Notes under the pieces: model-generated | The model's input: the letters and a program-made list of their open reading frames with translations, nothing else | The model's database searches: none | Told to the model about the DNA's origin: nothing | Position numbers and translations under genes: made by a program | In this document: piece by piece, positions 1 to 64,000 of the stretch | How the letters are laid out: each line of letters begins with the position of its first letter | How positions within the stretch are numbered: the stretch's first letter is position 1 | Origin: a virus | Taxonomy: Duplodnaviria > Heunggongvirae > Uroviricota > Caudoviricetes | Virus record (IMG/VR): IMGVR_UViG_3300028840_008153 | Span: 99,143-163,142 of that record | DNA: 64,000 bases | Reading direction: 5' to 3' (one strand)

Positions 1-829
1 CGTCCGGCCACTGCGGCTCCATGGGCTCAACCTTCTGGCGGATGGTGTGAAGGTCCTTGTAGCCGTGCCAGATGTCGTCCTCCTGCGTGTACTGCTCCAC
101 GTTGTCGAAGTCGTGTTCGTAGGGCTTTTCATCGAGGAATTCGTAGACTTTGGCCATCGTGGTCTTCGGCGCGACGGTGAGTTTCTCGTACTCCACGAAG
201 TGGATGCGGTTGCCAAAGCCCCTGCGCGTGGCGTCCCGAATCATGTTGAAGGCGGCGCCCAGCGGCTGGTCGGGCTGGCACCAGACCTCACAACGCCCGT
301 CCACGGTCTGGAAGCGCCCCGGATTCTGCATCTCGCCGGGGATGGGACGAATATCCTTGTTCTTGCGATAGAGTTTCTCGAAGCTGGACAGGATGTCGCG
401 CACGTCACGCACGGGTGCAAGGATCTTGATTCGGCGTCCCAGCAGCCTCTCAGCCATCTCGATCTGTGCCGGCCAGCCACGAGACTTGTCGAAGACCACT
501 GGAAAGCGGGAGTTGTGAAAATACCCATTGAGCAGCCCACGGAGCGCCGTCACCTTCACTTCCTCATCGTAGGCGGCTCGGAACTCGGACTGGTGCTCCC
601 ACTGGTTGCGCAGCATCGTCAGCATGCCAATGATGCCGCTGGTGGGCGTGACGTCGAAACGGTGGTTCTGCGCGAGGATGTTGACGAACAGCGTCGAGCC
701 CGCGCGCGGCAGCCCGGACACGAAGTGGATGATCTTGTCCTTGCCCGTCCACGATTCGGAACCCGGATGCCGGGCCTTCTTCGGCTTGCCCTTCTGCCGG
801 GGTTGCAACACGCCGCTGCTCTTGACCAT
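1..829 (-). CDS. Sulfotransferase-family protein (partial; gene continues past left window edge)
   Basis: Reverse-complement translation from ATG at 829..827 gives MVKSSGVLQPRQKGKPKKARHPGSESWTGKDKIIHFVSGLPRAGSTLFVNILAQ... with a PAPS-binding P-loop (GLPRAGST); AGGAG RBS 7 nt upstream. The plus-strand ORF 47..874 is its antisense shadow. Not in the ORF track because it runs off the window edge. Confidence 0.6.
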   Translation of the reverse strand, partial: MVKSSGVLQPRQKGKPKKARHPGSESWTGKDKIIHFVSGLPRAGSTLFVNILAQNHRFDVTPTSGIIGMLTMLRNQWEHQSEFRAAYDEEVKVTALRGLLNGYFHNSRFPVVFDKSRGWPAQIEMAERLLGRRIKILAPVRDVRDILSSFEKLYRKNKDIRPIPGEMQNPGRFQTVDGRCEVWCQPDQPLGAAFNMIRDATRRGFGNRIHFVEYEKLTVAPKTTMAKVYEFLDEKPYEHDFDNVEQYTQEDDIWHGYKDLHTIRQKVEPMEPQWPD

Positions 830-967
830 GAGATTGCTCCTGAGTTGCCGGGAGGATATCAGTACACCCGATAATGATAGAGCAAATCTATGAGAGCGTC
901 AATGCGCATTCACGAAGAAAAGCCCGCGCGGGGCGGGCTTCCTTGTGAAGTGAAACGGCGTTGAGAA

Positions 968-1240
968 TCAGGCGCTTGAGGACGACCCGACGCCCAGCTC
1001 TTCCTTGACGCGCGTCTCGACGTCCTCCATCGAGATCGTGCCGTTCAGATCGTCGTAGGCCGCGCCTTCGTAGATGGTGAGCGGCTGCGGCATCTCCCTC
1101 ACGAACGCCCTGATGAGTTTGCGCTGCGGCAGGCACACGACGCGTGTGACCGTGACGGAGCTGAGGTTTCGCACCTGCTGCTGGCGGACCACGATGTCCG
1201 CGCCGCCGGGAATATCGATTTGGCCATTGTTCGAAGCCAT
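968..1240 (-). CDS. Hypothetical protein (90 aa)
   Basis: ORF with AAGGAG RBS directly upstream of the ATG; lies between the tail-fibre gene and the sulfotransferase. Confidence 0.45.
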   Translation of the reverse strand: MASNNGQIDIPGGADIVVRQQQVRNLSSVTVTRVVCLPQRKLIRAFVREMPQPLTIYEGAAYDDLNGTISMEDVETRVKEELGVGSSSSA

Positions 1241-1256
1241 GGTTCTTCTCCTTACG

Positions 1257-4055
1257 TCAGTTAACGTCCTCCCCGACGCCCACCCACTGAGCCACTGCGC
1301 CCCAGTTGATGCTTGTGGCCGCCTCGCCCGTTACACGGACTTCGAGGTTGTTCCCGTTTTCACTGACTTCCAGCTGCCAGTTCTGCTCATCACCACCCGA
1401 AGACGAGGAGGAGCTTCCGCACGTCTCCATGGTGGGCACTTCGCACGCGCCCACGACCACGCTGTCCGAGCCGTCACGATAGGCCGTGATTTCCCGGGTG
1501 AATCCGCGCCGATGGACGCCCCCGTCCTCATTTCCAATGACCATCAGTCGCATGTGGACGGCCGAACCCGCCGTGATGGGAATGCTCATCAGCAGCGTCT
1601 CGGTCGCGTCGGTCGTCTTCGCGTTGCCCGTCATGCGGTGATAGCCGCGTTCGGCCGTGTACGTGCCGCCCGCGCCATCCTGGAAGGCCAGACTGTTGTG
1701 GGCCAGTTCGCCGTCCTTGGCCGCCGTGGTGCGCCGCCCCATGGCGATGGCCGCAAGGCCACTGGCCGTGTTGTTGTCGCCGCCGACCACCGTGCCATAC
1801 GCGCCACTGACCGTGTTGGACACGCCGCCCAGCACGGAGCCGCCCGCCGCCGTGATCGAGACGTTCTTGCCCAGCCCGGAGGCATTCGTGCCGGCCGTCG
1901 AGACGTAGCCGATGCGCGCCACGATCACCGCGTTGAGACCGTAGTTCTTGATCTGGCTGCCGAACGACTGCGAGTTGATGCCGTTGTCGATACGCACTCC
2001 GGTGCTGATAATCGCGCCCGTCGTGTCGTTGATCGTGCCCGTGCGGTTGACGATCGTTCCCATGGCCACTGAGCTGACGGCGTGCCCCGTGTTGGAGTAG
2101 GCCGTGTAACAGTAGTAGCCCACAGCAACGGAGTTGGTCGCGTTCGCCTGCGACCAGAGGCCGTCGGCAAAGTTGTAGTCGGACGTGTAGACGCCGCCCT
2201 GGCCCCGCCCCGCGTAGCACGCGAAGCCCGTGGCCACGTTGCGCGAGCTTCCGTTGTTGGTCTTGCAGTAGTAGCCCATGGCGACCCCCCACGTGTAGGA
2301 GTCGTTGTACATGCCCATGGCCACCGACTTCGTGTAGCCGTCACCCGTGTAATTGTAGTTGCCGATCGCACAGGAGTCGTTGGCGAAAGCGTCGTTCCCA
2401 CGACCGACGGCCGAGTTGTAGCCGCCTTTACATTCGTTCTGCCGCCCGAAGGCCACGCCGCTGTATTCGACCGTGTTGTAGGAGCCAACGGCCACGCCGT
2501 GTCGCGCCGTGGACCCGTAGGTCTTGATGTAGTTGCCCACACCAAACGCCGCGCTCCACGGGTTGTAAGACCTGTTCTTGAACCCAACAGCGATCATGCG
2601 GTCGCCGTTGTAATTGATCGTGTTCTCAGCGCCGAACGCCAGACAGTAGTCGCCACCGTAGATCTTGTTGCGGCGCCCGACAGCCACGCAACCCCAACTG
2701 GTCGGGCTCTCCAGGCCGTTGATGTAGTTGTCCACGCCTATCGCAGAGGAGTTCGTGCAATAGCCGTAGATTTTGTTGGAGATGCCGAAGGCGGCATTGC
2801 GACCCGAGTCGGAGTCTCCCCGCTTGGCCGTCACGTAGTTCCAGTTGCCAAAAGCGAGATTACGCTCACCGGTGCTGGTGGTGTTTACGTAACCGACGGA
2901 GCCACAATAGTTTTCGTAGGCGTAGCAGAAAGACCCGAAAGTGAATGCCCCGGTGTCGTACGCCTTGCCGTAACGGCCGACCGTGATTGATTTACCGCCT
3001 GTGGCGTTGTTTCCGTTGCCGGCGGCAAAATCGTACCCGGTCGCAGAATTGGCCGTGTTGCCGTAACCAAAGGCGCTTGAGTAGTTGCCTCCCGCCCCGC
3101 CAGCCTGGTTGTTGACGCCAAACGTGCTGGAGCCGCCGCCCTTGGAACGGTTGCCACGATTTGCAAAGCCGGGCCCGAAGCCCGTACCCACAGCCACCGA
3201 CGAATAACCTGAAGCCTCGCTCTGCCCGCCCATCGCCACGGCGTACGTGCCGGAGGCAACCTGGTCGGCGTACTGGATGCGCGCCTGGATATCCAACGCA
3301 TAGGTGCCGCGCGCATCGCCGGGAATCTGTGTCTCGGTCGGGAAGTCGTACCCGCCGGAAGAGGACGATGACGAGGAAGAGAGCGGCAGCGGTGACGCGG
3401 GTCGGGCCAGCAGTGCGTTCACGCCGGTGCGGCGAAGCAGCAGGTTGGTGGGATTGACGGCAAGCGGCTTGTTGGTGCCGTCAAGGATCGTGCCCTGCTC
3501 TGTCTGCTCGGTATCGGCCAGAACCACGGTGCCAAGCTGCGAAAGCGTGGCAGGCGTGTCCGACCCGCCGGGACCGGTCGCTCCGGTTGTGCCGGTAACG
3601 CCCGTAACGCCTGTGACCCCAGCGCCTCCTGCCGATCCTGTTACTCCGGTAACGCCTGTCACGCCCTGAGAGCCGGCTGGCCCTGTTGCTCCGGTGACGC
3701 CGTTGGGCCCTATGGGTCCATTGGCTCCGGTGACACCTGTTACACCAAGGGAGCCCGCTGAGCCTGTCGCCCCGGTGACACCCGTCACGCCAAGGGAACC
3801 AGCTGGCCCCGTCGCTCCGGTAACGCCGTCCGTGCCTGCTGGGCCTGTCGCGCCCGTCACGCCGTCTGTTCCGGCAGAGCCCGTAACACCAGTAACGCCC
3901 GTAGCTCCCGTGACGCCCGTAACACCCGTGACGCCAAGCCCTCCCGCCGTAACGTCGACCTTGCGCGCGGCGTCGCTATTGTCAACTGGCGCGGGCAGCC
4001 CCTTCAAACGGTTGCCCTGCATGTCGATCGGGTTGAACATCGGCGTGTCGGCCAT
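1257..4055 (-). CDS. Tail fibre-like protein with a collagen-like (G-X-Y) domain and YadA/Hep_Hag-like head repeats
   Basis: 932 aa. N-terminus [35 protein letters not shown] resembles phage tail-fibre N-termini. It has a roughly 120-residue run of [10 protein letters not shown]... collagen triplets and a poly-Ser linker. The C-terminal about 600 aa is full of recurring NxVAxG/SVAMG/AFG motifs like trimeric-autotransporter head repeats. Confidence 0.65.
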
Positions 4056-4068
4056 GGAAGTATCTCCG

Positions 4069-4347
4069 TCAATCCGGCGCTTCAGTACCGTCCGTTGCGA
4101 TGACCCTGATCGAATCCGTTGGCGGAGCCGGCGTCAGCGTCAACCGTATGCTCGTGCTGTTGGGCGTCTGCTTCTCCATCTGGAAGGCCACGACATCGTT
4201 CGAGGACTGAAGCAGATCCAGACACCGCACACAGACATCCTCGGTGGAGAAGCCCAGATCGAGATCGAAGACCGTGTTGATGCCGTCTCCGATAGTCTGA
4301 TCCACTTTCGCCATTGCTTCTCTCCCGATTTCGGAACTGATTCCCAA
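4069..4347 (-). CDS. Small tail-fibre-associated structural protein (92 aa)
   Basis: Shares a DG(I/T)xTVF(D/V)(L/I)DxGF N-terminal motif and a (I/T)(R/T)LTLTPAP C-terminal motif with the adjacent 4363..4827 gene; paralogous pair immediately upstream of the fibre gene. Confidence 0.5.
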
Positions 4348-4362
4348 ATGCCTCGCCGCGCG

Positions 4363-4827
4363 TTATGGCGGGAAGACAAACGCGGCAACCCGTCCTGTTG
4401 CGGGCGCCGGAGTCAGCGTCAACGTGATCTGCGTTGGGCCCGGAGAAGCCAAGTCCTTGTCGAAGAAGAAGATGGGCCCGCCGCCGAAGTTGTCGAACAG
4501 GTAAACCTGCGCGTTTTCCGTCGCAAAGCCCGCGTCGATCACGAACACCGTGCTGGTGCCGTCGCCGAGCGTGGTCGTGAAGTAGTCACCGCCTGACCCG
4601 CCGCCACCAAAGCCTGTGGTCGTGACCAGAATCCGGTTGGTGAGCAGATCGTGGATGTATTCGTCGTGAATCTCCTTCAGCGCCGCCAGGTAAAGCTCCG
4701 TCTCCAGCGCGCCGGGAACCACGATGCTCTCATTGGTGTTGACGATCATGCCGTTGGGCGGGATGTACGGAAGGCGCCTGGTCTCTACCAGGTTCTTGAC
4801 CCGCGTCAGCATTCGCTCGTTGGGCAT
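4363..4827 (-). CDS. Small tail-fibre-associated structural protein (154 aa), paralogue of 4069..4347
   Basis: Track ORF begins at TTG 4833; the ATG at 4827 has a perfect AGGAGG RBS 6 nt upstream. GGGGSGG linker; C-terminal ITLTLTPAPATG motif. Confidence 0.5.
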   Translation of the reverse strand: MPNERMLTRVKNLVETRRLPYIPPNGMIVNTNESIVVPGALETELYLAALKEIHDEYIHDLLTNRILVTTTGFGGGGSGGDYFTTTLGDGTSTVFVIDAGFATENAQVYLFDNFGGGPIFFFDKDLASPGPTQITLTLTPAPATGRVAAFVFPP

Positions 4828-4956
4828 CGTCAACCTCCTGTGAACATGAATCTAGCCGCCACGATGACGAATGCAATAGCTCCCAGCAGCAGAAGCAGCA
4901 TGCCGAGCGCCAGTAGGATGATCAGCGCCCCGTTCGTGTTGCCTTCCTTGTTCACC

Positions 4957-5904
4957 TCAGTCTTCCATGGGCAGCGGATACGTTTCCCCGTCCTCGGCTA
5001 TCTCCGCCGGCCCTGTTGGCCCGGGCTCGTGCGTAGGCCGGGGCGGAGCGTTGTCGGGCGCGCCGGCCTTGCCGGGTATCGGACTCAGGAAAGGCTCATC
5101 CGCCCTGCGGCCCTCGGCCTGCGGACGCTGAGTGTAGCCTAAGGAAGCCAATCTGTCACGCGTCAGCTTCACCACTTCCTTCAGCGGCTTCGACAGATTC
5201 CCCGGCGTCTTCAGCGTCTCCAGAAAGTAGTGGGTCAGGGCTCCGCACGGGCGCCCGTTCACGTACGTGTCCGCGCTTGTCTGGTTGCTTTTGCAGCCAC
5301 TTACGAACCCCACCTCTAATCGCCCACACACGACCGCCCGGGGAGCGGGAGCTATGGATCGACTCAGACATGTGCGCTTCCTCCACTCGATGTCCACGGG
5401 CGTCGGGTACATCCTGGGGATCATGTCAGGCGCGTTGGGTACGGGCATGGCTCGGGTCAGATCGCCTGAGTGGCAGGAGTCGTTGACCCACGAGAAGAAG
5501 CAGCCCTTCGGGATGCGGCCGAACATGCGCACGAAGTCCTTGTCCGTGAGCATGTGGTTGAGGTCCCACTGAAAGTCAACGGGACACACGGCTTCGAGCA
5601 TTCCGTCGATCTCGTGGGCGTAGTCACGTGTTGGATACTGCACGCCATGGCCGGAGAAGTGGAAGAACACGCGAGCGCCCTTCCTCACCTTGACCAGCCA
5701 GTCGATGCGCTCCTTGATGGCCTGCGTGGTAGCTCGTTCGTCCACGAGCAGACGGATGTTCTCGGGGCTGAACCCGAAGACCTCCACCAGGGCCTCAGCC
5801 ATGTCGGAGACGTCGTTGACGCAGCCGGCCAGCGGAGCACCGGGGTAGCGATTGATCCCTACGAGGAGGGCTTTTTCTTCTCGTCTGAGTCCTTTGTCGC
5901 ACAT
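4957..5904 (-). CDS. Caspase-like peptidase (C14 family; metacaspase/orthocaspase-like)
   Basis: ALLVGINRYPGAPLAGCVNDV...FFHFSGHG (catalytic His) ... WVNDSCHSG (catalytic Cys): canonical caspase His-Cys dyad context. Confidence 0.65.
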   Translation of the reverse strand: MCDKGLRREEKALLVGINRYPGAPLAGCVNDVSDMAEALVEVFGFSPENIRLLVDERATTQAIKERIDWLVKVRKGARVFFHFSGHGVQYPTRDYAHEIDGMLEAVCPVDFQWDLNHMLTDKDFVRMFGRIPKGCFFSWVNDSCHSGDLTRAMPVPNAPDMIPRMYPTPVDIEWRKRTCLSRSIAPAPRAVVCGRLEVGFVSGCKSNQTSADTYVNGRPCGALTHYFLETLKTPGNLSKPLKEVVKLTRDRLASLGYTQRPQAEGRRADEPFLSPIPGKAGAPDNAPPRPTHEPGPTGPAEIAEDGETYPLPMED

Positions 5905-8900
5905 GACAGTTTTCTCCGTAGTGCTCGTTTCCTAAGAATAGCACCTGACTTGGCCAACGGGTAGTCATGATGCAGCGAGATGAAAGCCGGGTTGCGGTAT
6001 GCGCCGCTGGGGAACTTCTCCATGGCGGAGATGCGTGCCAGGCGCCCCTTCCAGTCCTCAGCCTCGTCCATCATCTGCCTGCGGGTGGCGTCGTCGAAGC
6101 CACCGCCCACCTTGCCCACGATCGGGCCCGTTGGGCTGAGACTGTAGTCAAAGCCGCCAGCGGCACCCTCGTACTTGCCCTTACCTGGGAAGACGTTCTG
6201 AATCCAGACATCATGCTCGGGCCGTGGCTTGACCTTGATCGCGCGTCCGGGCCTGGCAGCGGGCCACGCCACGACGCCCTCGTAGGTTGCGGGGTGTTCG
6301 CCGGACACGATGCGCTCATAGAGGGCCTTCTGCTCTTCAGGCGTCCGTGCGGTCTCAGGCAGCCGGAACTGACGATCCGGCAGGTGCTTCATCAGCTCCT
6401 GCAGCTTCTGCATGCGCTCCTCGCCGGTCAGCGTGCCGGGCTCAATCGGCGTCTTGCCCCAGCGCACCACGTCGAAGAGCATGTTCCTCATCTGGACATT
6501 CTGTGCCTTCTGCTTCTCCAGCGAGTTGGATAGCGCTGCGTTGAGTATGCCGCCCAGCTCCTGTACCGGTACTGCCTTGCCTTCACGTTCCCCGTACACC
6601 TCGCCACGGACGATCGTCCCTTGTAACTCCTTGGGAATATCGACCTTCGCCCCGCCAGGACCGAAGATCTTGTAGGTATAAAGGATCGGCCGTCCCGTCT
6701 TGGAGATTCGGTAGGAGAGGGCTTCGATTCGATCACCCAAGAGATGATACAGCGCGCTGGCGCCATCCACTTTCTCCTGAATCATGTAGTTGGGGTCAAA
6801 CAGCTTCTCCACCTTGTCGGCGGGCACCACGCCATACTTCAGCTTCTTGATGCCCACCTCTTCAGGCTTTCCCTTGAGCAGCTTGGCCGCGCTCACCGGC
6901 GTGGTGTTGATCATCAGCCACGCGCCGCCCTGCTGCTTGCGCTGACGGGCGCCTGCCGCGCTCGGCGGCCCGGACATGCGCACCATCGTGTAGAACTCAG
7001 GGAAGCGTTTGTGCGTGACCACGAACTGGATCTTGTCGCGTTCGGCCTTGGTCACGATGACCGAGCCGTAATCATGCTTCTTGACCGTGCCCTTGCCGTA
7101 GCCTTCCTCGATGTTGCCCTCGAACTCAGCGTACTGCCCACGATGAAGCGGCTGCTGGTAGAGCATGATCTTCTTACCAGGCTCGGGCAGCTCCTTGCGT
7201 GTGGCCCACGAGTAGAGCGAAGGCTCTCCGCCTTCCCTGCCCAACCTGACGTCGTAGTGGGGGCCGGCCTTCTGCGCCAGATGACGCTGCACGACCCATT
7301 TGAGGACCTCGCCGTGAGGGATCTGCCTGGGATCGCCAAAGCGTTTGGGATCGGGCAGGCCCGGAGCATAGTCCGCTTCGCCCTTCTTCAGTAGCTTGTA
7401 ACCTCCATAACTGGCAACAGGAACGCCAACCGCAGCCAGTGCGGTGAGCAGCTTGTTGCGCCGTATGGCGCCCAAGAGCCCCTGCTGCTTCTTCCAGTGG
7501 CCGTGCAACAACCTCTCGGCAAGCTCGGTATTCTCGGGTGTTAGGCCGTGCCCCGCGCGTTCGGCGAACTCTCGCAGACTCGCCACGCTCTTGCGCGCAA
7601 ACTCTGGATCACCCTCGGGCACATCAAAAAGCGCCAAAAGCGGCGCTATTCGGCCGGCCACGTCTTTCTGGCTGGAAGGGATCTGCAGCCCAACCTGTTT
7701 CCCCTTGGAGAAAAGCTCTGTGCCAAGGGGCACGTCCGTCAGCTTGCTCTTCTTCCAGTTGGCAAGATCCATGTCGGCGACTGCCTCGCCATATATCTGA
7801 CCGCGCGGGTCATTTCCACGGAAGAACTCCTTACCCATCTGGTAGAAGTCAGGCTCGACGTTTGTGAGATGCTGCGCCTTGAAGTAAGGCAGAGCCGCTT
7901 TCTTCTCGATTGTTGGTAATCCTGTGATCTTCTCAGCCAATTCCCATAGGAAATCCTGAGACTTTGGTAATTCCGTGTCATCCCATAGCAGCTCTGCGGC
8001 CTTTCTTATCTCCAGACCACGATTGGCCTCTTCGCTCGACTCCTTGAGCACTTCGAGGAACTGCGTGATGAGCTGCTGTTTGGTCTCGGAGAGGTTGGAC
8101 ATGTACTGGTCGGCGCCCGTGTCCTTCTCCACCATGCCCCAGCGTTGCATTAAGCCCCGCTTGGGGTTGGAGAAGTAGCGTCTGACCTTCACAACACGCT
8201 CTTCTTCAGGCAGGTGAGCGTGGCTTCCGTGCCGGACCGCTCGCCCTGTCATCTGATCGAGCCTGGACTGGTTCCAGTGCGGCTCCATAAGCTGCATGAG
8301 CTTGGTGCCTTTGAGGTCCAAACCCTCCGAGCCGGCGCCTGATACCAGTAAGATCTTCACATTGCCGGAGTTGTAATCCTCCACGATCTCACGGCGCTCG
8401 CTGTCCTTCAATCCGCCCGTGAACACGTGATGTGGAACGCCCTTCTTCTCCAACGCCTCGGCCAGCGGTAAGATACCGGATTGCAGGTAGTTGGAGTACA
8501 CCACGGCCTTGAAGTTGGGATCGCTCTCCAGCCCCTTGTAAAGGTCGCCCAGCATGCGCCTTAGCTTGGGAGAGTGCGCAACCGCCGAGCCCTTCATCGT
8601 CTCGTCGAAGGGCATGGGATTGTTGGACAGCTGGCGCACGGCCGAGAGGAATGCGTTGAGCTGGGCGGACTCGGCTTTGCTGGGTGGCAGGTTCTTCTTC
8701 ACCTTGTAGGCCAGCCCGACGTCCTCATTGAGGAACGCCTCATACATCGCCGTCTGCTCAGGCGTCATCTCGACTTCGATGTCTTCCTCTTCGACACGTG
8801 GGAAGTCGCCTTCGAGCGGATGGTAGTCAACACGGCCCTTGACGAGCCGTTTCAGCTCCTGCTGGTTCCTAAGGCGCTCCACCATTCCGGGCTTAACGCC

Positions 8901-9497
8901 GTGCCAAGTCTTCTGCCACCACGTGGGCCTTACCTCTACATTCTCCACGAACTTGTCACGGAAGGATTTATGAGATCCAGGCGGGTTTCGCCCCTGTGCC
9001 AGCACCTTGAGCATGGGCACGAACTCACTGGGATCGTTGCGCACGGGCGTGCCGGTGAGGAACATGACCTTGCCGTGGGCCTTTGTCGGGAGCTTGCTGA
9101 CTTTCGTGCCTGGCCGACCCATCCGATGTGCCTCATCGAAGACGGTTAGACCGGCCTGTGGCAAACCTTTGCTCACAGCCTTGTTATAAGACCGCACATC
9201 GTAGTCTGGTGCGCCCTCTGGCTGGTCGGTGAACTTCGACAGCTCCTTGCGGTAGTTCTCACGAAGCGCAGCAGGCACCACAACTGCTTTGGGGCCCTCG
9301 GTTTGCTCGCCTGCGGCGATGCTGGAGAGCGTCTTGCCCGATCCCAAGGCGTGATAGGCCAGAAGTGCAGGCTGTTGCTCCATCTTGGCAACAACACGCT
9401 CCTGCTGAGGCTGCATTTCCACCTCAGGCTTCAATGCGGCCTTCTTGGCTCTCTGCTTGGCGATCTTGATCAGGCCCATTTCGGAACCCATTCCCAA
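5859..9497 (-). CDS. SNF2-family helicase fused to a LigD-like 3'-phosphoesterase plus ATP-dependent ligase (nucleotidyltransferase) domain
   Basis: 1212 aa. N-terminus: GSGKT (motif I), DEAHR (II), LTGTPVRND (III), QMTGRAVRHGSH (VI). Middle: HYDVRLGREGGEPSLYSWATRKELP (LigD phosphoesterase HYDLR...SWAVPKG signature). C-terminus: KVDG (ligase motif I), YEGVVAW (IV), AIKVKPRP (V). Confidence 0.7.
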   Translation of the reverse strand: MGMGSEMGLIKIAKQRAKKAALKPEVEMQPQQERVVAKMEQQPALLAYHALGSGKTLSSIAAGEQTEGPKAVVVPAALRENYRKELSKFTDQPEGAPDYDVRSYNKAVSKGLPQAGLTVFDEAHRMGRPGTKVSKLPTKAHGKVMFLTGTPVRNDPSEFVPMLKVLAQGRNPPGSHKSFRDKFVENVEVRPTWWQKTWHGVKPGMVERLRNQQELKRLVKGRVDYHPLEGDFPRVEEEDIEVEMTPEQTAMYEAFLNEDVGLAYKVKKNLPPSKAESAQLNAFLSAVRQLSNNPMPFDETMKGSAVAHSPKLRRMLGDLYKGLESDPNFKAVVYSNYLQSGILPLAEALEKKGVPHHVFTGGLKDSERREIVEDYNSGNVKILLVSGAGSEGLDLKGTKLMQLMEPHWNQSRLDQMTGRAVRHGSHAHLPEEERVVKVRRYFSNPKRGLMQRWGMVEKDTGADQYMSNLSETKQQLITQFLEVLKESSEEANRGLEIRKAAELLWDDTELPKSQDFLWELAEKITGLPTIEKKAALPYFKAQHLTNVEPDFYQMGKEFFRGNDPRGQIYGEAVADMDLANWKKSKLTDVPLGTELFSKGKQVGLQIPSSQKDVAGRIAPLLALFDVPEGDPEFARKSVASLREFAERAGHGLTPENTELAERLLHGHWKKQQGLLGAIRRNKLLTALAAVGVPVASYGGYKLLKKGEADYAPGLPDPKRFGDPRQIPHGEVLKWVVQRHLAQKAGPHYDVRLGREGGEPSLYSWATRKELPEPGKKIMLYQQPLHRGQYAEFEGNIEEGYGKGTVKKHDYGSVIVTKAERDKIQFVVTHKRFPEFYTMVRMSGPPSAAGARQRKQQGGAWLMINTTPVSAAKLLKGKPEEVGIKKLKYGVVPADKVEKLFDPNYMIQEKVDGASALYHLLGDRIEALSYRISKTGRPILYTYKIFGPGGAKVDIPKELQGTIVRGEVYGEREGKAVPVQELGGILNAALSNSLEKQKAQNVQMRNMLFDVVRWGKTPIEPGTLTGEERMQKLQELMKHLPDRQFRLPETARTPEEQKALYERIVSGEHPATYEGVVAWPAARPGRAIKVKPRPEHDVWIQNVFPGKGKYEGAAGGFDYSLSPTGPIVGKVGGGFDDATRRQMMDEAEDWKGRLARISAMEKFPSGAYRNPAFISLHHDYPLAKSGAILRKRALRRKLSCATKDSDEKKKPSS

Positions 9498-9499
9498 AT

Positions 9500-9709
9500 C
9501 TAGGGCGCCCGGTCAGGTTTGAAGGCTGCAATGCGCCGGCCAAGGATGTCAGAGTACCTCGTCATGGCGGCGCGCTGCTCCTTCATGCGCTCCTGCTCGT
9601 CCTTTGGCAGCGTGGGAAAGATGTCGCCGCCCATGAACGCCTCCAGCCTCTTCGTCTTCTCATCCAACTGGCGTTTCTCTTCAACCACTCGCTCTTGATA
9701 CGGTTGCAT
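9500..9709 (-). CDS. Hypothetical coiled-coil protein (about 69 aa)
   Basis: Track ORF trimmed to the ATG with a G-rich RBS (MQPYQERVVEEKRQLDEK...). Confidence 0.4.
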   Translation of the reverse strand: MQPYQERVVEEKRQLDEKTKRLEAFMGGDIFPTLPKDEQERMKEQRAAMTRYSDILGRRIAAFKPDRAP

Positions 9710-9736
9710 GTCCCCACCCCCTGAATAGTGCACGGT

Positions 9737-10030
9737 TCAGCCGTCGTCTTCCTCCCACTCGGGGATCTCCACGACCTGACCTGCCAACTCGTGCGTGCAG
9801 TCGTCACAGAAATGCATCTTGCCGTCCCTGATGAAGCTGTGACAGCGTTTGTCTCCCGGTTTGTCCCCGTACCTCACCAGCAGGCTGGGATTGCACGTGG
9901 GCTTGTCCAGATCGCCGTTGAACTCCCAGCATGGTCCGGGGCCGCCTGTCTTGATCTGATGGTTGTCCTTGCAGCCGGGGCACCAGAACAGGAAGCGCTC
10001 GTTGTTCACGAATGCGTGGAACTTAGCCAT
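9737..10030 (-). CDS. Cys-rich zinc-finger-like small protein (97 aa)
   Basis: CPGC...C...C...H...CDDC pattern. Confidence 0.5.
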   Translation of the reverse strand: MAKFHAFVNNERFLFWCPGCKDNHQIKTGGPGPCWEFNGDLDKPTCNPSLLVRYGDKPGDKRCHSFIRDGKMHFCDDCTHELAGQVVEIPEWEEDDG

Positions 10031-10208
10031 TGGGCTCGTCCAGGTCTTCCACGGCCAGAACCAGGTGCAGCTTCACGTTCTGGCTCTTCAGCTCAAGAAA
10101 GCGCTTGTACTCCTCCCTGATCTCCTTCACGGCCATCTTGAAGGCGCCAATGTCGGTATGCTCCGCGCGCTGCTGGTCGTCGATGACAACACGTTTGTGT
10201 CTGGGCAT
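10023..10208 (-). CDS. Hypothetical small protein (about 61 aa)
   Basis: Track ORF 10023..10313 trimmed to MPRHKRVVIDD... so it does not overlap the upstream gene. Confidence 0.35.
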   Translation of the reverse strand: MPRHKRVVIDDQQRAEHTDIGAFKMAVKEIREEYKRFLELKSQNVKLHLVLAVEDLDEPNG

Positions 10209-10432
10209 CTCACATCTCCTGTCTGCCTTTTCTATGCTTCGTGTGCAGATGCGCGTCGTCGTGCACTTCCCTGCTGGCCTTCTTGGCCCACACCTGCGTG
10301 ACTGTCCAAACACCGTCCTTTAGCGTGACCTGCTTTCCCTTCTTGGCAAAGATCGCCGGTATCCAGCTGACCTGAATCCACTCTCCACGTTCAGACGGCC
10401 GCCTCAGCTCGCACTGTCTGTGATAGGCGGGC

Positions 10433-11056
10433 TCACTCAGCCCTCCCGTCAATAAGCCAGTGATCCTCGGGCCGCTTGTTGATCGTGACCTTCTCGGCGT
10501 GGTCCACCTTCGCATTGAGAGCTTTCATGATGGCCTCCGGGCCACGGGGTTTCACGTGAGGCGCCTGATCAACCGCGTTGTCGATGATAATGATTCTGGC
10601 CCCCGGCTTCAATAGGCGAGAAAGCTCTTTGGTGGTGGCCTCGAAAAGGGCGTCGTCGGTGATGTGCTGGAACACGAGACAGCCCCACAGCAGATCCATC
10701 GAATTGTCGTGGTTGAGCAGCTTCGGGGGCCACGCGGCCGTGATGGCCGTCACGTTGGGAAAAGCGCCCCTGACATGCTCAAGCATGCTCTCCAGCATGT
10801 CCACGGCCCACACGTGGCCGCAGCTGGCCGAAAGGATGGACAGGAAGCGTCCGTAGCCACACCCGAAATCAAGGGCATCGGGGAAGTAGGCGCCCATGCC
10901 CACACGGTCCCAGTAGAGCTGCTCGATACGCTGCCCCTGGCGGTTGTGGTCCTCGCCCCTGCGGCCCACGTAGGACGGGCCCTGGCGGGCCATCTTGGCC
11001 TCCCAGAACTGACGGGTCTTGAGCCACTTGTTTTCGAGTACGCCTATGGCCTCCAT
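10433..11056 (-). CDS. Class I SAM-dependent methyltransferase
   Basis: LDFGCGYGRF (motif I) ... ARIIIID; real start MEAIG at 11056 with GAGGAGG RBS. The first 99 codons of track ORF 10433..11353 are Arg-rich read-through inside the upstream GT9 gene. Confidence 0.6.
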   Translation of the reverse strand: MEAIGVLENKWLKTRQFWEAKMARQGPSYVGRRGEDHNRQGQRIEQLYWDRVGMGAYFPDALDFGCGYGRFLSILSASCGHVWAVDMLESMLEHVRGAFPNVTAITAAWPPKLLNHDNSMDLLWGCLVFQHITDDALFEATTKELSRLLKPGARIIIIDNAVDQAPHVKPRGPEAIMKALNAKVDHAEKVTINKRPEDHWLIDGRAE

Positions 11057-11853
11057 CGTCGCAGTGCCTCCTCGGTTTTCAGGGCGATCAGATCGGGGTT
11101 GGGCTGCCATCCTTCCTCCAGCACGATACACGGGGTTCGGAACGGATTCCAAAAGCTCTCGTAGCGCTTTTTGTTGGTGCCCCTGATGGCGCTGTACCAC
11201 TGCTTGTCGGTCCACACGACATGGGGCGTGCAGCACAGGCTGGCCAGGTGCATGGGGCCGCTGGAGGGGCCGATGACCACGCCGGTTGCGGCCATCAGAT
11301 CCACGAGCTTGTCCAGCGGCAGGTTTCGCCTGTCGATGGCGCCCATGGGACACTCGGCCTGGGTGCCTATGGCGGCCACCGTGAGCCCTCTCTCAACGAG
11401 CTTCTCGATGACCATCTCGGCATGCACCGGATGCCATGCGTGGGACTTTCTTTTATTTATCGGCTGCCTGACGTGCACAAGCACGTCGAAGCGCTTGTCC
11501 GGGGGCACCTTTCGGCCGTCTCCGAAGGCAAGGAAATACTGTGCCTCGATGGGGACCAGCCCCTCGGGCACGAGACTGTGCGTGTTGCCGTTGATGAGGC
11601 GGTCCACGAGCCCGTTCACCTGCAGCCGATCGCGCCTGTTGACGTCCTCGGTTCGCCAGCAGTCCTTGGTGCCGTTGAGCGTGACGGGGACGTAGACATC
11701 GGCGAAATCACTGTAGAGGGGAGCGTGGCCCGGAGGGCCCAGAACGGTGATGTGCTCGTACTTTCCACGGCGGGCCTTGTCACGTACGTGGGCCTGCCAG
11801 GACATGAGTTCCCAGCCGAATTCCCCCACCCATGGTCCGGCAATCAGATCCAT
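11044..11853 (-). CDS. Glycosyltransferase family 9 (heptosyltransferase-like)
   Basis: GPSSGPMHLASL matches the GT9 NDSGPMHLAAA motif. Confidence 0.6.
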   Translation of the reverse strand: MDLIAGPWVGEFGWELMSWQAHVRDKARRGKYEHITVLGPPGHAPLYSDFADVYVPVTLNGTKDCWRTEDVNRRDRLQVNGLVDRLINGNTHSLVPEGLVPIEAQYFLAFGDGRKVPPDKRFDVLVHVRQPINKRKSHAWHPVHAEMVIEKLVERGLTVAAIGTQAECPMGAIDRRNLPLDKLVDLMAATGVVIGPSSGPMHLASLCCTPHVVWTDKQWYSAIRGTNKKRYESFWNPFRTPCIVLEEGWQPNPDLIALKTEEALRRWRP

Positions 11854-11857
11854 TATT

Positions 11858-12235
11858 TCAACCTGAAACGGCGGGCAAAACGCTGGACGAAACGGAGGCC
11901 ATGATGGACTGCAAATCCTCCTCCGTTTGAGGCTTTCTGAAGATGCGACTGGAGACCTTCTTGTAGAAGCTCGTATGAAGCTCCGAAGGCCGCTTCAGGA
12001 CCGACCAGACGATCATGGGCACGTCGACCCGCTGAAGGGCTTCTTGCAACCCCTCGCAGTCGAAGGCGTTAATGATGTCTGCGATCATGAAATCGTAGGT
12101 GTTCATCTTCAGACGCCTGCGCAGCACGGGCACGGTGGTGGCATAGTCCACCTCGGCCTTCCGCACGTGCTTTTCCAGGAACTCGCCCACCTTCTTGGCG
12201 AACACCAGGTTGGAATCGATTATCAGGATGCGCAT
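11858..12235 (-). CDS. CheY-like receiver-domain protein
   Basis: MRILIIDSN...YDFMIADI...VPMIVWS receiver signature; ATG overlaps the upstream stop (TAATG). Confidence 0.55.
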   Translation of the reverse strand: MRILIIDSNLVFAKKVGEFLEKHVRKAEVDYATTVPVLRRRLKMNTYDFMIADIINAFDCEGLQEALQRVDVPMIVWSVLKRPSELHTSFYKKVSSRIFRKPQTEEDLQSIMASVSSSVLPAVSG

Positions 12236-12585
12236 TACGGTGCCCCTCTGTGCTTCTCCATGCACTCCTGCCGGGTGATGTAGATGGTGCCGAACCCGGC
12301 AACGGTTTCCCTCAAATCTCCCACTTGGTCCTGCGCTTCCCTGATCTGCGTGAACGCACGGTCCAGTCCGTTGTCGTGGGCCGTGGTGCGTTCGGTCCTC
12401 TCGGTCTCAATGCGGGCATACAGCCCCTGTGTACGTTCACCGAGCTTCCTGTCAAGATCAGTGACCTGCTTGCGCAGATCCTTGATGGCGCCCCAGGCGA
12501 TGCCCCACAGCACGGCCACGAGAGAGCCGATGATGCCGAGGAGCGCACCAGCCACCCACAGAAACGTGGTCATGTCAACGTTCAT
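12235..12585 (-). CDS. Membrane-anchored coiled-coil protein (116 aa)
   Basis: N-terminal TM helix (FLWVAGALLGIIGSLVAVLWGIAWGAI) followed by coiled-coil. Confidence 0.45.
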   Translation of the reverse strand: MNVDMTTFLWVAGALLGIIGSLVAVLWGIAWGAIKDLRKQVTDLDRKLGERTQGLYARIETERTERTTAHDNGLDRAFTQIREAQDQVGDLRETVAGFGTIYITRQECMEKHRGAP

Positions 12586-12597
12586 GAAGACCTCCTA

Positions 12598-14469
12598 CTA
12601 GCCTGCGGGGGCCATCTGCGACAGCACCTGTTGCTGCCCGATAGAGGCCGCCTGTTGTCGTACGTCTGAGAGTTTCTGCATGACGAGCGCGTGAAGCGTC
12701 TCGTTGGTCTTCTTGATGTTGAGCAACTCGGAGCGTCGCACCGGGTAAGGCGCGTTGACCAGCTGCATGGCAATGTTCTCGGCCTGAGCCATCATGTCCT
12801 GCGGGGTCACGCCGGGACCCTGTACGCCCGGGGCGCCTCCACCCATGGGAGGCATGGGTCCGGCCGGAGCCCCAGCCGGCGGAGCGCCTGCAGGGGCGGT
12901 CTGCATGGGCGGTCCACCTGGCGCACCTGGGGGTGCGATGCCTGCGGAGCCCTGCTGCATGGCCGCGTGAAGCTCCTGCTTCTGCGCCTGGTCCTCAGCG
13001 AACTCCTGCATGACCTGCTGAGAGTATTCCTCCTCCTCGAACATTCGGCGGATCTCTTCACGGAAATTGATGCCGAAGGGGGCGTAAGCCGTCTGGCGGC
13101 TGATCATGTGGCCTGAAGCCAGCTGAAGCTGAATCTGCTTCTTCTCAAGGTCGTCGGCCAGCGTCACTGGCTGGAGCTTGAGTTTGACCTGCTCCCAATT
13201 GAGCAGGCTGGAAAGATTGTTGGCAAGCCACTGAAGCAGACGATCGAGTCCATGAACAAGATGGACCCACGTCCGCTCGAAGAGACGCAGCGCCACGGGC
13301 ATGGCCTGGATCGTCAGGCTGCCACGGTAAAGCTCGGCCGGCACGCCCTGCGCGTTGAGGAACTCGTCCATTCCCGATGTGATAAGTTCTTGTGGCGAAA
13401 GGGACTTACCGTCTGCCGAGAGCATCTCCATCCTGACCGGGAAGGGTAGCGCATGAAGCGATGTCGGGTCGCGCCTGTGCTTCTTGAACATCTCCATGAC
13501 GCGGTTGTTGAACATGCCCAGATTCATGTGGAGAAGCGGATCGGCCTCTCGTGAGGTGCCCGGAGCCGGCGTCACCACGCGGAAGGGCACGATGTAATCC
13601 ATGGCGATGGCTTCGTTGTAGCGCTTGAGCACCTGAATGTACCACGCCTGCCTGAAATTGGACAGGATGAGCGGAATGCCCCAGCCTGCGGTGCGGATGC
13701 CGGAGGGCGCGAAGTCCTTCATGTGGAAAAGCACGCCCTGGTTGAAGCGAAACATCTCGTTCTTCTTGACGGCCTCGACGACTTCCCACGGCGTGTCTTC
13801 GAGATAGAAGCGGTTGCCCTTCTTGATGAAGCTCTTGACGCGCTCGGGGATCTCCCACATGTACTCGGTGCGGTCCGTGACTTCGTTGTGGATCGTGCGG
13901 ATCTCGTGAACGTTCCAGTGCTTGAGCTTGATCTTGTCCTCAGCCACGGACGTGCGATCGACACGCTTGAATTCGCCCTTGTGTTTGCACTTCTCATTGG
14001 GGCATGTGCCGTGAAAACCCCAGTTGTCCCATTTCCACTCCACGCGCTTGATGGGGTACTCGGACTGGCATGCCTGGCAGCGCAGGTGGCGGCGGAAGGG
14101 AACCTGAAGTGAAATGACCTCGTTGCCGTAGGTCATGAAGTTGTCGCCGGCACGGGCCAGTTCGCCTACGACGCCCATCTCCTCAAGGGTTTCCTCGTAC
14201 TTCTCCTTCTCGTTGTCGGAGGCGTCGTGGATCTCGACCTTCGTCAGGAAGTAGCGCACGACACGCTGAGCGGCCGTGCGATAGATGCCCCACGAGATCC
14301 AGACAAACTCGGCCCAGCGCATGACATCGTAGAGGCTGCGCGGCATCTGCGTGGACGAGTAGTCGAGGAAGGGGTCGGGAAACGTCTCGGCAAACCGGTT
14401 GAACTTGGCGGTGTTGTCGCCGGTCGTGGTCAACGGGAAGGCAGGAAACGACGCGAGTTGGGAGGACAT
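12598..14469 (-). CDS. Large virion-associated protein, possibly portal (623 aa) with an internal Zn-ribbon and a Q/G/P/A-rich C-terminal tail
   Basis: Its size, its place beside a scaffold-like gene and its low-complexity C-terminus (GAPGGPPMQTAPAGAPPAGAPAGPMPPMGGGAPGVQGPG) fit a portal. CQAC...CPNEKCKHKG zinc ribbon. The portal assignment is inference only. Confidence 0.45.
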   Translation of the reverse strand: MSSQLASFPAFPLTTTGDNTAKFNRFAETFPDPFLDYSSTQMPRSLYDVMRWAEFVWISWGIYRTAAQRVVRYFLTKVEIHDASDNEKEKYEETLEEMGVVGELARAGDNFMTYGNEVISLQVPFRRHLRCQACQSEYPIKRVEWKWDNWGFHGTCPNEKCKHKGEFKRVDRTSVAEDKIKLKHWNVHEIRTIHNEVTDRTEYMWEIPERVKSFIKKGNRFYLEDTPWEVVEAVKKNEMFRFNQGVLFHMKDFAPSGIRTAGWGIPLILSNFRQAWYIQVLKRYNEAIAMDYIVPFRVVTPAPGTSREADPLLHMNLGMFNNRVMEMFKKHRRDPTSLHALPFPVRMEMLSADGKSLSPQELITSGMDEFLNAQGVPAELYRGSLTIQAMPVALRLFERTWVHLVHGLDRLLQWLANNLSSLLNWEQVKLKLQPVTLADDLEKKQIQLQLASGHMISRQTAYAPFGINFREEIRRMFEEEEYSQQVMQEFAEDQAQKQELHAAMQQGSAGIAPPGAPGGPPMQTAPAGAPPAGAPAGPMPPMGGGAPGVQGPGVTPQDMMAQAENIAMQLVNAPYPVRRSELLNIKKTNETLHALVMQKLSDVRQQAASIGQQQVLSQMAPAG

Positions 14470-14473
14470 TCAG

Positions 14474-14671
14474 CTATTCCCCTGATTTGGGTTCAGGCTT
14501 GTGTTCCTCGGACAGCGTCGGCGGCGCACTTTTGAGGCTGACGATGTCCGCAGCCGATTTGGCTCTGGCGCAGTCAGTACACAGCGCGCGGACATCATAC
14601 ACCACGGACGCGACATTGCCACAGCGATCACAGCGTGAAACGCCGGGCTTCAGTTCACCCGTTTTCTCCAT
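14474..14671 (-). CDS. Small zinc-ribbon protein (about 65 aa)
   Basis: MEKTGELKPGVSRCDRCGN...CTDCARAK; AAGGAGAG RBS 5 nt upstream. Preferred over track ORF 14474..15034, which is Arg-rich and overlaps the 393-aa gene. Confidence 0.35.
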   Translation of the reverse strand: MEKTGELKPGVSRCDRCGNVASVVYDVRALCTDCARAKSAADIVSLKSAPPTLSEEHKPEPKSGE

Positions 14672-15836
14672 CGGACTCTCCTTGCAGCGCCTTCGTGGCG
14701 TCCTTGTCGATGAGGTAGATGTTGAACGCCGTCTGCTCATCGGGCATCTTGAAGTTGAGTGCCGAGTAGCACACGTAGGTCTTTCCGTGCCACTGGATCT
14801 CCACGGGCGTCTCGTTGTCACCCGGAGGCTCGTAGAAGAGCCCCTCAGCGTCGTGCTGAACCATGACCAGCTTGATGCCTTCCTTGAAGACCACGTTGTA
14901 CGCCACGGCCAACGAGCCCATGGCACTCTTGAATCGTACCTTGATTTTGGCCTTTCGCATAGGCCGCGCTTCCAGGTTCGCGTAGGCCGACTGCGGGGCG
15001 CTCTCGGCGTCCTTGGTGTTCTGAAACGTCTCATCGGCGGGCGCGGGCTTCACGGGAGCGTCTTCCATCTGCGGGGTCAGAAGCGGAGGCGGCACATTGT
15101 CCTTCTCGGAGGTGCGGCGCTGCACGGTGTAGCTGCTCAAACGCTCGGGCCCCGGAGTGGCGTCGGGCTCCTTGTCCAAGTCGGCAGGCTTCTCGACCAC
15201 GGGCTCGTACGCCTTGATCTCGGCCTTGGGCTTCGGTGGCTCCACGACCGCACAGGTGGAACTTTGCTGCACAGGTTGAGTCTCCGCCTCAGCCACCGGG
15301 GCGCTCGCCCCGGCCTGAGACGGAGCGGCAGGAGCAGGTGTGGGGGGGATAGACCCACTCTCGCCGGATTTGGGAACCGGTTCCGAATTCTGGGGCGGAA
15401 GCGCCACGGACTCCTCCACCGCAGGCTGCGAGTCGTCCTGAATCACGAACGGCAGCCCGGTGGTCGCCTGTCCAACCGCGTTGTCCACGGCAGGGCTTTC
15501 TTCAACACGATGGTAGGTGGGTGCCACGGGCGCGGCCACAGGCTTGCCCAAAGTGGTGGGATCAACCTGTTTGCCGGCGCGTGCCGCCTCGGTGGCCTTG
15601 GCCACAGCCTCCTTGTCGAGATGAACGACACGCTGCTGGCCTGAGCCGTCGATCTCAACGATGTTCTGTTCAAGCGGCTTGTTCACGTCGAAGACGGTGC
15701 CGGAGTGCTCCCGGCCGCGCTCGGCGGCGCGCGGAAGGATCGTGCCCTTCTTGCCCATCACGTTGCCTTGACGGTAGATGGTATCGTCAGACATTATGGC
15801 TTCCTCCAACAATCGAGTGTAGCTTGCCTCAAACAA
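14655..15836 (-). CDS. Pro/Ala/Glu-rich protein (scaffold- or internal-virion-like) with a C-terminal beta-rich domain
   Basis: 393 aa. A long low-complexity P/A/E/Q stretch is followed by KIKVRFKSAMGSLAVAYNVVFKEGIKLVMVQHD... Confidence 0.5.
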   Translation of the reverse strand: MFEASYTRLLEEAIMSDDTIYRQGNVMGKKGTILPRAAERGREHSGTVFDVNKPLEQNIVEIDGSGQQRVVHLDKEAVAKATEAARAGKQVDPTTLGKPVAAPVAPTYHRVEESPAVDNAVGQATTGLPFVIQDDSQPAVEESVALPPQNSEPVPKSGESGSIPPTPAPAAPSQAGASAPVAEAETQPVQQSSTCAVVEPPKPKAEIKAYEPVVEKPADLDKEPDATPGPERLSSYTVQRRTSEKDNVPPPLLTPQMEDAPVKPAPADETFQNTKDAESAPQSAYANLEARPMRKAKIKVRFKSAMGSLAVAYNVVFKEGIKLVMVQHDAEGLFYEPPGDNETPVEIQWHGKTYVCYSALNFKMPDEQTAFNIYLIDKDATKALQGESDGENG

Positions 15837-15919
15837 TGCGTCAATGCGGCGGTTCGCTGATAGCTAAAAAAAGGGCGAATGGACGGGCTCCCGAGGGAGC
15901 CCGCCCACTGGCAGTTTCT

Positions 15920-17254
15920 TCAGCTGCCGCTCGAAGCATGCATCACCTGCGCTTCGGGCACCTCGACGCCGGGAGCGCTCTTGATGGCCGCCACCCTCTC
16001 CCTGAACAGCTGGGAGCGCCGTTGCAGCGCCATGCGCGCGCATACGTGCGGGAGATCAATGTTCACGCCCGGAGACTCGTACATCAGATTGTCCTCCAGG
16101 TTGGTGACACGTTGAATCCGGCACATGAGCGCACCCATATGCACGTACGGCTCGGCGTTGCCTACCGCCACATCGACATCGAGGGCGGTCACGCCGTTTA
16201 TGTCCTGCGAAGTGGTCAGTGCGGCCACGTACTTCATGGCTTGCACGGACCCCTGTGGAAGCGGGGGCTCCTCCGTGAAAGGCATACCGGCGGCCAACGC
16301 CACGGCCCGCCGATCCTCCCACTTCCAGAAGGCACGCAGCTTCTCAAGCGTGGTGCCTTCAGGCGCCGGCGTGAACAGCGCCTGTTTTGCCCGCATGGGG
16401 ACCTCCTCCCCGGATGCAAAGGCGGGCATGAGGTCAATCCGCAATCGAACCCCGAAGATGCGAAAGACGAACTCCTCGACCGATTCCTGGATCGCGTCCA
16501 GCTCGAACAGGTCTTCACAGCCGTTGTCATGCGAGAACTCAACGGCCAGAACCGAACCGGTTTCCTTGAGGAAACCGCTCACGATCCCTTGTTGTGAGGG
16601 CGGGCCCGACTTCGTATGGAACACTCGGGCCCTGCCACGATCAGGAGCGCTCAGGCCCGACACGCCTTCCACGTGCCATTCCTGGCGCTTGAAGATGTTT
16701 TCGACCAATTCTCGGAGATGCGTGCCTTCTCTGAGTTCCAGGCAATACTTCTTGCGAGGAACCAGAAACGGAGGCGGCATGATCTCCTCGTCCCCGAATC
16801 GGTTGAAGCCGGTCTGCTCCTCAACCGAATCATCGAGCATCTGCAGGCCCCAGCGGCACAACTGCCGGTCGGCCAGAGCCCTTTCATGCTTTATCGATGT
16901 CACCAGCGTAACCTCCTTCTGCGGGTTATCGCTGACAATGTCCCGAAACTCCCCGGAGGGGCGGGAGCCGGGCACCGACTCTCTGTAGTAGAACGTCTTC
17001 GGGCCGCGCGTGCGTTGGAACCAGTTGTCGCCACCCACATGCACGCGACCGTCAAAGAAGACAGCCGGGGAGGAGATGAGGTACGCGGGGAGGGCGTCCT
17101 TCACCTCGATCTCCTTCTTCTTGAGGAACCTGTACGTCCGGGTTTTGTGTCCCCGATAGATGGCCATCACTCGGAGATCTCCCAGAGGCATGAACTCCTC
17201 ACATACCTTTCCCTGGCGGTGAAACCAGCCAACCAGGGCCCCATCCCTGCTCAT
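15920..17254 (-). CDS. Hypothetical protein (about 444 aa)
   Basis: Track ORF starts at GTG 17353; an internal ATG (MSRDGALVGW...) has a GCGGAG RBS. Confidence 0.5.
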   Translation of the reverse strand: MSRDGALVGWFHRQGKVCEEFMPLGDLRVMAIYRGHKTRTYRFLKKKEIEVKDALPAYLISSPAVFFDGRVHVGGDNWFQRTRGPKTFYYRESVPGSRPSGEFRDIVSDNPQKEVTLVTSIKHERALADRQLCRWGLQMLDDSVEEQTGFNRFGDEEIMPPPFLVPRKKYCLELREGTHLRELVENIFKRQEWHVEGVSGLSAPDRGRARVFHTKSGPPSQQGIVSGFLKETGSVLAVEFSHDNGCEDLFELDAIQESVEEFVFRIFGVRLRIDLMPAFASGEEVPMRAKQALFTPAPEGTTLEKLRAFWKWEDRRAVALAAGMPFTEEPPLPQGSVQAMKYVAALTTSQDINGVTALDVDVAVGNAEPYVHMGALMCRIQRVTNLEDNLMYESPGVNIDLPHVCARMALQRRSQLFRERVAAIKSAPGVEVPEAQVMHASSGS

Positions 17255-17503
17255 GTTCTCCGCTTTGGCGCGGAGGTTCGTCAAAAGAGCACTCGGCTTC
17301 AATTTACTTCCCTCTCTTTCGTGTTGACTTCGTCTATTCAGTTGTCCCCCCACGAGTGCTTGCGTTCTGCCACTACGAGTGCTCGCTCTGGACTCCTTCC
17401 AAGAGCTAAACCATGGTCCACCTCCTTTCGTCGGTGAGATTGATGTGAAATGGCCGATATCAGCTACAGTTCAACGTATTTTAACGCGCAACGGCCCGGC
17501 GAT

Positions 17504-17893
17504 TTAGGAGGGCTCGAACGTAGGGTTCTTCACCGGGCGCAGCGTGTAGAAGCTGCCATCGGCCATGACGGGCTCCTCGCCCACGGGCCGTAATGGAAGC
17601 AGTTTCCCGTCAGGCAGTTCGAGAATGAACACCTGGCGGGGCATGTGGAGCTTGCAGGGTTTGCCGTCAACGAACACCCAGCACCAGCCCTTCTCCACGC
17701 GATCGAGCACCTCGTAGAGGCGCTTTTGCATGGCCTCAATGCTGCCGACAGTGTAGTGCTCGGGCGTGCCTGCAGAGCTGTCGGGCACCACGATGAAGTG
17801 GCAGCCCTCCTGGCTGGGCGGAGCCGGCGGCGCGGGCGCGGGTTCCGGCGCCTGCTCAGCTGGAGTCGCTTGCGGAGGTTTTTGATCGCTCAT
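17504..17893 (-). CDS. Hypothetical protein (129 aa)
   Basis: ORF with a Pro/Ala-rich N-terminus. Confidence 0.4.
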   Translation of the reverse strand: MSDQKPPQATPAEQAPEPAPAPPAPPSQEGCHFIVVPDSSAGTPEHYTVGSIEAMQKRLYEVLDRVEKGWCWVFVDGKPCKLHMPRQVFILELPDGKLLPLRPVGEEPVMADGSFYTLRPVKNPTFEPS

Positions 17894-18362
17894 TGTGTTC
17901 CCCTATGTTTCCGAACAGATCCTTGTACTGCGACAGATCGGTGCCGTGGGCCAGCAACACGGGGGGCGCGACCTCCCGATCCTCCGGGTGCATTCTGAAA
18001 CCTTCAGGGACCGGGAAGACGCCGGCCATGACGAATGCCTTTCGCCTTCCATCGCCGTCCCGCATCGTGGAGTCCCACGTGGGTGAAGTCGCTCCCTCCT
18101 TGAGGGGGAGCGGCTTCAGCTTCTTCGATTGCTTCTGTGCGTCCTCTTCCTCTTCAAACAGGCGCCGCCTCTCCTCAGCGAAGTCGATGTCGCTCAGGTC
18201 GGCAGGCAGCGCCGCGTGGGGCTTCTGGTAGACAACCAGACAGTCCGCATTGTGAGAGAAGGAGACGGACTCGATGAAGAAGCCCGTCTGCTCGACCCAC
18301 TCGTTGATGCGATCGTCCAGCGGCTGGTTGGGGTCCCATTTGAAGAGCTTGACGTGTCTCAT
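17856..18362 (-). CDS. Hypothetical protein (168 aa)
   Basis: ORF in operon context. Confidence 0.4.
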   Translation of the reverse strand: MRHVKLFKWDPNQPLDDRINEWVEQTGFFIESVSFSHNADCLVVYQKPHAALPADLSDIDFAEERRRLFEEEEDAQKQSKKLKPLPLKEGATSPTWDSTMRDGDGRRKAFVMAGVFPVPEGFRMHPEDREVAPPVLLAHGTDLSQYKDLFGNIGEHNERSKTSASDSS

Positions 18363-18661
18363 GCCGTAAGCGGGTCCTCTTCTGCGGGAGTCGCCTGCAC
18401 GGGAGGGGCGTCACCCTGTTCGATGGGCGGCACCACGCGGGCCGAGCGGTCCTGAAGCTGGGGCTTGCCCGTCTTGCCGCTGACCTTCAGGATACTGACG
18501 CCGTGCGTCAGGCCGTCCTTGTTCAGCGTCTGGAGAACGCCCGCCGTGGCCTCATTGCCCTTGCCGTAGAAGATCAGGTCCAGCTCAAGGACACGCGCCT
18601 TGCCGTCAAACTTGACGTTCTCCACCTCTAGATCGGAAGGTAGAGTCAGTTTCATCTTCAT
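18359..18661 (-). CDS. Hypothetical protein (100 aa)
   Basis: ORF with ATGA-type overlap to the downstream gene. Confidence 0.4.
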   Translation of the reverse strand: MKMKLTLPSDLEVENVKFDGKARVLELDLIFYGKGNEATAGVLQTLNKDGLTHGVSILKVSGKTGKPQLQDRSARVVPPIEQGDAPPVQATPAEEDPLTA

Positions 18662-19604
18662 GCCTTTGCATCTCCATTAACGCCTCTTCCTCGATGACCG
18701 CATGAACGCCGGCCTGATCGTAAGCACAGGCGCCGCATGCGTTGGCAAAGCGCAGGGCCGGTACAAGGTCCTCCCCGCCCGCCAGTTTGAAAGCCAGTCC
18801 CGCCAGGAACGAATCGCCGCAGCCCGTGGGATCGCCCATCTCCCGGGCGCGTACGGGGATGCTGTAGCGCTGGTCGTAGAACCAGCCGTCCCCGTCCTTG
18901 TGCCAGTAGCCGTAGCAGCCGCGCGCCCCGGCGGTAACCACTACCAGGCGGGACAGCGCCCCGCCCGGCGCCGGGGTCCTTGCGCCGTGTACGCCACCGG
19001 CAGCGTGGAACTCACTCATGTTGGGCGTGAGAATGTCCACGTCGCCGTAGCGGGAGAAGTCCTTGCCCTTGGGGTCCACGATCACGCCCCACTCGCAGGT
19101 GCGGTGTTCGCACGCCCGCAGCCGGGACATCAACTGGGACGTCACGATGCCCTTGCCGTAATCGGAGACCACGATCATGTCCACCTTCGGGCCTTTCTCG
19201 ATCTCCTTGAGAAAGATGTCCACCTCTTCGGGCTCGGCGTTCTGCAGTCTTTCCTGGTCCACACGAACGATATGACGCCCCCGCTTCGTGAGGTAGCGGG
19301 TCTTCATGGTGGTCTGGCGCCGGTTCCGTTTCACGAAAACGACCTCGGTGTCGGGCGCGCGGGTGATCTTCTGGCTGAGCGTTCCGGCCTCTTCATCCGT
19401 GCCCGTGGCACTGAGCAGCAGCACGCGCGCTCCGAGCGACACGAGGTTGTTGGCCACGTTCGCAGCGCCGCCGGCCTTCATCTCCGTTCCAATGGGACGG
19501 ATCTTCAGGGCGGTTTCGTCCTCCGGGGAGATGCCGACCACCTCGCATGTCACGTGGCGGTCGAGCATCACATCCCCGACAACGACTACGAACGGGCGGT
19601 GCAT
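18606..19604 (-). CDS. D-glycero-beta-D-manno-heptose-7-phosphate kinase-like (PfkB family, RfaE/HldE domain I)
   Basis: Real start MHRPFVVVVGDVMLDRHV...ISPEDE...GGAANVANNLVSLGA... matches the HldE kinase-domain N-terminus. C-terminal DPTGCGDSF is the PfkB anion hole. The upstream 120 codons of track ORF 18606..19964 are Arg-rich read-through. TGATG overlap with the upstream gene. Confidence 0.7.
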   Translation of the reverse strand: MHRPFVVVVGDVMLDRHVTCEVVGISPEDETALKIRPIGTEMKAGGAANVANNLVSLGARVLLLSATGTDEEAGTLSQKITRAPDTEVVFVKRNRRQTTMKTRYLTKRGRHIVRVDQERLQNAEPEEVDIFLKEIEKGPKVDMIVVSDYGKGIVTSQLMSRLRACEHRTCEWGVIVDPKGKDFSRYGDVDILTPNMSEFHAAGGVHGARTPAPGGALSRLVVVTAGARGCYGYWHKDGDGWFYDQRYSIPVRAREMGDPTGCGDSFLAGLAFKLAGGEDLVPALRFANACGACAYDQAGVHAVIEEEALMEMQRHEDETDSTFRSRGGERQV

Positions 19605-20206
19605 CACATGTTCTCCACGATCCCCAGCGCGGCGTTGCCCAGCACCTGAACCTCCTCCTCGGGAGGCATCACCTCGAACTCCACGTACCGGCTGAGCTGC
19701 TCGACGTTCTTGGTCGTGGCGTTCATGTTCTTCGGGCGCATCAGTCCCTTCATGCCGGAGACGGTGAACACGTCCAGCGCCTCGGCCACGGCCATGTTCT
19801 TGGACTGCAGGGCCAGCGGGTCCAGCACGGGCACCAGCCAGTGCCGCGTCACGTAGAAGCGGCGCTTGGCCCGGTTGCAGAACTGCTGGGCGTGCATCCA
19901 CTGCCTGAACCAGGGAAAGCTCTCGCTGTCCATGATGTTCAGGACGAAGTTCCACACGTTGCACTGGCCAATCACGGGCTCCTCGAAGTAGACGTGTATC
20001 CCACGCGTCTCCTTGGGCTTGCCCTTCATGTGGTCCTCGGCCCCGAAGGCACGCATGAGATCCGTGTTAACCTCCGCGTACTCGTAGACGGGGCCCAAGG
20101 CGAAGAGAACGTAGCCGTCCCGACGGAGTTCCTCCATCGAGGCGGCTGCGTCCGTCTTGGGGTCCTTGAGTGGACTGAAATCAGAAGGAAGTTCGGGTCC
20201 GTCCAT
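19604..20206 (-). CDS. Hypothetical protein (about 200 aa)
   Basis: Trimmed to the MMDGPELPSDF start that overlaps the upstream stop. Confidence 0.4.
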   Translation of the reverse strand: MDGPELPSDFSPLKDPKTDAAASMEELRRDGYVLFALGPVYEYAEVNTDLMRAFGAEDHMKGKPKETRGIHVYFEEPVIGQCNVWNFVLNIMDSESFPWFRQWMHAQQFCNRAKRRFYVTRHWLVPVLDPLALQSKNMAVAEALDVFTVSGMKGLMRPKNMNATTKNVEQLSRYVEFEVMPPEEEVQVLGNAALGIVENM

Positions 20207-20811
20207 CATTCCCCCAGTAACATTGCCACGCCCATGGACAGCCTGGCCCAATCCGCTGCGGTCGCGCCCTTCGCCCCGGGGAAAGCCATATTGAGCGGTT
20301 TCTGAAGCCGAGCCAACACCAACAGCGGGTCACAGTTCTCCTCGGCCGTCGAGCTGACGAGCAGGTCGATCGGATCGAAGATCTTGGGCGCGTTCTTCGG
20401 GTCCTCGTAGATCAACGGGAAGTGCGTCATTCTGGACGTGATGATCCAGTTGCATGCTCCCAGTGTGGCGTTCCTGTCGATGTACTCCATTCGGGACAGC
20501 ACGGCCATAATGCCGGCACGCACCACGAAGATGCGTTTGTAGTTGGACAGGATCGTCAGCACGGGGCGACCGGGCCAGCCCGCTGCTCCCTTGTCCGAGA
20601 TATGGCCCTCAAGCTCGAACAGGTGGAAACCGGTGATCTTGCCGGTCAGCGGCTTGTCTTTGGCCTCAACGGCCTGCTTCTCCACGGCCTTGTTCATCCA
20701 ATCCTGTATCTTCACAGGATCTTTGTAGCTGGCGGGGGGAGTGGGCGTGGGACAGTAGCTCTCCCAATCCTCCCGTGTGTCTGTCGTGAAACCAACGTAA
20801 GCGGTTTTCAC
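20206..20811 (-). CDS. Hypothetical protein (201 aa)
   Basis: ORF in an overlapping operon. Confidence 0.45.
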   Translation of the reverse strand: MKTAYVGFTTDTREDWESYCPTPTPPASYKDPVKIQDWMNKAVEKQAVEAKDKPLTGKITGFHLFELEGHISDKGAAGWPGRPVLTILSNYKRIFVVRAGIMAVLSRMEYIDRNATLGACNWIITSRMTHFPLIYEDPKNAPKIFDPIDLLVSSTAEENCDPLLVLARLQKPLNMAFPGAKGATAADWARLSMGVAMLLGE

Positions 20812-21950
20812 TTCTTTTCCTCCTGGCCAACGGCAATGGTGTCGCTGCCAATGACCATGTGTGGCTTTTCATCAAGGACGGTGAGCGCCACCGCACAGCG
20901 GGGCAGGTCACCGTAGATCTTCTCGTCGAAGTCTTCGCTGACATCGCCCAGGATGACAGCGACCTGGTTTTCGTAGGCCCACTGATACAAACGCGCGGTG
21001 GCCTTGATCTTGACGTGCCGTTTGTCGCGCAGCCGCTCGTCCGTCTCCCACAGCTTGTCGGCATCCTCGACCAGGAGCATCACGGCATGCTCCTTGTCCA
21101 CGACCGGCTGCAGCACCTCTTCGAGATGCTTCATGTTCTCGGCCTTGCCGACCCACCATTTGGCGGCCATGACCGTGGGGTTACGCGGCTGATCGGGCTT
21201 CTCCTCGGTGCTGAGGTAGAAGGGATGCCCGAAGTTCTCCTTCATGTGGTGCATGGCGCACAACTGCAGGGCCCCACGCACCGCCTCCTTCTTGCCGTGC
21301 AGCACGATCATGTTGCCGATGTTGAAGGGCTTCTCCTCGAACAGCGCCCGCAGCGAGTGACACGGAAGGGCGATGCCCTTCTTCCCGACTCGCTTCTCGA
21401 TCTGCCTGATCTTGGCGTTCCGCTTCTTCTTCTCGGCGGCGTAGTGGGCAATGCGGTCCTGCAGGAACGGCATGCAGGTATTGAGGAGCTTGCCGCGCAG
21501 CGTGCCCACGTCAAAACCCTGCGACATGGCCGAAGCCCGCAGGTGATCGGACAGCTGCTGGATCAGCTCGTTGTTCAGCTCCTCCACGGTCATCAGCTCG
21601 TTCATGGCCCAGTAGAGCAGCTGCCATGAGGCGTGGATCGTGGTGGCGCACAGCGTAGCACGCGGGTCCTTCTCCATGATCTCGGAGAGTTTCTTGGCGT
21701 TGGCTTCGATGCGGGCCTTGACTTCTTTCTGGCGCTGGAGGGCCTGCTTCTCCAGCGCTTCCTGGTCATCTTCCCCCGGTGGCTTGACGGCTTTCTCCGT
21801 GTTAATGGGTTTGCCGTCCTCTCCCAGGATGGGAGAGTCGCCTGCCTCCTCCTTGAGCTTCTTTATCTTGTCGAGCATGCCCAGCCCTTCGGCCTGGACG
21901 GCCCGCTCAAGCGGAGTGAGTTCTTCCGGGGGGATCTGACCAGCCAGCAT
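20808..21950 (-). CDS. Hypothetical protein (380 aa), largely alpha-helical
   Basis: ORF with ATGA overlap to the downstream gene. Confidence 0.45.
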   Translation of the reverse strand: MLAGQIPPEELTPLERAVQAEGLGMLDKIKKLKEEAGDSPILGEDGKPINTEKAVKPPGEDDQEALEKQALQRQKEVKARIEANAKKLSEIMEKDPRATLCATTIHASWQLLYWAMNELMTVEELNNELIQQLSDHLRASAMSQGFDVGTLRGKLLNTCMPFLQDRIAHYAAEKKKRNAKIRQIEKRVGKKGIALPCHSLRALFEEKPFNIGNMIVLHGKKEAVRGALQLCAMHHMKENFGHPFYLSTEEKPDQPRNPTVMAAKWWVGKAENMKHLEEVLQPVVDKEHAVMLLVEDADKLWETDERLRDKRHVKIKATARLYQWAYENQVAVILGDVSEDFDEKIYGDLPRCAVALTVLDEKPHMVIGSDTIAVGQEEKK

Positions 21951-21953
21951 GAT

Positions 21954-22436
21954 TTACTCCTTCACCAGGTCGGTTTCAATCTTATTCTCCGTCACGACGT
22001 CCAAAAGCCAGAGGGCGTCGGCCTGGTTGTCGTCCTTGATGTCCTGCTCCGGCCATTTGGCCCTGGCCGCAGCAAGAACCAGCTCCTTCTTCGCGTTGCC
22101 CTTTCCAGTGGCGCGCTTCTTGATCGTGCCCACCGGGATGCCCTGGTACGGAATGGCGTTGTCCTCGCAGAACGAGGTCAGCACGGCCACGATGCCGCCG
22201 TAGATGTGTGCCGCGTCAACGCCCTTGTGGTTTCGCACCTCCTCGAAGTAGACCTCCTTGAACTGCGAGAGGGTGTGCGCCTCCTCGATCTTCTTCTTCA
22301 GCCGAAGGAAGCGCATCCCGCCTCCCTCGAACCGCCCGCCCTTGAGATTCCACGTCCCTGAAACCAGCGTACCGGAGCGGTCGCGTATGGCGAAGCCGCA
22401 CTTGGTTCCGGGGTCTATGGCGAGAATTGCATTCAC
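21954..22436 (-). CDS. RuvC-like Holliday-junction resolvase
   Basis: MNAILAIDPGTKCGFAI (RuvC motif I) ... DQADALWL (catalytic Asp). Confidence 0.7.
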   Translation of the reverse strand: MNAILAIDPGTKCGFAIRDRSGTLVSGTWNLKGGRFEGGGMRFLRLKKKIEEAHTLSQFKEVYFEEVRNHKGVDAAHIYGGIVAVLTSFCEDNAIPYQGIPVGTIKKRATGKGNAKKELVLAAARAKWPEQDIKDDNQADALWLLDVVTENKIETDLVKE

Positions 22437-22437
22437 G

Positions 22438-22737
22438 TTAACCTCTTTCGTTTATGACAGCGGCCACTAACTGATGCCACTTCAACCATTTGGCCCGAGA
22501 ATGCTCCGCGCGCTTCAACCATACACGCGTCCGTTCCAGCTGCCCCTCGTAGCTTTCTCGTGTTCCTTGTTCCAAAAGAGAAAGGTTATCACTCGTAGTC
22601 TTCAGTCTCTTGGTTGCCTTTTCTAGGTTCGCCGCACAGTGCTCAAGAAGCGTTTTCCAACTGGGCTCCCTTCCAGCCTCTTTACCGCACTGAGGGCAGA
22701 AAGGAGAAGTAAGTTCATTTCCACAACACTCAGTCAT
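22438..22737 (-). CDS. Zinc-ribbon protein (about 99 aa)
   Basis: MTECCGNELTSPFCPQCGKEAG...; the N-terminal 49 codons of the track ORF are Arg-rich. Confidence 0.4.
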   Translation of the reverse strand: MTECCGNELTSPFCPQCGKEAGREPSWKTLLEHCAANLEKATKRLKTTSDNLSLLEQGTRESYEGQLERTRVWLKRAEHSRAKWLKWHQLVAAVINERG

Positions 22738-22908
22738 GACTTGTCCCTCGGTTCGATCTTCATAGGAGGCACCTTGCTTTGCATGTCCTCCAACTCCGCG
22801 CGCACGCCAAGATCGTCGGCGAGCCTGAACATGGTACTGACCACCAGGGGGTCGCACTTCCCGGGCGACTTGAAGTCCCTCCAAAGAATGAGAGCGAGAG
22901 CCACTTCC

Positions 22909-23601
22909 TCACGCCACGCCTGGGTTCTCTCGGGCACCGCGCAATCGCTCCAATAGATAATGAGTGAGCAAACAGTCGACCGCCGCGTCGTGCGCGGCGT
23001 CCTTGTCGATGCCCGAAAGCTCCTTGAGCTTGTACTGGGCGTAGCAGTAACGGTCCAACGACCAGTAGACGCCCCTGGCCCTGACATTGCTGACCCACTT
23101 GCCGAAGCTGCGAAGCGTGTCATTGAGACGGAAGGTCATGCCCAACTGGATGGCTTTGACCAGCATCCCGGTATCGAGGATCTCGTTCTCCCCGAACTTG
23201 AAGGGGCGCTCGGCTCGACCGCACTCCCGCTCGAACAGCGGAGCGTCGAAGGCCATCATGTTGTGGCCCACGAACATGGCGCCGGCCTTCTGCCAATCCT
23301 CGAACAGCTCCACGATCCTGTGGACGATCTCCTTGAACGGCACGCCCTCGGCCATGGTCTTCTTCACGTCGATGCCATGGACCTTGAAGGCACCCTCGGG
23401 GATGTTCAGATCAGGACCGTGATTGACGAGGAAGCTGTAGCTCTTCAGGACCTTGCGGCCCTCCACGTGACAGAACCCGTACTGCAGGATGCGGCTTGAG
23501 CCGATCTGGGTTCCATTCGTCTCCGTGTCGAACACCATGTAGGTGTCAGGGAGCTTGGCCCTAGGGCAGCGCTTCGCCATTTCCGTCAGCAGTCGGTCCA
23601 T
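22909..23601 (-). CDS. DEDDh 3'-5' exonuclease (DnaQ/epsilon-like)
   Basis: MVFDTETNG (Exo I), HNMMAFDAPLF (Exo II), HDAAVDC (Exo III); real start MDRLLTEM. Confidence 0.7.
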   Translation of the reverse strand: MDRLLTEMAKRCPRAKLPDTYMVFDTETNGTQIGSSRILQYGFCHVEGRKVLKSYSFLVNHGPDLNIPEGAFKVHGIDVKKTMAEGVPFKEIVHRIVELFEDWQKAGAMFVGHNMMAFDAPLFERECGRAERPFKFGENEILDTGMLVKAIQLGMTFRLNDTLRSFGKWVSNVRARGVYWSLDRYCYAQYKLKELSGIDKDAAHDAAVDCLLTHYLLERLRGARENPGVA

Positions 23602-23611
23602 GACCAGCCTC

Positions 23612-24031
23612 TCAGTCTCGCTTGGTGAAAAACTTCTCGATCTCGTCGAGGTCGTATGTGGGCAAATCAACATCAGTCCGGGTCTTTGGCCTCGCGTCCG
23701 CCGCCCACGACCACAGCTGCCCCAGCAGCGTGGTGGTGAGCGCTTCACAGATCAGAAGCGACGCCGGCTTGTGGGTGGTCACCCAATCCCGAATCGCCGC
23801 CCTGCTCAGTTCCTTATTGGGGTGGTTCCCGTCCAGAATCGCCGTGGTGAGTTGACCCAGCGCGCCTGCAGCCTCAATCAGCTGCTCACGCTTGACGTGC
23901 TGGTCTCCTTCGAACTCGTCGAAAGATTCCAGCGCGACCTTGATGGCGCGCGGCAGCGCATACACCAGGTCCCGTTCGGGCGCGTAGAAGCGCCGATCGT
24001 GCCCGTCCCGTTGGCGAATCTGGATCGTCAT
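23612..24031 (-). CDS. Hypothetical protein (about 139 aa)
   Basis: Trimmed to MTIQIRQRD...; ATGA overlap with the upstream gene. Confidence 0.4.
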   Translation of the reverse strand: MTIQIRQRDGHDRRFYAPERDLVYALPRAIKVALESFDEFEGDQHVKREQLIEAAGALGQLTTAILDGNHPNKELSRAAIRDWVTTHKPASLLICEALTTTLLGQLWSWAADARPKTRTDVDLPTYDLDEIEKFFTKRD

Positions 24032-24924
24032 GTCGTCGTCTCCATCATGGCACGACGGCTGGCCTTGCGGCGTTCGCACAACACGCAGATCTTGCCCTTC
24101 GGCCACTGCTCGAAGAATGAGACCCGCTTGCACATCGGACACTCCACCTTGGCATAGGCCAGTGGGTGCGTCGCCAGTATGCAGCCGTTGTCGCCTCCGC
24201 TCTCGTAACCCCTGCTGCAATCGTTGCAGGGAAAATCATAGTTTGCCGGGCACTTCTTGCGTGGGCCGGCCTCTGGCACCTTGCGGTCATTCCTCAGCGT
24301 CCGGTTGTGCCGGATGATGCTGGACGCCGGATGTATCTCCTCCAGCCGGGCGCCTTTGGGGCTGAATTGAACCTCGCCCACCAGACACGCCTGCACCAGT
24401 TCACCGGGATACACCTTCTTGTAACGTGGCCAGCCTATTTCCTTTGCAAGAACGCCCGTGGCGTACTTGTAAGGCACCTGCTGACTGAAGGATAGCCCGG
24501 CAAAGCTGCCGCTCAAGATACGAAAGAACAGTAGCAGACTGGACTTACCGCTTCGCAGGGGCCGGCCGTTGCAACACTGCTCGATCTGCAGGCCCACCCA
24601 CTCCTTGGCGTCGCATTTGACGGTGTTCATGGGCTGCGATCCCGAGCGGAAATTCTCGTAATTCGCTGCCACACGCCAGTTTATGCTTCTCATGCGCATG
24701 CGATCGATCCAAGCGTTGCAGTGCATCGCCACAGCCAGCGACACTATCGTCCCGTGTTGCTTCTTCAACTTCAGGGCGTAGATGGCCGCCTGCACGTATT
24801 CGTTCATCATCTGCGGTGTGAAGCGCTCGTCGGACAGGAGCACCTGGTTGGCGCCCTCGCTGACGAGGATGTACCTCCGCAGCACGGGATTGACCGAAAA
24901 CTTGAACTGCTTAGGTGGCGGCAT
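24028..24924 (-). CDS. Hypothetical protein (298 aa) with a Cys-rich C-terminus; weak rolling-circle-Rep-like motifs
   Basis: VAMHCNAW and VPYKYATGV resemble HUH/Y motifs only loosely. The C-terminus has several CxxC pairs. Confidence 0.45.
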   Translation of the reverse strand: MPPPKQFKFSVNPVLRRYILVSEGANQVLLSDERFTPQMMNEYVQAAIYALKLKKQHGTIVSLAVAMHCNAWIDRMRMRSINWRVAANYENFRSGSQPMNTVKCDAKEWVGLQIEQCCNGRPLRSGKSSLLLFFRILSGSFAGLSFSQQVPYKYATGVLAKEIGWPRYKKVYPGELVQACLVGEVQFSPKGARLEEIHPASSIIRHNRTLRNDRKVPEAGPRKKCPANYDFPCNDCSRGYESGGDNGCILATHPLAYAKVECPMCKRVSFFEQWPKGKICVLCERRKASRRAMMETTT

Positions 24925-25867
24925 TCGCCTTACTTCTCCTGTGCATTTGAATTATGCGATCGTGGAAGTCTTGAACAGTAGGCTTCCACGACGTATCTAT
25001 CTGAGGCAGAACAGTGAACTCCCCTCGTGCGGCCTCAAGCACAGCTTCTTCAAGCTCGTTGAGTCGCACCAGATGAGGAACGTAGATGTTCGGCAGCGAG
25101 GGGAGCGCATTGTGCACCATGGTGATCGGATGACAACCGTAGGCCAGAGCCTTAAGGATCTCCGTGGGGACCACGCCACCACGAAGGTCCGTGATGCGGG
25201 GGGCCGGCAGGAAGTATTTCAGCATGCTCCACTGTTGCGCGCCGTCCCCGGAGTAGGAAATGGCATAGTCTCTAACCCTTCCCGGCAGTCGATCCTTGTC
25301 CACACGATCGTGGTAGTAGACGGCCAGCTTGTCGTCCAGACCCGCACCTTTCAGCACCTTGGCGGCGTGGTCGACCAACGCGAAGTCACGGTCCAGTAGG
25401 TTGTTCAGCACTAACCCGATGTCCCGGCCGCGCTCCTCAGCCAACGGAAGCGTGGGCACGGGCCGCCAGCAGAAGCGCGACGGGATCATCGAGGTCATGT
25501 TCTTCAGGAAGGTCTGGCAGTTCGACACGAACGCGTCGATGCCAAGCTCCGGCAACGACAGCGTGTTCGAGTAGAGCGAGTAGACATCGTCAAACGTGAA
25601 GGAGGCGACAAGCACCCACGGTCTGCCGCCGATGCGAAGGCGGTGCGAGATGTAGGCATCCAGCGACTCCAGCACGACGACGATATCCGGCTGGTACTTC
25701 TCGGGGTCCAACTCGTCCAGCTGCTTCTGGGAGTCGCTGTCCACGAGCGTGGCCGTGGTCTGATCAACCTGCGTGGCCGGGAAGCAGGCCAGCAGTTCCT
25801 CGGCCAGCGTGTCTCCTACCCGCTCGCTTGAATACAGGATCAAAGTTTCCATACGGCCCATCCCCAT
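24911..25867 (-). CDS. Glycosyltransferase (GT-B, group-1-like)
   Basis: C-terminal GGVVPTEILKALAYGCHPI resembles the GT4 E..G...lEAmAcG.PvI motif. Confidence 0.45.
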   Translation of the reverse strand: MGMGRMETLILYSSERVGDTLAEELLACFPATQVDQTTATLVDSDSQKQLDELDPEKYQPDIVVVLESLDAYISHRLRIGGRPWVLVASFTFDDVYSLYSNTLSLPELGIDAFVSNCQTFLKNMTSMIPSRFCWRPVPTLPLAEERGRDIGLVLNNLLDRDFALVDHAAKVLKGAGLDDKLAVYYHDRVDKDRLPGRVRDYAISYSGDGAQQWSMLKYFLPAPRITDLRGGVVPTEILKALAYGCHPITMVHNALPSLPNIYVPHLVRLNELEEAVLEAARGEFTVLPQIDTSWKPTVQDFHDRIIQMHRRSKANAAT

Positions 25868-25943
25868 GGGTCAACTCTGTCAAAGTTCTAGCATACTATA
25901 TTGGTGGGACTGATACGGCAAGTGGAAATTTCGGAATCAATTC

Positions 25944-26993
25944 CTATTCCTCTTCCTCTTCTTCCTCCTCGTCTTCATATTCCTCCTCGTCCTCCTCCTC
26001 GGCCTGGAGCGCGGCCTTGTCCGGCTCCCACGGCTTGACGCCCCGCATGCTGCGGCGGTTGGCCTCGCAGGTCTGGCGAAGATTGACGATGATCTCACGG
26101 ATCTCCTTGTCCATGGGCATGAGAGGCAGTTGCTCACGATAGAGGGCCTTCAACACCTTCAGGTTCTTCATCTTGGAGAACATGATGAGCGCGCGCTCGG
26201 CACGAAAGTACATGGACCGCCGCAGCTCCGCGTCCTTCTCGTCCTTGCACTTCAGGATGAAGTCACGCAGCGCGATGGCCGCCGTGTCCGTGCTCTTGTC
26301 GTTGATCATGCCCGACGCCAGGATCTCGATGAACTCGTCGAGACGCTGCCGCTTGATCTTCCGACTGTAGTAACCGCGCACCAGCACGATGATCAGAGGA
26401 ACCTTGCGAAGCATGCTGCGGCCCTGCTGGCTCTCGTAGATCTTGTTCATGACATGGATGACGCCGTCCCGCAGCTTGTCGGCAATCGCCGTCAGCTCGT
26501 TGGGCGAGAGCTTCAGGTGAAGCCCGTAGCCGAATCGCGCGAAGCCGTTGACCACGCCGGCCTCCACGTTGGAGCGCACCCACTCGTACCCGGCCAGCTT
26601 CAGCACGTCGTAGGGCGAGCGCGGGACCACCTTGTCCACGTATGCCTGGTGCTCCAACGGCTCGTTGAAGGTCACCTGCATGCGGACGGTGCACCCGCTG
26701 TTGAAGATGGCCCAGAGACGGTTCTGCCCGTCCACCAGAACGGACTCGGGAGAGAAGGCGATGCCCTGGTGTGTCGTCTTCCAGTTGTTCTCTTTCATGT
26801 CCCGCTCGTAGCGAGCAATGTCGCCGGGTTTCAGCGACCGGTTGTGGGTATTGCCTTCCAGCCACTTGGCCGCCGTGTTCGGCGTGATCTTGAAGATGCG
26901 GGTCACCTGCTTGCCACCAAGAATGTTGGAGCGGTCGGCCTTGGCAAGCTGCTTCACGACTACACGGGCACACTTCGGAAGTTCGTTGGGCAT
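25944..26993 (-). CDS. ParB/sulfiredoxin-fold (DGQHR/DndB-like) protein with a poly-acidic C-terminal tail
   Basis: SVLVDGQNRLWAI matches the ParB-nuclease/DGQHR core; the C-terminus is EEEDEEEYEDEEEEEEEE. Confidence 0.55.
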   Translation of the reverse strand: MPNELPKCARVVVKQLAKADRSNILGGKQVTRIFKITPNTAAKWLEGNTHNRSLKPGDIARYERDMKENNWKTTHQGIAFSPESVLVDGQNRLWAIFNSGCTVRMQVTFNEPLEHQAYVDKVVPRSPYDVLKLAGYEWVRSNVEAGVVNGFARFGYGLHLKLSPNELTAIADKLRDGVIHVMNKIYESQQGRSMLRKVPLIIVLVRGYYSRKIKRQRLDEFIEILASGMINDKSTDTAAIALRDFILKCKDEKDAELRRSMYFRAERALIMFSKMKNLKVLKALYREQLPLMPMDKEIREIIVNLRQTCEANRRSMRGVKPWEPDKAALQAEEEDEEEYEDEEEEEEEE

Positions 26994-27007
26994 GGTGTTT
27001 CTCCAAA

Positions 27008-27042
27008 AGAAAGGGCGGCCCGAAGGCCGCCCTCTTTGATGC
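27008..27042 (-). terminator. Rho-independent terminator (minus strand)
   Basis: Minus strand reads GAGGGCGGCC-ttcg-GGCCGCCCT followed by TTCTTTTGG, just downstream of the 27056 stop. Confidence 0.5.
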
Positions 27043-27055
27043 GAAGCAAAAGTCT

Positions 27056-27643
27056 TTACTCTTCTTTGGGAGGCGGGCCGTCTCCGGTCAGCTCCCGGGC
27101 TTCCTGGATGAGACGATCCATCGCCTCGTCGTTTTGAAGGTCGCTACCGGCGTTGAATGACTTCTTCATCCGCGCGATCATGCTCACGAAACGCACGTAG
27201 TCCTCGCGCGGCCGGCGGGCCTGGAGCCTGCCGTACATGAGGACCTCAAAACGCTCCTTCAGCGCGTCCACGACACGCTGGGCCGTCTCGTAATCCCGGC
27301 AGCGTGCCAGCTCCGTGGCGCCGCACTGCCCCCCGCTCTCGCTGTCTTTCGGCGTCGGCCAGTAAAGAACCACCTGGTTCTTGATCTGCGTGAAGCCGGG
27401 CTCCACCTGTGGGTTGTCCACGAGGCTTTTGGTCACCGGCAGCTTCTCGGCCGTCACCGTCTCGCCGACCTCCAAGGAGGCAACCCCGCCCACAGTGGCG
27501 CCGGATTTCTCCTCCGTATGAGACCGCTCCGCGTGTTTGTGTAAACACGCGGTACACAACTTCTGCCGGACTTCCTGCTCCGGGCAGCGGGAGCAAACAG
27601 CAAGAGGCACGTCCTCAGCCCCACACCACGCACACCTTTCCAT
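27056..27643 (-). CDS. Zinc-binding protein (about 195 aa)
   Basis: MERCAWCGAEDVPLAVCSRCPEQEVRQKLCTACLHKH. Confidence 0.4.
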   Translation of the reverse strand: MERCAWCGAEDVPLAVCSRCPEQEVRQKLCTACLHKHAERSHTEEKSGATVGGVASLEVGETVTAEKLPVTKSLVDNPQVEPGFTQIKNQVVLYWPTPKDSESGGQCGATELARCRDYETAQRVVDALKERFEVLMYGRLQARRPREDYVRFVSMIARMKKSFNAGSDLQNDEAMDRLIQEARELTGDGPPPKEE

Positions 27644-27653
27644 TACACCCTCC

Positions 27654-28058
27654 TTATCTGACACGGTTCGTGAACCTCGTTTCGGCCCGGCTAACCTCGC
27701 CGCGTTCGGCACGAGCAAGTCGGGCTTCTGCAGCCTTCAGTTGTCGTTTAGCTTCCCGCTTCTCAGCGGCAAGCTCTCTCTCCTCACACTTCTTGTTGCG
27801 CTGTTTGACGCGCTTGCTCTCGTCGATGACCTCCGCTTCCTTGGCCTCGAAGCGGACGATGGTCGCAACCCCGTACTTGGGAAAGGCGTTGGCCCACCAC
27901 GTGACCTGGGCGCGTGCCTGCCCGATCTTCGTGTACACCCGGGCCTTCAAAATGTCCTTGGACCAGCTGTCGCTGTAACCGCCGTATCCCTTTCGATGAA
28001 GGTACTTGCCGTCACGGCTGCGCACGAGATAGAACTGCAAGGTGTCTCCTGCCATCAT
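27654..28058 (-). CDS. Hypothetical protein (134 aa) with a basic coiled-coil C-terminus
   Basis: ORF. Confidence 0.4.
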   Translation of the reverse strand: MMAGDTLQFYLVRSRDGKYLHRKGYGGYSDSWSKDILKARVYTKIGQARAQVTWWANAFPKYGVATIVRFEAKEAEVIDESKRVKQRNKKCEERELAAEKREAKRQLKAAEARLARAERGEVSRAETRFTNRVR

Positions 28059-28303
28059 TCCTCCTGGAGTTTTTCGAGCATCTTGCGGTTGATATACTCC
28101 TCTTCAACAGCCTGGATGGCACGTGTCATGTGATCAATCACAAGACGCTCATCCGACATGGTGTATTTGCAGGAGAAAGTTCGATTGTTGTCGAAGGCGT
28201 ACCCGACATACTTGTCCCCCTCTTTGTAAACGAAGGCACAAACATGCCGCAAGTTCTCGCCTATGAAGACGCAGCACCAGGACGGCTTGACTCGTCTCAT
28301 CAC
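28055..28303 (-). CDS. Hypothetical protein (82 aa)
   Basis: ORF with ATGA overlap. Confidence 0.4.
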   Translation of the reverse strand: MMRRVKPSWCCVFIGENLRHVCAFVYKEGDKYVGYAFDNNRTFSCKYTMSDERLVIDHMTRAIQAVEEEYINRKMLEKLQEE

Positions 28304-28312
28304 TCCTCCTCG

Positions 28313-28645
28313 TCAGTTCCCGTACTTTGCTCGCAGGCGTGCCAGCTCAGCGCGCTCTTGCTGCTCTTTCCTGTTTAGTTCTCTGGCGTGTCTGGTGGCC
28401 GCAATCGAGGCGTCGATGGCCTTAACGTCAACGACGTGTACATGTTCTTCGGGGATGATCAGGATATCGCTCAGTCCCATCTCCCCTTCCAGCCGGCTGC
28501 GCTCGTCACGACCGTTGGGCCACACCGTCTTTTCCTCAACAGCCTCGATTGAGTCCGCCTCGACCCAATCAAAGCGCATGCCACAGCCGATCGAGTAGTC
28601 GCAGCCTCCGCCTGCCATTCTTTGACAAACCAAAAACCTCATCGA
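28313..28645 (-). CDS. Hypothetical protein (about 110 aa)
   Basis: Trimmed to MRFLVCQRMAGGGCDYSIGCG. Confidence 0.4.
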   Translation of the reverse strand, partial: SMRFLVCQRMAGGGCDYSIGCGMRFDWVEADSIEAVEEKTVWPNGRDERSRLEGEMGLSDILIIPEEHVHVVDVKAIDASIAATRHARELNRKEQQERAELARLRAKYGN

Positions 28646-29047
28646 GCCTCCTTGGTCCGAGCTTTCCCGCCGGGCTCGACAGGTGATCAATCCTGCCAAC
28701 CCCGACGGTACTAACCCGGTCTAAAGCGTAAATGGTGCTTGGGGCAGTCATTCCTGTCGCCTGCCAGCCGGTCCTTGCTGTAACCGGACCCCAAGCATGA
28801 AGAGGTGGGCACGGGTCGGGACTTTCCCCGGCAGCGTTCTCCTTTGACTCACCTAAGGGCGTTGCCTACACCGGACCCGACATTCCGGGGCGAACGGGTG
28901 TTCCCAACGGGCGTGCACTTCCCGTCAGGCCGCATGCGTAGTGATGTGGAGTCCTACATGTCCCCGGTCCTAGGGAATTTTGAATGACCGTGCCCCACAT
29001 CCGGGCCCGCGCGGGGAGTACACGTTCCGACGGGTCCCGGCAATCAC

Positions 29048-29758
29048 TTAAGGTGGAAGAAACCTGTCCAGATGCCCGGAGAACAGCACCGGCCACTTGG
29101 ACCGGCACTCCAGGTAAAGCGGCCTCATCATCTCGATCATCGAGGGGTGGGCCGCCGAATCCACGCGCAGCTCGAACACGTGCCGCCATTCCCGCACGTT
29201 GGCCGTCATCACGATCTCCGTCTTCAGACCGTTGGGCAGGCCATAACGGGCCTTCTGGGGCGCCCAGCCACGCTTAATCATGCGCTGGTAACGCTTCTCG
29301 TCCTCGAACAGACCCTGTGCCCAGTCCTCCAGCTCCTCGCGCTCAGAGTTGGTCCAATCGGGGTCCTGGTTGACATTGAAGAACGCGCCCAGGCTCTCGT
29401 ACTCTCCGGGTTCCACGCGCTCGCGCAGCCAACACGGAAGCACGAAGGTGCACTGGTTACCGAACTTCTTCCTGCTGTAGTTGCAATACCGCGTAGACTC
29501 CTGACAGTAGGCTGCCAACCTGTGGCGGACCAGCTCGTGTGTGACGCCTCGGTCACAAACGAACTTCACCGTTATGTTGGCGTGTTCGAGCACGGCGTGG
29601 TGTCCTCGCTCGATGATCATGCGGATGAACTCGACCGCCGTTTCCCGCGTGATGAGCCTACCCTCGCTTTTGTAGCACGTCCGGCCGGCCCGCTCGATCA
29701 GCTGGAGCAGGTCCGGGGTCGTATTGAGGATCTCGTGGCTGGGTTCAACTAGGATCAT
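29048..29758 (-). CDS. thyX: FAD-dependent thymidylate synthase ThyX
   Basis: THELVRHRLAAYCQESTRY is the ThyX RHRx7S signature. Real start MILVEPSHEIL with GAGGAAGAGA RBS; the upstream 60 codons of the track ORF are read-through. Confidence 0.8.
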   Translation of the reverse strand: MILVEPSHEILNTTPDLLQLIERAGRTCYKSEGRLITRETAVEFIRMIIERGHHAVLEHANITVKFVCDRGVTHELVRHRLAAYCQESTRYCNYSRKKFGNQCTFVLPCWLRERVEPGEYESLGAFFNVNQDPDWTNSEREELEDWAQGLFEDEKRYQRMIKRGWAPQKARYGLPNGLKTEIVMTANVREWRHVFELRVDSAAHPSMIEMMRPLYLECRSKWPVLFSGHLDRFLPP

Positions 29759-30053
29759 TCTCTTCCTCGGGTGGTTTGATGTTGTGAACCAGCTTGACCT
29801 CCATCTGGTCCCGAACCTCTTTCTCGGTGAAGCCTTGCGCGATGGCGTAGTGCATGAGAATGCACATGACGTCACCGATCTCCTCAAGATCGTTGCCCTT
29901 GCAGGTAAGTGCCTTGGCCATCTCCCCAACTTCTTCAACCAGATGTGTGAAGAGCCAGCCGGGCGCGAGCTTGATGCCCTCGTGCCGTCTTACATGCCTC
30001 CAGTTCTCGTTATGAGCACGCTCGATCCACTTCCATAGCTCCTCGAAGGTCAT
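29745..30053 (-). CDS. MazG-like nucleoside-triphosphate pyrophosphohydrolase
   Basis: MTFEELWKWIERAHNENW...EEVGEMAKA...EEIGDVMCIL (the two EExxE/D metal-binding helices). Confidence 0.65.
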   Translation of the reverse strand: MTFEELWKWIERAHNENWRHVRRHEGIKLAPGWLFTHLVEEVGEMAKALTCKGNDLEEIGDVMCILMHYAIAQGFTEKEVRDQMEVKLVHNIKPPEEENDPS

Positions 30054-30333
30054 CGCTCTCCTCTGGGTCTGCAAAGTCAAAAAGGGTGGTCTGGAACCCC
30101 TCACAATCGACGACGACAGGGTTTAACTTGATGAAGCCGCCGCCTGCGTAATCGCAGTCGACGTCGTCCCGATGCCTCCCGACACACGAGTAGGCGGCCT
30201 CGGCCGGCGCTCCGGCGTCGAGCCACTCCTGCACACTCGTCACACGTTTGCACACCGGACACACGAACCTCCACTTCTTCTTGTCCGGCCCGAATCTTCT
30301 TTCGCCGTCGGCGACCCACTCCTCGCGCGTCAT
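30010..30333 (-). CDS. Cys-rich zinc-ribbon protein (about 107 aa); may be the 3' half of a frameshifted gene
   Basis: MTREEWVADGERRFGPDKKKWRFVCPVCKR...; overlaps 30101..30598 out of frame (see findings). Confidence 0.35.
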   Translation of the reverse strand: MTREEWVADGERRFGPDKKKWRFVCPVCKRVTSVQEWLDAGAPAEAAYSCVGRHRDDVDCDYAGGGFIKLNPVVVDCEGFQTTLFDFADPEESDDLRGAMEVDRACS

Positions 30334-30598
30334 CTTTGATCTCCCCGAGAAAGAGCGTCTGCCTTGAGCCCTCACGCTCGGCCAGCTTCTTGGCCCGACT
30401 GATCCAAGAGTTCTGGGTCAGATTACAAGGACAAGGGTTGAACCACCTTCCCTGCCCACAGCCGAAAGGGATGTAATCGTGCGCCTGAATTCGGCGGCAG
30501 TCATTGTCCTGGCACTGGTAGACAGTGCGTCTCTCCCCAGAGACAAGTTCGACCCCAAGGAGCCTGTGGACCTCGTCCAGTATCTGTCCTTTGGTCAT
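30101..30598 (-). CDS. Cys-rich protein; only the first about 90 codons look genuine, the rest is Arg-rich
   Basis: MTKGQILDEVHRLLGVELVSGERRTVYQCQDNDCRRIQAHDYIPFGCGQGRWFNPCPCNL..., then the C-terminal 75 aa turn into RRRRKKIRAG...RRRL nonsense. GAGGAG RBS. Confidence 0.35.
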   Translation of the reverse strand: MTKGQILDEVHRLLGVELVSGERRTVYQCQDNDCRRIQAHDYIPFGCGQGRWFNPCPCNLTQNSWISRAKKLAEREGSRQTLFLGEIKDDARGVGRRRRKKIRAGQEEVEVRVSGVQTCDECAGVARRRSAGRGRLLVCREASGRRRLRLRRRRLHQVKPCRRRL

Positions 30599-30887
30599 GC
30601 AATCTCCTCTGGTGACCTCTTTCGGGGCGTGCTGTTACGCCAAAGGCTCCAAGGACGCGATTGCATCAAGCCCTCATAGCCCGCATGGGCAGCGACTATG
30701 AACACGAAATGCCCCACAGCTCCGCCCCGTGAGGTAGCAGAGCCTATCCTGGCAGCCAGGTCCGGGTGCCCATTACCTTCCCGGAACTCGGCGTTGAACC
30801 GGACAGTGCCTTATAGGTCTTCGCTGCCCGGACTGCCTCGCCACTCATTAAGGATGGCTGCCTCCAAGCCCACCACCCCGAAAGAGA

Positions 30888-30998
30888 TCAGAAATTGTGC
30901 AAGTTGCCGAGCTGCCTCCTTGGGCTGAGAAGACAACACCCTGAAGCCGTCACGAGTGTGAGAGCCAGCAAAACAATCAACACCACTTTGCGGATCAT
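30888..30998 (-). CDS. Candidate 36-aa lipoprotein (signal peptide plus lipobox only)
   Basis: MIRKVVLIVLLALTLVTASGCCLLSPRRQLGNLHNF; GAGGG RBS 7 nt upstream; starts 4 nt after the 31002 stop. Not in the track (under 60 aa). Confidence 0.3.
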   Translation of the reverse strand: MIRKVVLIVLLALTLVTASGCCLLSPRRQLGNLHNF

Positions 30999-31001
30999 GA
31001 G

Positions 31002-31268
31002 TTATCCCTCGGTGATCAGCTCGGCGAAGACCGGGGTGTTCTCCCCCACCCAAGCGCCTTGGGTGTTGAAGGAGAAGAACGCCTCCGCGTCCTCTTGCGT
31101 CATGCCATCTCGCTCCATCAGGATCTGGATGCACTTGTCCTTGTCGTAAAGAGCGAGGGACTTGGAGAACTGTCGCGCGATCCCTATGAGTGCGTCCTCA
31201 AAGCCGTCCGCAAAGAGGGCCCTGTCGTTCTCGAACTTCAGTTGCTCCAAGATCTCCTCGCGTGTCAT
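31002..31268 (-). CDS. Hypothetical protein (88 aa)
   Basis: ORF with ATGA overlap to the VWA gene. Confidence 0.45.
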   Translation of the reverse strand: MTREEILEQLKFENDRALFADGFEDALIGIARQFSKSLALYDKDKCIQILMERDGMTQEDAEAFFSFNTQGAWVGENTPVFAELITEG

Positions 31269-32005
31269 GCCTTTCCCTTCGATTTGGTCCTGCCGGTCTT
31301 GGTGTGCTTGGACGTTCTGACCACGGCGCTGCTCAAAGAGTCGCCCTTGGTTGTGTTCTCACCCTCCTGCTGCTCCTGCTGGGTGAAGTAGTTGTAGTCG
31401 GCCGAGCAGGGGATGCCTCTCGTGCCACGCAACCGCCTCATCCCGTCGGAGACGCCCTTGAAAGCAGCGTTCACACCCTGGCCCGTAGGACCAAAGTTCA
31501 TCGCGTTGGCGGCCTGCACGCCGATCTTGCCGCCCTCGGCGAAGGCGTCCACGTTGGCACCCAGAAAGATCACATGCCAGTTGTACTTCTCCTTCTGGTG
31601 CTCAATCATGTCGTGCACCTGCTGGCGGTTGTGCTCCTTCGAGCTGTTCTCGTGACCGTCGGTCATGATCACCAGCACGACCTTGCCCGGACGCTCCTTC
31701 TCGTCCATTTTCTCCAGTCGCGCGCCGGTGTCCAGAATTGCCTTTGCCGTGGCGTCGAGCAGCGCCGTCATGCCGCCAGGCCGGTAGCTCTCCCGGGTCA
31801 GCCCATCCACCTTCTCCAACGGCTTGCCCGTGAAGGCGAAGCTGTAGGCCGTGTCGAAGAACACCAGCGACATCAACGCCTCGCCCGGCGCCTTCAACTG
31901 CTCCTGCAGAAAGGTGTTGAAACCGCCAATCACGTCGTCCACGACGGCGCCCATGGAACCGGACTTGTCGAGAACAACGGTTATGTCAGTAAGATCTTCT
32001 CTCAT
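31265..32005 (-). CDS. von Willebrand factor type A (VWA) domain protein
   Basis: ITVVLDKSGSMG (MIDAS DxSxS) ... GGMTALLDA ... VVLVIMTDGHEN. Confidence 0.7.
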   Translation of the reverse strand: MREDLTDITVVLDKSGSMGAVVDDVIGGFNTFLQEQLKAPGEALMSLVFFDTAYSFAFTGKPLEKVDGLTRESYRPGGMTALLDATAKAILDTGARLEKMDEKERPGKVVLVIMTDGHENSSKEHNRQQVHDMIEHQKEKYNWHVIFLGANVDAFAEGGKIGVQAANAMNFGPTGQGVNAAFKGVSDGMRRLRGTRGIPCSADYNYFTQQEQQEGENTTKGDSLSSAVVRTSKHTKTGRTKSKGKA

Positions 32006-32232
32006 TTCTCCTCCACCAATTCGTAGTCATCCGAGGCGTCGGTCTCACCTGTCGTACAGGTGAAGCAAAGACCGGTGCCCGCGTACCTCCAGGCTGGTTG
32101 GCCGCACACCTGGCACTTGCGCTTCCGCCGGGCGAGCTTTCGGTAGTGCTCCACCGAATGCTCACCCTTTATGTCCTTGTGTTTTTCCGCCGCCTGCTCC
32201 GGCGTCAGGTACTGCCCGAAGTTCGGCATCAT
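32002..32232 (-). CDS. Small zinc-finger protein (76 aa)
   Basis: CQVCGQ...CFTC; ATGA overlap with VWA. Confidence 0.4.
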   Translation of the reverse strand: MMPNFGQYLTPEQAAEKHKDIKGEHSVEHYRKLARRKRKCQVCGQPAWRYAGTGLCFTCTTGETDASDDYELVEEK

Positions 32233-32572
32233 CCTCCTTTCCGATCAGGATCAGCTCGACTTCCGCCCGCAGCTCCTTGTCGGGGCTCTCGAAGTCCTCT
32301 GGTTCTGGACACCTGCGCATGTAAAACCTCGGACAGTCGATTTGCGAAGGGGGGAGAGAAGCCGCATAATTCCATTTGTTGGCTTCAGGATCGAACAGTT
32401 TGGCGATTGCGTGGCTCTGAGAGTCCATGACAGAATTGCGCTTGATATCGATCTTCACGCGGACATGAAGATTCCCCTGCTCACACGAGTGATCGATCTG
32501 CCACAGCGCGGCGTACCAGAGGTTCTGGTCGCCCCTCCACGCCTTCTTCTTCAGGTTCGTCCATTTGGTCAT
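32162..32572 (-). CDS. Hypothetical protein (about 136 aa)
   Basis: Trimmed to MTKWTNLKKKAW...; ATGA overlap with the upstream gene. Confidence 0.4.
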   Translation of the reverse strand: MTKWTNLKKKAWRGDQNLWYAALWQIDHSCEQGNLHVRVKIDIKRNSVMDSQSHAIAKLFDPEANKWNYAASLPPSQIDCPRFYMRRCPEPEDFESPDKELRAEVELILIGKEDDAELRAVPDAGAGGGKTQGHKG

Positions 32573-32964
32573 GATTGCACCCCGATCGGGCAGCGGCAGC
32601 ATCCGTCCGGCAGCTTGCGAGCCGCCAGCCATTCGAGATGCCCGTCCAAATCCTCATTCGAGCAGGGAAGAATGATCCCGTCGGAGCAGAGCCCGAAATG
32701 CTCCATCATGCCCCGGGGCATCGTCAACCCCTCCACGCGCTCATTGGCCACGGTCAACCGAGCAGGACCGAACATGGGGTGGCCTCCCAAACGTACCACG
32801 GTATCCGCCGCCTGGCAGTCCCGACAACACTGCTCGTTCGTGCTGCGAAGGCGCGCCGGGAACTTCGGCAGCGGCATCACGGCCCGTGGTTGAATCTGGC
32901 CCTCCTGCGCCAGTTTTGAACAGACCGGACAGGGTGTTCTCGTCAATCCGTCAAAAGCTCTCAT
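32569..32964 (-). CDS. Cys-rich protein (131 aa)
   Basis: CPVC...CCRDC...CCRC. Confidence 0.4.
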   Translation of the reverse strand: MRAFDGLTRTPCPVCSKLAQEGQIQPRAVMPLPKFPARLRSTNEQCCRDCQAADTVVRLGGHPMFGPARLTVANERVEGLTMPRGMMEHFGLCSDGIILPCSNEDLDGHLEWLAARKLPDGCCRCPIGVQS

Positions 32965-33335
32965 TGAATCCTCCTAGCCTTCAGTCCCACAAGGCGAACC
33001 TTGATGGGATGGCCTTTGTGCATGATTTTGCAGTAGGCTTCCTTGTGAGGAATGCTCGTTGGGTGCGAGTGGTCCTGGTACGGCGTGCTGAACTCCCGCA
33101 GCCGCACCGTCACGCGCGTGTGTTGGCCGTTGGGCCACTCGATCTCCAGCTTCTCGTCGTCCTTGAGGTCGACGCCGCCGAGCCGATCGTAGTAACACCA
33201 GTTCGAATACTCCGTGATTTTGAGAAAACGGCCTTTGGGTTTAACGGCCAATGCCTCCGGGCCTCCATGAATTGGGTTCTTCCAGATCGTACTTCTCACC
33301 GAGCCACTCCACGAACTCCTCGGGTGACTCCTCAT
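32961..33335 (-). CDS. Hypothetical protein; start uncertain
   Basis: ORF overlaps the upstream gene by 95 nt; the real start is probably downstream (TTG/GTG). Confidence 0.35.
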   Translation of the reverse strand: MRSHPRSSWSGSVRSTIWKNPIHGGPEALAVKPKGRFLKITEYSNWCYYDRLGGVDLKDDEKLEIEWPNGQHTRVTVRLREFSTPYQDHSHPTSIPHKEAYCKIMHKGHPIKVRLVGLKARRIQ

Positions 33336-33465
33336 TGTTGAACGCCTGCAGCATCCGGGGATCGTCCGGCCCGAAGCCGGCGTCCTCCCAGGAGATGCCC
33401 CACCGCTTCTTGAAGCGGAGCTTCACCGATGCGCTATACTCCCGGTAGGTCTGGAAAAGTGTCAC
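33241..33465 (-). CDS. Hypothetical acidic protein (74 aa)
   Basis: ORF. Confidence 0.35.
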   Translation of the reverse strand: MTLFQTYREYSASVKLRFKKRWGISWEDAGFGPDDPRMLQAFNNEESPEEFVEWLGEKYDLEEPNSWRPGGIGR

Positions 33466-33808
33466 GAATGTGCTCCTTCATGTTCTCCTCCATGTACTTC
33501 TGGAGCGCCTTCGAGAGCTTACGTAGCGGCCAGGTTCGCCGAGTCCACCCGTGCGGGACCTCCGCCTCCTCTCCAATGACGCCGAGCAGCTGCTTCGCCG
33601 AACCAAAGTCAAATTCAACGCCGAGCGCGACGAGGTTGCGTGCCTTGCCGGGAATGGTGTGGAACTCTTCCAACCGGTTTAGCAGCTTGAGAAGATCGTG
33701 AAGCTCGCCCAGATTCAAGGGCCAGCCGCTGAGGAGGTTCTGACGAAGCTCCTTGTACAGAGCCGGCGCCTCCCTGTCATCCAGTGTGTACGTGAACGGT
33801 GGAACCAT
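33434..33808 (-). CDS. Hypothetical protein (124 aa)
   Basis: ORF. Confidence 0.4.
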   Translation of the reverse strand: MVPPFTYTLDDREAPALYKELRQNLLSGWPLNLGELHDLLKLLNRLEEFHTIPGKARNLVALGVEFDFGSAKQLLGVIGEEAEVPHGWTRRTWPLRKLSKALQKYMEENMKEHIRDTFPDLPGV

Positions 33809-33816
33809 GACTCCTC

Positions 33817-34023
33817 CTACGTAGTGAAAAACAGCTCTCCCGGCGCGTAGAATTTGTTTGAGACCTTGCGGTCCACCAGGCCAAACTGGTATCGGGGATC
33901 ATCCAGCAGCTTCAGGTAGTGCTTCACGTCATAACGCTCTCTGTCTGTCAGCGTCGAAGGTTCTTCCAGCAGTTTCCTCAAACCCTTTTTGAAGAGTTCC
34001 CGGTAGGCTCCTGGGATCGGCAT
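33817..34023 (-). CDS. Hypothetical protein (68 aa)
   Basis: ORF. Confidence 0.3.
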   Translation of the reverse strand: MPIPGAYRELFKKGLRKLLEEPSTLTDRERYDVKHYLKLLDDPRYQFGLVDRKVSNKFYAPGELFFTT

Positions 34024-34327
34024 TCTGTAGCTCCCTTATCTGAGATTCCGAGTGCCTGCGGACCGCCGAGCGCACCATGGAGGTGGGCACCATGAACTTG
34101 CGTGCCAGCCAGCGAATGACTTCGTGCGCGTGACGATTCGTCAAAAACAGCTCCCGGCGGCTAATTGGGAGCTTTCCGTCTCGCCCGTCGGGCCCGGTCA
34201 GAAACAGCTCGTCGAAGTAATCGCAAAGCTCGTGATACTCCCGAGCCATCATCTCCAGCCGTCGCACCTCCTCATCCGGCACGCAGGGCGCGTTGAGGTA
34301 CATCGCGTAGAAGTCATCGTCGGTCAT
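33929..34327 (-). CDS. Hypothetical protein (about 132 aa)
   Basis: Trimmed to MTDDDFYAMYLNAPCVPDEEV. Confidence 0.35.
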   Translation of the reverse strand: MTDDDFYAMYLNAPCVPDEEVRRLEMMAREYHELCDYFDELFLTGPDGRDGKLPISRRELFLTNRHAHEVIRWLARKFMVPTSMVRSAVRRHSESQIRELQNADPRSLPGTLQKGFEETAGRTFDADRQRAL

Positions 34328-34488
34328 GACTCCTCCTCCATGTACTGCTTGAGCCACTGGCGGTAAGACTGCACGCCGTACACGAGAAGCGCCACGAAAG
34401 CGAGCGGGACGCCAACCATCCACTCCAAAAAACCGTCCGGGTCGAAAAGCCAGAACAGAAGCAGAAACACTCCCGCAAGAATCAGCAT
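34324..34488 (-). CDS. Small membrane protein (54 aa), paralogue of 38608..38727
   Basis: MLILAGVFLLLFWLF...LLVYGVQSYRQWLKQYMEEES; its C-terminus aligns with LIHYGIKWYKRWLDKYIEE of the 39-aa protein beyond array 2. Confidence 0.4.
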   Translation of the reverse strand: MLILAGVFLLLFWLFDPDGFLEWMVGVPLAFVALLVYGVQSYRQWLKQYMEEES

Positions 34489-34591
34489 CGTAGCCTCTCT
34501 CCCATAGCTAACGAAAAACGAAGCACTGCCCGGCACCGAAGTGCCGGGCAGCGCGCCCAAGTTCACAAGTAAGGACGCCGCCTTCTGGCAA

Positions 34592-35210
34592 GGCCCACCC
34601 GCAAGCGCGTGGAGGCACCGTCCGTATCCGATCGATCTCAGAATCGATCACCGGCTCACCCGCAAGCGCGTGGAGGGGCCCTCGGGATCGCTGCGATGCA
34701 GCGGCCCACCCGCAAGCGCGTAGAGGTACCTACTCGGCCATGGCTGACGCGAATTCCTCTGAGGGCCCACCCGCAAGCGCGTGGAGGTACCTTGAGGGGG
34801 GGGCTGTCCTCACGGCCATCACGTACGACCCACCCGCAAGCGCGTGGAGGTACCCTGGTGCTGAAGTGGGTCGGAACTCCCACCCGCAAGCGCGTGGAGG
34901 TACCCTGGTGCTGAAGTGGGTCGGAACTCGGGACACGGGCCCACCCGCAAGCGCGTGGAGGTACCGGGCTATATTTTTTTTCAGACGGTGAAGTAGCACG
35001 GCCCACCCGCAAGCGCGTGGAGGTACCCAGATGTCTCCCCACTCGTAAGTGTGAGGCTCCGGCCCACCCGCAAGCGCGTGGAGGTACCGCTCTCAGTCCA
35101 GATCAGCCCACTATTCTTGGGGGCCCACCCGCAAGCGCGTGGAGGTACCACTTCTGTGGCGCCGGTTTTGGCTTTTGGGATGGGCCCACCCGCAAGCGCG
35201 TGGAGGTACC
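34592..35210. CRISPR. CRISPR-like array 1: 11 repeats of 28 nt (GGCCCACCCGCAAGCGCGTGGAGGTACC), spacers mostly 33 nt
   Basis: Repeat starts read directly at 34592, 34653, 34703, 34764, 34826, 34876, 34937, 35000, 35061, 35122 and 35183. The two leftmost repeats are degenerate, so the trailer is at the low-coordinate end. The repeat can fold as CCAC-CCGC-AAGC-GCG-TGG. Spacers are unique except spacer 5, a 22-nt prefix copy of spacer 6. Confidence 0.8.
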
Positions 35211-35320
35211 TCTATGACAAAATGACATGGTTTGGGTGGTCAGCTCATGGAGCTTGGTGATTACTGGAGCAGTCCCTCCAGCCTGGCGCTCACCCCGGGC
35301 GCGAAGCCATGCCATTGGTA
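35211..35320. other. Leader-like flank shared by both arrays (copy 1)
   Basis: About 85 nt, GGTCAGCTCATGGAGCTTGGTGATTACTGGAGCAGTCCCTCCAGCCTGGCGCTCACCCCGGGCGC, is nearly identical at 38463..38540. It contains the hairpin CTGGAG-cagtcc-CTCCAG. Confidence 0.5.
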
Positions 35321-35321
35321 A

Positions 35322-36044
35322 TCAACTGAACTTCTTGATGATCTTCGCCAGCTCTTTCACGCTGGTGCGAACCACCTGACGCATGTTGTGTCCTACACAC
35401 TCCGCCAGAAGATACCTTGCATCGTTCGGGTCCTCCAGGACGTTGATGATGCGAAGATACTTCGGCTGCCGCGTCTTGGGACGCCGCTCATGGGGAGGGA
35501 TCTCTCCCCGTTCGGGACGGTCATAGTCGAAGATCACCTTGGCCTCTTCGGCTGTGACCTTGCTGAAGTTCTTCTCGACGGCCGTGTTCTTCTTGATCAC
35601 GACTGTCGTGGCGTCGGCATTGATGCGCTTCTGCGTTTCTTCGGGCAGCCTCAGGAAAAGATCCGTGGTCACCCATTCCTTCTCGAACGCGACCTTGCTC
35701 ATCACGCCCGCGCCGTACGCGTGGATCTTGGTGAAAAGGCCGTACGAAATGCCAGAACCAGCAACCACTTCGTTGTAGAACTCCTCCACCTGGTGGTCGG
35801 CGAGCTGGCCGATCTTCTTCTTGTGTTTCAGAAGCACCTTGCGCATGCCGGCTTTGTAGGCGACCTTGAGCTTCTCGATCTCCTTGCCGACAGCCTCGCA
35901 CAGCTTCTCAAACTCAGCCTCAGGAAGACCGGAGCCCCCCAGTCCCGGAGGAATTCGTCGAGGGGGCTTGCATGCTGGACTAATCCGTGCCATCCGTTGC
36001 CTCCTTTTTCCTTTTTCCGTAGCTGCTGACAGAGTCCACGACAT
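35322..36044 (-). CDS. Uncharacterised protein (240 aa, or 223 aa from the alternative start at 35993) encoded between the two arrays
   Basis: The alternative start MARISPACKPP (ATG 35993) has an AAGGAGG RBS at 7 nt spacing and overlaps the 575-aa gene's stop by 14 nt. No recognisable family; a Gly-rich segment VVAGSGISYGLFTKIHAYGAG. Confidence 0.5.
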   Translation of the reverse strand: MSWTLSAATEKGKRRQRMARISPACKPPRRIPPGLGGSGLPEAEFEKLCEAVGKEIEKLKVAYKAGMRKVLLKHKKKIGQLADHQVEEFYNEVVAGSGISYGLFTKIHAYGAGVMSKVAFEKEWVTTDLFLRLPEETQKRINADATTVVIKKNTAVEKNFSKVTAEEAKVIFDYDRPERGEIPPHERRPKTRQPKYLRIINVLEDPNDARYLLAECVGHNMRQVVRTSVKELAKIIKKFS

Positions 36045-37707
36045 CCGTGGAAATCTCCTTCATCAGATCCTGCAGCTTGACCAAACGCTGCTCTTCCCCT
36101 TCGGCAACCTCCTTCCGTTTGAGCTTGATCTGGGCCTCCTCTTCTTCCTCCGACAGGTTTCGGGCCTTGATTTCATCGACGGCGTCGGCCGTCTTTTTCT
36201 TCTTTTCCTCCTTCCACGTGCAGGGCCCGCTGTACGCGATGTAGAATTTCCGGCAGCGCTGGTGCAAGGCTTCATCAAAGAAGGCCCACTGGAAAGGCTC
36301 GATGCCTTCCAGTCGCTCCTCAGGCGTGTTTGGCCCGGGAAGCGCGAACAGGCTGAGGTTGCCGCAGGCCCAAGGCTTCAGCCTTCTTACGATGTTCCGC
36401 GCCAAAATCCTGATTTCCTGCTCCACCACCTTCGCCCTGCGGACGGATAGGTCCTGCAACTGCGCTCGCCATTTGGTTGCTGCCCGGCTGCGTCCATCGA
36501 CGGACTGTATGAGGTCCTTCAGCTTGTTCTTTCTCTGCCGAAGGTCCTTCAACCGGCGAACCGTGTTGTTCAGCGGAATGTGGTACATGCGCCACTTGTC
36601 CGCCTTTTCCTTGGCGCGCGTCTTCTTCTCGACAGCGACGTGCACGAGGAAGTCCAGCCCCTCATACTTGTTCTCGCCGGGAACCTCCTTGATGTACACG
36701 TACGCGCTGCGCTTGTGCTTCTGGGCCTGCCGTTGAACGGGGGGCCGAACGTAGGACACGTCCAAGAAGAGCCGGTCTTTTCGATCCAGCCGCAAGCAGG
36801 CGCACTGGTACTCCCAAGCAAGTTGCTCGACGACCTTGACCTTGCCGGTCTTCTTGTTCTTCTGCAGCTTCGGAGCCGGCTGCGGCATGAAGTGGTTGAA
36901 CACGCTGGCGGAGACGTCATCCAGCTTTTTCACCTCCGTCTTCGTCTTCCCGTTCTGCCCCATTTCAAACGGTCCTTTTGTGAGCAACCGAATGGGCGTG
37001 TCCGTGTGTGGCTCGATATTGAGTGAGAACCCCCACTTCTCCAGAATGCCGTCTTCATCGTCCTCCTCACGCTCCTTGAAGGGAACGAACTCCCGCCGGG
37101 TCTCATAACCCATGATCTTCAGCGTCGAGTGCTCCATCAAAGGAAGCGCCCTTTCCATGGAGACATGAAGAATGTCCCTGGAAATGCCCCTGCGCGGGTC
37201 CTTCGTCGTGAGCGCCGCCTTCACGTCTGAGCGCATGCAGTCCCAAACGGAAGCCTTGAAGCGGAAGGGATGATGCTTGTCGTGAGCGAATTCCTCCATC
37301 ATGGCCGCCCACTCGCCGTGAAGGCCGTAGTAGGTCACGTTGGGGTTGAAGTCCGTCCCCCGCGTCACGAGCGCCAGGAACTGCTCGATCCGCTCCCTGT
37401 CAAGCTCCGCGCGAATGTCACCGTCCTTCGTGAAGTGAAGTCTGCCCCCTAAACGAAGGCAGGCACCCCCGATGTCCACGAGCCGCTGGAGCATGAAACG
37501 GTAAGCCTGCAACATCCTGATGACCCGTTGTCTCTCCTCGAAGGTCTCGCAAACGACCCTGAAGGAGTGGCAGCACTGAAGCCAATCTTCCTGGCCGGGT
37601 TTGTTCAACGCGCCCGGCTTCCGGCCGTCGCCTCGAACCCCGCGCTTCCCTTTTTTCTTGGTCTTCTTCTTGGTTTTCTCTGCGGCCTTTTTCAGTAGCA
37701 CGGCCAT
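35980..37707 (-). CDS. Uncharacterised 575-aa basic protein between the arrays; candidate nucleic-acid-binding effector
   Basis: Real ATG at 37707 (MAVLLKKAAEKTKKKTKKKGKRG...) with AAAGGAGG RBS; the track ORF starts at GTG 37734. Lys-rich N-terminus, scattered Cys clusters (QCAC, WACGN, CRK...GPC), and a C-terminal TADAVDEIKARNL that weakly resembles a RuvC-III (DADxNAAxNI) motif. Confidence 0.6.
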   Translation of the reverse strand: MAVLLKKAAEKTKKKTKKKGKRGVRGDGRKPGALNKPGQEDWLQCCHSFRVVCETFEERQRVIRMLQAYRFMLQRLVDIGGACLRLGGRLHFTKDGDIRAELDRERIEQFLALVTRGTDFNPNVTYYGLHGEWAAMMEEFAHDKHHPFRFKASVWDCMRSDVKAALTTKDPRRGISRDILHVSMERALPLMEHSTLKIMGYETRREFVPFKEREEDDEDGILEKWGFSLNIEPHTDTPIRLLTKGPFEMGQNGKTKTEVKKLDDVSASVFNHFMPQPAPKLQKNKKTGKVKVVEQLAWEYQCACLRLDRKDRLFLDVSYVRPPVQRQAQKHKRSAYVYIKEVPGENKYEGLDFLVHVAVEKKTRAKEKADKWRMYHIPLNNTVRRLKDLRQRKNKLKDLIQSVDGRSRAATKWRAQLQDLSVRRAKVVEQEIRILARNIVRRLKPWACGNLSLFALPGPNTPEERLEGIEPFQWAFFDEALHQRCRKFYIAYSGPCTWKEEKKKKTADAVDEIKARNLSEEEEEAQIKLKRKEVAEGEEQRLVKLQDLMKEISTDVVDSVSSYGKRKKEATDGTD

Positions 37708-37818
37708 GTGGCCTCCTTTCAAAGCGCCTCCCACGGGAGGCTCAGGTCATGGACCCTGACGATTGCCGGAGCTTCCGGCATAACGCTCGCCCTAAGCGCA
37801 AACACGAATGACGAGATC

Positions 37819-38462
37819 GGCCCATCCCCACACGTATGGGGCAGCCTCAAAATCAAAGCGGTAAACTGCCGTCCCCATCGGCCCACCCCCAACTGAAAAA
37901 GGAGAACGGAACGGGTCCATCCCTACGCGTATGGGGCAGCCGCCAGCAACATCCTGCGCCACAGCCCTTGACTCGGCCCATCCCTACGCGTATGAGGCAG
38001 CCGCATGGAAATGCGTGGGCAAGTTGACGGATGAGGGCCCATCCCCACTGACACCATCTCAGACGCGCTGCGGCCCATCCCCATGCGCGTGGGGCAGTCG
38101 CGCAACTGCCGAACTGCTGAATCTACGTAGCGGGCCCATCCCGCGTGTATGGGGAAGCCTGGGACCGCGCTGAAGACCCGGCTACCGGGCGGGCCCATCC
38201 CCACGCGTACGGGGCAGCCCCCCCCTCGGGCAGTATCCGTGCTCCTCGGTCCACGGCCCATCCCCGCGCGTATGGGGCAGCCAACGAGGTACTGCTGGGG
38301 CAGGTGCAGGCCCTGGGCCCATCTCCACGCGTATAGGGCAGCGGCACAGACAATGGGAGGATAGCCATGAAAGAGGGCCCATCCCCACGCGTATGGGCAG
38401 CCCGGACATACTCGCAGACCGCAGGATGCACGCCGGGCCCATAAGCCAATATGACACAGGTG
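37819..38462. CRISPR. CRISPR-like array 2: about 10 degenerate repeats of 28 nt (GGCCCATCCCCACGCGTATGGGGCAGCC), spacers 32-36 nt
   Basis: Repeat starts at 37819, 37914, 37975, 38072, 38133, 38192, 38255, 38316 and 38375. Heavily mutated units sit at 37880 and 38036, with a truncated remnant at 38435. Repeat hairpin is CCCCA-cgcgta-TGGGG. It shares the 5' GGCCCAYCC with the array-1 repeat. The array looks decaying, with 1-3 mismatches per repeat. Confidence 0.7.
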
Positions 38463-38540
38463 GGGATGGTCAGCTCATGGAGCTTGGTGATTACTGGAGC
38501 AGTCCCTCCAGCCTGGCGCTCACCCCGGGCGCAAAACCGT
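38463..38540. other. Leader-like flank shared by both arrays (copy 2)
   Basis: Near-identical to 35228..35315. Confidence 0.5.
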
Positions 38541-38607
38541 GTCATAGAAATTGGCTGTACTTTATTTTAACGCAAACGCGCGGAGAAATTAGGGGGCGCC
38601 GGTAGGG

Positions 38608-38727
38608 TTATTCCTCTATGTACTTGTCGAGCCAGCGCTTGTACCACTTGATGCCGTAGTGGATGAGGGCAACAAGCCCGATTCCTGAGAGCAACACCAG
38701 CGTGGCCATGCCTGCAACGGTAATCAT
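38608..38727 (-). CDS. Small membrane protein (39 aa), paralogue of 34324..34488
   Basis: MITVAGMATLVLLSGIGLVALIHYGIKWYKRWLDKYIEE; AGGAGG RBS 5 nt upstream. Not in the track (under 60 aa). Confidence 0.45.
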   Translation of the reverse strand: MITVAGMATLVLLSGIGLVALIHYGIKWYKRWLDKYIEE

Positions 38728-38736
38728 CGCATCCTC

Positions 38737-38958
38737 CTAGCCTACGGCCTCCTGAAACGCCTCCATCACCTCCGGGCGCAAGCACCAGAAGTGAACACGA
38801 ATCCACGGCCCCTTCTTGCTGCCCGCATAGAAGTAGCGGGGAAAGGGGTACTCATCGTTGGCAGGCGCCCTCCAATACCATGTCGTCATCCCGTTCTTGG
38901 TGCGAACGAGGATGGCATCGTTCTCCCGCCACACAGTTACGCTCAAGCCGTCGTTCAT
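38737..38958 (-). CDS. Hypothetical protein (about 73 aa)
   Basis: Trimmed to MNDGLSVTVWRENDAILVRTKNGMTTWYWR...; the upstream part of the track ORF is low-complexity. Confidence 0.4.
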   Translation of the reverse strand: MNDGLSVTVWRENDAILVRTKNGMTTWYWRAPANDEYPFPRYFYAGSKKGPWIRVHFWCLRPEVMEAFQEAVG

Positions 38959-39031
38959 TTGATCGCTCTCAAAAGAAAGGGGAGCCCGAGGGCTCCCCAA
39001 TCTTACCGGTGCTGGCCTTTCCACCCTACTC

Positions 39032-39523
39032 TCATTCGATCTGCCGGTGTCTGTAGTCGACGAATCCGGTGGAGGCGCCGATGAAGAACGCGCCGGTAAT
39101 GCCGGCGACCTCATCGTTCAACGTCTTCCACTCAGGATGGCGCTTGAAGAGGGCGTCCAATTCTTCCAAGAGAATGCGCGCAGCCTTTTTGCAAATCAGT
39201 CGTAAGGCTTTCTTTTCGTCTCCCGGCAGCTCGTCATCGATCAGCTTCTGGAGTTCTGGTAAAGCTGAGATGAAGCCCCCTTCCTTATATTCAGTAACAC
39301 TGGCAGCGATCTTCTCCACGATGTTTTTGACCGCTGCTGCTTCCTCCTCGGTCGGATTCGCCGTCGAGAGCCACGTGAGCGTAGCAACCGACCCTGCCTC
39401 CTTTGCGAGCTTTTTGCGGCCCTCTACAGTCTCCCATGGTTTCTCGCCGCCGCCGAAACAGCCCGTCATCATTAGCAGCAGCAAACAGATACCCCCTGCG
39501 GATGTGACCCTGAAGGTCATCAT
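39032..39523 (-). CDS. Lipoprotein (163 aa)
   Basis: Signal peptide plus lipobox MMTFRVTSAGGICLLLLMMTGC. Confidence 0.5.
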   Translation of the reverse strand: MMTFRVTSAGGICLLLLMMTGCFGGGEKPWETVEGRKKLAKEAGSVATLTWLSTANPTEEEAAAVKNIVEKIAASVTEYKEGGFISALPELQKLIDDELPGDEKKALRLICKKAARILLEELDALFKRHPEWKTLNDEVAGITGAFFIGASTGFVDYRHRQIE

Positions 39524-39879
39524 GGCTTCTCCTCCTTAGCGGTTTCTCTTTTGCGCTTTGCCCTCTGCCGGATGAGGCCCAAATCGATCGGGTCCTCCGG
39601 CCAGAAGAAGCGCAGACCCTTACCATTCTTCACTAAGTACGCCGGGATCTCAACAGAGAAATTCAGGGTTGACCGGCCCTCCTGATGGGGATTTGGCAAC
39701 TCTGGAAGGTGTTCGCTGGCCCGGTCATACAGGATCTCGTAGCAGTCCGCGCAGTAGACTTCCAGGCGATGGCCGGGAATCGTGATGATCGCCCAGAGCC
39801 ACCCTTCCGGCTCGGAGCGCAACTGGCACAGGCGGCATTGGGAACTGATGTTCCGTGAGACCTGGATCTCAAGCCTCAT
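39520..39879 (-). CDS. Hypothetical Cys-containing protein (about 119 aa)
   Basis: Trimmed to MRLEIQVSRNISSQCRLCQ...; the N-terminal 77 codons of the track ORF are Ser/Arg-rich. Confidence 0.35.
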   Translation of the reverse strand: MRLEIQVSRNISSQCRLCQLRSEPEGWLWAIITIPGHRLEVYCADCYEILYDRASEHLPELPNPHQEGRSTLNFSVEIPAYLVKNGKGLRFFWPEDPIDLGLIRQRAKRKRETAKEEKP

Positions 39880-40231
39880 GCTCTCGTTGATAACGTCCTT
39901 CTCTGCGGGCAATTTCAGCCACCTCCCGAAGAGCGATGATGATGCGGGGCTCACTGCCCCGCCGGATGAAAGGCACCGTCTCCCCGTGGCCGGGAAGCGC
40001 ATATTGGATCTGCACGCGGTTCGTGCTCGGCGACCAGTTGATGACGTACTCGTCCCGCCTGAACTGGTAGCCATGCTCCACCCGCAGGATCTCAATGCCG
40101 GCCGACTCACACAGCTGCCGGATCTGGGGCATGATGCGAGCCGCGCGATCCTTGCGCTTGCGTTTGTAGAGCTTTCGGACCTTGCGAGCGGTCTTCCAGT
40201 ATTCAGACATCGGAATCGGTTCCGAAATCAC
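39869..40231 (-). CDS. Hypothetical basic protein (120 aa)
   Basis: ORF. Confidence 0.4.
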   Translation of the reverse strand: MISEPIPMSEYWKTARKVRKLYKRKRKDRAARIMPQIRQLCESAGIEILRVEHGYQFRRDEYVINWSPSTNRVQIQYALPGHGETVPFIRRGSEPRIIIALREVAEIARREGRYQREHEA

Positions 40232-40455
40232 CTGAAGAGCTTCCGAAGCAGCCGCACGATCTCCCCCTCATGAGGGAATCTACCCTCTTCTCGCTTCGAC
40301 CACACGACCTTCTCGTTGACAACGACCTCGAAGCGGCCCTTGCCGACGTCCTCCGTGGAGCACTTGATGCCCAAATACTTCTCGATTTCCCCGGCGACCC
40401 GCCGGGCATTGGGCTCGCCCCCTCACATCAGGCAGAACTTGATGCTGATTTGCAT
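40228..40455 (-). CDS. SelW/Rdx-family selenoprotein (75 aa) with in-frame TGA (Sec) at codon 11
   Basis: Minus-strand translation is MQISIKFCLM-U-GGEPNARRVAGEIEKYLGIKCSTEDVGKGRFEVVVNEKVVWSKREEGRFPHEGEIVRLLRKLFR. CLMU is the CxxU redox motif and GRFEVxVN...SK...GRFP is the Rdx-family core. AGGAGA RBS 6 nt upstream of the ATG at 40455. The TGA sits at 40425..40423. A SECIS-like hairpin CCCGGCG-GGU-CGCCGGG begins 17 nt downstream of the UGA. Missing from the ORF track because of the internal TGA. Confidence 0.6.
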
Positions 40456-40721
40456 TTACGTCTCCTGTCGGGAAACTCGGCACGAAAATCCTCGTCCGGC
40501 GGCTCGTACTCCAGTGTGCCGTCGCTGGCCGCATACCAGTATCCCAAATCCAGTATGTCAAAGCCAGTGTCCAGTTCCCCGTAGGTTTCCTTGTGCTCGT
40601 CCAGATCGAACTTGAGGATGGTGACCTCCATCGCCTCCTGAATCTCGTGCAGGTTCAAAGGCAGCCCGATCTCGTTGATCTCGAAGTCTCCGTTGGAGGA
40701 GTGTACGACCATTTCCGCCAT
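40428..40721 (-). CDS. Hypothetical acidic protein (97 aa)
   Basis: ORF; overlaps the selenoprotein start by 28 nt. Confidence 0.4.
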   Translation of the reverse strand: MAEMVVHSSNGDFEINEIGLPLNLHEIQEAMEVTILKFDLDEHKETYGELDTGFDILDLGYWYAASDGTLEYEPPDEDFRAEFPDRRRKCKSASSSA

Positions 40722-40956
40722 AAGAACTCCTGATTAATGAGCCGTGCGGGCACTCGATTAGCCATGGCCCGCTATCGAAGGACGCTTTCGGGCCTACGTC
40801 TACCGGCCCAGCCCCTCGGAAGGGGGAGAACTCCGGGGACCTTCACCCTAGGCGCAACCCTTCTCGTATATCACGGATTTGTCGCCGGCTTTAAGAGGGA
40901 GGGACGCTCGCGTCGGAGGCCGCCCCTCGCAGCCTGACGTGCCCGCACAGCTCAAC

Positions 40957-41619
40957 TCACTTGTTTCCATGCTTCTTGAGCCAGTCTTCCGTGGCTTTCC
41001 CCGGCGGGGGAAGCCACGGATCTTTAGGGTCCGGCTTCACCTCTTTCTTCTCAGCCTTCTTTGGCTCCGGTGCAGGCTCCGGCACGGGCGCCGGAGCAGG
41101 CGCTGGTTCGGGAGCCGCTGGAAGCAGTTCCCTGATGTTCTTGACGGTTACGGCCATCTCCTTGGGGAGCTTTACGGCCTCGCCCTTCACCCGAATGATC
41201 TGCGGCTCCTTCGTCTTCGGATCGAGCATCACCACGAAGGTGCTGACGCTGGGCGATGGTACAGGTTCCCTTGGAAGGGAAACCACAGGTGTCGGCTGGC
41301 TGGCGATGGCCGCCGCCAGCGTGGTGTGAAGCTGCTCCTGCTGAACTTTTGCTTCACGCTGTCCGTCCACCACTCCGGCTCCGTAGCCCCAACGCCAGCC
41401 GAAGAACAGGGCCAGGCCCACGGTCAGAAAACAGCCCAGCCAAGTCAGAATCAGGATCTGGGCCAGGTGTGCCCCTCGCATGTTCGAGATCTGAAGCGGC
41501 CCCGGGCGCTTGATGGCGTCGATCCGGTCCAGGACGGCCTGCGGCACCGTTGGTTTAACGTCTGCAGTCGACGGTGCTTCCGGCTGGACGTTGGTGGAAC
41601 CCTCTGCGCTTTGCACCAT
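40957..41619 (-). CDS. Membrane protein with a Pro-rich C-terminal region (about 220 aa)
   Basis: Real start near MVQSAEG...; TM helix AQILILTWLGCFLTVGLALFFGW; PEPAPAPAPVPEPAPEPKK. The first roughly 167 codons of the track ORF are Ser/Arg/Thr-rich read-through. Confidence 0.4.
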   Translation of the reverse strand: MVQSAEGSTNVQPEAPSTADVKPTVPQAVLDRIDAIKRPGPLQISNMRGAHLAQILILTWLGCFLTVGLALFFGWRWGYGAGVVDGQREAKVQQEQLHTTLAAAIASQPTPVVSLPREPVPSPSVSTFVVMLDPKTKEPQIIRVKGEAVKLPKEMAVTVKNIRELLPAAPEPAPAPAPVPEPAPEPKKAEKKEVKPDPKDPWLPPPGKATEDWLKKHGNK

Positions 41620-42271
41620 TCGGCCTGATTCCTTTCCAAAACTTGTGGAAAGGCAGTCCCTGTTGCCGGACCGCCTCCCCAAGCAATGTGTCGCCCCCAT
41701 TATGCTCCAAGCGCGGGTCGGGCCAATCCAAAAGCTCCTGCACGTCGCGTCGAAGCCACCAGTAGCTTCCCTGAGCAAACTCCACGATGGGTCTGGTTCC
41801 GCGCATCTTGGGCGGCAGCCCCTTATACCAGCTCGACTGCTTGATGAACTCCATCTGCCCCGGCAAGTAATCGACGAACCAGGGCTGGCCCACGTAGCAG
41901 ATGTTCTCGTTCTCACGGGCCTCGATGTACTCTCGCATTTGGTCGAACCACTTGGTGCCGTTGTCCTGCAGTTCGAGGCGTGAGTCGTCGTCAAACCAGA
42001 CGACCCACTTCTGGTTCGTGAGCTTGCTGAACATCCGCCGCATCGCCACGTACTTGTGCGTATTGCCCGGCTCATGGACGTAGCGCGTGTTGTTCGACGG
42101 GTTTCGACAGAACTGCTCAATGATCTTGAGGGACTCTGCTCCCGGCTCGTTGAGCCAGAGCAGCGCCTGGGTAACTTCAGGCTTGTGTGTCAGGATTCCC
42201 AGAACGTGCCGGTGAAGGTCGGGGTAGTCGCCGTACACCAGCGCGTGAATCTTCACTTCCTCTGGTTTCAT
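41555..42271 (-). CDS. Glycosyltransferase-like protein with a DxD motif
   Basis: Real start MKPEEVKIHALVYG...; WVVWFDDDS (DxD); overlap with the upstream stop. Confidence 0.45.
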   Translation of the reverse strand: MKPEEVKIHALVYGDYPDLHRHVLGILTHKPEVTQALLWLNEPGAESLKIIEQFCRNPSNNTRYVHEPGNTHKYVAMRRMFSKLTNQKWVVWFDDDSRLELQDNGTKWFDQMREYIEARENENICYVGQPWFVDYLPGQMEFIKQSSWYKGLPPKMRGTRPIVEFAQGSYWWLRRDVQELLDWPDPRLEHNGGDTLLGEAVRQQGLPFHKFWKGIRPNGAKRRGFHQRPAGSTVDCRR

Positions 42272-42819
42272 TAAAAGTCCTTCCATCCAGCGGCCCACTG
42301 CTTGCGCTCCACAGTCAGCCACTGCGCCGTAATGGCCTTGGAGAACCGAACATGAAGCAGCGCGCAAAGCGCATCGGCCTCCCATGTCGTGCAGTGACAT
42401 CCGATGTGCCACGACGTCGCGCAGGCCCCGGAGTCGGTGAGCAGAAAACCATTGTTCTTGACCAGGTCCACCACCTGCTTGCGCATGGACCCGCCGATCA
42501 TGGCGTTGTGCTTGCGTACGCCCTCAACGGCGTTCGGGGTGTTCTTCAGCTGCTGTACGGCCTCCTTGACGGTGTCCTCCCCCGCCTCGGTCTTGCCGCG
42601 CACGTCCACCATCCAGCAGCAGATGTGAGGAAAGACGTGAGGAAGCGACGACAGCCTGGAAACCACTTTCTGGCACTCCATGGCTGCCGCCCCAATGGCC
42701 TGCTGCCGCGCCTGGGCCTGTTCGGGGTCCATGGGGCCTTCGTTCGGCCCTTCAGCCAGCACGCCATTATACTTCTCCATGGCAGCCAGCAGCTGACGTT
42801 TGGCTTCCTCAACTGTCAT
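42271..42819 (-). CDS. Hypothetical protein (about 182 aa)
   Basis: Trimmed to MMTVEEAKRQLLAAMEKYNG. Confidence 0.4.
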   Translation of the reverse strand: MTVEEAKRQLLAAMEKYNGVLAEGPNEGPMDPEQAQARQQAIGAAAMECQKVVSRLSSLPHVFPHICCWMVDVRGKTEAGEDTVKEAVQQLKNTPNAVEGVRKHNAMIGGSMRKQVVDLVKNNGFLLTDSGACATSWHIGCHCTTWEADALCALLHVRFSKAITAQWLTVERKQWAAGWKDF

Positions 42820-43102
42820 CATCTTCGTCGTCTTCCTCGTCATCGTCCCAGCCGTCGTCTTCCTCGTCCTCGTCTTCGTAGGCGTTATAGTCCTCGTAAC
42901 AAGGGTTGCAGAGGGGCTTGCCGTCCCCATCGAAGCCCCACTCTTCGTCTTTGCACCGCTTCAGAAGCTCCTGCTGAGCTTTCATGGACGTCTCGTTTTC
43001 GTCATCTCCACTTGTTTCCAGGGTATCCGAGCACGCCTCGCAGGATATCCTGGCCACGAACCTCGGAAAGACTTCCATCGCACGTTTGAAACTGGGCATC
43101 AC
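42809..43102 (-). CDS. Acidic Cys-containing protein (97 aa)
   Basis: C-terminal DEDEEDDGWDDDEEDDEDDDS. Confidence 0.4.
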   Translation of the reverse strand: MMPSFKRAMEVFPRFVARISCEACSDTLETSGDDENETSMKAQQELLKRCKDEEWGFDGDGKPLCNPCYEDYNAYEDEDEEDDGWDDDEEDDEDDDS

Positions 43103-43398
43103 GTGCCTCCAAACGGATTCTTCTTCACTCCAGATTGCCCCATCGCACGGCGACGGCGCACGGCGTCGTAATCATCCATGGTTGCCTCTCCCCGGGCAAC
43201 CTGGCTTTGTGCGTAGGCGTCATCCATGCGGTTCAGCAGTTTCCTGACCTCGCACAGCATCGCCCACTGCTGGTTCGGGTGCAGTTGCTTTCGAAAGATG
43301 TCCTCCTCAAACATCAGCGTCCCGCCGTTCATGATGTCCCGGCCGTTGACCGTGACATCGGCGCCGTGCAGCTCAACCATCAGCTCCAGAATCTTCAT
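43099..43398 (-). CDS. Hypothetical protein (about 99 aa)
   Basis: Trimmed to MKILELMVELHGADVTVNGRD...; preceded by a 300-nt intergenic region. Confidence 0.4.
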   Translation of the reverse strand: MKILELMVELHGADVTVNGRDIMNGGTLMFEEDIFRKQLHPNQQWAMLCEVRKLLNRMDDAYAQSQVARGEATMDDYDAVRRRRAMGQSGVKKNPFGGT

Positions 43399-43707
43399 CG
43401 CCAGTTCTCCCGATAGATAAAAGGCGGTACGCCCCCGGCGGGTACGTACCTTTTCAAACGCGGGGTAAACGGCCTCTCGGCCAGGAAAAGGAAAGACACA
43501 AGCCCGAGGATGGAAAGGTCTCTGGAGCGCGGTGTCCGCGCTGCGCTTGTCTGCCCCTTCTGGCTTTCGCCGGGGCAGGAACGAACCCACGCCACATTGG
43601 CATTCGCTCCGGGGCCGGGCGGGCACCGGAGAGAGCGCGAAGCAGCGTGCGTCGTTCGAGCATGTAGGGACCTCCCAGAGTTCCAGAGCCATTATCGGGC
43701 TGACCGA

Positions 43708-44268
43708 TCATGGGTCAACCTTCTTCGGTTCGGGAAGGGAGGTCAGGAAGGGTAACGGGTTCTGTTCGCACTCCACCGAAATGCCGGAGTGCTCAAGGAA
43801 CTCGTTCACCGCTTCATCGGGGTCCTTCGGCATAGGTTCATGAACCATGACCAGCTCCCAATCATCAACCACCTGGAGCTTGAGCTGCTCCCAACACGCC
43901 TGCTCGGTGGCGCCGATGATCAGATCATTGAGGCCGTGCGGGCCGCCGTCCAGGCGCATGATCCAGACGTCGACCTTCTTCGGGCCCACGGTCAGAATCG
44001 AGCCCAGCCGCCTCATGCCGTTGTTGACGAGGCAGTAGAGCGGCTCGTAGAAGATGGGCGTGATGCCCCGGGTGCGCGTGCGGTCGAGTATCGTACGGAA
44101 AGCCCGCAGGTCCAGAATGGTCTGACCCACGGCCTTCACGATGTTGACGCGCTCGGGCGTCGAAGCCTTGTTGGAGCTGATAAGAGCTGCCTGAGACAGG
44201 TCTTTGTTCTTGTTGTTTCCCGCGCGTGGCCTTCTGGTCTTGTTCTTGGAGCCCTTCGGTCTTCCCAC
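43708..44268 (-). CDS. AT-hook-containing protein (about 186 aa, GTG start)
   Basis: No in-frame ATG downstream of the upstream stop; GTG at 44268 with a GGAAG RBS gives (M)GRPKGSKNKTRRPRAGNNKNKD... The GRP core fits an AT-hook. Confidence 0.4.
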   Translation of the reverse strand: MGRPKGSKNKTRRPRAGNNKNKDLSQAALISSNKASTPERVNIVKAVGQTILDLRAFRTILDRTRTRGITPIFYEPLYCLVNNGMRRLGSILTVGPKKVDVWIMRLDGGPHGLNDLIIGATEQACWEQLKLQVVDDWELVMVHEPMPKDPDEAVNEFLEHSGISVECEQNPLPFLTSLPEPKKVDP

Positions 44269-44270
44269 TA

Positions 44271-44522
44271 CTAGGCTTCCCTCCGTATGGGATCGTATTT
44301 CGCCTGTGGACAGCCGTAGTTGTCCAGAAACTGGTCGATGGCGATCTTGCCGTCCGGTCCGAACAGCGTGTGCACGCCGTAAATGCCGCGTTGGCAGCGC
44401 CTGGAAATGATCTCCAGGGCCTTGATGATGGCGTCGGTCTCGTCCCGGCACTCGAAGAAGGACTGGGACTCAACGCCTTCAGCCTGATTGGACAGCTTCA
44501 GTCTATACGAGCGGGATGCCAT
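44271..44522 (-). CDS. Hypothetical protein (83 aa)
   Basis: ORF. Confidence 0.4.
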   Translation of the reverse strand: MASRSYRLKLSNQAEGVESQSFFECRDETDAIIKALEIISRRCQRGIYGVHTLFGPDGKIAIDQFLDNYGCPQAKYDPIRREA

Positions 44523-45000
44523 CGGGCCTCACCTCCACGAAATCACGAACGTCCATTAGTTGACGCCCTGATTCTACCAGACGATAGGAATCTTGTGGAT
44601 CGTCCGGCGTGGAAGCCTCGATGACGGTAGTCTCGATGGCTTGGGTCCAAAAACGATGTGCAGTGTACGGTTCGAGTGTCACGACCGTTCCGGGGTACAT
44701 GATGAAGCCTTTGGGCTCCAGAAAATCGACTGTACCCTCGAAGGGAGTCTTGCGCCCGGGCCGTGGAACGTAAATCTGCAGGAACATCGTTCCACGCGTC
44801 ACGTAGAACGTCTCATTCTTCTGGACGTGGTAGTGGATCGAGCAGGCGTCCACGCCCAAGCTCTCCCGGCAGGGGAGAAGCGTCAACGTCTTGCAGGCGT
44901 ATCCGTTCTCAAAGCAGTCGTGCAGCACACTGCAAATGCAGATCTCGTAGCCCCAGGTTTTCGGAATGAGTTCCGGTTTTCGGAATAGGAATCCGGGCAT
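44503..45000 (-). CDS. Cupin-fold protein
   Basis: ACSIHYHVQKNETFYV...GTVVTLEPYTAHRF metal-binding cupin motifs; trimmed to MPGFLFRKPEL. Confidence 0.5.
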   Translation of the reverse strand: MPGFLFRKPELIPKTWGYEICICSVLHDCFENGYACKTLTLLPCRESLGVDACSIHYHVQKNETFYVTRGTMFLQIYVPRPGRKTPFEGTVDFLEPKGFIMYPGTVVTLEPYTAHRFWTQAIETTVIEASTPDDPQDSYRLVESGRQLMDVRDFVEVRPDGIPLV

Positions 45001-45944
45001 TACGTACTGTCCCTCTTTTCCCAATAGGCTTTAAGCTCTCGGACCCCCTCTTCGTGGAGCCCCCACAGTTCGGCGAACTCCGCCGGCACGTTGGTCCAGA
45101 TCACCTTGAAGTCCCGGTTGACAAACTGGTCGGCCGTGATGACCAGCCGCCCCCGGGACTTCTTTCTCGCAATGCCAAGCTGTCGTCGCCTGAACCACCA
45201 CGCCGCAGCGACCGTCTCGGTGCAGCTGAAGGCCATGTCAAACTCCGCCTTGTGGTTCTGCTCAAGACGGTTGAGTTCGTCAGCCTCGGCGCTTAGCTCG
45301 CGCGTCTCTCCGTTCTCGCGCAGGTGGTTCAGCTCCTCCTGCACGTTGAAGTCAAACAGCGCGTCGTATTTGCAGCCCACCAGTTTGTGCGCCGTCTTTG
45401 CCGCCCGCTCGCACTCGTACTCTTCCATGTGCTTGGGCCGCAGGAAGATCATACGGTCCGCACGAGCGTGAAGAGGATGACGCTCAACCACGCCCTCGCT
45501 GATGGCTTCAACAAGCCTGACAGTGGAAGGATCGTAGATGGGAACGATCGAAGCGGCGTGGCATTCGCCCTTGGCGGGGCCGTGAACGACGATCCCGGCG
45601 TGCTTGAAGCAACCGGGAATCGCCACGTTCGAGAACCAGTAGCCTTTCTTGGTGGCGAGCATGACGTCCCCGGGCTGGAGACGCTTGCACACGTTCAGAA
45701 GGGTCTCAATCTCAACGCTGTAATCGTGGTGGGTCCACGAACATGTCGGGAGAGGCAGGAACCCGAGATAGACCTGCCAGTAGAACTTGACGTCGCCCAG
45801 CCAGAAGGCAAGACGGCGCCAGGCCCGATGGAACCGATAGGAAAGCGTGTTCGGATCGGCGTCGCTCGTACCCCTGCTGATCCAGAGGAACCAGAGCAGC
45901 ACCAATACGGCGACGCCGGCCCCCCACAGCAACACGTTATCCAT
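45000..45944 (-). CDS. Membrane-anchored protein with a possible permuted papain-like (YiiX/PPPDE-like) His...Cys domain
   Basis: N-terminal TM helix; CFKHAGIVVHG region. The papain-like assignment is weak. Confidence 0.45.
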   Translation of the reverse strand: MDNVLLWGAGVAVLVLLWFLWISRGTSDADPNTLSYRFHRAWRRLAFWLGDVKFYWQVYLGFLPLPTCSWTHHDYSVEIETLLNVCKRLQPGDVMLATKKGYWFSNVAIPGCFKHAGIVVHGPAKGECHAASIVPIYDPSTVRLVEAISEGVVERHPLHARADRMIFLRPKHMEEYECERAAKTAHKLVGCKYDALFDFNVQEELNHLRENGETRELSAEADELNRLEQNHKAEFDMAFSCTETVAAAWWFRRRQLGIARKKSRGRLVITADQFVNRDFKVIWTNVPAEFAELWGLHEEGVRELKAYWEKRDST

Positions 45945-46137
45945 GGCTCAACCCTCGGCTAGTTTTGGTGTGCCGACCACCTCCCTGTTTGTCACGTCCT
46001 TGCAACTGCCGTGGCTTTCGTCTTCCGTCTCGCCTTTCTCGGCCAGCATTTTGGCCTCTTCGGAGTTGTCGGCGCGCACCCAATAGGTGGCCGTGTACGT
46101 GCGGGATTCTACCACTGGGACCTCCCAGAGGGGTAGT

Positions 46138-46707
46138 TCATTCTTCAGGGGTTTGGGGCCTCCTGTGCATTGCCTGGTTGACGTCGCTCATGTACCTGCT
46201 GACGACCAGCAAGGCTTCCTGTCGGCTGAAGCCAACTCCCACGAGCTGCTCCTGGTAGCACTTCGCCGTCTGTGCCATGGCCGTGAACATGTCCTTCGAG
46301 TCGGCCAGCACCGAGTATGTCAGCGTGAACAGCGCGTTGGTTGACTCGATCTGGGCCTGTACGGCGTTGGCCGCCTGCTCCATGTCATCGGGAGGCGCTT
46401 CGCCCTCAACCCCCACGAAATTCTGCTCGCCTGCGGACTGGACTACCGTGAAGCGCTCGTTCTTCTCGTCCACGGGCTGGACTTCGAGATCGTCGCGCAG
46501 CCAGATGCCCTCCGTGAGCTTCCTGAACCGGGCAGGGTCGTTGTTGAATTCGGAGATCCGGTTTCGAACCTGTACGTCAGTGTCGACCGAAGGGTCGACA
46601 TCAAAAACCTTGCAGACGCCTTCGGGGTTGAGGCCCCGATCGTAGGCATGGGCGGGAAGCCCTTCGAGGCCGTACACGGACACGCGGGGGGTTTGATCAA
46701 CGGGCAT
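46138..46707 (-). CDS. Hypothetical protein (about 189 aa)
   Basis: Trimmed to MPVDQTPRVSVYG... with an AAAGGAGAAA RBS. Confidence 0.5.
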   Translation of the reverse strand: MPVDQTPRVSVYGLEGLPAHAYDRGLNPEGVCKVFDVDPSVDTDVQVRNRISEFNNDPARFRKLTEGIWLRDDLEVQPVDEKNERFTVVQSAGEQNFVGVEGEAPPDDMEQAANAVQAQIESTNALFTLTYSVLADSKDMFTAMAQTAKCYQEQLVGVGFSRQEALLVVSRYMSDVNQAMHRRPQTPEE

Positions 46708-46768
46708 GAGTTTCTCCTTTGTTATCGGTTGTACTGATAACCTAAGAGAAACTTTGGGAAAGTCAAGG

Positions 46769-47008
46769 TCAATCGTCGGGAGCCGGCGGGCACTCATTGA
46801 CGGCGATGCTGCGGTTGGCGTCAGCAACCGCGCTCAGGACATGGCGGATCGCCACCGTGGTGTCGGCGCTCTGCGGACAGTTCATCAGAATGGTCCGTGC
46901 CAGCTCCCTGCCTGCGGCGCGGATCTTCTTGAATTTCGGAAGCGCTTCCGGCGTGGGCTTGTGGTAGACAAAGTAATTGTCGAGATCTTCCAGCGTGAAA
47001 CCCGGCAT
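46769..47008 (-). CDS. Hypothetical protein (79 aa)
   Basis: ORF. Confidence 0.35.
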   Translation of the reverse strand: MPGFTLEDLDNYFVYHKPTPEALPKFKKIRAAGRELARTILMNCPQSADTTVAIRHVLSAVADANRSIAVNECPPAPDD

Positions 47009-47018
47009 TGCCCTCTCC

Positions 47019-47924
47019 TTAAAGTGGGGTGGACTCCTTCAAAGCTCCCTGAAACATGTGCTGCGCCACGAACGCAGCCTGTTCCGGCGCGTTTGAGAGC
47101 GCGCAAAATACCACGGGCGCTCCGCAACTGATAGGTCTCGTGTCCGTCTTTTTGCCCGGATGTGGTGCCCAGACTTTGTAGCAGGCCAGCGTTGGGGTCT
47201 TGAAGATCGCCGCCCACAACGTCATGCCGGTCGCCCCACCCACGTACACATTCGCCTGGTTAATGATCGCCAGACTCTTCATGGGATTCAGGTTCTCGTG
47301 CCAGAGCGGGTAGACACCATCTGGCGTCCCCATGCGCTCGGCGGACTCCTTCGTGCCGACGATCACCGTAGGCACGGCGCAGCCCAACTTGAAGCAGACG
47401 GTATGCCACCACTGGGGTGACTGATTGCGGTAAGTATCGTAGCCCGCGTCGAACAGTGGGCTGACGACGGCGAAGGGCCGGGGCACCTTATACTTGTCCA
47501 GCAGCTCGTTGGCCCGAGCCGTCGCGTCCGGCGTTGGCTGGATCTTGGGGTCCACGGTGCGATGCTTCATGAGCCACAGCCATATGCGCCACATCGTGAC
47601 GTGGTAGAGCCGCTGGCCCTCGGGCGCAGGCAGCTGTTCTTCGAGCTTGGTCACGGTGATCAGGTCGTCAGCAATGCCGTCAAACAGCCACGTGCCGGGC
47701 AGATACCGGGAAGCCTCAGTGCCCGGCCTCATTGAATCCTCGTAGACGGTGAGCTTCCGTGCCGGGTTCTTGTGGCGCCAATCAGCGAGCCACAAATAGG
47801 CCGCAGCCCGGTCACCCATGCGAAATGCCTGCCCGTACCAGAAGGCTCCGGGCGGCGGGAACCGGCGCGCCATGTCGAACCACGCCGGGTTCAATGTTCG
47901 ATTGCCCAAGCGGGTGCGGAGCAC
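47019..47924 (-). CDS. Glycosyltransferase, GT9-like (low confidence)
   Basis: NQANVYVGGATGMTLWAAIF region resembles the GT9 C-terminal donor-binding segment. Confidence 0.45.
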   Translation of the reverse strand: MLRTRLGNRTLNPAWFDMARRFPPPGAFWYGQAFRMGDRAAAYLWLADWRHKNPARKLTVYEDSMRPGTEASRYLPGTWLFDGIADDLITVTKLEEQLPAPEGQRLYHVTMWRIWLWLMKHRTVDPKIQPTPDATARANELLDKYKVPRPFAVVSPLFDAGYDTYRNQSPQWWHTVCFKLGCAVPTVIVGTKESAERMGTPDGVYPLWHENLNPMKSLAIINQANVYVGGATGMTLWAAIFKTPTLACYKVWAPHPGKKTDTRPISCGAPVVFCALSNAPEQAAFVAQHMFQGALKESTPL

Positions 47925-47933
47925 AACGATCTC

Positions 47934-48638
47934 CTATACTGAGGCTTTCAGGCTCTGCCAGAGGCCGGAGGTAGGGCCGAATGCGTACGTCAGGATGTTC
48001 GGCTGCCCGTCGAGCTGGCCTCGAATGGTGTCCTCGACGGGCCCGTGCCGAATCAATGTGTGCTGGCGGAAAAGGGCCCGCAGCGAGGCCGGGCAGAAGT
48101 AATGCAGATGCTCGCCCGGCCGATAATGTCGCCAATCAAGGTTGTGCGGAAAGGTCGTGGGTCTGGCGGGAGTCGACACAATGATGTGGATGCTGCGGGC
48201 CGCAAGGTCTTTGATCGGGGCGAGGTCATCGAAGTGTTCGAGCGAGTCAAAGAGCGTGACCACGTCCCAAAGCCCCTGGTCGAGGGTCACTTCCTTGACG
48301 CCGTACTTCTCGCCGCAGCCATGAACGTCATAGCCGTAGGCAGCAAAGCCGGCCTTCTTGGCGGTGTGGATGAAGGAGCCGTTGCCGTATCCCACGTCCA
48401 ACAACCGCTTTCCCTCGGCGAACGCCTGGACGAAGCCCAGGCGCAGATGCGACATGCGCTGCACGTCCTCGCCGTAGCTGTCGTACCGCTCGGCTACGTA
48501 CTGCGCGTTGTACGCCTTTCTGATTTCCAGCGGGTCCTGCCATATGTGCGCGCACTTCTGACAGGTGAGCAAGCGATCGGAGCCGTTGCGCTGGCCGGCC
48601 TCCAATGGTTCTGTGTCGCAGATGGGGCAGTTTGACAT
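47934..48638 (-). CDS. Class I SAM-dependent methyltransferase with an N-terminal Zn-ribbon
   Basis: CPICD...CQKCAH; LLDVGYGNGSF (motif I). Confidence 0.6.
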   Translation of the reverse strand: MSNCPICDTEPLEAGQRNGSDRLLTCQKCAHIWQDPLEIRKAYNAQYVAERYDSYGEDVQRMSHLRLGFVQAFAEGKRLLDVGYGNGSFIHTAKKAGFAAYGYDVHGCGEKYGVKEVTLDQGLWDVVTLFDSLEHFDDLAPIKDLAARSIHIIVSTPARPTTFPHNLDWRHYRPGEHLHYFCPASLRALFRQHTLIRHGPVEDTIRGQLDGQPNILTYAFGPTSGLWQSLKASV

Positions 48639-48715
48639 GCGGGCTCCTTCATCGACCTGACCAATACCTGAGACTGAAGTTTTACCTCGAATTGGGCCAA
48701 ATAGGTAGTCAGAAA

Positions 48716-49402
48716 TCAGGGTTCGTCGTCGCGTTTAGCCCAAGCGTCGTGCCCACACTTCAAGAACAGGGCGTCGTCCGTCTCCACGATAAGGTCCAAC
48801 AGCTCCTTCTGCAGCCCGTGGCCGGCGTCACCGATTGCCTCTGCCAGCAGCTTGGACTCCCCCAGATACTTCGCCAGGAAGGCATCGGGAGCGTCGTCCA
48901 TTTCCCGCAGGTTGTCGATGCGGTCGATGAGTTTGATGAGCTTCGCCTCCCTCGGAGCCTCCGCCGCGTGGTCCCGGTCTAACTCCTTGCGCTCCGCCCG
49001 AGGCAGATCCCCTCGCTGCTTCGAAGGGTTGGTCAGCCATCGAACAAGATCGCAGACCCTCGCTCCGAACGTCGAAGAGATCACATCAAGATCAACGTCC
49101 TCACAGTCCTCAACGGTGTCATGAAGCAACGCTGCAATACACATGGTGATCGTGTGGTCCGGCAACATCATCACGCGGGAGCACACGCGGATCGGATGGG
49201 TCACGAACGGAGCCCCGCCGTACTTCCGAACCTGCCCGGCGTGGTGCTTGTGCGCGAAATTCAAAGCGGCGTACATGAGGTTCTCCTCCGGCTGCTTCTC
49301 AACACACTCCGGGCACGACACGTAGGCACGAACCGTTACTTCTTTGCCCACGTCGTTGGAAACTCGACTGCCGCAACGGAAACAGCGTACGTATGTGGCC
49401 AT
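48716..49402 (-). CDS. HD-domain (p)ppGpp hydrolase-like (SpoT/Mesh1-type) with an N-terminal Zn-ribbon
   Basis: CFRCG...CPEC; HKHH...AALLHDTVEDC (RelA/SpoT HD signature HDxxED). Confidence 0.65.
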   Translation of the reverse strand: MATYVRCFRCGSRVSNDVGKEVTVRAYVSCPECVEKQPEENLMYAALNFAHKHHAGQVRKYGGAPFVTHPIRVCSRVMMLPDHTITMCIAALLHDTVEDCEDVDLDVISSTFGARVCDLVRWLTNPSKQRGDLPRAERKELDRDHAAEAPREAKLIKLIDRIDNLREMDDAPDAFLAKYLGESKLLAEAIGDAGHGLQKELLDLIVETDDALFLKCGHDAWAKRDDEP

Positions 49403-49427
49403 AACCCCTCCATTTCGGAATCGGTTC

Positions 49428-50297
49428 CTATCTCTTGGCGATCCAGTACGGCCTGAACTTGAGGGGTACGCGGTACTGGCGCCCCCGGTAATTCACGCGC
49501 ACGAGCTGGCAGTTGATCGTATCGTTTGTCAAGAACGTGCCCTGGGGGTTGATGGGCAAGATACACTTTGCCCACCGGACGCCCTCATAGACACTCTTTA
49601 TTTGGCCTGTTGAGGAGAGCCGCAGTATCTTGCTCTGCTCCGAGGAGGCCACCAGCCAATCGCCACGAGGCAGCTGGACCGGACAGTGGATGAACTCGAA
49701 AGGCGGGCCGGCAAACGCCTGGACATTCTCCAGTTTCCTGTTCACAACGAGTATGGACCCCCGCTTCAGGTCCTTTCGCAGCTTGAACAGCGACAGCACC
49801 CAGCGGTCCTTGTCCAGCCGGTGCGCGTAGTTCACGTGCACCTGATGCTGGTCGGCCGTTTCGTGAATCCAGCCCCGGTTCTCTTCCCGCCTTTCAGCCA
49901 GCACGGGACCGAAGTCGGCGATCTTGCAGTTCCAGTAGAACCCGCCGGGGACCTTCTCGCCGTCCCACCCGATCTCGGTGACCTCATCAAATCCCGTGTT
50001 GGTCACCAGCAGTCCGTCCCCGGCAGGTTCCACGTAGTGAATGTCGTTGAACCACGAGAGCGACAGGCGCTTGCGCGGCTTGAACTCCAGATCCAGCTCC
50101 ATGATCTCGTAGAGGCCGCACACGAGATACCCGTCGGGGAGCGTGACCACGCTCATGGCACACGCCCCCCGCTCGGGGTTCTTCGGATTCCCCTGGATTG
50201 CCCAGTGCTTCAAAGGAAGGTGGATGATGTCCTGGTGTACCAGGGAATCCGAGAAGATGTGAAGCCTCGTCCGGTAATGCTCGCTGACAATGATCAC
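49428..50297 (-). CDS. Hypothetical protein (about 289 aa, GTG start)
   Basis: GTG at 50297 preceded by AAGGAG at 5 nt. The track ORF start at 50357 overlaps the upstream gene by 58 nt. Confidence 0.45.
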   Translation of the reverse strand: MIIVSEHYRTRLHIFSDSLVHQDIIHLPLKHWAIQGNPKNPERGACAMSVVTLPDGYLVCGLYEIMELDLEFKPRKRLSLSWFNDIHYVEPAGDGLLVTNTGFDEVTEIGWDGEKVPGGFYWNCKIADFGPVLAERREENRGWIHETADQHQVHVNYAHRLDKDRWVLSLFKLRKDLKRGSILVVNRKLENVQAFAGPPFEFIHCPVQLPRGDWLVASSEQSKILRLSSTGQIKSVYEGVRWAKCILPINPQGTFLTNDTINCQLVRVNYRGRQYRVPLKFRPYWIAKR

Positions 50298-50299
50298 GG

Positions 50300-50902
50300 C
50301 TACTCCTTGGAAAGGGCCAGATCGGCTAAGGGGAAGCGCGCCCCGCAATTGGTGCACATCACGACCTCATCCGTCGTGGAGCAGTCGTTCATCTCCGGCG
50401 GAACCCGGGAGGGCACCTCAGCGTCCTTGACCTCAAAGCCGTCGGGGTGCAAAGGTGAATTCGGGATGATCCTTTCACCGGTAACGAGCAGGGTCGCACC
50501 AACGACGAGCAGAGAAACCTCAGTGCAGGTTGGACAAGTATGACGCCACTGCGCCCATTTGTCCCGGCGCTCGGCCGCTGCCTTCTCGGTGAAGCTCTCC
50601 GGGTAGCGCTCCTTCAGTTTGTCGATGTTCTCCTTCATCGTCTTTTCCAGGTCGAAGCCGGTGGCGTTGGCCACCAGCGCGATGTACCACATCAGGTCAC
50701 CGATCTCCTCCCTGATGTTTGTTGAATCCAGCGGCTGCCCGTAAAAGACGTGTTTGTAGATCGCGCTCCACAGCTCGCCGGCCTCTTCCGAGATGCCCAT
50801 GGCCCCGTGGATCAGCCGGGCGTTATTGGTCAGCCGCCGGGCCACGTCCTTCGTGATCGGCGCCTCCGTCCGCGCCGCCAGGTCCTGGTATCTCTGGCTC
50901 AT
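50300..50902 (-). CDS. MazG-like NTP pyrophosphohydrolase with a C-terminal Zn-ribbon
   Basis: EEAGELWSAIYK ... EEIGDLMWYIA; CPTC...CTNCG. Confidence 0.65.
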   Translation of the reverse strand: MSQRYQDLAARTEAPITKDVARRLTNNARLIHGAMGISEEAGELWSAIYKHVFYGQPLDSTNIREEIGDLMWYIALVANATGFDLEKTMKENIDKLKERYPESFTEKAAAERRDKWAQWRHTCPTCTEVSLLVVGATLLVTGERIIPNSPLHPDGFEVKDAEVPSRVPPEMNDCSTTDEVVMCTNCGARFPLADLALSKE

Positions 50903-51182
50903 CCTTCCCTCCGTAAGCTGTGATGATGGTGCGGTTGTCCCCGCCTCTCAACAGGAGAACCCACTTGGCAAAGGGCATGCCCAGCGGGCACCGCGCCTTG
51001 ATCAAGTGATGCTCGTTGTACTTCTTGAGGCCCTCTTCATGCTCGGGCGCGCACTTGGGGCAATACGCGTAGCTGCCCACGAGAATGCCGCCGCTGTCAG
51101 GCTTGCCTTTATACTCCTCGTTGCAAAGATCGCACACGACGGAGTCTTCATGATCGATGACTGTCACTCGTCTCATGCTCAT
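50823..51182 (-). CDS. Cys-rich protein (about 119 aa)
   Basis: Trimmed to MSMRRVTVIDHEDSVVCDLCNEEYKGK...CPKC. Confidence 0.35.
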   Translation of the reverse strand: MSMRRVTVIDHEDSVVCDLCNEEYKGKPDSGGILVGSYAYCPKCAPEHEEGLKKYNEHHLIKARCPLGMPFAKWVLLLRGGDNRTIITAYGGKDEPEIPGPGGADGGADHEGRGPAADQ

Positions 51183-51190
51183 GACAGCTC

Positions 51191-51451
51191 CTATTTGTTG
51201 TACCAGACCACGTGCGTGGCCCAACTCGGCGGCGTCCTCTTGATCACCGTGATGTCCGACGGGAGGATCTCCGACCGGCTCTCGCCGGTATCGGTCGCCA
51301 GCCGTCCAAAGCCGTCGTAGTCGATGAAGTCGTGATCGCGCACGTACCCCAAAAACTCCTGCATGGGCATGTGATGCCCGCCGCAGGAGGAAACATCCTT
51401 CAGGTTTTCCGGCACTTCGGCCGGCCAATCGCATGTCGTGCCCATTACCAA
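51191..51451 (-). CDS. Hypothetical protein (86 aa)
   Basis: ORF. Confidence 0.35.
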   Translation of the reverse strand: MVMGTTCDWPAEVPENLKDVSSCGGHHMPMQEFLGYVRDHDFIDYDGFGRLATDTGESRSEILPSDITVIKRTPPSWATHVVWYNK

Positions 51452-51705
51452 ACCACCTCCCCCTTCGCGTCAGGTTTCCGGTCGTTCAGGTAGGCGTCGA
51501 AAGCCTCGATGAACTTGAGAGTCTTCTTGAAATGCTCGTCCGCTATCTGGATCTTGCGGTCGGGGTCGTCCGTCATCCAGAACCGGTTAGCGGCCTTTCG
51601 GGTCTTGTGGTGCAGAAGGCCAACGCCTTCCCGCACGCGAGGGTCGGTCTCGGTCGAGCCGCACCCCGCCAGTAACAGAACGCCAAGCCAAAGCCACCGC
51701 TTCAT
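51445..51705 (-). CDS. Lipoprotein (86 aa)
   Basis: MKRWLWLGVLLLAGCGS lipobox. Confidence 0.45.
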   Translation of the reverse strand: MKRWLWLGVLLLAGCGSTETDPRVREGVGLLHHKTRKAANRFWMTDDPDRKIQIADEHFKKTLKFIEAFDAYLNDRKPDAKGEVVW

Positions 51706-52190
51706 CAGTCGACGCTTCCCTCCATCAAGAAAATGGGTTGATCGCCCTTCTTGACCGCGTACTTGGGGACTTCAATCTGTACGCCGTCTGTAAGAAAGAG
51801 CCTGTATGCTCCGACGCTGGTGTTCTCAATACGCTTGATTACGCTGCCCGAAAGATCGTGTTCCCCCAGACACGCACGCAGCTCCCTGACCGTAGGCCCA
51901 CGAAGCCCGCCACGAACCCAGTAGTTATCGTCGTCTTCGTGCGTTTTCGTAGTCTTATCATGGATGAGCTTGAGGTCCTCCCAAACCTCCCGAAGCACGC
52001 GGAGCGCGTCCTGCGTAGGCGTATTGAGCCGGTCACACAGGCTGTCCACTTCCGCGTTCGTATACGGTTCCACGTCACCGAAATGTTCGGGCATTCGTGT
52101 ACGTGCTCCGTGAACTCCGTCATGATTCAGGATTTCTTCCTGCCAAAAATGCAGAGCCGCTAGCACGTTGGCTATATCTCTTTGTGTCAT
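51705..52190 (-). CDS. Hypothetical protein (161 aa)
   Basis: ORF with GAGGAGAAGG RBS. Confidence 0.4.
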   Translation of the reverse strand: MTQRDIANVLAALHFWQEEILNHDGVHGARTRMPEHFGDVEPYTNAEVDSLCDRLNTPTQDALRVLREVWEDLKLIHDKTTKTHEDDDNYWVRGGLRGPTVRELRACLGEHDLSGSVIKRIENTSVGAYRLFLTDGVQIEVPKYAVKKGDQPIFLMEGSVD

Positions 52191-52277
52191 GCCTTCTCCT
52201 CAAAACAGCCCTGACGCCGCCCCGGAGGGGATGGGTGGTACGGCGCCAGGGCGCTGCGAGCCATTAGGCCCGCAGGA

Positions 52278-53279
52278 TTATTTGGGTTTTTCGCCGAGAT
52301 GCATCAAGGGGATAGGGGCAGGACTACTCCCATTCAGGAAGTAGATCTTGGCTGCTGGATCTTTACCCATAGCCCCAAGAGCCTTAAGTGCTTCCAGCTG
52401 AAGAAAGGCCGGGTTCTGTGCGATGGCCTTGTTGATCTGAGTGATCTCATAAGCCTTCGCGTCCGCCAGGATCTTCTGCTTCTCGGCGGTCAGCGCGGCA
52501 GCGTCCTTGTCGGCCTCGGCCTTGGTGATGACCGCCTGCTTCTCAGCCTCGGCGGTCTTCACCTTCTTCTGCTGCTCCGTCTCGAACCGGCGCAGCTCAG
52601 CCTTCTCCTTCTCGGCCTCCTGGTCCCGTTTCTTCTTGGCCTCGACCCCCAATCGGATGGTCGCAGGCAGCTCGATGTTGCGAATCAGGACCGCCGTGAT
52701 GTCAAAACCGCGCGGGCCAACCTTCGTCTTCAACGTCTCAAGGATCGACGACTGAAGGTTGGTTTGCACCCGCTCAGTGAAGAAGTCCTCTGACTTCTCC
52801 ACGGCCTTTCCCTGTTCCCGCAACACGCTGCGCAGCGTCGGGACCAGATGGATGTTCAGAACGTCCTCGGCCGTGCCCGTCTCATTCAGGATCTGGGGCG
52901 TGGCGGTCATCTGGACGTTGTACTGGATGCTCACATCGAACTTCGTGAGCAGTTGATCCTTCGAAGGTACGGCCATCGTCTCTTTGTGCGTCTTCTGACG
53001 ACAGTCGTATTGAACCCAATCGAGCAGCGGGTTTTCCAGGTGAACCCCCGGCTTGCGGGGCTCGGGCTGGACGCTGCCGAAGAGCACGCCCACGCCCGAA
53101 TGCCCCGGCTCGATCGTGATCACGCACGCCAGAACAAACATCAGGGCAGTGAGCCCGGCAAAGGCAAACGTGGCCCACTTGCCCACGCGCTTCAGGTCCG
53201 CAGGATGGGTCAAAAACCACACCCCGGCAGCCAGAAGCGTCAGTATGGCAAAAACTACGGGAACACCAATGCTAATCAT
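52278..53279 (-). CDS. SPFH/band-7 (HflK/C-, prohibitin-like) membrane protein
   Basis: N-terminal TM helices, a band-7 core and a long Ala/Glu/Lys-rich coiled-coil C-terminus. Confidence 0.6.
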   Translation of the reverse strand: MISIGVPVVFAILTLLAAGVWFLTHPADLKRVGKWATFAFAGLTALMFVLACVITIEPGHSGVGVLFGSVQPEPRKPGVHLENPLLDWVQYDCRQKTHKETMAVPSKDQLLTKFDVSIQYNVQMTATPQILNETGTAEDVLNIHLVPTLRSVLREQGKAVEKSEDFFTERVQTNLQSSILETLKTKVGPRGFDITAVLIRNIELPATIRLGVEAKKKRDQEAEKEKAELRRFETEQQKKVKTAEAEKQAVITKAEADKDAAALTAEKQKILADAKAYEITQINKAIAQNPAFLQLEALKALGAMGKDPAAKIYFLNGSSPAPIPLMHLGEKPK

Positions 53280-53389
53280 TACTCCCTCCTCGCTGGAGCG
53301 GAAACGTTTACCGCCCAGACCCAAGTCCAGGCGCTTCGGTCTCGTTGATGCGCTGAGAGGCGCGTGGACTTGTGGTGGGAGAACGAATG

Positions 53390-53599
53390 TCAGGCGGGCT
53401 GGACGTTCGTGGCCTTCGGTCCCTTCTGGCTGTCGGCCACTTCAAACTGCACCTTCTGGCCTTCCGTCAGCGTCTTGCGCCCCTGTCCCTGAACCTGAAT
53501 GTCCGAATAGTGGACGAACAGGTCCTTTCCTCCGTCATCCGGCTTGATGAAGCCGAACCCCTTCTGGTCATCGAACCACTTCACTTCGCCTGCTTCCAT
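53390..53599 (-). CDS. cspA: Cold-shock protein (CspA family)
   Basis: [35 protein letters not shown] (RNP1/RNP2 motifs) with GAGGGGAA RBS. The rest of track ORF 53390..53866 is the 5'UTR. Confidence 0.8.
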
Positions 53600-53899
53600 C
53601 GTAGTTCCCCTCATATCTAAAAGTAAGCTGCCGCTGACCGGGCGCCGGAAAGGCGCCCGGTCAGGGCAAACGAAACGCGAATCGGCAAAAATGGCAGAGA
53701 TCGGCATTAGCGGTCTGAAGACTCCTATCGCGTTAGGCAGAGTCTCCCGATCCCGGGCTTTACCTCGGCTCATCACGAGCAGGCTACACACCTGCGCCGC
53801 TCCCCGAAGTCTCGTATTCAGACAGGAAACCACCCAGCGAGCCTCCCATCCTACGTGCATGGGCACCGGTTTTCGGGCCGGGCCCGTCCCTTCGTCGAT

Positions 53900-53924
53900 G
53901 ATGTAATCCCTGCCGCATCCGACC
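53900..53924 (-). promoter_or_regulatory. Copy of the dispersed promoter-like motif (GATGTAnTCCC-n5-GCATnCGGCC on plus; read on minus as GGCCGnATGC-n5-GGGAnTACATC)
   Basis: One of seven copies; sits about 300 nt upstream of the csp start. Confidence 0.3.
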
Positions 53925-53931
53925 CTCGCTG

Positions 53932-54123
53932 CTACCTGCTCGCGCGCCCGCGTACGCCTGCACGCGGCCCGCGCCCGAGGCCCCGGCCTTGACCGGTGCC
54001 TCTTCCCCGACCTGCTCCCCGGCCGCGTCCGCGTCCCGTGCCTGCCTTCTTATCGCAGGGTCCGAGATCACGTCCGGTCCGGGGCCCTTGGCCCAAGGGG
54101 CCAGTTCCATCACGGTTGGGCAT
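53932..54123 (-). CDS. Candidate Gly/Arg-rich (RGG-like) small protein (63 aa)
   Basis: Tandem GGAGG RBSs precede the ATG; [22 protein letters not shown]; lies downstream of a copy of the promoter-like motif. Confidence 0.35.
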
Positions 54124-54198
54124 GGCGCCCTCCTTTCTGCTCGCCTCCTTGGGTTACTCAGTGGCCGTCAAAAGAATTGCCGAGAGGTCACATTTTCA

Positions 54199-54225
54199 AG
54201 ATGTATTCCCAGCAGGCATACGGCC
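54199..54225 (-). promoter_or_regulatory. Copy of the dispersed promoter-like motif
   Basis: AGATGTATTCCCAGCAGGCATACGGCC; about 75 nt upstream (minus sense) of the RG-rich ORF RBS. Confidence 0.3.
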
Positions 54226-54299
54226 AAAGTGACGCTGTTGATAACGGTCAACATAAAGCCCCTCAAAGCCCCTCGGGGGTCTGGGCACACGTCGCATCC

Positions 54300-54527
54300 T
54301 TAACTCCATTCATCCGGGTTGTAGGTGACATGTCTCACCAACTCCCCACACTTGGGGCATTTCAGCACCAGAACGTGAGCCTTCCGAAAAAGTGCCGTGC
54401 CCAGTCCCTTCATGCTCACCAGAGTTTGCCCCGCTTTTTCCATCTGTTCATAAGGTGAGGGCAATGTCTGTTCGGCGACCGTCTCCCAACTGTGACGGCA
54501 CGCGAGCTTCAGCAGCCATCCCAGCAT
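54300..54527 (-). CDS. Small zinc-ribbon protein (75 aa)
   Basis: CPKCGEL. Confidence 0.35.
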   Translation of the reverse strand: MLGWLLKLACRHSWETVAEQTLPSPYEQMEKAGQTLVSMKGLGTALFRKAHVLVLKCPKCGELVRHVTYNPDEWS

Positions 54528-54604
54528 GGCGGTCTCCCTTCATCAGGCAAAAAGCGCCCAGTAGAACCACTTGATTGCGCCGATGAGCGCGCTCAAGAAG
54601 GGCA

Positions 54605-55087
54605 TCACACCTCCTTTCGTTCAGGCCCCAATTGGGGCTGCCCGACGGATTGCTGCGGCACCGCTGCCACAGCCGAAACCCCAAAAGCGACGCTCTGGCG
54701 GCTTTTCTCCTCGCACACCAGCCAGAGGAAGCAGTACACGCCCAGGTCACCCATGGTATCGCGCACGCTTTCGTTCACCGTCGCTCCGTGCTGCTTCAAA
54801 TGCCTCAAGCGCTTGATCTTGTCAGACATGCGAACCTCGATTGCGCTCAACGCGCCCATGCTCGGGTCCATGACCGGCGACTCGAACACGGACGAGCCGT
54901 AATCGAAGTTCTTGCGCAGCGCCGTGACCTTGGCCTTTTCGAACTGATGCCAGATCAGTCGCTGGTCCGGGCTCAGGCCCGCTGGCGCGGGCGCCGGGTT
55001 CAGGCCCCGAATCACGTCCTCCTCGGTAAGCGCAGGGCCCGTCGGCCCTGACGGTCCCGTTGGTCCGTCTATACCTGTCATCGACAT
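54605..55087 (-). CDS. Hypothetical protein (160 aa) with a short collagen-like N-terminus
   Basis: TGIDGPTGPSGPTGP. Confidence 0.4.
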   Translation of the reverse strand: MSMTGIDGPTGPSGPTGPALTEEDVIRGLNPAPAPAGLSPDQRLIWHQFEKAKVTALRKNFDYGSSVFESPVMDPSMGALSAIEVRMSDKIKRLRHLKQHGATVNESVRDTMGDLGVYCFLWLVCEEKSRQSVAFGVSAVAAVPQQSVGQPQLGPERKEV

Positions 55088-55089
55088 CG

Positions 55090-55896
55090 CTACATCTCCA
55101 GATGGAAGACCCCGAACGGTCTCGGAAGCGGAATGCTCTGCTTCTCCTTGCCGCTCATATCGGTAACCACCACGCCCTTCTCGTGCGTGATGATGTACCC
55201 GCCCTCGATCTGACGAATCCGCTTCACGAATTCGTACGGTAGCACGACCTCTTCGTTGACGACGAGGCCGGCCTTGGCGCCGTACACCTTCTTCTCGACA
55301 CGATCATCCCACTGGATGTCGTGCGGAAACTCGTATTTGACGGGCTCTCCCCAGCTCACATGGTCCGTGAAGGGCTTGAGCATGGGCGAGATACCCAACT
55401 TCATAAACGTCGGATGGAGTCGGCCCCATGGGCCCTTGTGGATGGAGTTGAAGCCGCCCAGCCGTTCCTCTGGCAGCGTGCGGCTCAACTGGTGGTTCAG
55501 CCAATCCGGCTCCCTCATGCGCGGCCGGAAGTTCTCTGGCTTGTCGTGGTGATCGACCAGCCACCAGTCCCACTTGATGTTTCCGTCAAGGTCCATGATG
55601 TAGACCACGTCGAGGCCGCCGGAGCCCGCCAGGATGTCCCCCTTGTACTCGCCGACCCAGTGCGCCGCATACACGTACGGCGAATAGATCTGCCGCTCCA
55701 AGGTCTTGCCGTCCAGGCTCCAGACCTGGTGGTCGCTGCGGCGGGTCAGAATGAGCTTGTCTTGGAATTCGCCCACGATGTGGACGAACCGAACCGGCGT
55801 TTTGGGCGAGTGGTCCGGGATCGTGCGTACGATCTTGCCGTTCTCGATTAGAGCTGCTTGACAGAGCGGCTCCTGGAAGGCCGTCCAAAACCTCAT
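55090..55896 (-). CDS. Hypothetical beta-rich protein (268 aa)
   Basis: ORF. Confidence 0.45.
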   Translation of the reverse strand: MRFWTAFQEPLCQAALIENGKIVRTIPDHSPKTPVRFVHIVGEFQDKLILTRRSDHQVWSLDGKTLERQIYSPYVYAAHWVGEYKGDILAGSGGLDVVYIMDLDGNIKWDWWLVDHHDKPENFRPRMREPDWLNHQLSRTLPEERLGGFNSIHKGPWGRLHPTFMKLGISPMLKPFTDHVSWGEPVKYEFPHDIQWDDRVEKKVYGAKAGLVVNEEVVLPYEFVKRIRQIEGGYIITHEKGVVVTDMSGKEKQSIPLPRPFGVFHLEM

Positions 55897-55994
55897 GTTG
55901 ACTCCTTAGAAGGTGGGGCGGCGGCGACTCTGGCGCTTTCTCTCAGGTCCATGGCCCAGTCGAGATGCGGCAATGCACACAACCGGCGCCCCAC

Positions 55995-56618
55995 CTATTT
56001 TCTTCCAATCGCTGCGAAGGAGGAGCACACGTCCACCTCCCTCTCCATGTACTCAACCTTGAAGCCGGCCATGAGCATGAGTCGGCCGAGCGTATCCGGT
56101 GTGGGCTGCCACAAATGCTCGTGGCGAACCCCCTCAAAGAGGTGCGGGTCCCACTTCGCATGGCCGGGAGCGGGCAAGTAGATAAACGTCACACCACCCG
56201 GCTTCAAGACCCGATAGAACTCCTCAAGCGCCTTCTCCGGGTCGTCCGCGTGCTCCAGGCAATGGCTGGAAAACACGTAATCCATCGACTCGTCTTCGTA
56301 TTTCGACAGGTCCGTCGCAGACCCGGAATCGGGCAGGCGGATGTCGACGGGGATAGCGCCAGGAAAAGGAAGGAACTCCGTACCATCGCAGGTCACGCCG
56401 CAAGGTCCCACGTCCAGGCCCTTGCCTTTGCAGAACTTCCGTGCGAGGCGGTAGATCCAGCGCATGCCGCTGCCCTTCATTGCTCTGTACGCCTCGGGGA
56501 ACAGCTCGTCACCAGGTTTCAGTCGAACGCGGTGCGTTATGTTCTTGATTTTCCCGTGAACGAAATCCTTCACGCGTCCTTCCTCTCTCGCACGTGCTGA
56601 TGGCCTCTCTTCAACCAT
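55995..56618 (-). CDS. Class I SAM-dependent methyltransferase
   Basis: GLDVGPCGVTCDG (motif I), DYVFSSHCLEH, LKPGG. Confidence 0.6.
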   Translation of the reverse strand: MVEERPSARAREEGRVKDFVHGKIKNITHRVRLKPGDELFPEAYRAMKGSGMRWIYRLARKFCKGKGLDVGPCGVTCDGTEFLPFPGAIPVDIRLPDSGSATDLSKYEDESMDYVFSSHCLEHADDPEKALEEFYRVLKPGGVTFIYLPAPGHAKWDPHLFEGVRHEHLWQPTPDTLGRLMLMAGFKVEYMEREVDVCSSFAAIGRK

Positions 56619-57475
56619 AACTGCAGGCTCTCGTACGGTGTCGCATACGGCGCCATGAGATGAAACCCGGACGTGGACGATACGTGCTCCGGGTCGGCGT
56701 AGGAATCAAACAGCCCGCTTACGCGCTCCCAGTTAGGAAGGTTCCCCCAGAACCACATCATGCACGGCGTGTCGAGCACGTCGGCCAGAATGCCCAGCCC
56801 GCTAGGGAACGCGAAGAAGTAATCAAGCCGCTGGATGACCCGAAACGTGAATCCGATTGGCTGATCAAGGAAGGCCACGGGGTCCTCGCCCATGGCCTGA
56901 AGGGCCGTATAGACCTCCTGCGTGCGATCGTCGTAGGGCGCCCCGATAATCACGAAGCGCGCGGTAGGCAGGTGCATCCTGACGCCCATGAGAAACTGGA
57001 CCCACTCCTTGACCTTCCAGAAGAGAATGTCCTCACGATGCTGGTAGGAGGAGCAGTAGACGCCAACCATCTGGCGCTCGTCACCGAGAATGGTCTTGAT
57101 GCGAGAGCCTGAAGAAAGCGTGGGCATGGACGGACCGTAATGATAGTCCGTGGGCTGATCCGGGTAGGCTTCGGACAAAGGCTTGCCAGACTCCAAATGC
57201 GTGTTGAGTGACAACACGTAGCGGCCGGAGTCCAGCTCGCTGAGTTTCGTGTCGGAGGGCAGCACTTCCTCGAAAGCCTTCCAGTACGGAAGGTCTTCCT
57301 CATAGCCCAAGTTTTCGATGTGGGGCAACAAGTCAACGAAGGGCTTGCTGCGATGCGGAAGATCATTGCAGATGGAGAAAGCCACGGGACGCTGCTTCGC
57401 CAGGGCCTTCACCTTGGAGTAGACCCAGGAGATGTCGCCGATCCCGGGCGGCACTACGAAATGAAGATCACGCAT
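56570..57475 (-). CDS. Glycosyltransferase family 9-like (heptosyltransferase-like)
   Basis: PPGIGDISW N-terminal motif and FPSGLGILADVLDTPCMMWF C-terminal region. Confidence 0.5.
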   Translation of the reverse strand: MRDLHFVVPPGIGDISWVYSKVKALAKQRPVAFSICNDLPHRSKPFVDLLPHIENLGYEEDLPYWKAFEEVLPSDTKLSELDSGRYVLSLNTHLESGKPLSEAYPDQPTDYHYGPSMPTLSSGSRIKTILGDERQMVGVYCSSYQHREDILFWKVKEWVQFLMGVRMHLPTARFVIIGAPYDDRTQEVYTALQAMGEDPVAFLDQPIGFTFRVIQRLDYFFAFPSGLGILADVLDTPCMMWFWGNLPNWERVSGLFDSYADPEHVSSTSGFHLMAPYATPYESLQLWLKRGHQHVRERKDA

Positions 57476-57939
57476 GGAGGCCCTCGGAAAGTTTGATCGT
57501 CAAAGAGTGGAGAGAAACGTGGTTTCTTCATTCATGGAGAAGATGTATTCCCTCCGGGCATACGATCAATACGCTGGCCGTCAAAAGGTAAGGAGAAACG
57601 GTTTCTTTTCCGAAAAAAGATGTATTCCCCTTGGGCATACGGCAATGTTGGTGAGCCGGCAAAAGATTGCTGAGACACATTTTGTCGGATGTAGTCCCGT
57701 AGCGGCATCCGGCTCGATCTCAAAGCGGGCCATCAAAAGACAGAGAGACTATTTTTACCGCTCCCGGAGCCTCCCGTCTAATGGGAGGAGGTGGAGTCGA
57801 ACCACCCGGTTCTTTTTATCAGAAAGATGTAATCCCTCCAGGCATATGGCCCTTTTTCAGGTTTGGTGGCCGGCAAAAGAACGCTGAGACGGGACATTTT
57901 GCAGATGTAGTCCCAGCAGGCATCCGGCCGATTTCAGTT
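57476..57939 (-). ncRNA. Repeat-rich non-coding region next to rsr; candidate Y-RNA-like (YrlA-type) RNA gene(s)
   Basis: No credible ORF. Five copies of an about 27-nt motif. Two 62-nt imperfect-palindrome hairpin elements (57651..57717 and 57866..57930). A tRNA-like T-arm plus acceptor fragment (GGTGG-TTCGACT-CCACC, 57745..57815). Immediately downstream of a Ro60 gene and a tRNA. Confidence 0.35.
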
Positions 57940-58016
57940 TGGTAGCGGGGGCAGGACTTGAACCTGCGACCTCCGGGTTATGAGCCCGACGAGCTGCCTA
58001 ACTGCTCCACCCCGCA
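57940..58016 (-). tRNA. tRNA-Met (anticodon CAT), initiator-type
   Basis: Minus-strand sequence TGCGGGGTGGAGCAGTTAGGCAGCTCGTCGGGCTCATAACCCGGAGGTCGCAGGTTCAAGTCCTGCCCCCGCTACCA. It has three G-C pairs at the base of the anticodon stem, an A11:U24 pair and an unpaired 1:72 position (U·U), with CCA encoded. About 85% identical to E. coli tRNA-fMet. Confidence 0.85.
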
Positions 58017-58058
58017 CCAATGGCGGACCGGCGATTATAGCGCCGGCCCGCCGTTTCT

Positions 58059-59783
58059 TCAAACCTCCACCGCCTCGATTTCGCCAACCCACTTCGCCGG
58101 GCTCAACCCATCCTTGGCGAACATGGAAACGACGTCGAACACGGTGTCCGAGAACCCGCCGACCTGCAGGATGCTGGGATCGCCAGCGCCCTTCACCTGC
58201 GTGGTCGAGTACGGCGTGATGTCGAGACACACCAGCTTCGCCTGCTTGTTGTGGCGTTTGAACCTCTGCCACGCCTTCTGAAGCTCGGTGCCGCGCCGGC
58301 CGCCATACGGGTGGGTACTGTCAATCCAGCTCTCGTAGTCCGAGACCAGGATCACGGTGTCCGCCGGGATGTTGTTGTCGTTGAGGTGATTCACCGTCAA
58401 CGAACAGTTCGTCCCGCCCGAAGGCAGCTCCGACAGGATGCGGGCGTTTGTCATGACCGTATCCCGTGGGTTGAGCCTTGGGTACTCGGACATGGTCGTC
58501 TGGTTGCCAAAGTAGTAGGCGCGCTGCTGCACGCGCCGACCGGGGAGCGCAAGATGATCACTGAACGGGATCACCTGGGCTTCCGGGTTCTTGCGCAAGA
58601 TCGCCGCCGCCATCAACGCCGCCACGTGGACACAGCTCGTCTTCGTGGAGTGGCCTCTCGGCCCCCGGCTCTGAGTGACCGGGCTGTGCATGCTCCCTGA
58701 GATATCAGGGAACACGAACACTCGGCCCTCGATTGCCGGCACGTTCTCGATGGCGACTTCCATCGCCTGTTCAAGCGCGGCCTGAACGGACTGCGGGATC
58801 TCCGGGTTGAGGTTCAGGTAGGCGGTCAGCAACTGGTACGGAAACTGACGGGCCTTCGTGATCTCTTCCCGGTTCTGCAGCCGATTCTCGACCTTCTGGC
58901 GCAGCTCCGCGTTTCCCAACACCCCGTACTTCAGGAAGTTGTTGAGGTTCATGCGCGTGAACTGCCACCTGCCGTTCCGGGCCAGGATCTTCCATTCGGC
59001 CTCGCCGATGCCGACGCCGTCGAGCATCTGGAAGGGCACATCGGGGATCGTCACGTCCTTCACGCCCGCCTTGTGCGCGGTCTTCCAGTTCTCGTATTCC
59101 TTCACCATCTCCGGCAGCTTGTCCGGCTCGTACCGGCGCGTGACCTTCTTGCCCGTAGCGGCAGGCTCCACGCGCTCCTTCCAACCGTCTGGGCCGACCG
59201 GGTCGAAACCCAACAGGTAGCCAAACAGCGCCTCCTTCTGAGGCGTGTTTGGGCTTGGGTGGGCAAGCCGGATCACATCCACGAGAGACGGATCGTTGCC
59301 GACCGAGCCCCGGAAGATGGTCTCCGGGCGGGTGCGATCGAACCAGCGCTGGATCGAGCGCCGCTGCGAAGAAGCCAGCGACTTGCGCCCGAAGACGCCC
59401 GAGCGGACGAACTGCGCGAAGTTGCGCAGCATCTTCGCGTTGTCGATCACCCGATCGAACACCTTGTCGGCCAGGTCACGAGGAGCCTTGCCCAGCGAGA
59501 GGCTCGCCGCCAGGAAGGCCGGCATGTCCTTCATGAGCCCCTTCTCACGGGCGTAGATGGCCAGCTTGGCGATGAACATGTCGTCGACATGCGCGAGCGT
59601 CGACTTGACCGTGTCCAGTTGCCCCTTGGCGGAGACGTAATACGTGTCACCGAAGCATCCGGTGACCGCGTACTGCGCCAAAAGCTCCTTGGGGCCCCGG
59701 CTGTACGCCCGGCCTCCGGCCTCGTTGACGGCATCCGTTTCCGGTGCCTGAGTGTGCGTGCTGAAAAGGCTTTTGTTAGCCAT
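58059..59783 (-). CDS. rsr: Ro60/Rsr orthologue (TROVE plus VWA domains)
   Basis: N-terminal TROVE (…GGRAYSRGPKELLAQYAVTGCFGDTYY…) and C-terminal VWA with the MIDAS motif VFVFPDISGSMHSP; GGGGAGGG RBS. Confidence 0.8.
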   Translation of the reverse strand: MANKSLFSTHTQAPETDAVNEAGGRAYSRGPKELLAQYAVTGCFGDTYYVSAKGQLDTVKSTLAHVDDMFIAKLAIYAREKGLMKDMPAFLAASLSLGKAPRDLADKVFDRVIDNAKMLRNFAQFVRSGVFGRKSLASSQRRSIQRWFDRTRPETIFRGSVGNDPSLVDVIRLAHPSPNTPQKEALFGYLLGFDPVGPDGWKERVEPAATGKKVTRRYEPDKLPEMVKEYENWKTAHKAGVKDVTIPDVPFQMLDGVGIGEAEWKILARNGRWQFTRMNLNNFLKYGVLGNAELRQKVENRLQNREEITKARQFPYQLLTAYLNLNPEIPQSVQAALEQAMEVAIENVPAIEGRVFVFPDISGSMHSPVTQSRGPRGHSTKTSCVHVAALMAAAILRKNPEAQVIPFSDHLALPGRRVQQRAYYFGNQTTMSEYPRLNPRDTVMTNARILSELPSGGTNCSLTVNHLNDNNIPADTVILVSDYESWIDSTHPYGGRRGTELQKAWQRFKRHNKQAKLVCLDITPYSTTQVKGAGDPSILQVGGFSDTVFDVVSMFAKDGLSPAKWVGEIEAVEV

Positions 59784-59875
59784 GGAAAGACCCTCCCCTG
59801 CTCCGTCAAATGGTTACGGACCAGCCCACCAGTCGGACTGGTAAAGTTACTCCGAATCTTCAGGAAAAGCAAAAG

Positions 59876-60118
59876 TCACGGAGTGGTTTTCGTGGTGGTT
59901 GCTTGGCGCCGAAACCGGGTGGGGCCATGCGTGGATTTGCATTTGGGGCACTTGCCGATCAGGTATTTCTGCGCCGGTCGCTTACCCGGGTCGACAATCG
60001 GGAGGTTGCATTTGCGGCAGTGAACGACCTTCTTCACCTGACACCGTCCTTCTTCATCCAAACCTCCATTGTGCGTGGAACACCACCAGAGCGCGTAGTT
60101 GATTTGACAATGGCTCAA
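59876..60118 (-). CDS. Zinc-ribbon protein (about 79 aa, TTG start)
   Basis: TTG preceded by GGGAGAA; SHCQINYALWWCSTHNGG...HCRKCN...CPKCKSTHG. The N-terminal part of the track ORF overlaps the upstream gene. Confidence 0.3.
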   Translation of the reverse strand: MSHCQINYALWWCSTHNGGLDEEGRCQVKKVVHCRKCNLPIVDPGKRPAQKYLIGKCPKCKSTHGPTRFRRQATTTKTTP

Positions 60119-60516
60119 ATGGTTCTCCCATACATCGTCATGTTGGCCTCGGCCCACATGGCCGAGTGGTCCTCGTAGATTTCCTGGTCTTCTCGCCAAA
60201 GCCTCCAAGCCGTGATCGTGTCCTTGATGAAATCAAGGTTCTCGATCAGATCCTCGGAGCCAAACCCGTCCTCCTGCAAAATGCGGGAGTACAGCCGCTC
60301 GTAGTAATCCACGAACCGAAAGGCGATCTTCGAGCGCAGCGCGTCGTTCTCGATGGGAACGCTCAAATCAACCCACCCCCAGTGGTCCGATGCCCAAATC
60401 TTTGACCCACGATCGGGGTCGGTGTGGAGCCAGTCCACTTCCGGGTCAAGTGGAATCGGCGGTGTTAGCGACAGGGTCTTTGGCATCTTCCGTGCTCTCT
60501 TCCTCTTCTTCGTCAA
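60115..60516 (-). CDS. Hypothetical protein (133 aa)
   Basis: ORF. Confidence 0.4.
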   Translation of the reverse strand: MTKKRKRARKMPKTLSLTPPIPLDPEVDWLHTDPDRGSKIWASDHWGWVDLSVPIENDALRSKIAFRFVDYYERLYSRILQEDGFGSEDLIENLDFIKDTITAWRLWREDQEIYEDHSAMWAEANMTMYGRTI

Positions 60517-61129
60517 CCAGCTTTTCGGCCTGCTCGTCGTACCACTCGCGCACCGTGCTAACGAGATCCTCCCATTCAGTCAGATAGATGTCCAGACTTT
60601 TGAGAGGCTCCTCCTCGCCCAGCCAGTGCACGCAATCGTCCTTCTCGTACACGCAGGACGGTGCGAAAGCCGGGTGGTGCGTAGCCAGAATGACCTGAAT
60701 GCCTTTGCTCGTGAGGTAGCTGAATGCGCCGGCCGCTTCGCCGGCCATGGCCACATCGAGCCCCGCTTCGGGCTCGTCTATCATCAGCGTGTCGCCGGGC
60801 GTGACGGCCAGCGCCTTGAGGCTGGCCTGAAAGAGCAAGCTGTTTGCTTCCCCGTGAGACAAGCTCTTCAGCCGCGTTATCGCCTCCGACCGGCTTTCGA
60901 CCGACCGGATGTCCCATCTCGTGGAGTAGTGAAAGATCTTGCCCGGACTCGGGGCCGCCGTCTTCACCACCGTACAGTCCTTGCAGGACTTGATGGCTTC
61001 CAACAGCAGCGTTTTGCCCGACCCAACGTCGCCAAGGACGACGTTGAGGCCGGGCGTGAAGTCTATCGTTTTCCAGGGATATCGAATGAGCTTGTTGTGT
61101 GTTCCGCAGAACTCAACACGATCGATCAT
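60446..61129 (-). CDS. AAA/ABC-type ATPase
   Basis: Walker A GDVGSGKT; Walker B LMIDEPEAGLD. Confidence 0.55.
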   Translation of the reverse strand: MIDRVEFCGTHNKLIRYPWKTIDFTPGLNVVLGDVGSGKTLLLEAIKSCKDCTVVKTAAPSPGKIFHYSTRWDIRSVESRSEAITRLKSLSHGEANSLLFQASLKALAVTPGDTLMIDEPEAGLDVAMAGEAAGAFSYLTSKGIQVILATHHPAFAPSCVYEKDDCVHWLGEEEPLKSLDIYLTEWEDLVSTVREWYDEQAEKLVDEEEEESTEDAKDPVANTADST

Positions 61130-61509
61130 GCTTCCTCGAATTCTTCTCCTTCCGAGAGGTCCTTAACTCCCTCCGGTATTTCCACCACAGCACCCTCAAG
61201 GTCCTTCGCCAGGTCCTCAATCTGCCTGCGTGTGGTTGTGAATTGATACTGCCGCTGGTAGCGCCCAATGCATCCGGTGATTTCGTAGACCTGGATATCG
61301 ACGCTCATGAACATCGGGCACGATTCGATGGTCTCGGCGAAGATCCGGTATTTGGGCACAACGCGAGCCTCGACTTCGGAACCCATTCCGAACTCTCCCA
61401 ATCCGCACCGACGCCAACGCCCCGAGGGCACCGCCGGCTGTTCCAAAAATCGGCGAATCCTGTTCATCTGCACATTGCCGCGCGCAATATCTAAAAGCAA
61501 GGTGCGCAC
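61126..61509 (-). CDS. Hypothetical protein (127 aa)
   Basis: ATGA overlap with the ATPase gene. Confidence 0.4.
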   Translation of the reverse strand: MRTLLLDIARGNVQMNRIRRFLEQPAVPSGRWRRCGLGEFGMGSEVEARVVPKYRIFAETIESCPMFMSVDIQVYEITGCIGRYQRQYQFTTTRRQIEDLAKDLEGAVVEIPEGVKDLSEGEEFEEA

Positions 61510-61744
61510 GGACGACTCCTAAAAGTGCCCGTCCGAGCGGTTGCCGCCGCCCGGACGGGCCGATCGGAGGATCGAGATGAAGGATCACTGCCAGGAGGAC
61601 AGCTCCCTCTGCGGTTGTTACTAGGGCAAAATGAAACCAGGTGCGAGTCGACGAACCTGGCGAGACCAACCCTGCAATAGGCGACCGACCGCAGCGCGTT
61701 GCATCTGGCCTCTCACAGAATTCTAAATGTTCCGAGGCAGGAAA

Positions 61745-62425
61745 TCAAGCCTGCTGTTGAGCAGCGACTGATCTTTTCAAAAAGGCCGCGCCGCCGCTGT
61801 CACGGCTGTGCCACCTGTAACCCCCCTCACGACAAAGGGATGGTCCATAGGCAACCATGACCGCCAACAGTTGCGGGCGAAGAGCGTAGGGATGCGGGTC
61901 CTTCGCACACGCCCTGAAGGTTTCGTTCAGGACCTTCGCTGGCAAACTGAGGGATTTGAAGTTTGCGTTGAGCACCGACCTTGCGCTCGAAAGTTGGAGG
62001 GAGAGGCGTGGGAAGTGTCGACGCACCTGTTCCGCAAAAGCCGCATTGCCTTCATCCACAAGCGTTTGAAGATTCATGAACAGGCTGTACTCGTATGCGT
62101 ACTGTCCTAAGCCGGCTATGTACGTGAACTTGTGACTGCCCCACCATTGCTCGATGTGGTTTCTCAGCCGGGAGCTTGACAGGCTCACTTCCCTCTCCGA
62201 AAGCTCCCGACCCAACGTATCGAAAATGCTCTGGAAGTCATGCCGCTCTCCCTGACGCTCAATCAAAGTCAGGAATTCGGCACACCCCTCGTTGAAACAC
62301 CTGAGAAGATCCTGGTGAGTGTCCTCGCACAAATGCGCCGGAAGCCATCGATGCCGATGCTGAACACGATACTGACTCTCCAGCCAAGCAAGCCTGAATA
62401 TAACCTCTGCAGTCTTTGGGTTCAT
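61745..62425 (-). CDS. Hypothetical protein (about 226 aa)
   Basis: Trimmed to MNPKTAEVIFRLAWL...; ATGA overlap with the upstream gene. Confidence 0.4.
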   Translation of the reverse strand: MNPKTAEVIFRLAWLESQYRVQHRHRWLPAHLCEDTHQDLLRCFNEGCAEFLTLIERQGERHDFQSIFDTLGRELSEREVSLSSSRLRNHIEQWWGSHKFTYIAGLGQYAYEYSLFMNLQTLVDEGNAAFAEQVRRHFPRLSLQLSSARSVLNANFKSLSLPAKVLNETFRACAKDPHPYALRPQLLAVMVAYGPSLCREGGYRWHSRDSGGAAFLKRSVAAQQQA

Positions 62426-63174
62426 GGTGTCTCCAAAGCGTTTTCCACACGTTTCCACCGGGACCCGTGTGGCTGGAAGCCTACGATTACCGTGCGCTCG
62501 GCAAAAGCGCAGGTCCTGCACGTAGAACAATTCTCGCATCCCCGCTGCGCAGCACAGACGAGGACCATCTTGTTTCGAGGTGTATAAGAAACCGGCGGTG
62601 TCTGCCTGCTTATAAGCGTAACTACCGGCCCCACCCCAAGTTCTGAAAGTTCATCAGCTTCGGCCATCGTGTTGGCCGACAGGTTGACAACAAATCCATT
62701 GTCATTGGCGTACTTCACGGCCTCACGGTTCTCCCTGACGGACATGGGTTTGTGAGTATACGTGAAGCCCCTTCTACCGGCATTGGCTTCGACCAGCTGC
62801 TCCAACTGCCGCCGATCGATACGATCCCCCACGCCCGGGAGATCTCCGGCTTGATTATGGCGCCACAGCGTGCCGGGCGCCAGCTTTCTTATGCCCTCAA
62901 GGAAGGCTTCCCAGCAAGAGCCCATTCGGCCGGTAGTCACATTGCGCCAGTGGAGTCCCAGATAGCTGAGATCTGAGTAGCACCCTTTACCGCGCAATGG
63001 ACAAGCAACCGGACAGGTCCATTTGGGACTGATGGAGACCGGGATAGGCCCGGTCTTCATGTTCTTGGATCGCAGCGTCAGGTGGTAGGCCATCCCGCGC
63101 TGGCTGGAGGTGTGATAATCGTGTGCATTTCGATCACAGGAACCTCCCGATAGGTAGAAAGGCAGCAGGCGCAA
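62422..63174 (-). CDS. Hypothetical Cys-rich protein (about 220-250 aa)
   Basis: ORF with several CxxC pairs; start uncertain (M28 or M39). Confidence 0.4.
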   Translation of the reverse strand: MRLLPFYLSGGSCDRNAHDYHTSSQRGMAYHLTLRSKNMKTGPIPVSISPKWTCPVACPLRGKGCYSDLSYLGLHWRNVTTGRMGSCWEAFLEGIRKLAPGTLWRHNQAGDLPGVGDRIDRRQLEQLVEANAGRRGFTYTHKPMSVRENREAVKYANDNGFVVNLSANTMAEADELSELGVGPVVTLISRQTPPVSYTPRNKMVLVCAAQRGCENCSTCRTCAFAERTVIVGFQPHGSRWKRVENALETP

Positions 63175-63231
63175 GGGGCCTGTAGAATATCAACGGAGCA
63201 GAGAAAATCAGTCCTATCTGATTTTAACCCA

Positions 63232-63741
63232 TTATACGCCTGTATTTAGCGGGTCAGGAAGGACCAGGTTGAGATCGATGTGGTCGACCGGTCCCACTGC
63301 CTGCTGGGTGGTATGGACGTCACAGGAGCGAAACCACTCCTCCGGGTGGATCGGGTCCACGTTCTCGGCCATGCGCTCGATAGCCTCACGGAGAGCAGTA
63401 TCCTCCCCGGCCCGCTCCAAACAGACCTCCTTGGACGTGGGCACCACATGGACCTCCCGCAGAAACTCCTTTGGCCAGTACCAGCTATCCCGATCTCGTC
63501 GTTTAAGGTTGGTCGCGTCCAAAATGACCCGGTCGTGCCCGGACAGAAACAAGCTGCGAACCATGACCTTGGTCGTGGCCCACACGAAGCCCTCGGCCTG
63601 CCGGACAAACGGCTGCCCTGTCAAAGCCAGTCGGACGCTGTCCGGGCATACGATCGGCCAATGGTATCGACTGCGTAAGAGGTTTGCTATAGTAGACTTG
63701 CCGCTTCTAGGTAAGCCCACCATCATGACAAGAACGCGCAT
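63232..63741 (-). CDS. P-loop kinase (AAA_33/polynucleotide-kinase-like)
   Basis: MRVLVMMVGLPRSGKST (Walker A) ... VILDATNLKRRDR. The upstream 74 codons of the track ORF are Cys/Arg/Ser-rich read-through. Confidence 0.55.
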   Translation of the reverse strand: MRVLVMMVGLPRSGKSTIANLLRSRYHWPIVCPDSVRLALTGQPFVRQAEGFVWATTKVMVRSLFLSGHDRVILDATNLKRRDRDSWYWPKEFLREVHVVPTSKEVCLERAGEDTALREAIERMAENVDPIHPEEWFRSCDVHTTQQAVGPVDHIDLNLVLPDPLNTGV

Positions 63742-64000
63742 TTTGCCTCCTCCAAACGAACTCGGGCCGAGCGCCTTTCGGCACCCAGCCCGAGTCAATC
63801 CCCCCACGAGATTAAATGGTGCGACCACGATTTGGTAGGTTTGGTCACGGAGGAAGCGAGAATCGTGGCCGCTCCACCGTGTGCATCTTTCTGTTCTCTT
63901 ACTACAACAATGCACGTGGGCACGCAACTGAAAACTACTCCAACAGCTCCACGAAGGTGTCAATGCCGTCCTTTTTCGTACATGCCATCCACGCCTTGAA

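Follow-up and report, generated by a model that had tools for sequence, protein, structure and literature searches.

A Cas12f-fold protein lacking RuvC catalytic residues, encoded with a conserved partner between two CRISPR arrays of a phage

Which protein, if any, uses a pair of phage-borne CRISPR arrays that have no recognizable cas genes beside them? The question is posed by a 64-kb window (the whole stretch of DNA analyzed here, 64,000 nucleotides of a 198-kb phage genome), in which the gene for a 575-aa protein does have, as first described, a CRISPR-like array on either side. A preliminary description of this DNA noted in the protein a weak resemblance to the RuvC-I/RuvC-II/zinc-finger/RuvC-III order of TnpB and Cas12. 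The locus contains the following features.

34523..34554, minus strand: intrinsic terminator, a 14-bp stem and T-run just past the last A1 repeat
34592..35210, minus strand: CRISPR array A1, intact, 11 copies of GGTACCTCCACGCGCTTGCGGGTGGGCC (28 nt) with 33-nt spacers
35229..35315, minus strand: leader 1, a conserved structured element upstream of array A1 (direct repeat and consensus fold)
35322..35993, minus strand: partner, a basic protein of 223 aa (pI 9.5), with a 14-nt overlap with the effector stop
35980..37707, minus strand: effector (P0001), a 575-aa protein of Cas12f/TnpB fold without the RuvC catalytic residues and the TNB/RuvC-III segment
37819..38403, minus strand: CRISPR array A2, degenerate, repeat about GGCTGCCCCATACGCGTGGGGATGGGCC (28 nt), 8 recognizable repeats plus eroded ones
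38459..38545, minus strand: leader 2, a conserved structured element upstream of array A2, 92% identical to leader 1

The open reading frame claimed for the effector is real and begins with ATG on the minus strand. An alternative GTG start at 37734 would give 584 aa; AAAGGAGG precedes the ATG at 37707, and the 575-aa form is therefore the likely product. The N-terminus is basic, as had been stated (15 K/R and 3 D/E in the first 40 residues; pI 9.6 for the whole protein), and the three quoted peptides are located at residues 313–322 (LFLDVSYVRP), 353–362 (FLVHVAVEKK), and 506–518 (TADAVDEIKARNL). The reported Cys clusters do not exist: the ten Cys residues are dispersed (positions 45, 46, 53, 83, 157, 302, 304, 448, 485, and 496), and C448 is the only one conserved with 11 relatives. 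The downstream gene overlaps that of the effector, but its initial description as 240 aa, which would mean a 65-nt overlap, probably overstates its length. The ATG at 35993 has AGGAGG 6 nt upstream, and homologues open likewise with M-x-K/R-I-x-P-A; this ATG is therefore the likely partner start.

The effector is a very divergent Cas12f relative. Its single sequence finds no match in Pfam, NCBIfam, PADLOC, PHROGs, or PDB (phmmer), and a word-index homologue search, with the effector alone or with a profile, returns only the effector itself. Family expansion from P0003 alone gave nothing, and a hand-made degenerate motif search yielded only two further true family members, its nine other matches, including Variovorax, being chance matches. 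The effector family comprises 12 members, the window protein and 11 relatives. A profile search and a structure prediction with fold comparison both recover a Cas12f/TnpB fold. Against PDB, the family profile matches Cas12f and TnpB with E = 3.6e-11 to 1e-9, and one relative matches NCBIfam guided_TnpB with E = 2e-7. AlphaFold from the single effector sequence is unusable (pLDDT 40), while the AF2 model reaches a pLDDT of 77 with a pTM of 0.55, which leaves the domain packing uncertain; the best 24 Foldseek matches of the effector model are all Cas12f, dCas12f, or TnpB. Thus, at the fold level, the WED-REC-RuvC architecture of the TnpB/Cas12 superfamily, with its RNase H-like core, is recognized by both sequence profile and structure. 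The early guess of a TnpB/Cas12 fold is borne out, whereas its RuvC-I/II/III motif assignments fail upon column-level alignment to AsCas12f.

In that alignment, the RuvC-I Asp position is occupied by Y338 (RSAYVYIK against KIMGIDLG of AsCas12f) and the RuvC-II Glu position by F454 (CGNLSLFALP against CGTIQMEDL); both columns hold a non-acidic residue in 12 of 12 members. LFLDVSYVRP, formerly read as RuvC-I, is instead the last conserved WED strand, with the family motif L-x-x-x-V-x-Y-x-R-P, and the RuvC-III-like TADAVDEIKARNL sits in a helical, charged, non-conserved tail that most relatives lack. The RuvC-III segment, site of the third catalytic Asp, is missing throughout the family (12/12), every member of which stops where the zinc-finger/RuvC-III segment of Cas12f starts. 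The conserved core terminates just after a Y-K-A-x-x-x-G-I strand, coinciding with the end of the solved natural dCas12f (9n9c, residue 362 of 365), and the C-terminal tails, 20–165 aa long, contain no CxxC. A zinc finger in the effector is ruled out, as the CxxC motif is absent from it and from all 11 relatives (0/12). None of the D/E/D residues suggested for mutagenesis exists in the effector, and the prediction is therefore a protein without catalytic activity, not a weak Cas12 nuclease. Because the RuvC-I Asp, RuvC-II Glu, zinc-finger/RuvC-III segment, and CxxC are missing from every one of the 12 members, the whole family is predicted from its sequences to be nuclease-dead.

The arrays on either side of the gene share its polarity. 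The leaders form an 87-nt direct repeat, for which a consensus fold with a 10-bp closing stem is predicted; four pairs differ between the copies, and all stay paired. The terminator closes the minus-strand transcription unit, and together with the leader polarity it is consistent with minus-strand transcription. Degenerate repeats of A1 lie at its low-coordinate, leader-distal end. In A2, spacers are 32–35 nt and repeats are spaced by 60–63 nt, with additional gaps of 95 and 97 nt that hold eroded repeats. The geometry is that of type I-E arrays (28–29-nt repeats, 32–33-nt spacers, 61-nt period), with 48 of 56 spacers being 32–33 nt long. Both arrays are unchanged across all assemblies carrying them, with no spacer turnover seen among these. 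A2 is also eroding, and the system may thus be fixed or in decay instead of adaptive.

The order of structured leader, array, effector, ~230-aa partner, leader, and array recurs in almost every related locus whose flanks are long enough; contigs of 198, 233, and 548 kb are among these. Arrays of 61-nt period, in gene orientation, adjoin a relative in every locus with enough flank (L006, L008, L009, L010, L012, L013/14, L015, L021, and L026), and L011 has one repeat at the contig end. Between loci, the proteins are no more than ~25% identical, and divergence extends to the repeats, which vary in sequence while keeping the central hairpin; and 10 of 10 repeats fold better in the gene sense than as the reverse complement. 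A cas1 gene was found in one locus only (L010), adjoining the family member; its product matches TIGR03638 (type I-E Cas1e) with 375 bits, above the cutoff of 215.6, which suggests at least ancestral adaptation. Genes for Cascade (cse1, cse2, cas7, cas5, and cas6e) and cas3 are found in the flanks of no locus, the window being 64 kb of the 198-kb genome and the L010 contig ending 98 nt upstream of cas1.

Cas12f normally requires a long tracrRNA scaffold, and for a protein of this family a repeat of 28 nt is short. Seven loci were scanned by ungapped complementarity for a tracrRNA or anti-repeat, with nothing above shuffled repeats, although gapped or short bipartite pairing could escape it. 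Leader-repeat duplex energies are no better than those of shuffled repeats, and cognate pairs are no better than swapped ones. No credible protospacer was found for any of the 56 spacers in the window or in phage and plasmid collections, nor in IMG/VR, searched with three spacers, or in INPHARED, searched with array A1; self-targeting was absent from the window and from L001. The pooled spacers gave only two marginal matches, both from L015 spacers, to a Streptomyces plasmid (28/28, E = 5e-3) and a Brucella phage (26/28, E = 0.7).

The best explanation, to which we give somewhat more credence than doubt, is that a phage-borne CRISPR system of Cas12f/TnpB origin has this protein as its effector, naturally nuclease-dead and predicted to act as a guided DNA binder. 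Given the lost cutting site and the accompanying ~230-aa partner, it probably binds DNA under RNA guidance and does not cut; crRNA-guided binding without cleavage, with the output produced by or together with the partner, is the most likely function. Natural dCas12f, truncated at its C-terminus, offers a precedent as an RNA-guided DNA binder, and a repressor role has been proposed for a CRISPR-associated dCas12f cluster (PMC13472631). In the proposed mechanism, both flanking arrays would be transcribed on the minus strand from leader through array to terminator, and the 28-nt hairpin repeats would yield crRNAs for the effector, loaded with no tracrRNA involved. The WED, REC, and RuvC-core scaffold that it appears to retain would serve guide binding and R-loop formation, and complementary DNA would be bound but, for want of the entire zinc-finger/RuvC-III segment and of the RuvC-I and RuvC-II acidic residues (Asp and Glu), left uncut. 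Most likely, a target in the host or in a competing mobile element would have its transcription or replication silenced, by steric block and/or by the co-translated partner. Weighing against this reading are the lack of a credible protospacer, the static arrays with A2 eroding, the short repeat with no tracrRNA detected, the uncertain domain packing of the model, and a partner with no recognizable fold.

The partner bears on how this output might arise. An HMM from four loci retrieves only the partner ORF in four other loci (E = 7e-20 to 1e-8), which statistically confirms the partner family; a partner profile search returned only already-known members. The gene is conserved in at least eight loci, usually overlapping or adjoining that of the effector, and the two proteins share a basic character (pI 9.3–10). 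Such conservation also fits an RNA-guided recruiter, in which the dead effector would find the target and the partner would be a nuclease or a DNA- or RNA-modifying enzyme. If the partner carried the real activity, targets would therefore still be destroyed. Precedents include Cas12k with Tn7 and inactivated Cas12 with Cas3, IscB, or Mu transposase (PMC10910872). However, the partner matches no nuclease, enzyme, or other family in Pfam, NCBIfam, PADLOC, or PHROGs and has no credible match in PDB; moreover, in a seven-member alignment the start Met is the sole invariant column, with no invariant acidic or His residue. Recruitment is therefore an unlikely reading, if one to be taken seriously. 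A match to a cytochrome c555 trimer was rejected: a single weak helical match (single-domain E = 0.02) had entered three times, and CxxCH occurs in no member. Because the partner has no recognizable fold, its role is a guess.

Less probable again is an RNA-guided transcription factor comparable to dCas12f-sigmaE or TldR, whose fixed guides would activate or repress host or phage promoters while the partner contacts a sigma-like factor or RNA polymerase itself. As would be expected of regulatory guides, the arrays do not change between assemblies, and the C-terminal truncation matches that of natural dCas12f. Each array here has a structured RNA element upstream, a feature also reported for CRISPR-associated dCas12f (PMC13472631). 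In contrast, the partner has no match to sigma-70 region 2/4 or HTH, the Cas1e beside one member points to at least ancestral adaptation, and no spacer matches within the 64 kb of phage DNA.

There is little to commend the view that the arrays, being of type I-E, hijack a host Cascade while the effector is an unrelated passenger, either a domesticated TnpB with another RNA or an anti-defence factor. The array geometry and hairpin repeats are type I-E-like, the sole adaptation gene seen is a type I-E Cas1e, and the window arrays have no cas genes beside them. Yet array and effector stay together in every sufficiently long locus despite the divergence of both, none of 185,579 reference genomes (nor the JGI metagenome collections) contains the A1 repeat core, and an Rfam search of the locus found no omega-RNA-like or other known RNA. 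A still-active nuclease, whose catalytic residues escape recognition or whose RuvC site is completed in trans, is highly improbable: rearranged yet active RuvC sites are documented in a TnpB/Cas12 survey (PMC10691335) and in 7 of 12 members a Glu (L-E-V) precedes the RuvC-I column by two positions, but this Glu is replaced by Y336 in the window effector, neither catalytic column holds a conserved acidic residue, the third-Asp segment is missing in all 12, and no similarity of the partner to Cas12f C-termini was found.

The closest known proteins are the natural dCas12f (Hoffmann et al., Nature 2026, PMC13472631; PDB 9n9c), one clade of which is sigmaE-associated and a separate cluster CRISPR-associated; they share with the window family a Cas12f fold, an inactivated RuvC, and a C-terminal truncation. 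The relationship is remote (profile E = 1.8e-5, weaker than to active Cas12f), and family proteins are 455–662 aa compared with ~365 aa for dCas12f. dCas12f-sigmaE has an operonic ECF sigma factor (rpoE) and a single chimeric guide RNA, its CRISPR array having been lost, whereas the window family has the unrelated ~230-aa protein, no sigmaE or HTH, and multi-spacer arrays with leaders. dCas12f resides on Bacteroidota chromosomes and the window family on huge phage or mobile-element contigs. An adjacent CRISPR array is also common to Cas12f/Cas14 (type V-F), but the D-E-D triad and zinc finger (CxxC...CxxC) of the latter are lacking in the window family, in which no tracrRNA was detected and an extra conserved partner is present. 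Type V-F repeats are roughly 36–37 nt long, in contrast to 28–29 nt here.

Other relatives and analogues are more distinct. TldRs (PMC10705468), often phage-encoded, are likewise TnpB-derived, RuvC-inactivated, truncated RNA-guided DNA binders (a property predicted here); they use one omega-RNA-like guide at the gene 3′ end and are linked to fliC or oppF, while the window family has multi-spacer arrays, leaders, and, in one locus, Cas1, with no fliC or oppF among the called genes of its loci. FliS is encoded on the P0007 contig only, several genes from the family member. In Cas12k/CAST (type V-K), the dead Cas12 is adjoined by Tn7-like tnsB, tnsC, and tniQ, Pfam families found among the neighbors in no locus here. 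The provisional subtype V-U24 and other inactivated V-U variants (PMC10691335), compared by description, are likewise Cas12-like, linked to CRISPR, and inactive or non-canonical in their RuvC; a small HTH protein accompanies V-U24, and the partner here has no HTH match. Cas12m (V-M) and Cas12c (V-C), which interfere by binding, offer a functional analogy for the proposed mechanism. Type I-E shares the hairpin repeats, the array geometry, and, in one locus, Cas1e, but its Cascade/Cas3 genes are seen beside no family member, and the effector is class 2 (type V-like).

The family is an independent, very divergent, Pfam-invisible lineage, unusual in its full arrays, its carriage by huge phages or mobile elements, and its tie to a partner matching nothing known. 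Tentatively, it may represent an undescribed CRISPR subtype of huge phages with mixed origin. It would join adaptation and array components in the type I-E style to a RuvC-less crRNA-guided DNA binder descended from Cas12f, the latter in obligate pairing with a ~230-aa protein of novel fold; a structured leader RNA would be a further part, and the outcome a new RNA-guided activity, such as an as yet unseen control of genes of the host or a rival element. That a type V effector occurs together with Cas1e and arrays in the type I-E style is also relevant to the recombination of CRISPR modules. The effector could also serve as a compact (455–575 aa), predicted tracrRNA-free DNA-binding scaffold with a short 28-nt repeat. 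Dead TnpB/Cas12 derivatives (TldR and dCas12f-sigmaE) have lately been proven to be natural RNA-guided transcription factors, and every new partner of such proteins has so far led to a new RNA-guided activity. The function of this partner, once worked out, could yield a new programmable function and would show in what way guide RNAs serve a phage against its host or rivals while DNA stays uncut.

The CRISPR locus of the window lies on the minus strand and comprises two arrays (A1 and A2), an 87-nt leader upstream of each, and the overlapping genes of a 575-aa effector and its partner:

38545–38459, minus: leader 2
38403–37819, minus: array A2, eroded
37707–35980, minus: effector
35993–35322, minus: partner
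35315–35229, minus: leader 1
35210–34592, minus: array A1, with 11 intact 28-nt repeats and 33-nt spacers
34554–34523, minus: terminator, 14-bp stem

The effector occupies a minus-strand ORF (35980–37734), and because AAAGGAGG precedes the ATG at 37707, its likely product is the 575-aa protein of the preliminary description. The N-terminus is basic, as claimed there (15 K/R versus 3 D/E among residues 1–40; pI of the protein, 9.6), and the three peptides cited occur at residues 313–322, 353–362, and 506–518. The “Cys clusters” are instead ten dispersed cysteines, with no CxxC motif. The downstream gene does overlap the effector, by 14 nt, although its start and size require revision: it likely begins at ATG 35993 and encodes 223 aa. 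This start is preceded by AGGAGG at 6 nt, is picked by gene callers, and agrees with the M-x-K/R-I-x-P-A opening of the homologues. A perfect hairpin, GCCTCCCGTGGGAGGC (37727–37742, minus), lies between array A2 and the effector ribosome-binding site; it may serve in processing or attenuation, or may partially terminate transcription so as to divide the array and gene transcripts.

As a single sequence, the effector has no match in standard libraries or by phmmer against the PDB, and a word-index search returns only the effector itself. Searching 1.84 billion cluster representatives exhaustively with phmmer yields 11 relatives (23–29% identity, E = 6e-20 to 1e-4, 352–662 aa). The resulting 12-sequence profile matches solved Cas12f and TnpB chains, including SpCas12f1 (9i8y, E = 3.6e-11), CnCas12f (8hr5, E = 2.4e-10), AsCas12f (E about 1e-9), and a natural dCas12f (9n9c, E = 1.8e-5), while one relative matches NCBIfam guided_TnpB (E = 2e-7). 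On the basis of these matches, the assignment of a Cas12f fold is secure, bearing out the TnpB/Cas12 likeness that was first proposed as weak; the family to which the protein belongs is not an unrelated one.

Single-stretch profile alignments to AsCas12f indicate that all three catalytic elements have been lost in the family. The family segment r-v-l-e-v-t-f-k aligns with K-I-M-G-I-D-L-G of AsCas12f, in which the cryo-EM D-to-A mutant 7wju carries GIALG at the GIDLG position, and C-G-k-i-k-v-y-g-l-P aligns with C-G-T-I-Q-M-E-D-L. The effector places Y338 at the RuvC-I Asp column and F454 at the RuvC-II Glu column, and none of the 12 members has an acidic residue at either. In every member, a Y-K-A-x-x-x-G-I strand is followed by only 20–165 residues. 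These C-terminal tails are charged, helical, and non-conserved, and none contains CxxC; thus, the family lacks both the zinc-finger/TNB insert and RuvC-III. The alignment to dCas12f 9n9c extends to residue 362 of 365, which makes the two truncation points equivalent. The motifs originally read as RuvC-I (LFLDVSYVRP) and RuvC-III (TADAVDEIKARNL) fall in the last WED strand and the non-conserved tail, respectively.

The related loci share a common composition.

Gene order in loci encoding effector relatives
L006, 5-kb contig: array, effector, 267-aa partner
L008, 3.3-kb contig: array, effector, partner start
L009, 4.3-kb contig: effector, array (then contig end)
L010, 233-kb contig: Cas1, effector, 234-aa partner, array
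L011, 2.7-kb contig: effector, 243-aa partner, repeat at contig end
L012, 548-kb contig: array, effector, 241-aa partner, array
L013, L014, L021, L026, 2.9–15.8-kb contigs: effector, 240-aa partner, array
L015, 5.2-kb contig: effector, array, 216-aa partner, array

The period is 61 nt in every array (repeat of 28–29 nt, spacer of 32–33 nt). An HMM of the partner, derived from its sequences at four loci, retrieves exactly the downstream ORF in four further loci (E = 7e-20 to 1e-8), with no other hit in the set of 1,154 ORFs. Linkage of the effector to arrays and to the partner is obligate. The L010 Cas1 (99–1025) is a type I-E Cas1e (TIGR03638, 375 bits; cutoff 215.6), encoded just upstream of the family member at the extreme end of the contig, so that additional cas genes, if any, would fall outside it; neither the window nor any other locus yields a Cas1. 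The L013-type member adjoins an AbiEii/DUF6088 toxin–antitoxin-like pair and a DNA methylase (L013 4805–6448, 8234–9340), a context that suggests a defence island or mobile element, not a huge phage.

Three concordant lines of evidence show that transcription of the arrays runs in the same direction as the genes: the degenerate repeats of A1 are leader-distal, the terminator follows A1 on the minus strand, and the sense orientation folds better in 10/10 repeats from related loci. No anti-repeat rises above shuffled controls in an ungapped complementarity scan of seven loci or in leader–repeat duplex energies, and an Rfam scan gives no match; the simplest reading is a crRNA that carries a hairpin handle and needs no tracrRNA. 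In the two-array loci (window, L012, and L015), both arrays share a leader of ~100 nt, even where their repeats differ (window 35213–35320 and 38440–38550, minus; L015 1762–1878 and 2922–3038). Between the window copies, 4/10 closing-stem pairs are changed with pairing kept in all, two of them compensatory; a 7-bp hairpin in the L015 leaders likewise survives four changed pairs. Since each locus offers just two copies, these changes no more than suggest structured RNAs, paralleling the covarying elements reported upstream of arrays for CRISPR-associated dCas12f (PMC13472631). Possible roles include promoter/leader, scaffold RNA, or processing signal.

The 56 spacers have no match in the window or in L001 (a 198-kb ENA contig with the window sequence), nor do the three searched against IMG/VR. 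Phage and plasmid collections give only two marginal matches, both to spacers of L015 (arrays at 1876–2210 and 3036–3355). One matches 28/28 (E = 5e-3) a hypothetical gene on plasmid NZ_CP107895.1 of Streptomyces sp. NBC_00467, and the 11-mer CACTCGCACGC is common to two further L015 spacers. These hint at a possible actinobacterial mobile-element target. None of 185,579 reference genomes contains the A1 repeat core, a result that lends no support to hijacking of a host array system. Across five assemblies the window arrays do not differ except for one 50-nt duplication, and the L013-type array is identical across four; although some of these nine assemblies may share raw data, no spacer turnover is seen, which fits fixed guide sets. 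The duplication, a perfect tandem in A1 (34829–34928; repeat plus 22 nt of adjoining spacer), is not in the otherwise identical L001 and is either a true variant or an assembly artefact.

Tail-fibre, portal, and helicase-ligase matches mark the window as phage DNA, and its sequence also occurs on contigs of 198.3–198.5 kb. The 932-aa tail-fibre gene contains collagen-like tandem repeats (3727–3935; periods 9, 18, 36, and 45 nt). A 1212-aa fusion of SNF2-type helicase, LigD 3′-phosphoesterase, and ATP-dependent DNA ligase domains (5859–9497, minus) is repair-type and unusual in phage, and a PfkB-family carbohydrate kinase (18606–19964, minus; E = 2e-29) is a possible auxiliary metabolic gene. 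A Ro60 homologue (TROVE and Ro60 vWA domains; 58059–59783, minus) lies beside the only tRNA gene, tRNA-Met (57940–58016, minus). Y-RNA-like genes often accompany Ro60 genes; none is found by Rfam at the gathering threshold.

The effector would bind DNA under crRNA guidance without cleaving it, and the output may be steric silencing, the model shared with Cas12m, Cas12c, TldR, and the proposed CRISPR-associated dCas12f repressors; alternatively, the partner may supply the activity. The lineage is described neither in section 12 of PMC10910872 nor in the main text of PMC10691335. V-U24, for which a “noncanonical RuvC-I” and an associated HTH protein are described, would be the first entry to compare with it. 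The concept is already known: PMC13472631, PMC10705468, and PMC10691335 describe C-terminally truncated, RuvC-dead Cas12f/TnpB derivatives as RNA-guided DNA binders. In contrast to these, the effector family has diverged so extremely that Pfam does not recognise it, keeps multi-spacer arrays, has type I-E array geometry (with Cas1e in one locus), resides on huge phages and mobile elements, has a conserved partner that is not a sigma factor and has no recognisable HTH, and shows no tracrRNA in the scans described above. The lineage thus differs from the known dead derivatives in six respects.

Follow-up and report, generated by a model that had tools for sequence, protein, structure and literature searches.

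We assign a probability of roughly 0.55 to array 2 being one of two guide arrays of a phage-encoded, type V-like unit, in which a predicted nuclease-dead effector with the Cas12f/TnpB fold (gene A) is accompanied by a second protein, gene B. Its present state is best read as that of a guide array which belongs to this system, is frozen and is eroding, and not as that of a captured host array. The window, by which we mean the whole 64,000-nt stretch of DNA analysed, is phage DNA from a contig of ~198 kb, with genes for a portal protein, a helicase-ligase and a tail fibre. The genes surrounding its two arrays all lie on the minus strand, on which the order is scaffold 2, array 2, gene A, gene B, scaffold 1, array 1 and terminator (Table 1). 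Two small ORFs flanking the unit were considered as paralogues marking a duplication and rejected, since there is no similarity between them.

Table 1. Position and character of the features of the array 1-array 2 unit in the window.
Feature	Position	Strand	Description
Terminator-like hairpin (intrinsic type)	34523..34554	minus	14-bp stem followed by a T-run; closes the unit after array 1
Array 1	34592..35210	minus	11 repeats; minus-strand repeat R1 = GGTACCTCCACGCGCTTGCGGGTGGGCC
Scaffold RNA, copy 1 (predicted)	35221..35316	minus	same three hairpins as copy 2; compensatory changes in the closing stem
Anti-repeat, copy 1	35234-35239	minus	CCACCC, pairs with GGGTGG of the array-1 repeat; only 6 bp
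Gene B	35322..35993	minus	223 aa; conserved partner of gene A, no recognisable family
Gene A	35980..37707	minus	575 aa; predicted nuclease-dead, C-terminally truncated protein of the Cas12f/TnpB fold
Array 2	37819..38442	minus	9 near-full 28-nt repeats and 3 truncated units
Truncated units, repeat 3' end kept	37880-37891, 38036-38048, 38436-38442	minus	
Scaffold RNA, copy 2 (predicted)	38450..38546	minus	10-bp closing stem, three hairpins, single-stranded stretch
Anti-repeat, copy 2	38460..38469	minus	CCATCCCCAC, perfect complement of array-2 repeat positions 17-26, GTGGGGATGG

A repeat search of the window returned array 2 as nine copies of a 28-33-nt unit from 37817 to 38406. The units are spaced by 60-63 nt except for two gaps of 95 and 97 nt, and eight of the nine near-full repeats sit at the 60-63-nt period. 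Six copies (37819, 37914, 37975, 38192, 38255 and 38316) lie within 3 mismatches of the consensus GGCCCATCCCCACGCGTATGGGGCAGCC, against 0 expected from shuffles and none elsewhere in the window; further copies at 38072, 38132 and 38376 are more divergent or carry indels. On the minus strand the consensus of the array-2 repeat, R2, is GGCTGCCCCATACGCGTGGGGATGGGCC. The spacers are 32-35 nt long, apart from two of 22-23 nt, and all are unique. Array 2 has the direct repeats of 23-50 nt and the unique spacers of similar length that mark CRISPR arrays in general, and it adjoins a cas gene, as the Cas12f/TnpB-fold gene lies between both arrays. The first-pass annotation had described array 2 as decaying, and the mutation of all nine near-full repeats together with the three truncated units bears this out. 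Its estimate that almost every copy has 1-3 mismatches holds for the six copies named above, but a position-by-position scan gave a full range of 1-7 changes for the near-full repeats, with indels in two of them and 0 perfect copies. The extent of 37819-38462 that it gave does contain the array, but the array ends at 38442, and 38447-38462 are part of a conserved RNA element.

The arrays are read from the minus strand because a conserved block lies upstream, the repeats degenerate towards the far end, in array 1 and in the arrays of relatives alike, and the terminator follows array 1. No sigma-70-type promoter was detected. On the given strand the array-1 repeat is GGCCCACCCGCAAGCGCGTGGAGGTACC, which begins with GGCCCA like that of array 2, and this had been described as a shared 5' end; GGCCCA is common to both, but with the minus-strand reading it marks the 3' end of the repeat, on the side of the spacer (..TGGGCC). 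That the two arrays have different repeats was confirmed: R1 and R2 are distinct yet related, with ~18 of 28 positions in common including the terminal GGCCCA, and both are able to form a hairpin. Array 1 has six perfect repeats, which are leader-proximal, and its variants concentrate at the low-coordinate (far) end. It also carries a 50-nt tandem duplication at 34829-34928, which is absent from the related contig L001.

A truncated unit lies in each of the two long gaps in array 2: at 37880 it reads GGCCCACCCCCA, and at 38036 GGCCCATCCCCAC. These two retain only GGCCCA(C/T)CCCCA(C), as had been noted but for the final C, and the window contains 7 occurrences of the 12-mer GGCCCA(C/T)CCCCA where 0.03 would be expected. 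A GGCCCAT remnant had also been reported, at 38435; it is present, but one base further to the right. The truncated units preserve repeat positions 16/17-28, with the whole anti-repeat-pairing segment in two of the three. In both internal cases a full repeat is followed by 22-23 nt, a 12-13-nt repeat tail and a 33-nt spacer. Lost to the deletions were the far end of one spacer and the beginning (5' part) of the repeat after it; what they spared was the 22-23 nt of the first guide that adjoin its repeat, and the complete pairing tail of the following unit. Since two of the three truncated units keep the whole pairing tail, each with a full spacer after it, an erosion filtered by function is suggested. 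On the model of Cas12f, the tail and the 22-23 nt that were kept would be the parts that a mature guide needs.

The leader-proximal repeat of array 2 has shrunk to GGCT-T-ATGGGCC, with the hairpin deleted. The canonical integration site is thereby gone and no further acquisition would be possible, whereas array 1 has an intact first repeat; this difference would explain why array 2 drifts and array 1 stays homogeneous. The earlier suggestion of an older array fits in this sense, as an array that is no longer renewed beside one with six perfect repeats. About half of the array-2 units carry a change inside the anti-repeat-pairing segment, and many units may therefore be dead. A more sweeping view would be that array 2 as a whole decays neutrally after a duplication of scaffold and array, array 1 alone being used. 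Such a relic would be expected to show what is seen in the nine mutated repeats, the lost first hairpin and the altered pairing segments, next to a clean array 1. Nevertheless, we consider it rather unlikely, because the deletions spared the repeat 3' tail and left the downstream spacers full, and because scaffold copy 2, which is intact, matches its repeat better through the anti-repeat than copy 1 does (10 bp vs 6 bp). Moreover, the related locus L052 again combines a clean array with a degenerate, irregularly spaced one, in which one unit consists of the repeat 3' half only, indicating that the pair in the window is a family trait and not an accident of one genome. The same locus was found in five further contigs, which come from four or more samples, and array 2 is identical in these save for one spacer SNP (38292), which is weak evidence against neutral decay because the genomes are 99.8-100% identical overall. 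Across these five near-identical genomes there was no sign of ongoing spacer acquisition.

The first-pass annotation had assigned the two arrays a shared leader. The homology stands: the blocks beside the arrays (~35218-35315 and ~38447-38545) are 92% identical over 87 nt and ~90% identical over 98-99 nt. Judged by its sequence and predicted folding, however, the 'leader' looks like a structured, tracrRNA-like scaffold RNA that lies upstream of each array on the minus strand. Both copies are predicted to fold into a 10-bp closing stem (38537-38546 with 38450-38459 in copy 2), three hairpins and 12 nt that stay single-stranded. The hairpins do not differ from one copy to the other, and nearly all differences fall in the single-stranded stretch and in the closing stem, where two pairs are changed on both sides. 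The same architecture is predicted for the related loci L050, L052, L053, L054 and L055. Where two copies exist (the window, L052, L053 and L059), the predicted pairs are supported by compensatory changes from one copy to the other, although the L059 copies, which also fold, fit the shared shape less clearly. Compared with shuffles, the folding energy gave z = -5.1 for L054 and z = -6.9 for L055; that of the window scaffold is unexceptional for its composition (z = -0.76), and the case for the window thus depends on covariation and on homology of architecture. In L055 the element sits between genes A and B, apart from the array, indicating that it is more than a mere integration leader.

The candidate anti-repeat of scaffold copy 2 pairs with its repeat over 10 bp, and this cognate duplex (-21.7 kcal/mol) ranked first of 10. 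An A-to-G change between the scaffold copies mirrors a T-to-C change between the repeats. Matches between anti-repeat and repeat were also found in L050 (10 bp, a length reached by 1 of 500 shuffles), L048 (9 bp), L055 (a 13-nt perfect complement of the repeat) and L059 (13 bp counting G-U pairs). Whole 170-nt leaders were uninformative in RNAduplex, which produced huge internal loops, and the pairing was therefore assessed by ungapped-helix and short-segment tests. In a swap test, the cognate combinations summed to -182 kcal/mol compared with -143 +/- 10 kcal/mol for permuted ones, a value reached by 7 of 20000 permutations, the segments being delimited by hand and, for L048 and L059, partly with complementarity in view. 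An anti-repeat of the tracrRNA kind is present for array 2, array 1, L050, L055 and L048. In L052, L053b and L054, the swap test revealed no cognate-specific pairing at this site.

Genes A and B gave no usable match when searched as single sequences in Pfam, PADLOC, PHROGs and PDB sequences, and in GenBank phages tblastn with P0001 and P0003 yielded only weak TnpB matches. Two word-indexed searches for homologues recovered little beyond the query itself, probably owing to the Lys-rich termini; an exhaustive HMMER scan of 1.84 billion cluster representatives yielded only 11 distant relatives of gene A, with 23-29% identity. The family alignments show no conserved stretch of 7-10 columns. The profile built from the 12 sequences matched Cas12f1/TnpB chains of the PDB, with 9i8y_A as the best (E=3.6e-11) and 8hr5, 8j1j, 7wju, 8dzj, 9nzq and the 'nuclease-deactivated Cas12f' 9n9c as further matches, and four family members weakly touched the Pfam family Cas12f1-like_TNB. 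The AF2 model of gene A reached a pLDDT of 77 with the 12-sequence alignment, compared with 40 from the single sequence. In a Foldseek search with this model, the best 50 PDB matches (E about 2e-10, prob 1.0) were without exception Cas12 proteins, among them Cas12f and dCas12f, or TnpB, and 9n9c was second-best.

Gene A has the WED/REC/RuvC fold of Cas12f/TnpB but neither the intact D-E-D triad nor the Zn-ribbon. The RuvC-I motif 'GVDLG' is replaced in the family, the RuvC-II Glu of the Cas12f motif 'IQIENL' aligns to 'kvYGLP', and all 12 members carry substitutions at the D and E positions of RuvC. All family proteins stop soon after 'YKA..GI', before the Zn-ribbon/RuvC-III region. Given that the RuvC catalytic site is missing, gene A is predicted to bind nucleic acid without cutting, and on this sequence evidence it should act like a dCas12 and not like a nuclease.

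A gene B homologue, an ORF of 213-267 aa, follows gene A in all eight loci in which the contig runs through the downstream gene, and homologues also stand at the truncated ends of L050 and of one P0004 contig; the L051 and L049 contigs end too early to be scored. Homology to the downstream ORF of L048 was found at E=2e-16, and a family alignment was also built. Gene B and 7 homologues had no credible match in Pfam, NCBIfam, PHROG or PDB sequences, and no match to a sigma-factor family, such as an ECF sigma partner would give. Gene B was also considered as the supplier of the missing RuvC-III and rejected, because the 'NADAT' motif is not conserved in its family.

These results bear on the proposal, made in the first-pass annotation, that two co-resident CRISPR systems are served by one tolerant Cas6-like nuclease. 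The repeats are related, at ~18 of 28 positions and in the terminal GGCCCA, and both are hairpin-capable, as this proposal would have it. Yet the window shows no detectable Cas6 or second effector, gene B matches neither Cas6-like proteins nor any other family, and a single effector gene lies between the arrays, each of which has a scaffold copy of its own. We therefore abandoned the proposal as highly improbable.

The array-2 repeat, by its sequence, is clearly of the type I-E class. A first metagenome repeat pattern had zero matches; a metagenome scan then led to L060, a complete I-E locus whose repeat, GGCTCCCCCACGTACGTGGGGATGGACC, is identical to R2 at 22 of 28 positions. L060 encodes Cas3, Cse2, Cas7, Cas5, Cas6e, Cas1e and Cas2, and a 622-aa ORF without Pfam match occupies the Cse1 position. 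R2 and the L060 repeat fold alike, with a 6-bp stem, a 4-nt loop and a 7-nt tail, and the arrays have the repeats of 28-29 nt, the central hairpin, the 3' tail of 7-8 nt and the spacers of 32-33 nt that are typical of type I-E. The linked genes are a different matter. No type I genes, Cas6 included, were found in the 64-kb window by tblastn with the I-E proteins of L060. Of Cascade, Cas6e, Cas3 and Cas1e-Cas2, none is linked to the arrays in the window and only Cas1e was seen in a relative, L054, where a type I-E Cas1 stands beside gene A (TIGR03638, 375 bits vs cutoff 216). The I-E-like repeats and the Cas1e of L054 suggest that the family has borrowed type I-E arrays and adaptation. Neither window repeat was found as an array in 185,579 species genomes (GTDB), in which 42 single matches were at chance level, and the IMG/VR repeat scans returned nothing for either. 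The first-pass annotation had asked whether the spacers still target anything; neither the 64-kb window nor the GenBank phages contained a match to them.

A repeat of this class raises the alternative that the arrays hijack the host, that is, that they are I-E arrays processed by a host Cas6e and loaded into Cascade-Cas3 against competitors, genes A and B having some other role. The 22/28 identity to the L060 repeat with the same hairpin and 7-nt tail, the 61-nt period as in type I-E and the window devoid of detectable type I cas genes would all agree with this, and viral mini-arrays that exploit host systems are on record (PMC11656645). We nonetheless regard it as quite unlikely, because the arrays accompany genes A and B in 10 divergent loci in which locus-specific repeats match locus-specific anti-repeats, because many array-2 repeats have a broken hairpin or none and would be poor Cas6e substrates, and because neither repeat was found as an array in the GTDB genomes. 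The simpler idea that array 2 belongs to a host system and was merely captured likewise did not hold, even with a repeat of type I-E character.

The association of array and gene A is kept in 10 further loci, and an array is present in every relative locus retrieved except L049, a 1.75-kb gene-only contig. The relatives' arrays have repeats of 28-29 nt, a predominant period of 61 nt and the orientation of the genes. Two arrays per locus also occur in L052, L053 and L059; those of L053 have two different repeats with a homologous ~170-nt element before each, and those of L059 share the same repeat. The contigs of several relatives are phage-like or very large, with lengths of 28 kb, 233 kb and 548 kb.

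Among the systems described so far, the Cas12r-CRISPR of Thermus Lalka phages is similar in that a phage encodes a small TnpB-like effector (564 aa there, 575 aa here) with short arrays of degenerate 29-bp repeats, which resemble host type I-E repeats and are separated by 31-33-nt spacers; it has no adaptation genes, and its authors propose the use of the host I-E Cas1-Cas2 (bioRxiv 10.64898/2026.04.20.719267). Its RuvC is active, as D238A abolishes interference, and it works with crRNA only, without a tracrRNA (bioRxiv 10.64898/2026.04.20.719267). In contrast, gene A lacks both the catalytic residues and the C-terminal domain, gene B is present and an anti-repeat-bearing RNA is predicted. Cas12r is set apart from gene A by description and not by sequence, and by analogy its lack of a tracrRNA counts against a tracrRNA-like reading of the window scaffolds. 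The CRISPR-associated nuclease-dead Cas12f and dCas12f-sigmaE (Hoffmann et al., Nature 2026, PMC13472631; structures 9n9c and 9n9m) share the Cas12f-like fold, a C-terminal truncation that takes away part of the RuvC site and a predicted RNA-guided binding without cleavage. They come from Bacteroidota, have about 350 aa and a sigmaE/HTH partner, and no tracrRNA was found for them (PMC13472631), whereas the unit described here is phage-borne, with 575 aa, a partner without sigma or HTH signature and I-E-like arrays.

Type V-F Cas12f with its tracrRNA and TnpB with its omega RNA provide the best fold match and resemble the unit in the predicted scaffold, the repeat:anti-repeat duplex and the 3' guide. 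A half repeat next to a scaffold also recalls the proposal in PMC10691335 of how a tracrRNA may turn into an omega RNA. Unlike gene A, these proteins are active nucleases with a Zn-ribbon, and the anti-repeat here lies inside the closing stem and not at the RNA 3' end. The arrays themselves are like those of type I-E in their repeats of 28-29 nt, their 32-33-nt spacers, the hairpin with 7-nt tail and the 22/28 identity to L060, but Cascade, Cas6e and Cas3 genes are absent beside them and the repeats are degenerate. Cas12m and TldR are interference-defective RuvC-fold proteins on plasmids or phages that act by DNA binding (PMC11656645, PMC10705468); they belong to different families, use different RNAs and have no gene B partner, and silencing by gene A is only a proposal from the sequence. 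The best-supported placement of the unit is near the dCas12f, Cas12r and Cas12m/TldR-type binders, as a rare variant.

From the anatomy of the locus, the fold of gene A and its loss of catalytic residues, the module's conservation, the predicted RNA structure and the complementarity, we infer how the unit may be expressed, loaded with RNA and directed to DNA targets, and what part gene B may play. The unit would be transcribed from the minus strand. The ~97-nt element upstream of each array would serve as a tracrRNA-like scaffold, beyond the role of a mere leader, and its single-stranded anti-repeat would pair with the repeat 3' half that adjoins the spacer, giving a scaffold:crRNA pair in which the guide lies 3', the arrangement known from Cas12f/TnpB. 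Because the RuvC site is absent, the complex would bind the target DNA without cleaving it, and would then either silence transcription or recruit gene B. The I-E-derived repeats were probably filled by a type I-E Cas1-Cas2, which would be host-encoded here and phage-encoded in L054.

More tentatively, and with less than even confidence, the unit may represent a previously undescribed, phage-restricted CRISPR subtype composed of a dead Cas12f-like protein, an obligate gene B, a four-way-junction tracrRNA co-evolving with the arrays, and arrays and adaptation borrowed from type I-E. Array 2 would then hold domesticated, fixed guides, with repeats trimmed to the tracr-pairing tail, for binding and silencing or otherwise acting on host or competitor genes. 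It may already belong to the unnamed V-U* groups of PMC10691335.

If the reading of array 2 as a guide array of this unit is true, the family would be a second, independent case, after Cas12r, of a phage TnpB-derived miniature effector working with type I-E-style arrays, and it would differ from the first in its nuclease-dead effector, its conserved partner gene B and its tracrRNA-like scaffold. It would also offer a compact (575 aa) programmable DNA binder together with a new effector partner in gene B. Finally, array 2 would be a natural case of a CRISPR array eroding to fixed guides, with half repeats beside a scaffold, the path along which omega RNA has been proposed to re-emerge.

Type I-E genes were identified in two other loci, L054 and L060. 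In L054, a 233-kb contig carrying a distant relative of gene A (the nuclease-dead Cas12f/TnpB-fold gene), a type I-E Cas1 gene (TIGR03638, 375 bits) is located directly upstream of the gene A homologue, and an array fragment occupies the contig end. L060, a metagenome locus found by a repeat scan, has the full canonical type I-E gene set together with an array, and its repeat is identical to the array-2 repeat at 22 of 28 positions. The ORF at the Cse1 position of L060 was without a Pfam match.

Coordinates of the features described in the window and in other contigs
Feature	Sequence	Position	Strand
Cas1 gene	L054	99-1025	
Array fragment	L054	1-75	
Type I-E locus: Cas3, 622-aa ORF at Cse1 position, Cse2, Cas7, Cas5, Cas6e, Cas1e, Cas2, array	L060	1-8820	
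Scaffold RNA	L055	7373-7500	
Helicase-ligase ORF	window	5859-9497	minus
tRNA gene	window	57943-58016	minus
Repeat-tail copy	window	25855-25866	
ORF at repeat-tail copy	window	24911-25867	minus
Distal-most array-2 spacer	window	37847-37879	
Match to this spacer	window	42931-42919	
Array-1 duplication	window	34829-34928	
Inverted-repeat chimera	L002	7940-8028	
Interval with hairpins	window	37708-37818	minus

L055, the locus of another distant gene A relative, harbors a highly stable scaffold RNA (z = -6.9) between its homologues of gene A and the partner gene B, and its array lies downstream of the gene B homologue. This RNA includes a 13-nt perfect complement of the L055 repeat. In an Rfam scan of the window, neither of the scaffold RNA copies upstream of arrays 1 and 2 matched a family. 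The sole gathering-level Rfam match in the window was a single tRNA gene. The window also contains a 1212-aa ORF with a DNA helicase (phrog_62) at its N terminus and an ATP-dependent DNA ligase (phrog_114) at its C terminus.

The repeat tail of array 2, TGGGGATGGGCC (minus strand), has an additional exact match away from both arrays; the expectation for this 12-mer is 0.03 per window. The copy overlaps the ATG of an ORF, has an AT-rich promoter-like stretch directly upstream, and may have arisen by chance, be a repeat tail on its own, or serve as a regulatory site. In the distal-most spacer of array 2, the initial 13 nt also match another site in the window exactly (E = 0.05 for that spacer), probably by chance, since 23 queries were run.

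Array 1 contains a perfect 50-nt tandem duplication comprising most of one repeat and 22 nt of spacer. The sister contig L001, identical apart from this, lacks the duplication, which is therefore a polymorphism or else an effect of assembly. The JGI contig L002 terminates within array 1, and the chimera of spacer and repeat at its end looks like an assembly artefact. In every one of the contigs L002-L005, which carry the same locus, the break falls inside or next to an array or the scaffold element.

The interval from the distal end of array 2 to the ribosome-binding site of gene A holds a pair of short, GC-rich hairpins, GCCGGAAGCTCCGGC and CCTCCCGTGGGAGG, which may constitute an attenuator or a processing site.

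What the first reader, a model, noticed from the sequence alone, without database searches (positions are those of the whole stretch)
40228..40455. Phage-encoded SelW/Rdx-family selenoprotein with a UGA-Sec codon and a SECIS-like hairpin, invisible to a standard ORF caller
The minus-strand ORF reads MQISIKFCLM-[TGA]-GGEPNARRVAGEIEKYLGIKCSTEDVGKGRFEVVVNEKVVWSKREEGRFPHEGEIVRLLRKLFR.

- The TGA at 40425..40423 falls exactly at the CxxU position of the Rdx-family redox motif. The downstream GxFEVxVN...SK...GRFP core is typical of SelW/SelT/Rdx proteins.
- There is a good RBS (AGGAGA).
- A 7-bp hairpin with a GGU apical loop (CCCGGCG-GGU-CGCCGGG, plus strand 40391..40407) starts 17 nt after the UGA. 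That is where a bacterial SECIS lies.

Selenoproteins in phages are rare. It would imply reliance on, or selection for, a host with a selA/selB/selC/selD system.
Basis: partly seen in the sequence, partly recalled or inferred. Interest (0 to 1): 0.8.

Follow-up and report, generated by a model that had tools for sequence, protein, structure and literature searches.

The report
Phage-encoded SelW-like selenoprotein gene
A roughly 200-kb bacteriophage carries a small redox-protein gene whose in-frame UGA almost certainly encodes selenocysteine using the host's machinery; related phages carry the same gene with selenocysteine or cysteine, and I found no earlier report of a phage selenoprotein gene.

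Summary
The minus-strand gene 40455-40228 reads MQISIKFCLM-[TGA]-GGEPN...KLFR. With Cys at the TGA it matches Pfam Rdx end to end (E=8.5e-14) and passes the NCBIfam CXXU_selWTH cut-off. The public database holds only a 48-aa fragment of it.

Orthologues on contigs collinear with the window fall into two groups. Six distinct sequences have TGA at this codon and 18 have TGT/TGC. Nineteen of 20 cellular relatives also have TGA in the same column.

All six Sec forms have a hairpin whose G-containing loop starts 21-23 nt after UGA. Their stem sequences differ. The window's hairpin (40406-40390; the finding's coordinates are one base off) meets every published bacterial SECIS constraint.

TGA is the window's commonest stop codon, so genome-wide recoding is excluded. 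The window is phage: it has a portal homologue, a collagen-like tail fibre and typical large-phage genes. It has no selA, selB, selD or tRNA-Sec, so the host must supply them.

Verdict: a true SelW-like selenoprotein gene in a new setting, with recurrent Sec/Cys switching. Sec insertion, host and function are untested.

Seen in passing: two CRISPR arrays flank a protein with no sequence matches but a Cas12f/TnpB-like predicted fold (34.6-38.5 kb).

The parts
40228..40455 (-). Gene for a 75-residue Rdx/SelW-like protein with Sec at residue 11 (MQISIKFCLM-U-GGEPNARRVAGEIEKYLGIKCSTEDVGKGRFEVVVNEKVVWSKREEGRFPHEGEIVRLLRKLFR). Coordinates include the stop TGA at 40230-40228.
   Evidence: Translation. 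Pfam Rdx full-length match and NCBIfam TIGR02174 above cut-off. Orthologues at a collinear locus. The Cys orthologue P0001 models as an Rdx fold.
40423..40425 (-). In-frame TGA, read as UGA = selenocysteine; the U of the CxxU redox motif C8-L-M-U11.
   Evidence: Same codon is TGA in L002, L003, L008, L034/L035 and L036. It is TGT/TGC in L001, L006, L007, L009 and L033. Nineteen of 20 cellular relatives have TGA in this column.
40432..40434 (-). Cys8 codon (TGC), the partner cysteine of the CxxU motif.
   Evidence: Invariant Cys in all clade members. It lies at the end of strand beta1, just before helix alpha1, in the model of the Cys orthologue.
40390..40406 (-). SECIS-type hairpin CCCGGCG-GGU-CGCCGGG: 7-bp stem, 3-nt loop GGU at 40399-40397, loop starting 23 nt after the UGA.
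   Evidence: Hairpin energy -14.1 kcal/mol. Meets all four bacterial SECIS constraints listed in PMC13188914. A hairpin at the same position occurs in all other Sec forms, with different stem sequences. Cellular SelW-like genes carry theirs at 21-22 nt in 16 of 19 cases. It is not followed by a T-run and is not called as a terminator.
40370..40413 (-). Possible extended SECIS: a lower stem (CCCAA...UUGGG) enclosing the hairpin. Tentative.
   Evidence: Best single-hairpin fold is -17.5 kcal/mol for the window and -14.8 for L002, where the lower stem is CCCAUG...CAUGGG. L002 and L003 are nucleotide-identical over this whole stretch. Not tested further.
40461..40466 (-). Ribosome-binding site AGGAGA, 5 nt upstream of the ATG.
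   Evidence: Read directly from the sequence.

Best explanation
The minus-strand gene 40455-40228 is an intact selenoprotein gene in the genome of a large tailed phage of about 198 kb.

**Product.** It encodes a 75-residue thioredoxin-fold protein of the Rdx/SelW-like family. Its redox motif is Cys8-Leu-Met-Sec11.

**How the UGA is read (inferred from the established bacterial pathway).** While the ribosome translates the mRNA in an infected cell, the hairpin 40406-40390 presents its GGU loop 23 nt downstream of the UGA. The host's SelB-GTP-Sec-tRNASec complex binds that hairpin and delivers selenocysteine at UGA instead of termination. The window encodes none of this machinery, so the host must supply it.

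**Function (inferred).** The protein most likely acts as a small thiol/selenol oxidoreductase during infection. Its substrate is unknown.

**Evolution.** The gene sits at a conserved locus in a clade of related phages, and the catalytic residue has switched between Sec and Cys several times. The likeliest reason is that it tracks whether the host can decode Sec.

**Shown here:** the reading frame, family membership, fold (on a 75%-identical orthologue), Sec/Cys pairing, hairpin anatomy and its conservation, phage origin, and normal use of TGA as a stop.

**Inferred:** actual Sec insertion, dependence on host SelA/B/C/D, the biochemical role, and the reason for the switching.
For: 1. **Family.** Pfam Rdx E=8.5e-14 over the whole profile. 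The ten residues before the TGA add 14 bits over the post-TGA part alone. TIGR02174 CXXU_selWTH scores 47.7 bits against a 34.2 cut-off. The clade profile hits every solved Rdx structure.

2. **Fold.** The AlphaFold2 model of the 75%-identical Cys orthologue P0001 has pLDDT 94.1. Its CxxC lies between beta1 and alpha1. The top 22 PDB matches are all Rdx family, TM 0.72-0.91.

3. **Sec/Cys pairs.** Six distinct TGA forms and 18 Cys forms share the hallmark CxM[U/C]GG.

4. **Translation across the TGA.** The codons before the TGA change mostly synonymously: ATC/ATT, TTC/TTT, TGC/TGT, CTG/TTG/CTA.

5. **Orthology.** All contigs with DNA are collinear with window 39-46 kb at 45-75% amino-acid identity.

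6. **Cellular relatives.** Nineteen of 20 have TGA in the same column. Their SECIS loops lie 21-22 nt after the UGA in 16 of 19.

7. **SECIS.**
 - The window hairpin meets the published constraints: loop 3-9 nt, stem 4-16 bp, G in the first two loop positions, spacing 16-37 nt, energy at or below -7.5 kcal/mol.
 - All six Sec forms have a hairpin at 21-23 nt, with loops GGU, CGUGU or CGGGU.
 - The stems differ in sequence: CCCGGCG/CGCCGGG, CGGCA/UGCCG, GGCUGAG/CUCAGCC, GCUGAU/AUCAGC and GG.CUUC/GGAG.CC.
 - The window and L002/L003 differ by a G-C to A-U change at the loop-closing pair.
 - L002 and L003 differ at 39 of the 61 codons outside the hairpin region, 26 of those differences synonymous. 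They share 14 consecutive identical codons over the hairpin. My arithmetic from those counts: about 4e-4 for no synonymous change in 14 codons.

8. **No recoding.** TGA ends 51 of 86 crude gene calls, and coding density is 94% under table 11.

9. **Phage origin.**
 - The 623-aa protein at 12598-14469 matches the portal of Salmonella phage Arash (E=3e-50) and proteins of ~187-kb Vibrio phages.
 - A collagen-like tail fibre is present.
 - ThyX, MazG, Ro60, a crAss001_48-like protein and DUF7227 are also present.
Against: - No experiment shows Sec insertion.
- The host is unknown. The window contains no selA, selB, selD or tRNA-Sec, and neither do the related contigs held.
- The hairpin alone is not statistically unusual. 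About 6.6% of random TGAs in this GC-rich window pass a strict test, and folding z-scores are only -0.8 to -1.2.
- The hairpin of the divergent Sec form L008 is weak, at -2.8 kcal/mol.
- Two of five Cys forms keep a hairpin at the same place: L033 at -11.1 and L009 at -6.2. The structure therefore does not cleanly separate Sec from Cys forms. L033 is sister to the Sec form L034, so its hairpin may be vestigial.
- All sequences come from metagenome assemblies. There are only six Sec forms, and two of them are close relatives.
- The fold was modelled on an orthologue, not on the window protein itself.
Confidence: 0.83

Rival explanations
1. The gene is a pseudogene. A single-base change (TGC or TGT to TGA) destroyed the active-site cysteine codon, and the gene is decaying.
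For: Cys forms are the majority in the clade, 18 against 6. TGT/TGC to TGA needs only one substitution. The nearest neighbour of the window protein is a Cys form, P0001, at 75% identity.
Against: - TGA recurs at exactly this codon in six distinct sequences from different samples, scattered across the tree.
- Every one keeps an intact start, an intact frame and a full-length downstream ORF.
- Synonymous changes dominate between TGA forms, 26 synonymous against 13 non-synonymous for L002 versus L003.
- All six carry a hairpin at the SECIS position.
- Cellular homologues use TGA in the same column.
Confidence: 0.04
2. The UGA is read through, but not as selenocysteine. A suppressor or near-cognate tRNA inserts Cys, Trp or Gly, or the host uses a reassigned code, and the hairpin merely stimulates read-through.
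For: - tRNAs resembling tRNA-Sec that carry Cys identity and an opal anticodon have been described in Deltaproteobacteria (PMC5389517).
- Cys at this position would be functional, as the Cys orthologues show.
- The identity of the inserted amino acid cannot be tested with these tools.
Against: - TGA is the main stop codon of this genome, ending 51 of 86 crude gene calls. A host that reads UGA as sense would mis-extend most phage proteins.
- The position, loop motif and spacing of the hairpin match bona fide SECIS elements of cellular SelW-like genes.
- The site is the catalytic CxxU position, where Sec is the rule in the family (PMC1088965).
Confidence: 0.05
3. The TGA is a genuine stop. Only a 10-residue peptide is made, or only the 48-residue C-terminal fragment from the TTG at 40374 that gene callers predict.
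For: Public gene calls give exactly this 48-aa product, P0002. Start codons (ATG or TTG) occur at the same place in several Sec forms.
Against: - The 48-aa fragment lacks strand beta1, the redox motif and most of helix alpha1 of the Rdx fold.
- Codons 1-10 and 12-27 are conserved as coding sequence in this frame across Sec and Cys forms, with synonymous substitutions.
- Cys forms read straight through as a single ORF.
- The RBS precedes the upstream ATG.
Confidence: 0.03
4. The gene is a real selenoprotein gene, but the window is not a phage. It could be a cellular island, a plasmid or a mis-assembled chimera, in which case the finding is an ordinary bacterial SelW-like gene.
For: - No close relative exists in GenBank phages or IMG/VR.
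- Major capsid protein and terminase were not identified within this 64-kb window.
- Many genes in the window are of cellular type: PfkB, Band 7, a cold-shock protein and methyltransferases.
Against: - The window has a portal homologue of ~180-kb phages, a helicase whose best match is in the same phage, and a collagen-like tail fibre with multiple PHROG tail hits.
- It also has a crAss001_48-like protein, ThyX, MazG and HD.
- The window has one tRNA, no rRNA, near-unidirectional dense coding, and a large majority of genes of unknown function.
- The Rdx clade is distinct from cellular homologues, which are at most 44% identical. It is found only on similar contigs rich in hypothetical genes, some reaching 57-175 kb.
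Confidence: 0.05

Closest known systems
Bacterial SelW-like (Rdx family, CxxU) selenoproteins. This was the most abundant selenoprotein family in the Sargasso Sea metagenome (PMC1088965).
   Same: - Same Pfam and NCBIfam family and the same thioredoxin-like fold.
- Sec at the same column of the CxxU motif.
- An in-ORF bacterial SECIS hairpin with a G-containing loop 21-23 nt after the UGA.
- Coexistence of Sec and Cys homologues.
   Different: - It is encoded by a phage.
- It forms a separate clade, at most 44% identical to any cellular relative found.
- It has its own motif, CxM[U/C]GG, in place of the cellular CxxU[N/G/S]Y.P.
- Cys forms are the majority in the phage clade, while Sec forms dominated among the cellular relatives retrieved.
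Poxvirus glutathione peroxidase selenoproteins, from molluscum contagiosum virus and fowlpox virus (reviewed in PMC8310308).
   Same: A virus-encoded selenoprotein that depends entirely on the host's Sec-insertion machinery. In fowlpox the SECIS also lies within the coding region.
   Different: - Eukaryotic viruses with a eukaryotic SECIS type, SBP2/eEFSec machinery and the GPx family.
- Here the virus is a bacteriophage, the SECIS is the bacterial SelB type lying just downstream of the UGA, and the family is Rdx.
tRNA-Sec genes predicted in phage genomes: Basilisk-like Bacillus phages (PMC6145125) and huge phages from wastewater (PMC10747093).
   Same: Both link phages to the selenocysteine decoding system. 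Those papers speculated that phages might encode selenoproteins.
   Different: Those reports identify a tRNA but no selenoprotein gene. Here a selenoprotein gene is identified, but no tRNA-Sec is present in the 64 kb available or in the related contigs held.
Phage-encoded thioredoxin and glutaredoxin-type redox proteins, such as T4 NrdC. This comparison rests on my own knowledge and was not tested here.
   Same: A small thioredoxin-fold protein with a CxxC-type active site, carried by a large lytic phage and presumably supplying reducing power during infection.
   Different: It belongs to a different family (Rdx rather than Trx/Grx) and uses selenocysteine in some members. It has no known partner enzyme and is not adjacent to ribonucleotide reductase or ThyX in the window.

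Membership tests
Rdx / SelT-SelW-SelH family (Pfam PF10262, NCBIfam TIGR02174) | Profile match above the curated cut-off over the whole domain. | tested here: met
   PF10262 scores 52 bits against a 22.6 cut-off, covering profile positions 1-74 of 74. TIGR02174 scores 47.7 bits against 34.2. NF041051 (the Campylobacterota equivalog) scores 67 bits against 88, so it is not that specific subfamily.
Rdx / SelT-SelW-SelH family (Pfam PF10262, NCBIfam TIGR02174) | Thioredoxin-like beta-alpha-beta-beta-beta-alpha fold. | tested here: met
   AlphaFold2 model of the Cys orthologue P0001, 75% identical to the window protein: pLDDT 94.1. The top 22 Foldseek PDB hits are all Rdx-family structures (2p0g, 2fa8, 3dex, 2ojl, 2obk, 2oka, 2ljk), with TM 0.72-0.91. 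The window protein itself could not be submitted because of the U.
Rdx / SelT-SelW-SelH family (Pfam PF10262, NCBIfam TIGR02174) | CxxC or CxxU redox motif between strand beta1 and helix alpha1. | tested here: met
   C8-L-M-U11. Residues 8-11 lie between E3-8 and H13-28 in the model. Cys8 is invariant in the clade.
Bacterial selenoprotein gene (UGA-Sec with in-ORF SECIS) | In-frame UGA aligned with Cys in homologues, with coding conservation on both sides. | tested here: met
   Eighteen Cys orthologues and six TGA forms. Synonymous substitutions occur on both sides of the TGA. Nineteen of 20 cellular relatives have TGA in the same column.
Bacterial selenoprotein gene (UGA-Sec with in-ORF SECIS) | Bacterial SECIS consensus model: loop 3-9 nt, upper stem 4-16 bp, G in the first two loop positions, 16-37 nt from UGA to loop, energy at or below -7.5 kcal/mol (PMC13188914). 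| tested here: met
   Window: loop GGU, 7-bp stem, 23-nt spacing, -14.1 kcal/mol. Scored the same way, L002 and L003 give -8.1 and L034 gives -12.0, all passing. L036 at -7.0 is borderline and L008 at -2.8 fails. As a positive control on cellular SelW-like genes, 12 of 19 pass the energy threshold. bSECISearch itself was not available.
Bacterial selenoprotein gene (UGA-Sec with in-ORF SECIS) | The structure is conserved while the sequence varies (covariation). | tested here: inconclusive
   Stem sequences differ completely between subgroups while pairing is kept. There is one G-C to A-U change between the window and L002/L003. Only six sequences are available, the register shifts by 1 nt between subgroups, and two Cys forms keep a hairpin. 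No formal covariation statistic was attempted.
Bacterial selenoprotein gene (UGA-Sec with in-ORF SECIS) | Sec-decoding machinery (selA, selB, selC, selD) available in the translating cell. | not testable with these tools
   The host is unknown. None of these genes occurs in the window or on the related contigs held. The remaining ~134 kb of the source contig could not be retrieved.
Bacterial selenoprotein gene (UGA-Sec with in-ORF SECIS) | Selenium actually incorporated at the UGA position. | not testable with these tools
   This needs 75Se labelling, mass spectrometry or a reporter assay.
Tailed bacteriophage genome (Caudoviricetes) | Virion hallmark genes and phage-like gene content. | tested here: met
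   Portal homologue at 12598-14469, matching the annotated portal of Salmonella phage Arash at E=3e-50. Tail fibre at 1257-4055, phrog_5073 at E=5.5e-31. A crAss001_48-like protein, ThyX, MazG and an SNF2 helicase whose best hit is also Arash. Major capsid protein and terminase were not found within this window.

The most novel reading that the evidence does not exclude
This is the first identified bacteriophage selenoprotein gene. It belongs to a conserved gene of a clade of ~140-200-kb phages in which the catalytic residue switches repeatedly between Sec and Cys to match the Sec-decoding capacity of the current host. The Sec or Cys state, and any vestigial SECIS such as the one in L033, would then be a readable record of host range and host switching. 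The unseen part of these genomes may carry Sec-pathway components such as tRNA-Sec.
Probability: 0.4. Interest if true: 0.8.

Novelty: new member of a known kind. Interest (0 to 1): 0.66.

Why it matters
- **It closes a gap.** Selenoprotein genes have been catalogued in bacteria, archaea, eukaryotes and two poxviruses. A 2026 review of the prokaryotic selenoproteome does not mention phages (PMC13188914). A 2021 marine survey found selenoprotein families to have no or very few viral sequences (PMC9402790). Papers reporting phage tRNA-Sec genes could only speculate that phage selenoproteins exist (PMC6145125, PMC10747093). A concrete gene with Sec and Cys orthologues supplies the missing piece.
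- **It affects annotation.** Standard gene callers truncate such genes, so virome annotations miss them systematically.
- **It gives a testable host marker.** Sec-form phages should infect Sec-utilising hosts, and Cys-form phages should infect hosts without that ability.
- **It offers a natural experiment.** Closely related Sec and Cys pairs, 87% identical, allow study of Sec/Cys exchange and SECIS decay.
- **It is small enough for reporter work.** The UGA-plus-SECIS module is about 45 nt.

Tried and rejected
- **Genome-wide TGA reassignment (code 4 or 25): rejected.** TGA is the commonest stop codon, and coding density is 94% under table 11.
- **Hairpin as an intrinsic terminator: rejected.** It has no T-run and is not called by the terminator scan.
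- **Folding energy against shuffles as evidence: uninformative.** In this 60% GC sequence the z-scores are only -0.8 to -1.2.
- **"Hairpin present only in Sec forms": rejected as stated.** The Cys forms L033 (-11.1) and L009 (-6.2) keep one. L033 is read as a possible vestigial SECIS, since it is sister to the Sec form L034.
- **Searches that found nothing:**
 - GenBank phages by DNA and by protein.
 - IMG/VR by protein, by alignment and by DNA pattern.
 - JGI metagenome contigs by alignment.
 - JGI metagenome contigs by DNA pattern, which gave two chance hits that are not Rdx.
 - GTDB genomes using N-terminal patterns.
- **Source contig not retrievable.** The look-up for P0002 failed, so the other ~134 kb could not be searched for sel genes.
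- **Host and environment could not be inferred.** Cellular relatives are only 28-44% identical and spread over many phyla. Sample accession numbers matched no paper.
- **Other selenoprotein genes in the window:** a crude scan gave 12 candidates. One is the Rdx gene and one is the upstream ORF's TGA stop (40430-40428) read through in another frame. By my own frame arithmetic the seven other minus-strand candidates are out of frame with the long ORF they lie in. The three plus-strand candidates were not checked.
Full report
**1. Observation**

On the minus strand an ORF starts at ATG 40455-40453. It is preceded by AGGAGA at 40466-40461 with a 5-nt spacer. It reads MQISIKFCLM, then TGA at 40425-40423, then continues in frame for 64 codons to the stop at 40230-40228.

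The hairpin CCCGGCG-GGU-CGCCGGG is real. It occupies 40406-40390, one base off the coordinates in the finding. Sixteen nucleotides separate it from the UGA, so the loop starts 23 nt after the UGA.

A mechanical ORF list shows only a 48-aa TTG-initiated fragment. The public protein database holds exactly that fragment, P0002, from a 198,524-bp JGI contig. The gene is indeed invisible to standard callers.

**2. Family membership**

- With Cys in place of the TGA, the protein matches Pfam Rdx (PF10262) over the whole profile at E=8.5e-14. With X the E-value is 1.4e-11, and the post-TGA part alone gives 2.3e-9. The ten residues upstream of the TGA therefore add to the score.
- NCBIfam TIGR02174 (CXXU_selWTH) is passed, 47.7 bits against 34.2.
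- A profile of the clade hits all solved Rdx-family structures by sequence.
- An AlphaFold2 model of the 75%-identical Cys orthologue P0001 is confident (pLDDT 94.1). It has the beta-alpha-beta-beta-beta-alpha topology, with the CxxC motif between beta1 and alpha1.
- The model's top 22 PDB matches are all Rdx-family proteins (TM 0.72-0.91), followed at lower scores by thioredoxins.

**3. The TGA is a sense codon**

Database searches returned close homologues, and I fetched their DNA.

- TGA forms: the window, L002, L003, L008, L034/L035 and L036. That is six distinct sequences with TGA at exactly this codon, each with an upstream ATG and conserved N-terminal codons.
- Cys forms: eighteen distinct homologues read TGT or TGC there. 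Two of them, P0007 and P0035, had simply been given starts that were too short.
- The clade shares the motif CxM[U/C]GG.
- Differences in the ten codons before the TGA are mostly synonymous.
- Of 20 cellular relatives whose match covers the N-terminus, 19 have TGA in the same column (YCxx-TGA). These are classical bacterial SelW-like selenoproteins. The one archaeal relative has Cys.
- Genome-wide recoding is excluded. TGA terminates 51 of 86 crude gene calls, and the window is 94% coding under the standard bacterial code.

**4. SECIS**

The 2026 review PMC13188914 lists the bacterial SECIS model. It requires a 3-9-nt apical loop, a 4-16-bp upper stem, G in one of the first two loop positions, 16-37 nt between UGA and loop, and an energy at or below -7.5 kcal/mol.

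The window hairpin has loop GGU, a 7-bp stem, 23-nt spacing and -14.1 kcal/mol, so it meets every constraint.

Uniform scan at 19-25 nt after the codon:

| Form | Members | Energy (kcal/mol) |
|---|---|---|
| Sec | window, L002, L003, L034, L036, L008 | -13.6, -8.1, -8.1, -12.0, -7.0, -2.8 |
| Cys | L001, L006, L007, L009, L033 | 0, 0, 0, -6.2, -11.1 |

- The Sec-form loops are GGU, CGUGU or CGGGU, starting 21-23 nt after the UGA.
- Their stems are unrelated in sequence: CCCGGCG/CGCCGGG, CGGCA/UGCCG, GGCUGAG/CUCAGCC, GCUGAU/AUCAGC and GG.CUUC/GGAG.CC. Pairing is kept while the sequence changes.
- L002 and L003 differ at 39 of the 61 codons outside the hairpin region. They share 14 consecutive identical codons over the hairpin.
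- As a positive control, cellular SelW-like genes carry loops GUC, GGUCU or GUU 21-22 nt after the UGA in 16 of 19 cases. Twelve of 19 pass the energy threshold. The phage hairpin therefore sits at the homologous place.

Caveats:
- About 6.6% of all TGAs in this GC-rich window pass a strict version of the test.
- Energy z-scores are unremarkable.
- L008 is weak.
- Two Cys forms retain a hairpin. L033 is sister to the Sec form L034 and comes from the same sample, which fits a vestigial SECIS after a recent Sec-to-Cys change.
- A possible lower stem extending the element to 40413-40370 is tentative.

**5. Phage origin and locus conservation**

- The window has 60% GC and is densely and almost unidirectionally coded.
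- It contains a portal homologue at 12598-14469. This matches the annotated portal of the 181-kb Salmonella phage Arash at E=3e-50, and ~187-kb Vibrio phages at 4e-65.
- It has a collagen-like tail fibre and an SNF2-LigD fusion whose helicase part is closest to Arash.
- It also encodes ThyX, MazG, an HD domain, a cold-shock protein, Ro60/TROVE, a caspase-domain protein, a crAss001_48-like protein, DUF7227 and many methyltransferases.
- It has one tRNA (Met) and no SelA, SelB, SelD or tRNA-Sec.
- Every homologue contig with DNA is collinear with the window around the Rdx gene. L007 is collinear over 6.7 kb, corresponding to window 45974 to 39044.
- Other members sit on contigs of 57 to 175 kb.
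- In a neighbour-joining tree the phage clade separates from cellular outgroups, and Sec forms are interleaved with Cys forms. L002 and L003 are 87% identical to the Cys form P0001. This implies several switches, though 75 residues give low resolution.

**6. Mechanism**

Shown here: an intact, conserved Rdx gene with a CxxU site, a SECIS-type hairpin, a phage context, and normal use of TGA as a stop elsewhere.

Inferred from the established bacterial pathway (SelB-GTP-Sec-tRNASec binding the SECIS loop just downstream of the UGA): the host's machinery inserts Sec at codon 11.

The product is most likely a small thiol/selenol oxidoreductase active during infection. Its substrate is unknown, and neighbouring genes give no clue. 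The Sec/Cys alternation plausibly tracks the host's ability to decode Sec. This is a hypothesis.

**7. Comparison with what is known, and novelty**

- The protein is a member of the known bacterial SelW-like family and appears to use the known decoding mechanism. By kind it is a new member, not a new system.
- The context is new as far as I could establish. Searches for phage selenoproteins found none.
- The 2026 review of the prokaryotic selenoproteome does not mention phages or viruses.
- A 2021 marine survey reports that selenoprotein families lack or have very few viral sequences.
- Known viral selenoproteins are the poxvirus GPx homologues.
- Phage tRNA-Sec genes have been reported, with speculation about phage selenoproteins, but no such gene was identified.
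- The library searched covers open-access papers only, so an earlier report elsewhere cannot be excluded.

**8. Seen in passing**

About 2-6 kb downstream of the Rdx gene along the minus strand lie two CRISPR arrays.

- **Arrays.**
 - The first, 34594-35210, has 11 near-identical copies of a 26-nt repeat core (about 28 nt if the recurrent GG is included).
 - Its spacers are mostly unique and 35-37 nt long.
 - The second, 37819-38403, has 9 degenerate repeats.
 - Each array is preceded on the minus strand by the same 87-nt leader-like segment.
- **Genes between them.** One encodes 584 aa (35980-37734) and one encodes 240 aa.
- **Sequence searches.** The 584-aa protein has no Pfam, PHROG, PADLOC, NCBIfam, PDB-sequence or GenBank-phage match. 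It has only 11 distant relatives among 1.84 billion cluster representatives.
- **Predicted fold.** The model (pLDDT 74.7) matches Cas12f at E=8.7e-11. TnpB, Cas12m, Cas12h, Fanzor and CasLambda follow.
- **Open point.** I could not assign a RuvC catalytic triad.

This looks like a compact type V CRISPR-Cas locus that sequence searches cannot recognise, carried by a phage. It deserves a study of its own.

Noticed in passing
window 34594-38545 (minus-strand order: leader 38545-38459, array 38403-37819, ORF 37734-35980, ORF 36044-35322, leader 35315-35229, array 35210-34594): Two CRISPR arrays (11 and 9 repeats of a 26-28-nt unit, spacers mostly 32-37 nt) flank a 584-aa protein. That protein has no hit in any sequence library and only 11 distant relatives among 1.84 billion representatives. 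Its AlphaFold2 model matches Cas12f, TnpB and other Cas12 structures (Foldseek E=8.7e-11). It is probably a compact type V CRISPR-Cas system carried by the phage that sequence searches cannot recognise. The RuvC catalytic residues were not assigned, and spacer targets and any tracrRNA were not examined.
   Followed up: partly
window 57940-58016 (-) and 58059-59783 (-): A Ro60/TROVE-vWA protein gene (574 aa) lies 43 nt upstream of the window's only tRNA call (tRNA-Met CAT, 60.5 bits). Bacterial Ro60 partners with Y-RNA-like RNAs that contain a tRNA-like domain (my own knowledge). The 'tRNA' could therefore be part of such a partner RNA. No Y RNA reached Rfam's gathering score.
   Followed up: no
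L033 3199-3538, L033 5956-7212, L034 3044-4294: The related phage contig L033 (Cys form) encodes a tmRNA with tag peptide AKTNVVRGIFGVRAEALAA. Both L033 and L034 carry an AcrVA2-like gene (PF26125) a few kb upstream of the Rdx gene.
   Followed up: no
L033 about 9930-9970 (Cys-form Rdx gene): This Cys orthologue keeps a strong SECIS-like hairpin, GCUGAC-CGUGC-GUCGGC within a longer imperfect stem, at -11.1 kcal/mol with the loop 21 nt after the Cys codon. Its sister sequence L034 is a Sec form from the same sample. It may be a vestigial SECIS marking a recent Sec-to-Cys conversion.
   Followed up: partly
window 40456-41554: About 1.1 kb lies between the conserved gene at 41555-42412 and the Rdx gene. 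It includes a 97-aa ORF at 40428-40721 whose TGA stop overlaps Rdx codons 9-10. This stretch has no counterpart in L001 and L002, where the two genes are adjacent. L007, L009, L010 and L011 share a short match to window ~41113-41271 but none to the 97-aa ORF. The ORF looks like a window-specific insertion of unknown function.
   Followed up: no
window 5859-9497 (-) and 4957-5904 (-): A 1212-aa fusion protein combines an SNF2-type helicase, a LigD 3'-phosphoesterase domain and an ATP-dependent DNA ligase region. It sits next to a caspase-domain (Peptidase_C14) protein. This is an unusual pairing of DNA repair and protease functions for a phage.
   Followed up: no
proteins P0024, P0030, P0034: Further truncated gene calls of 46-59 aa have sequences typical of the phage clade. 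They may be additional Sec forms.
   Followed up: no
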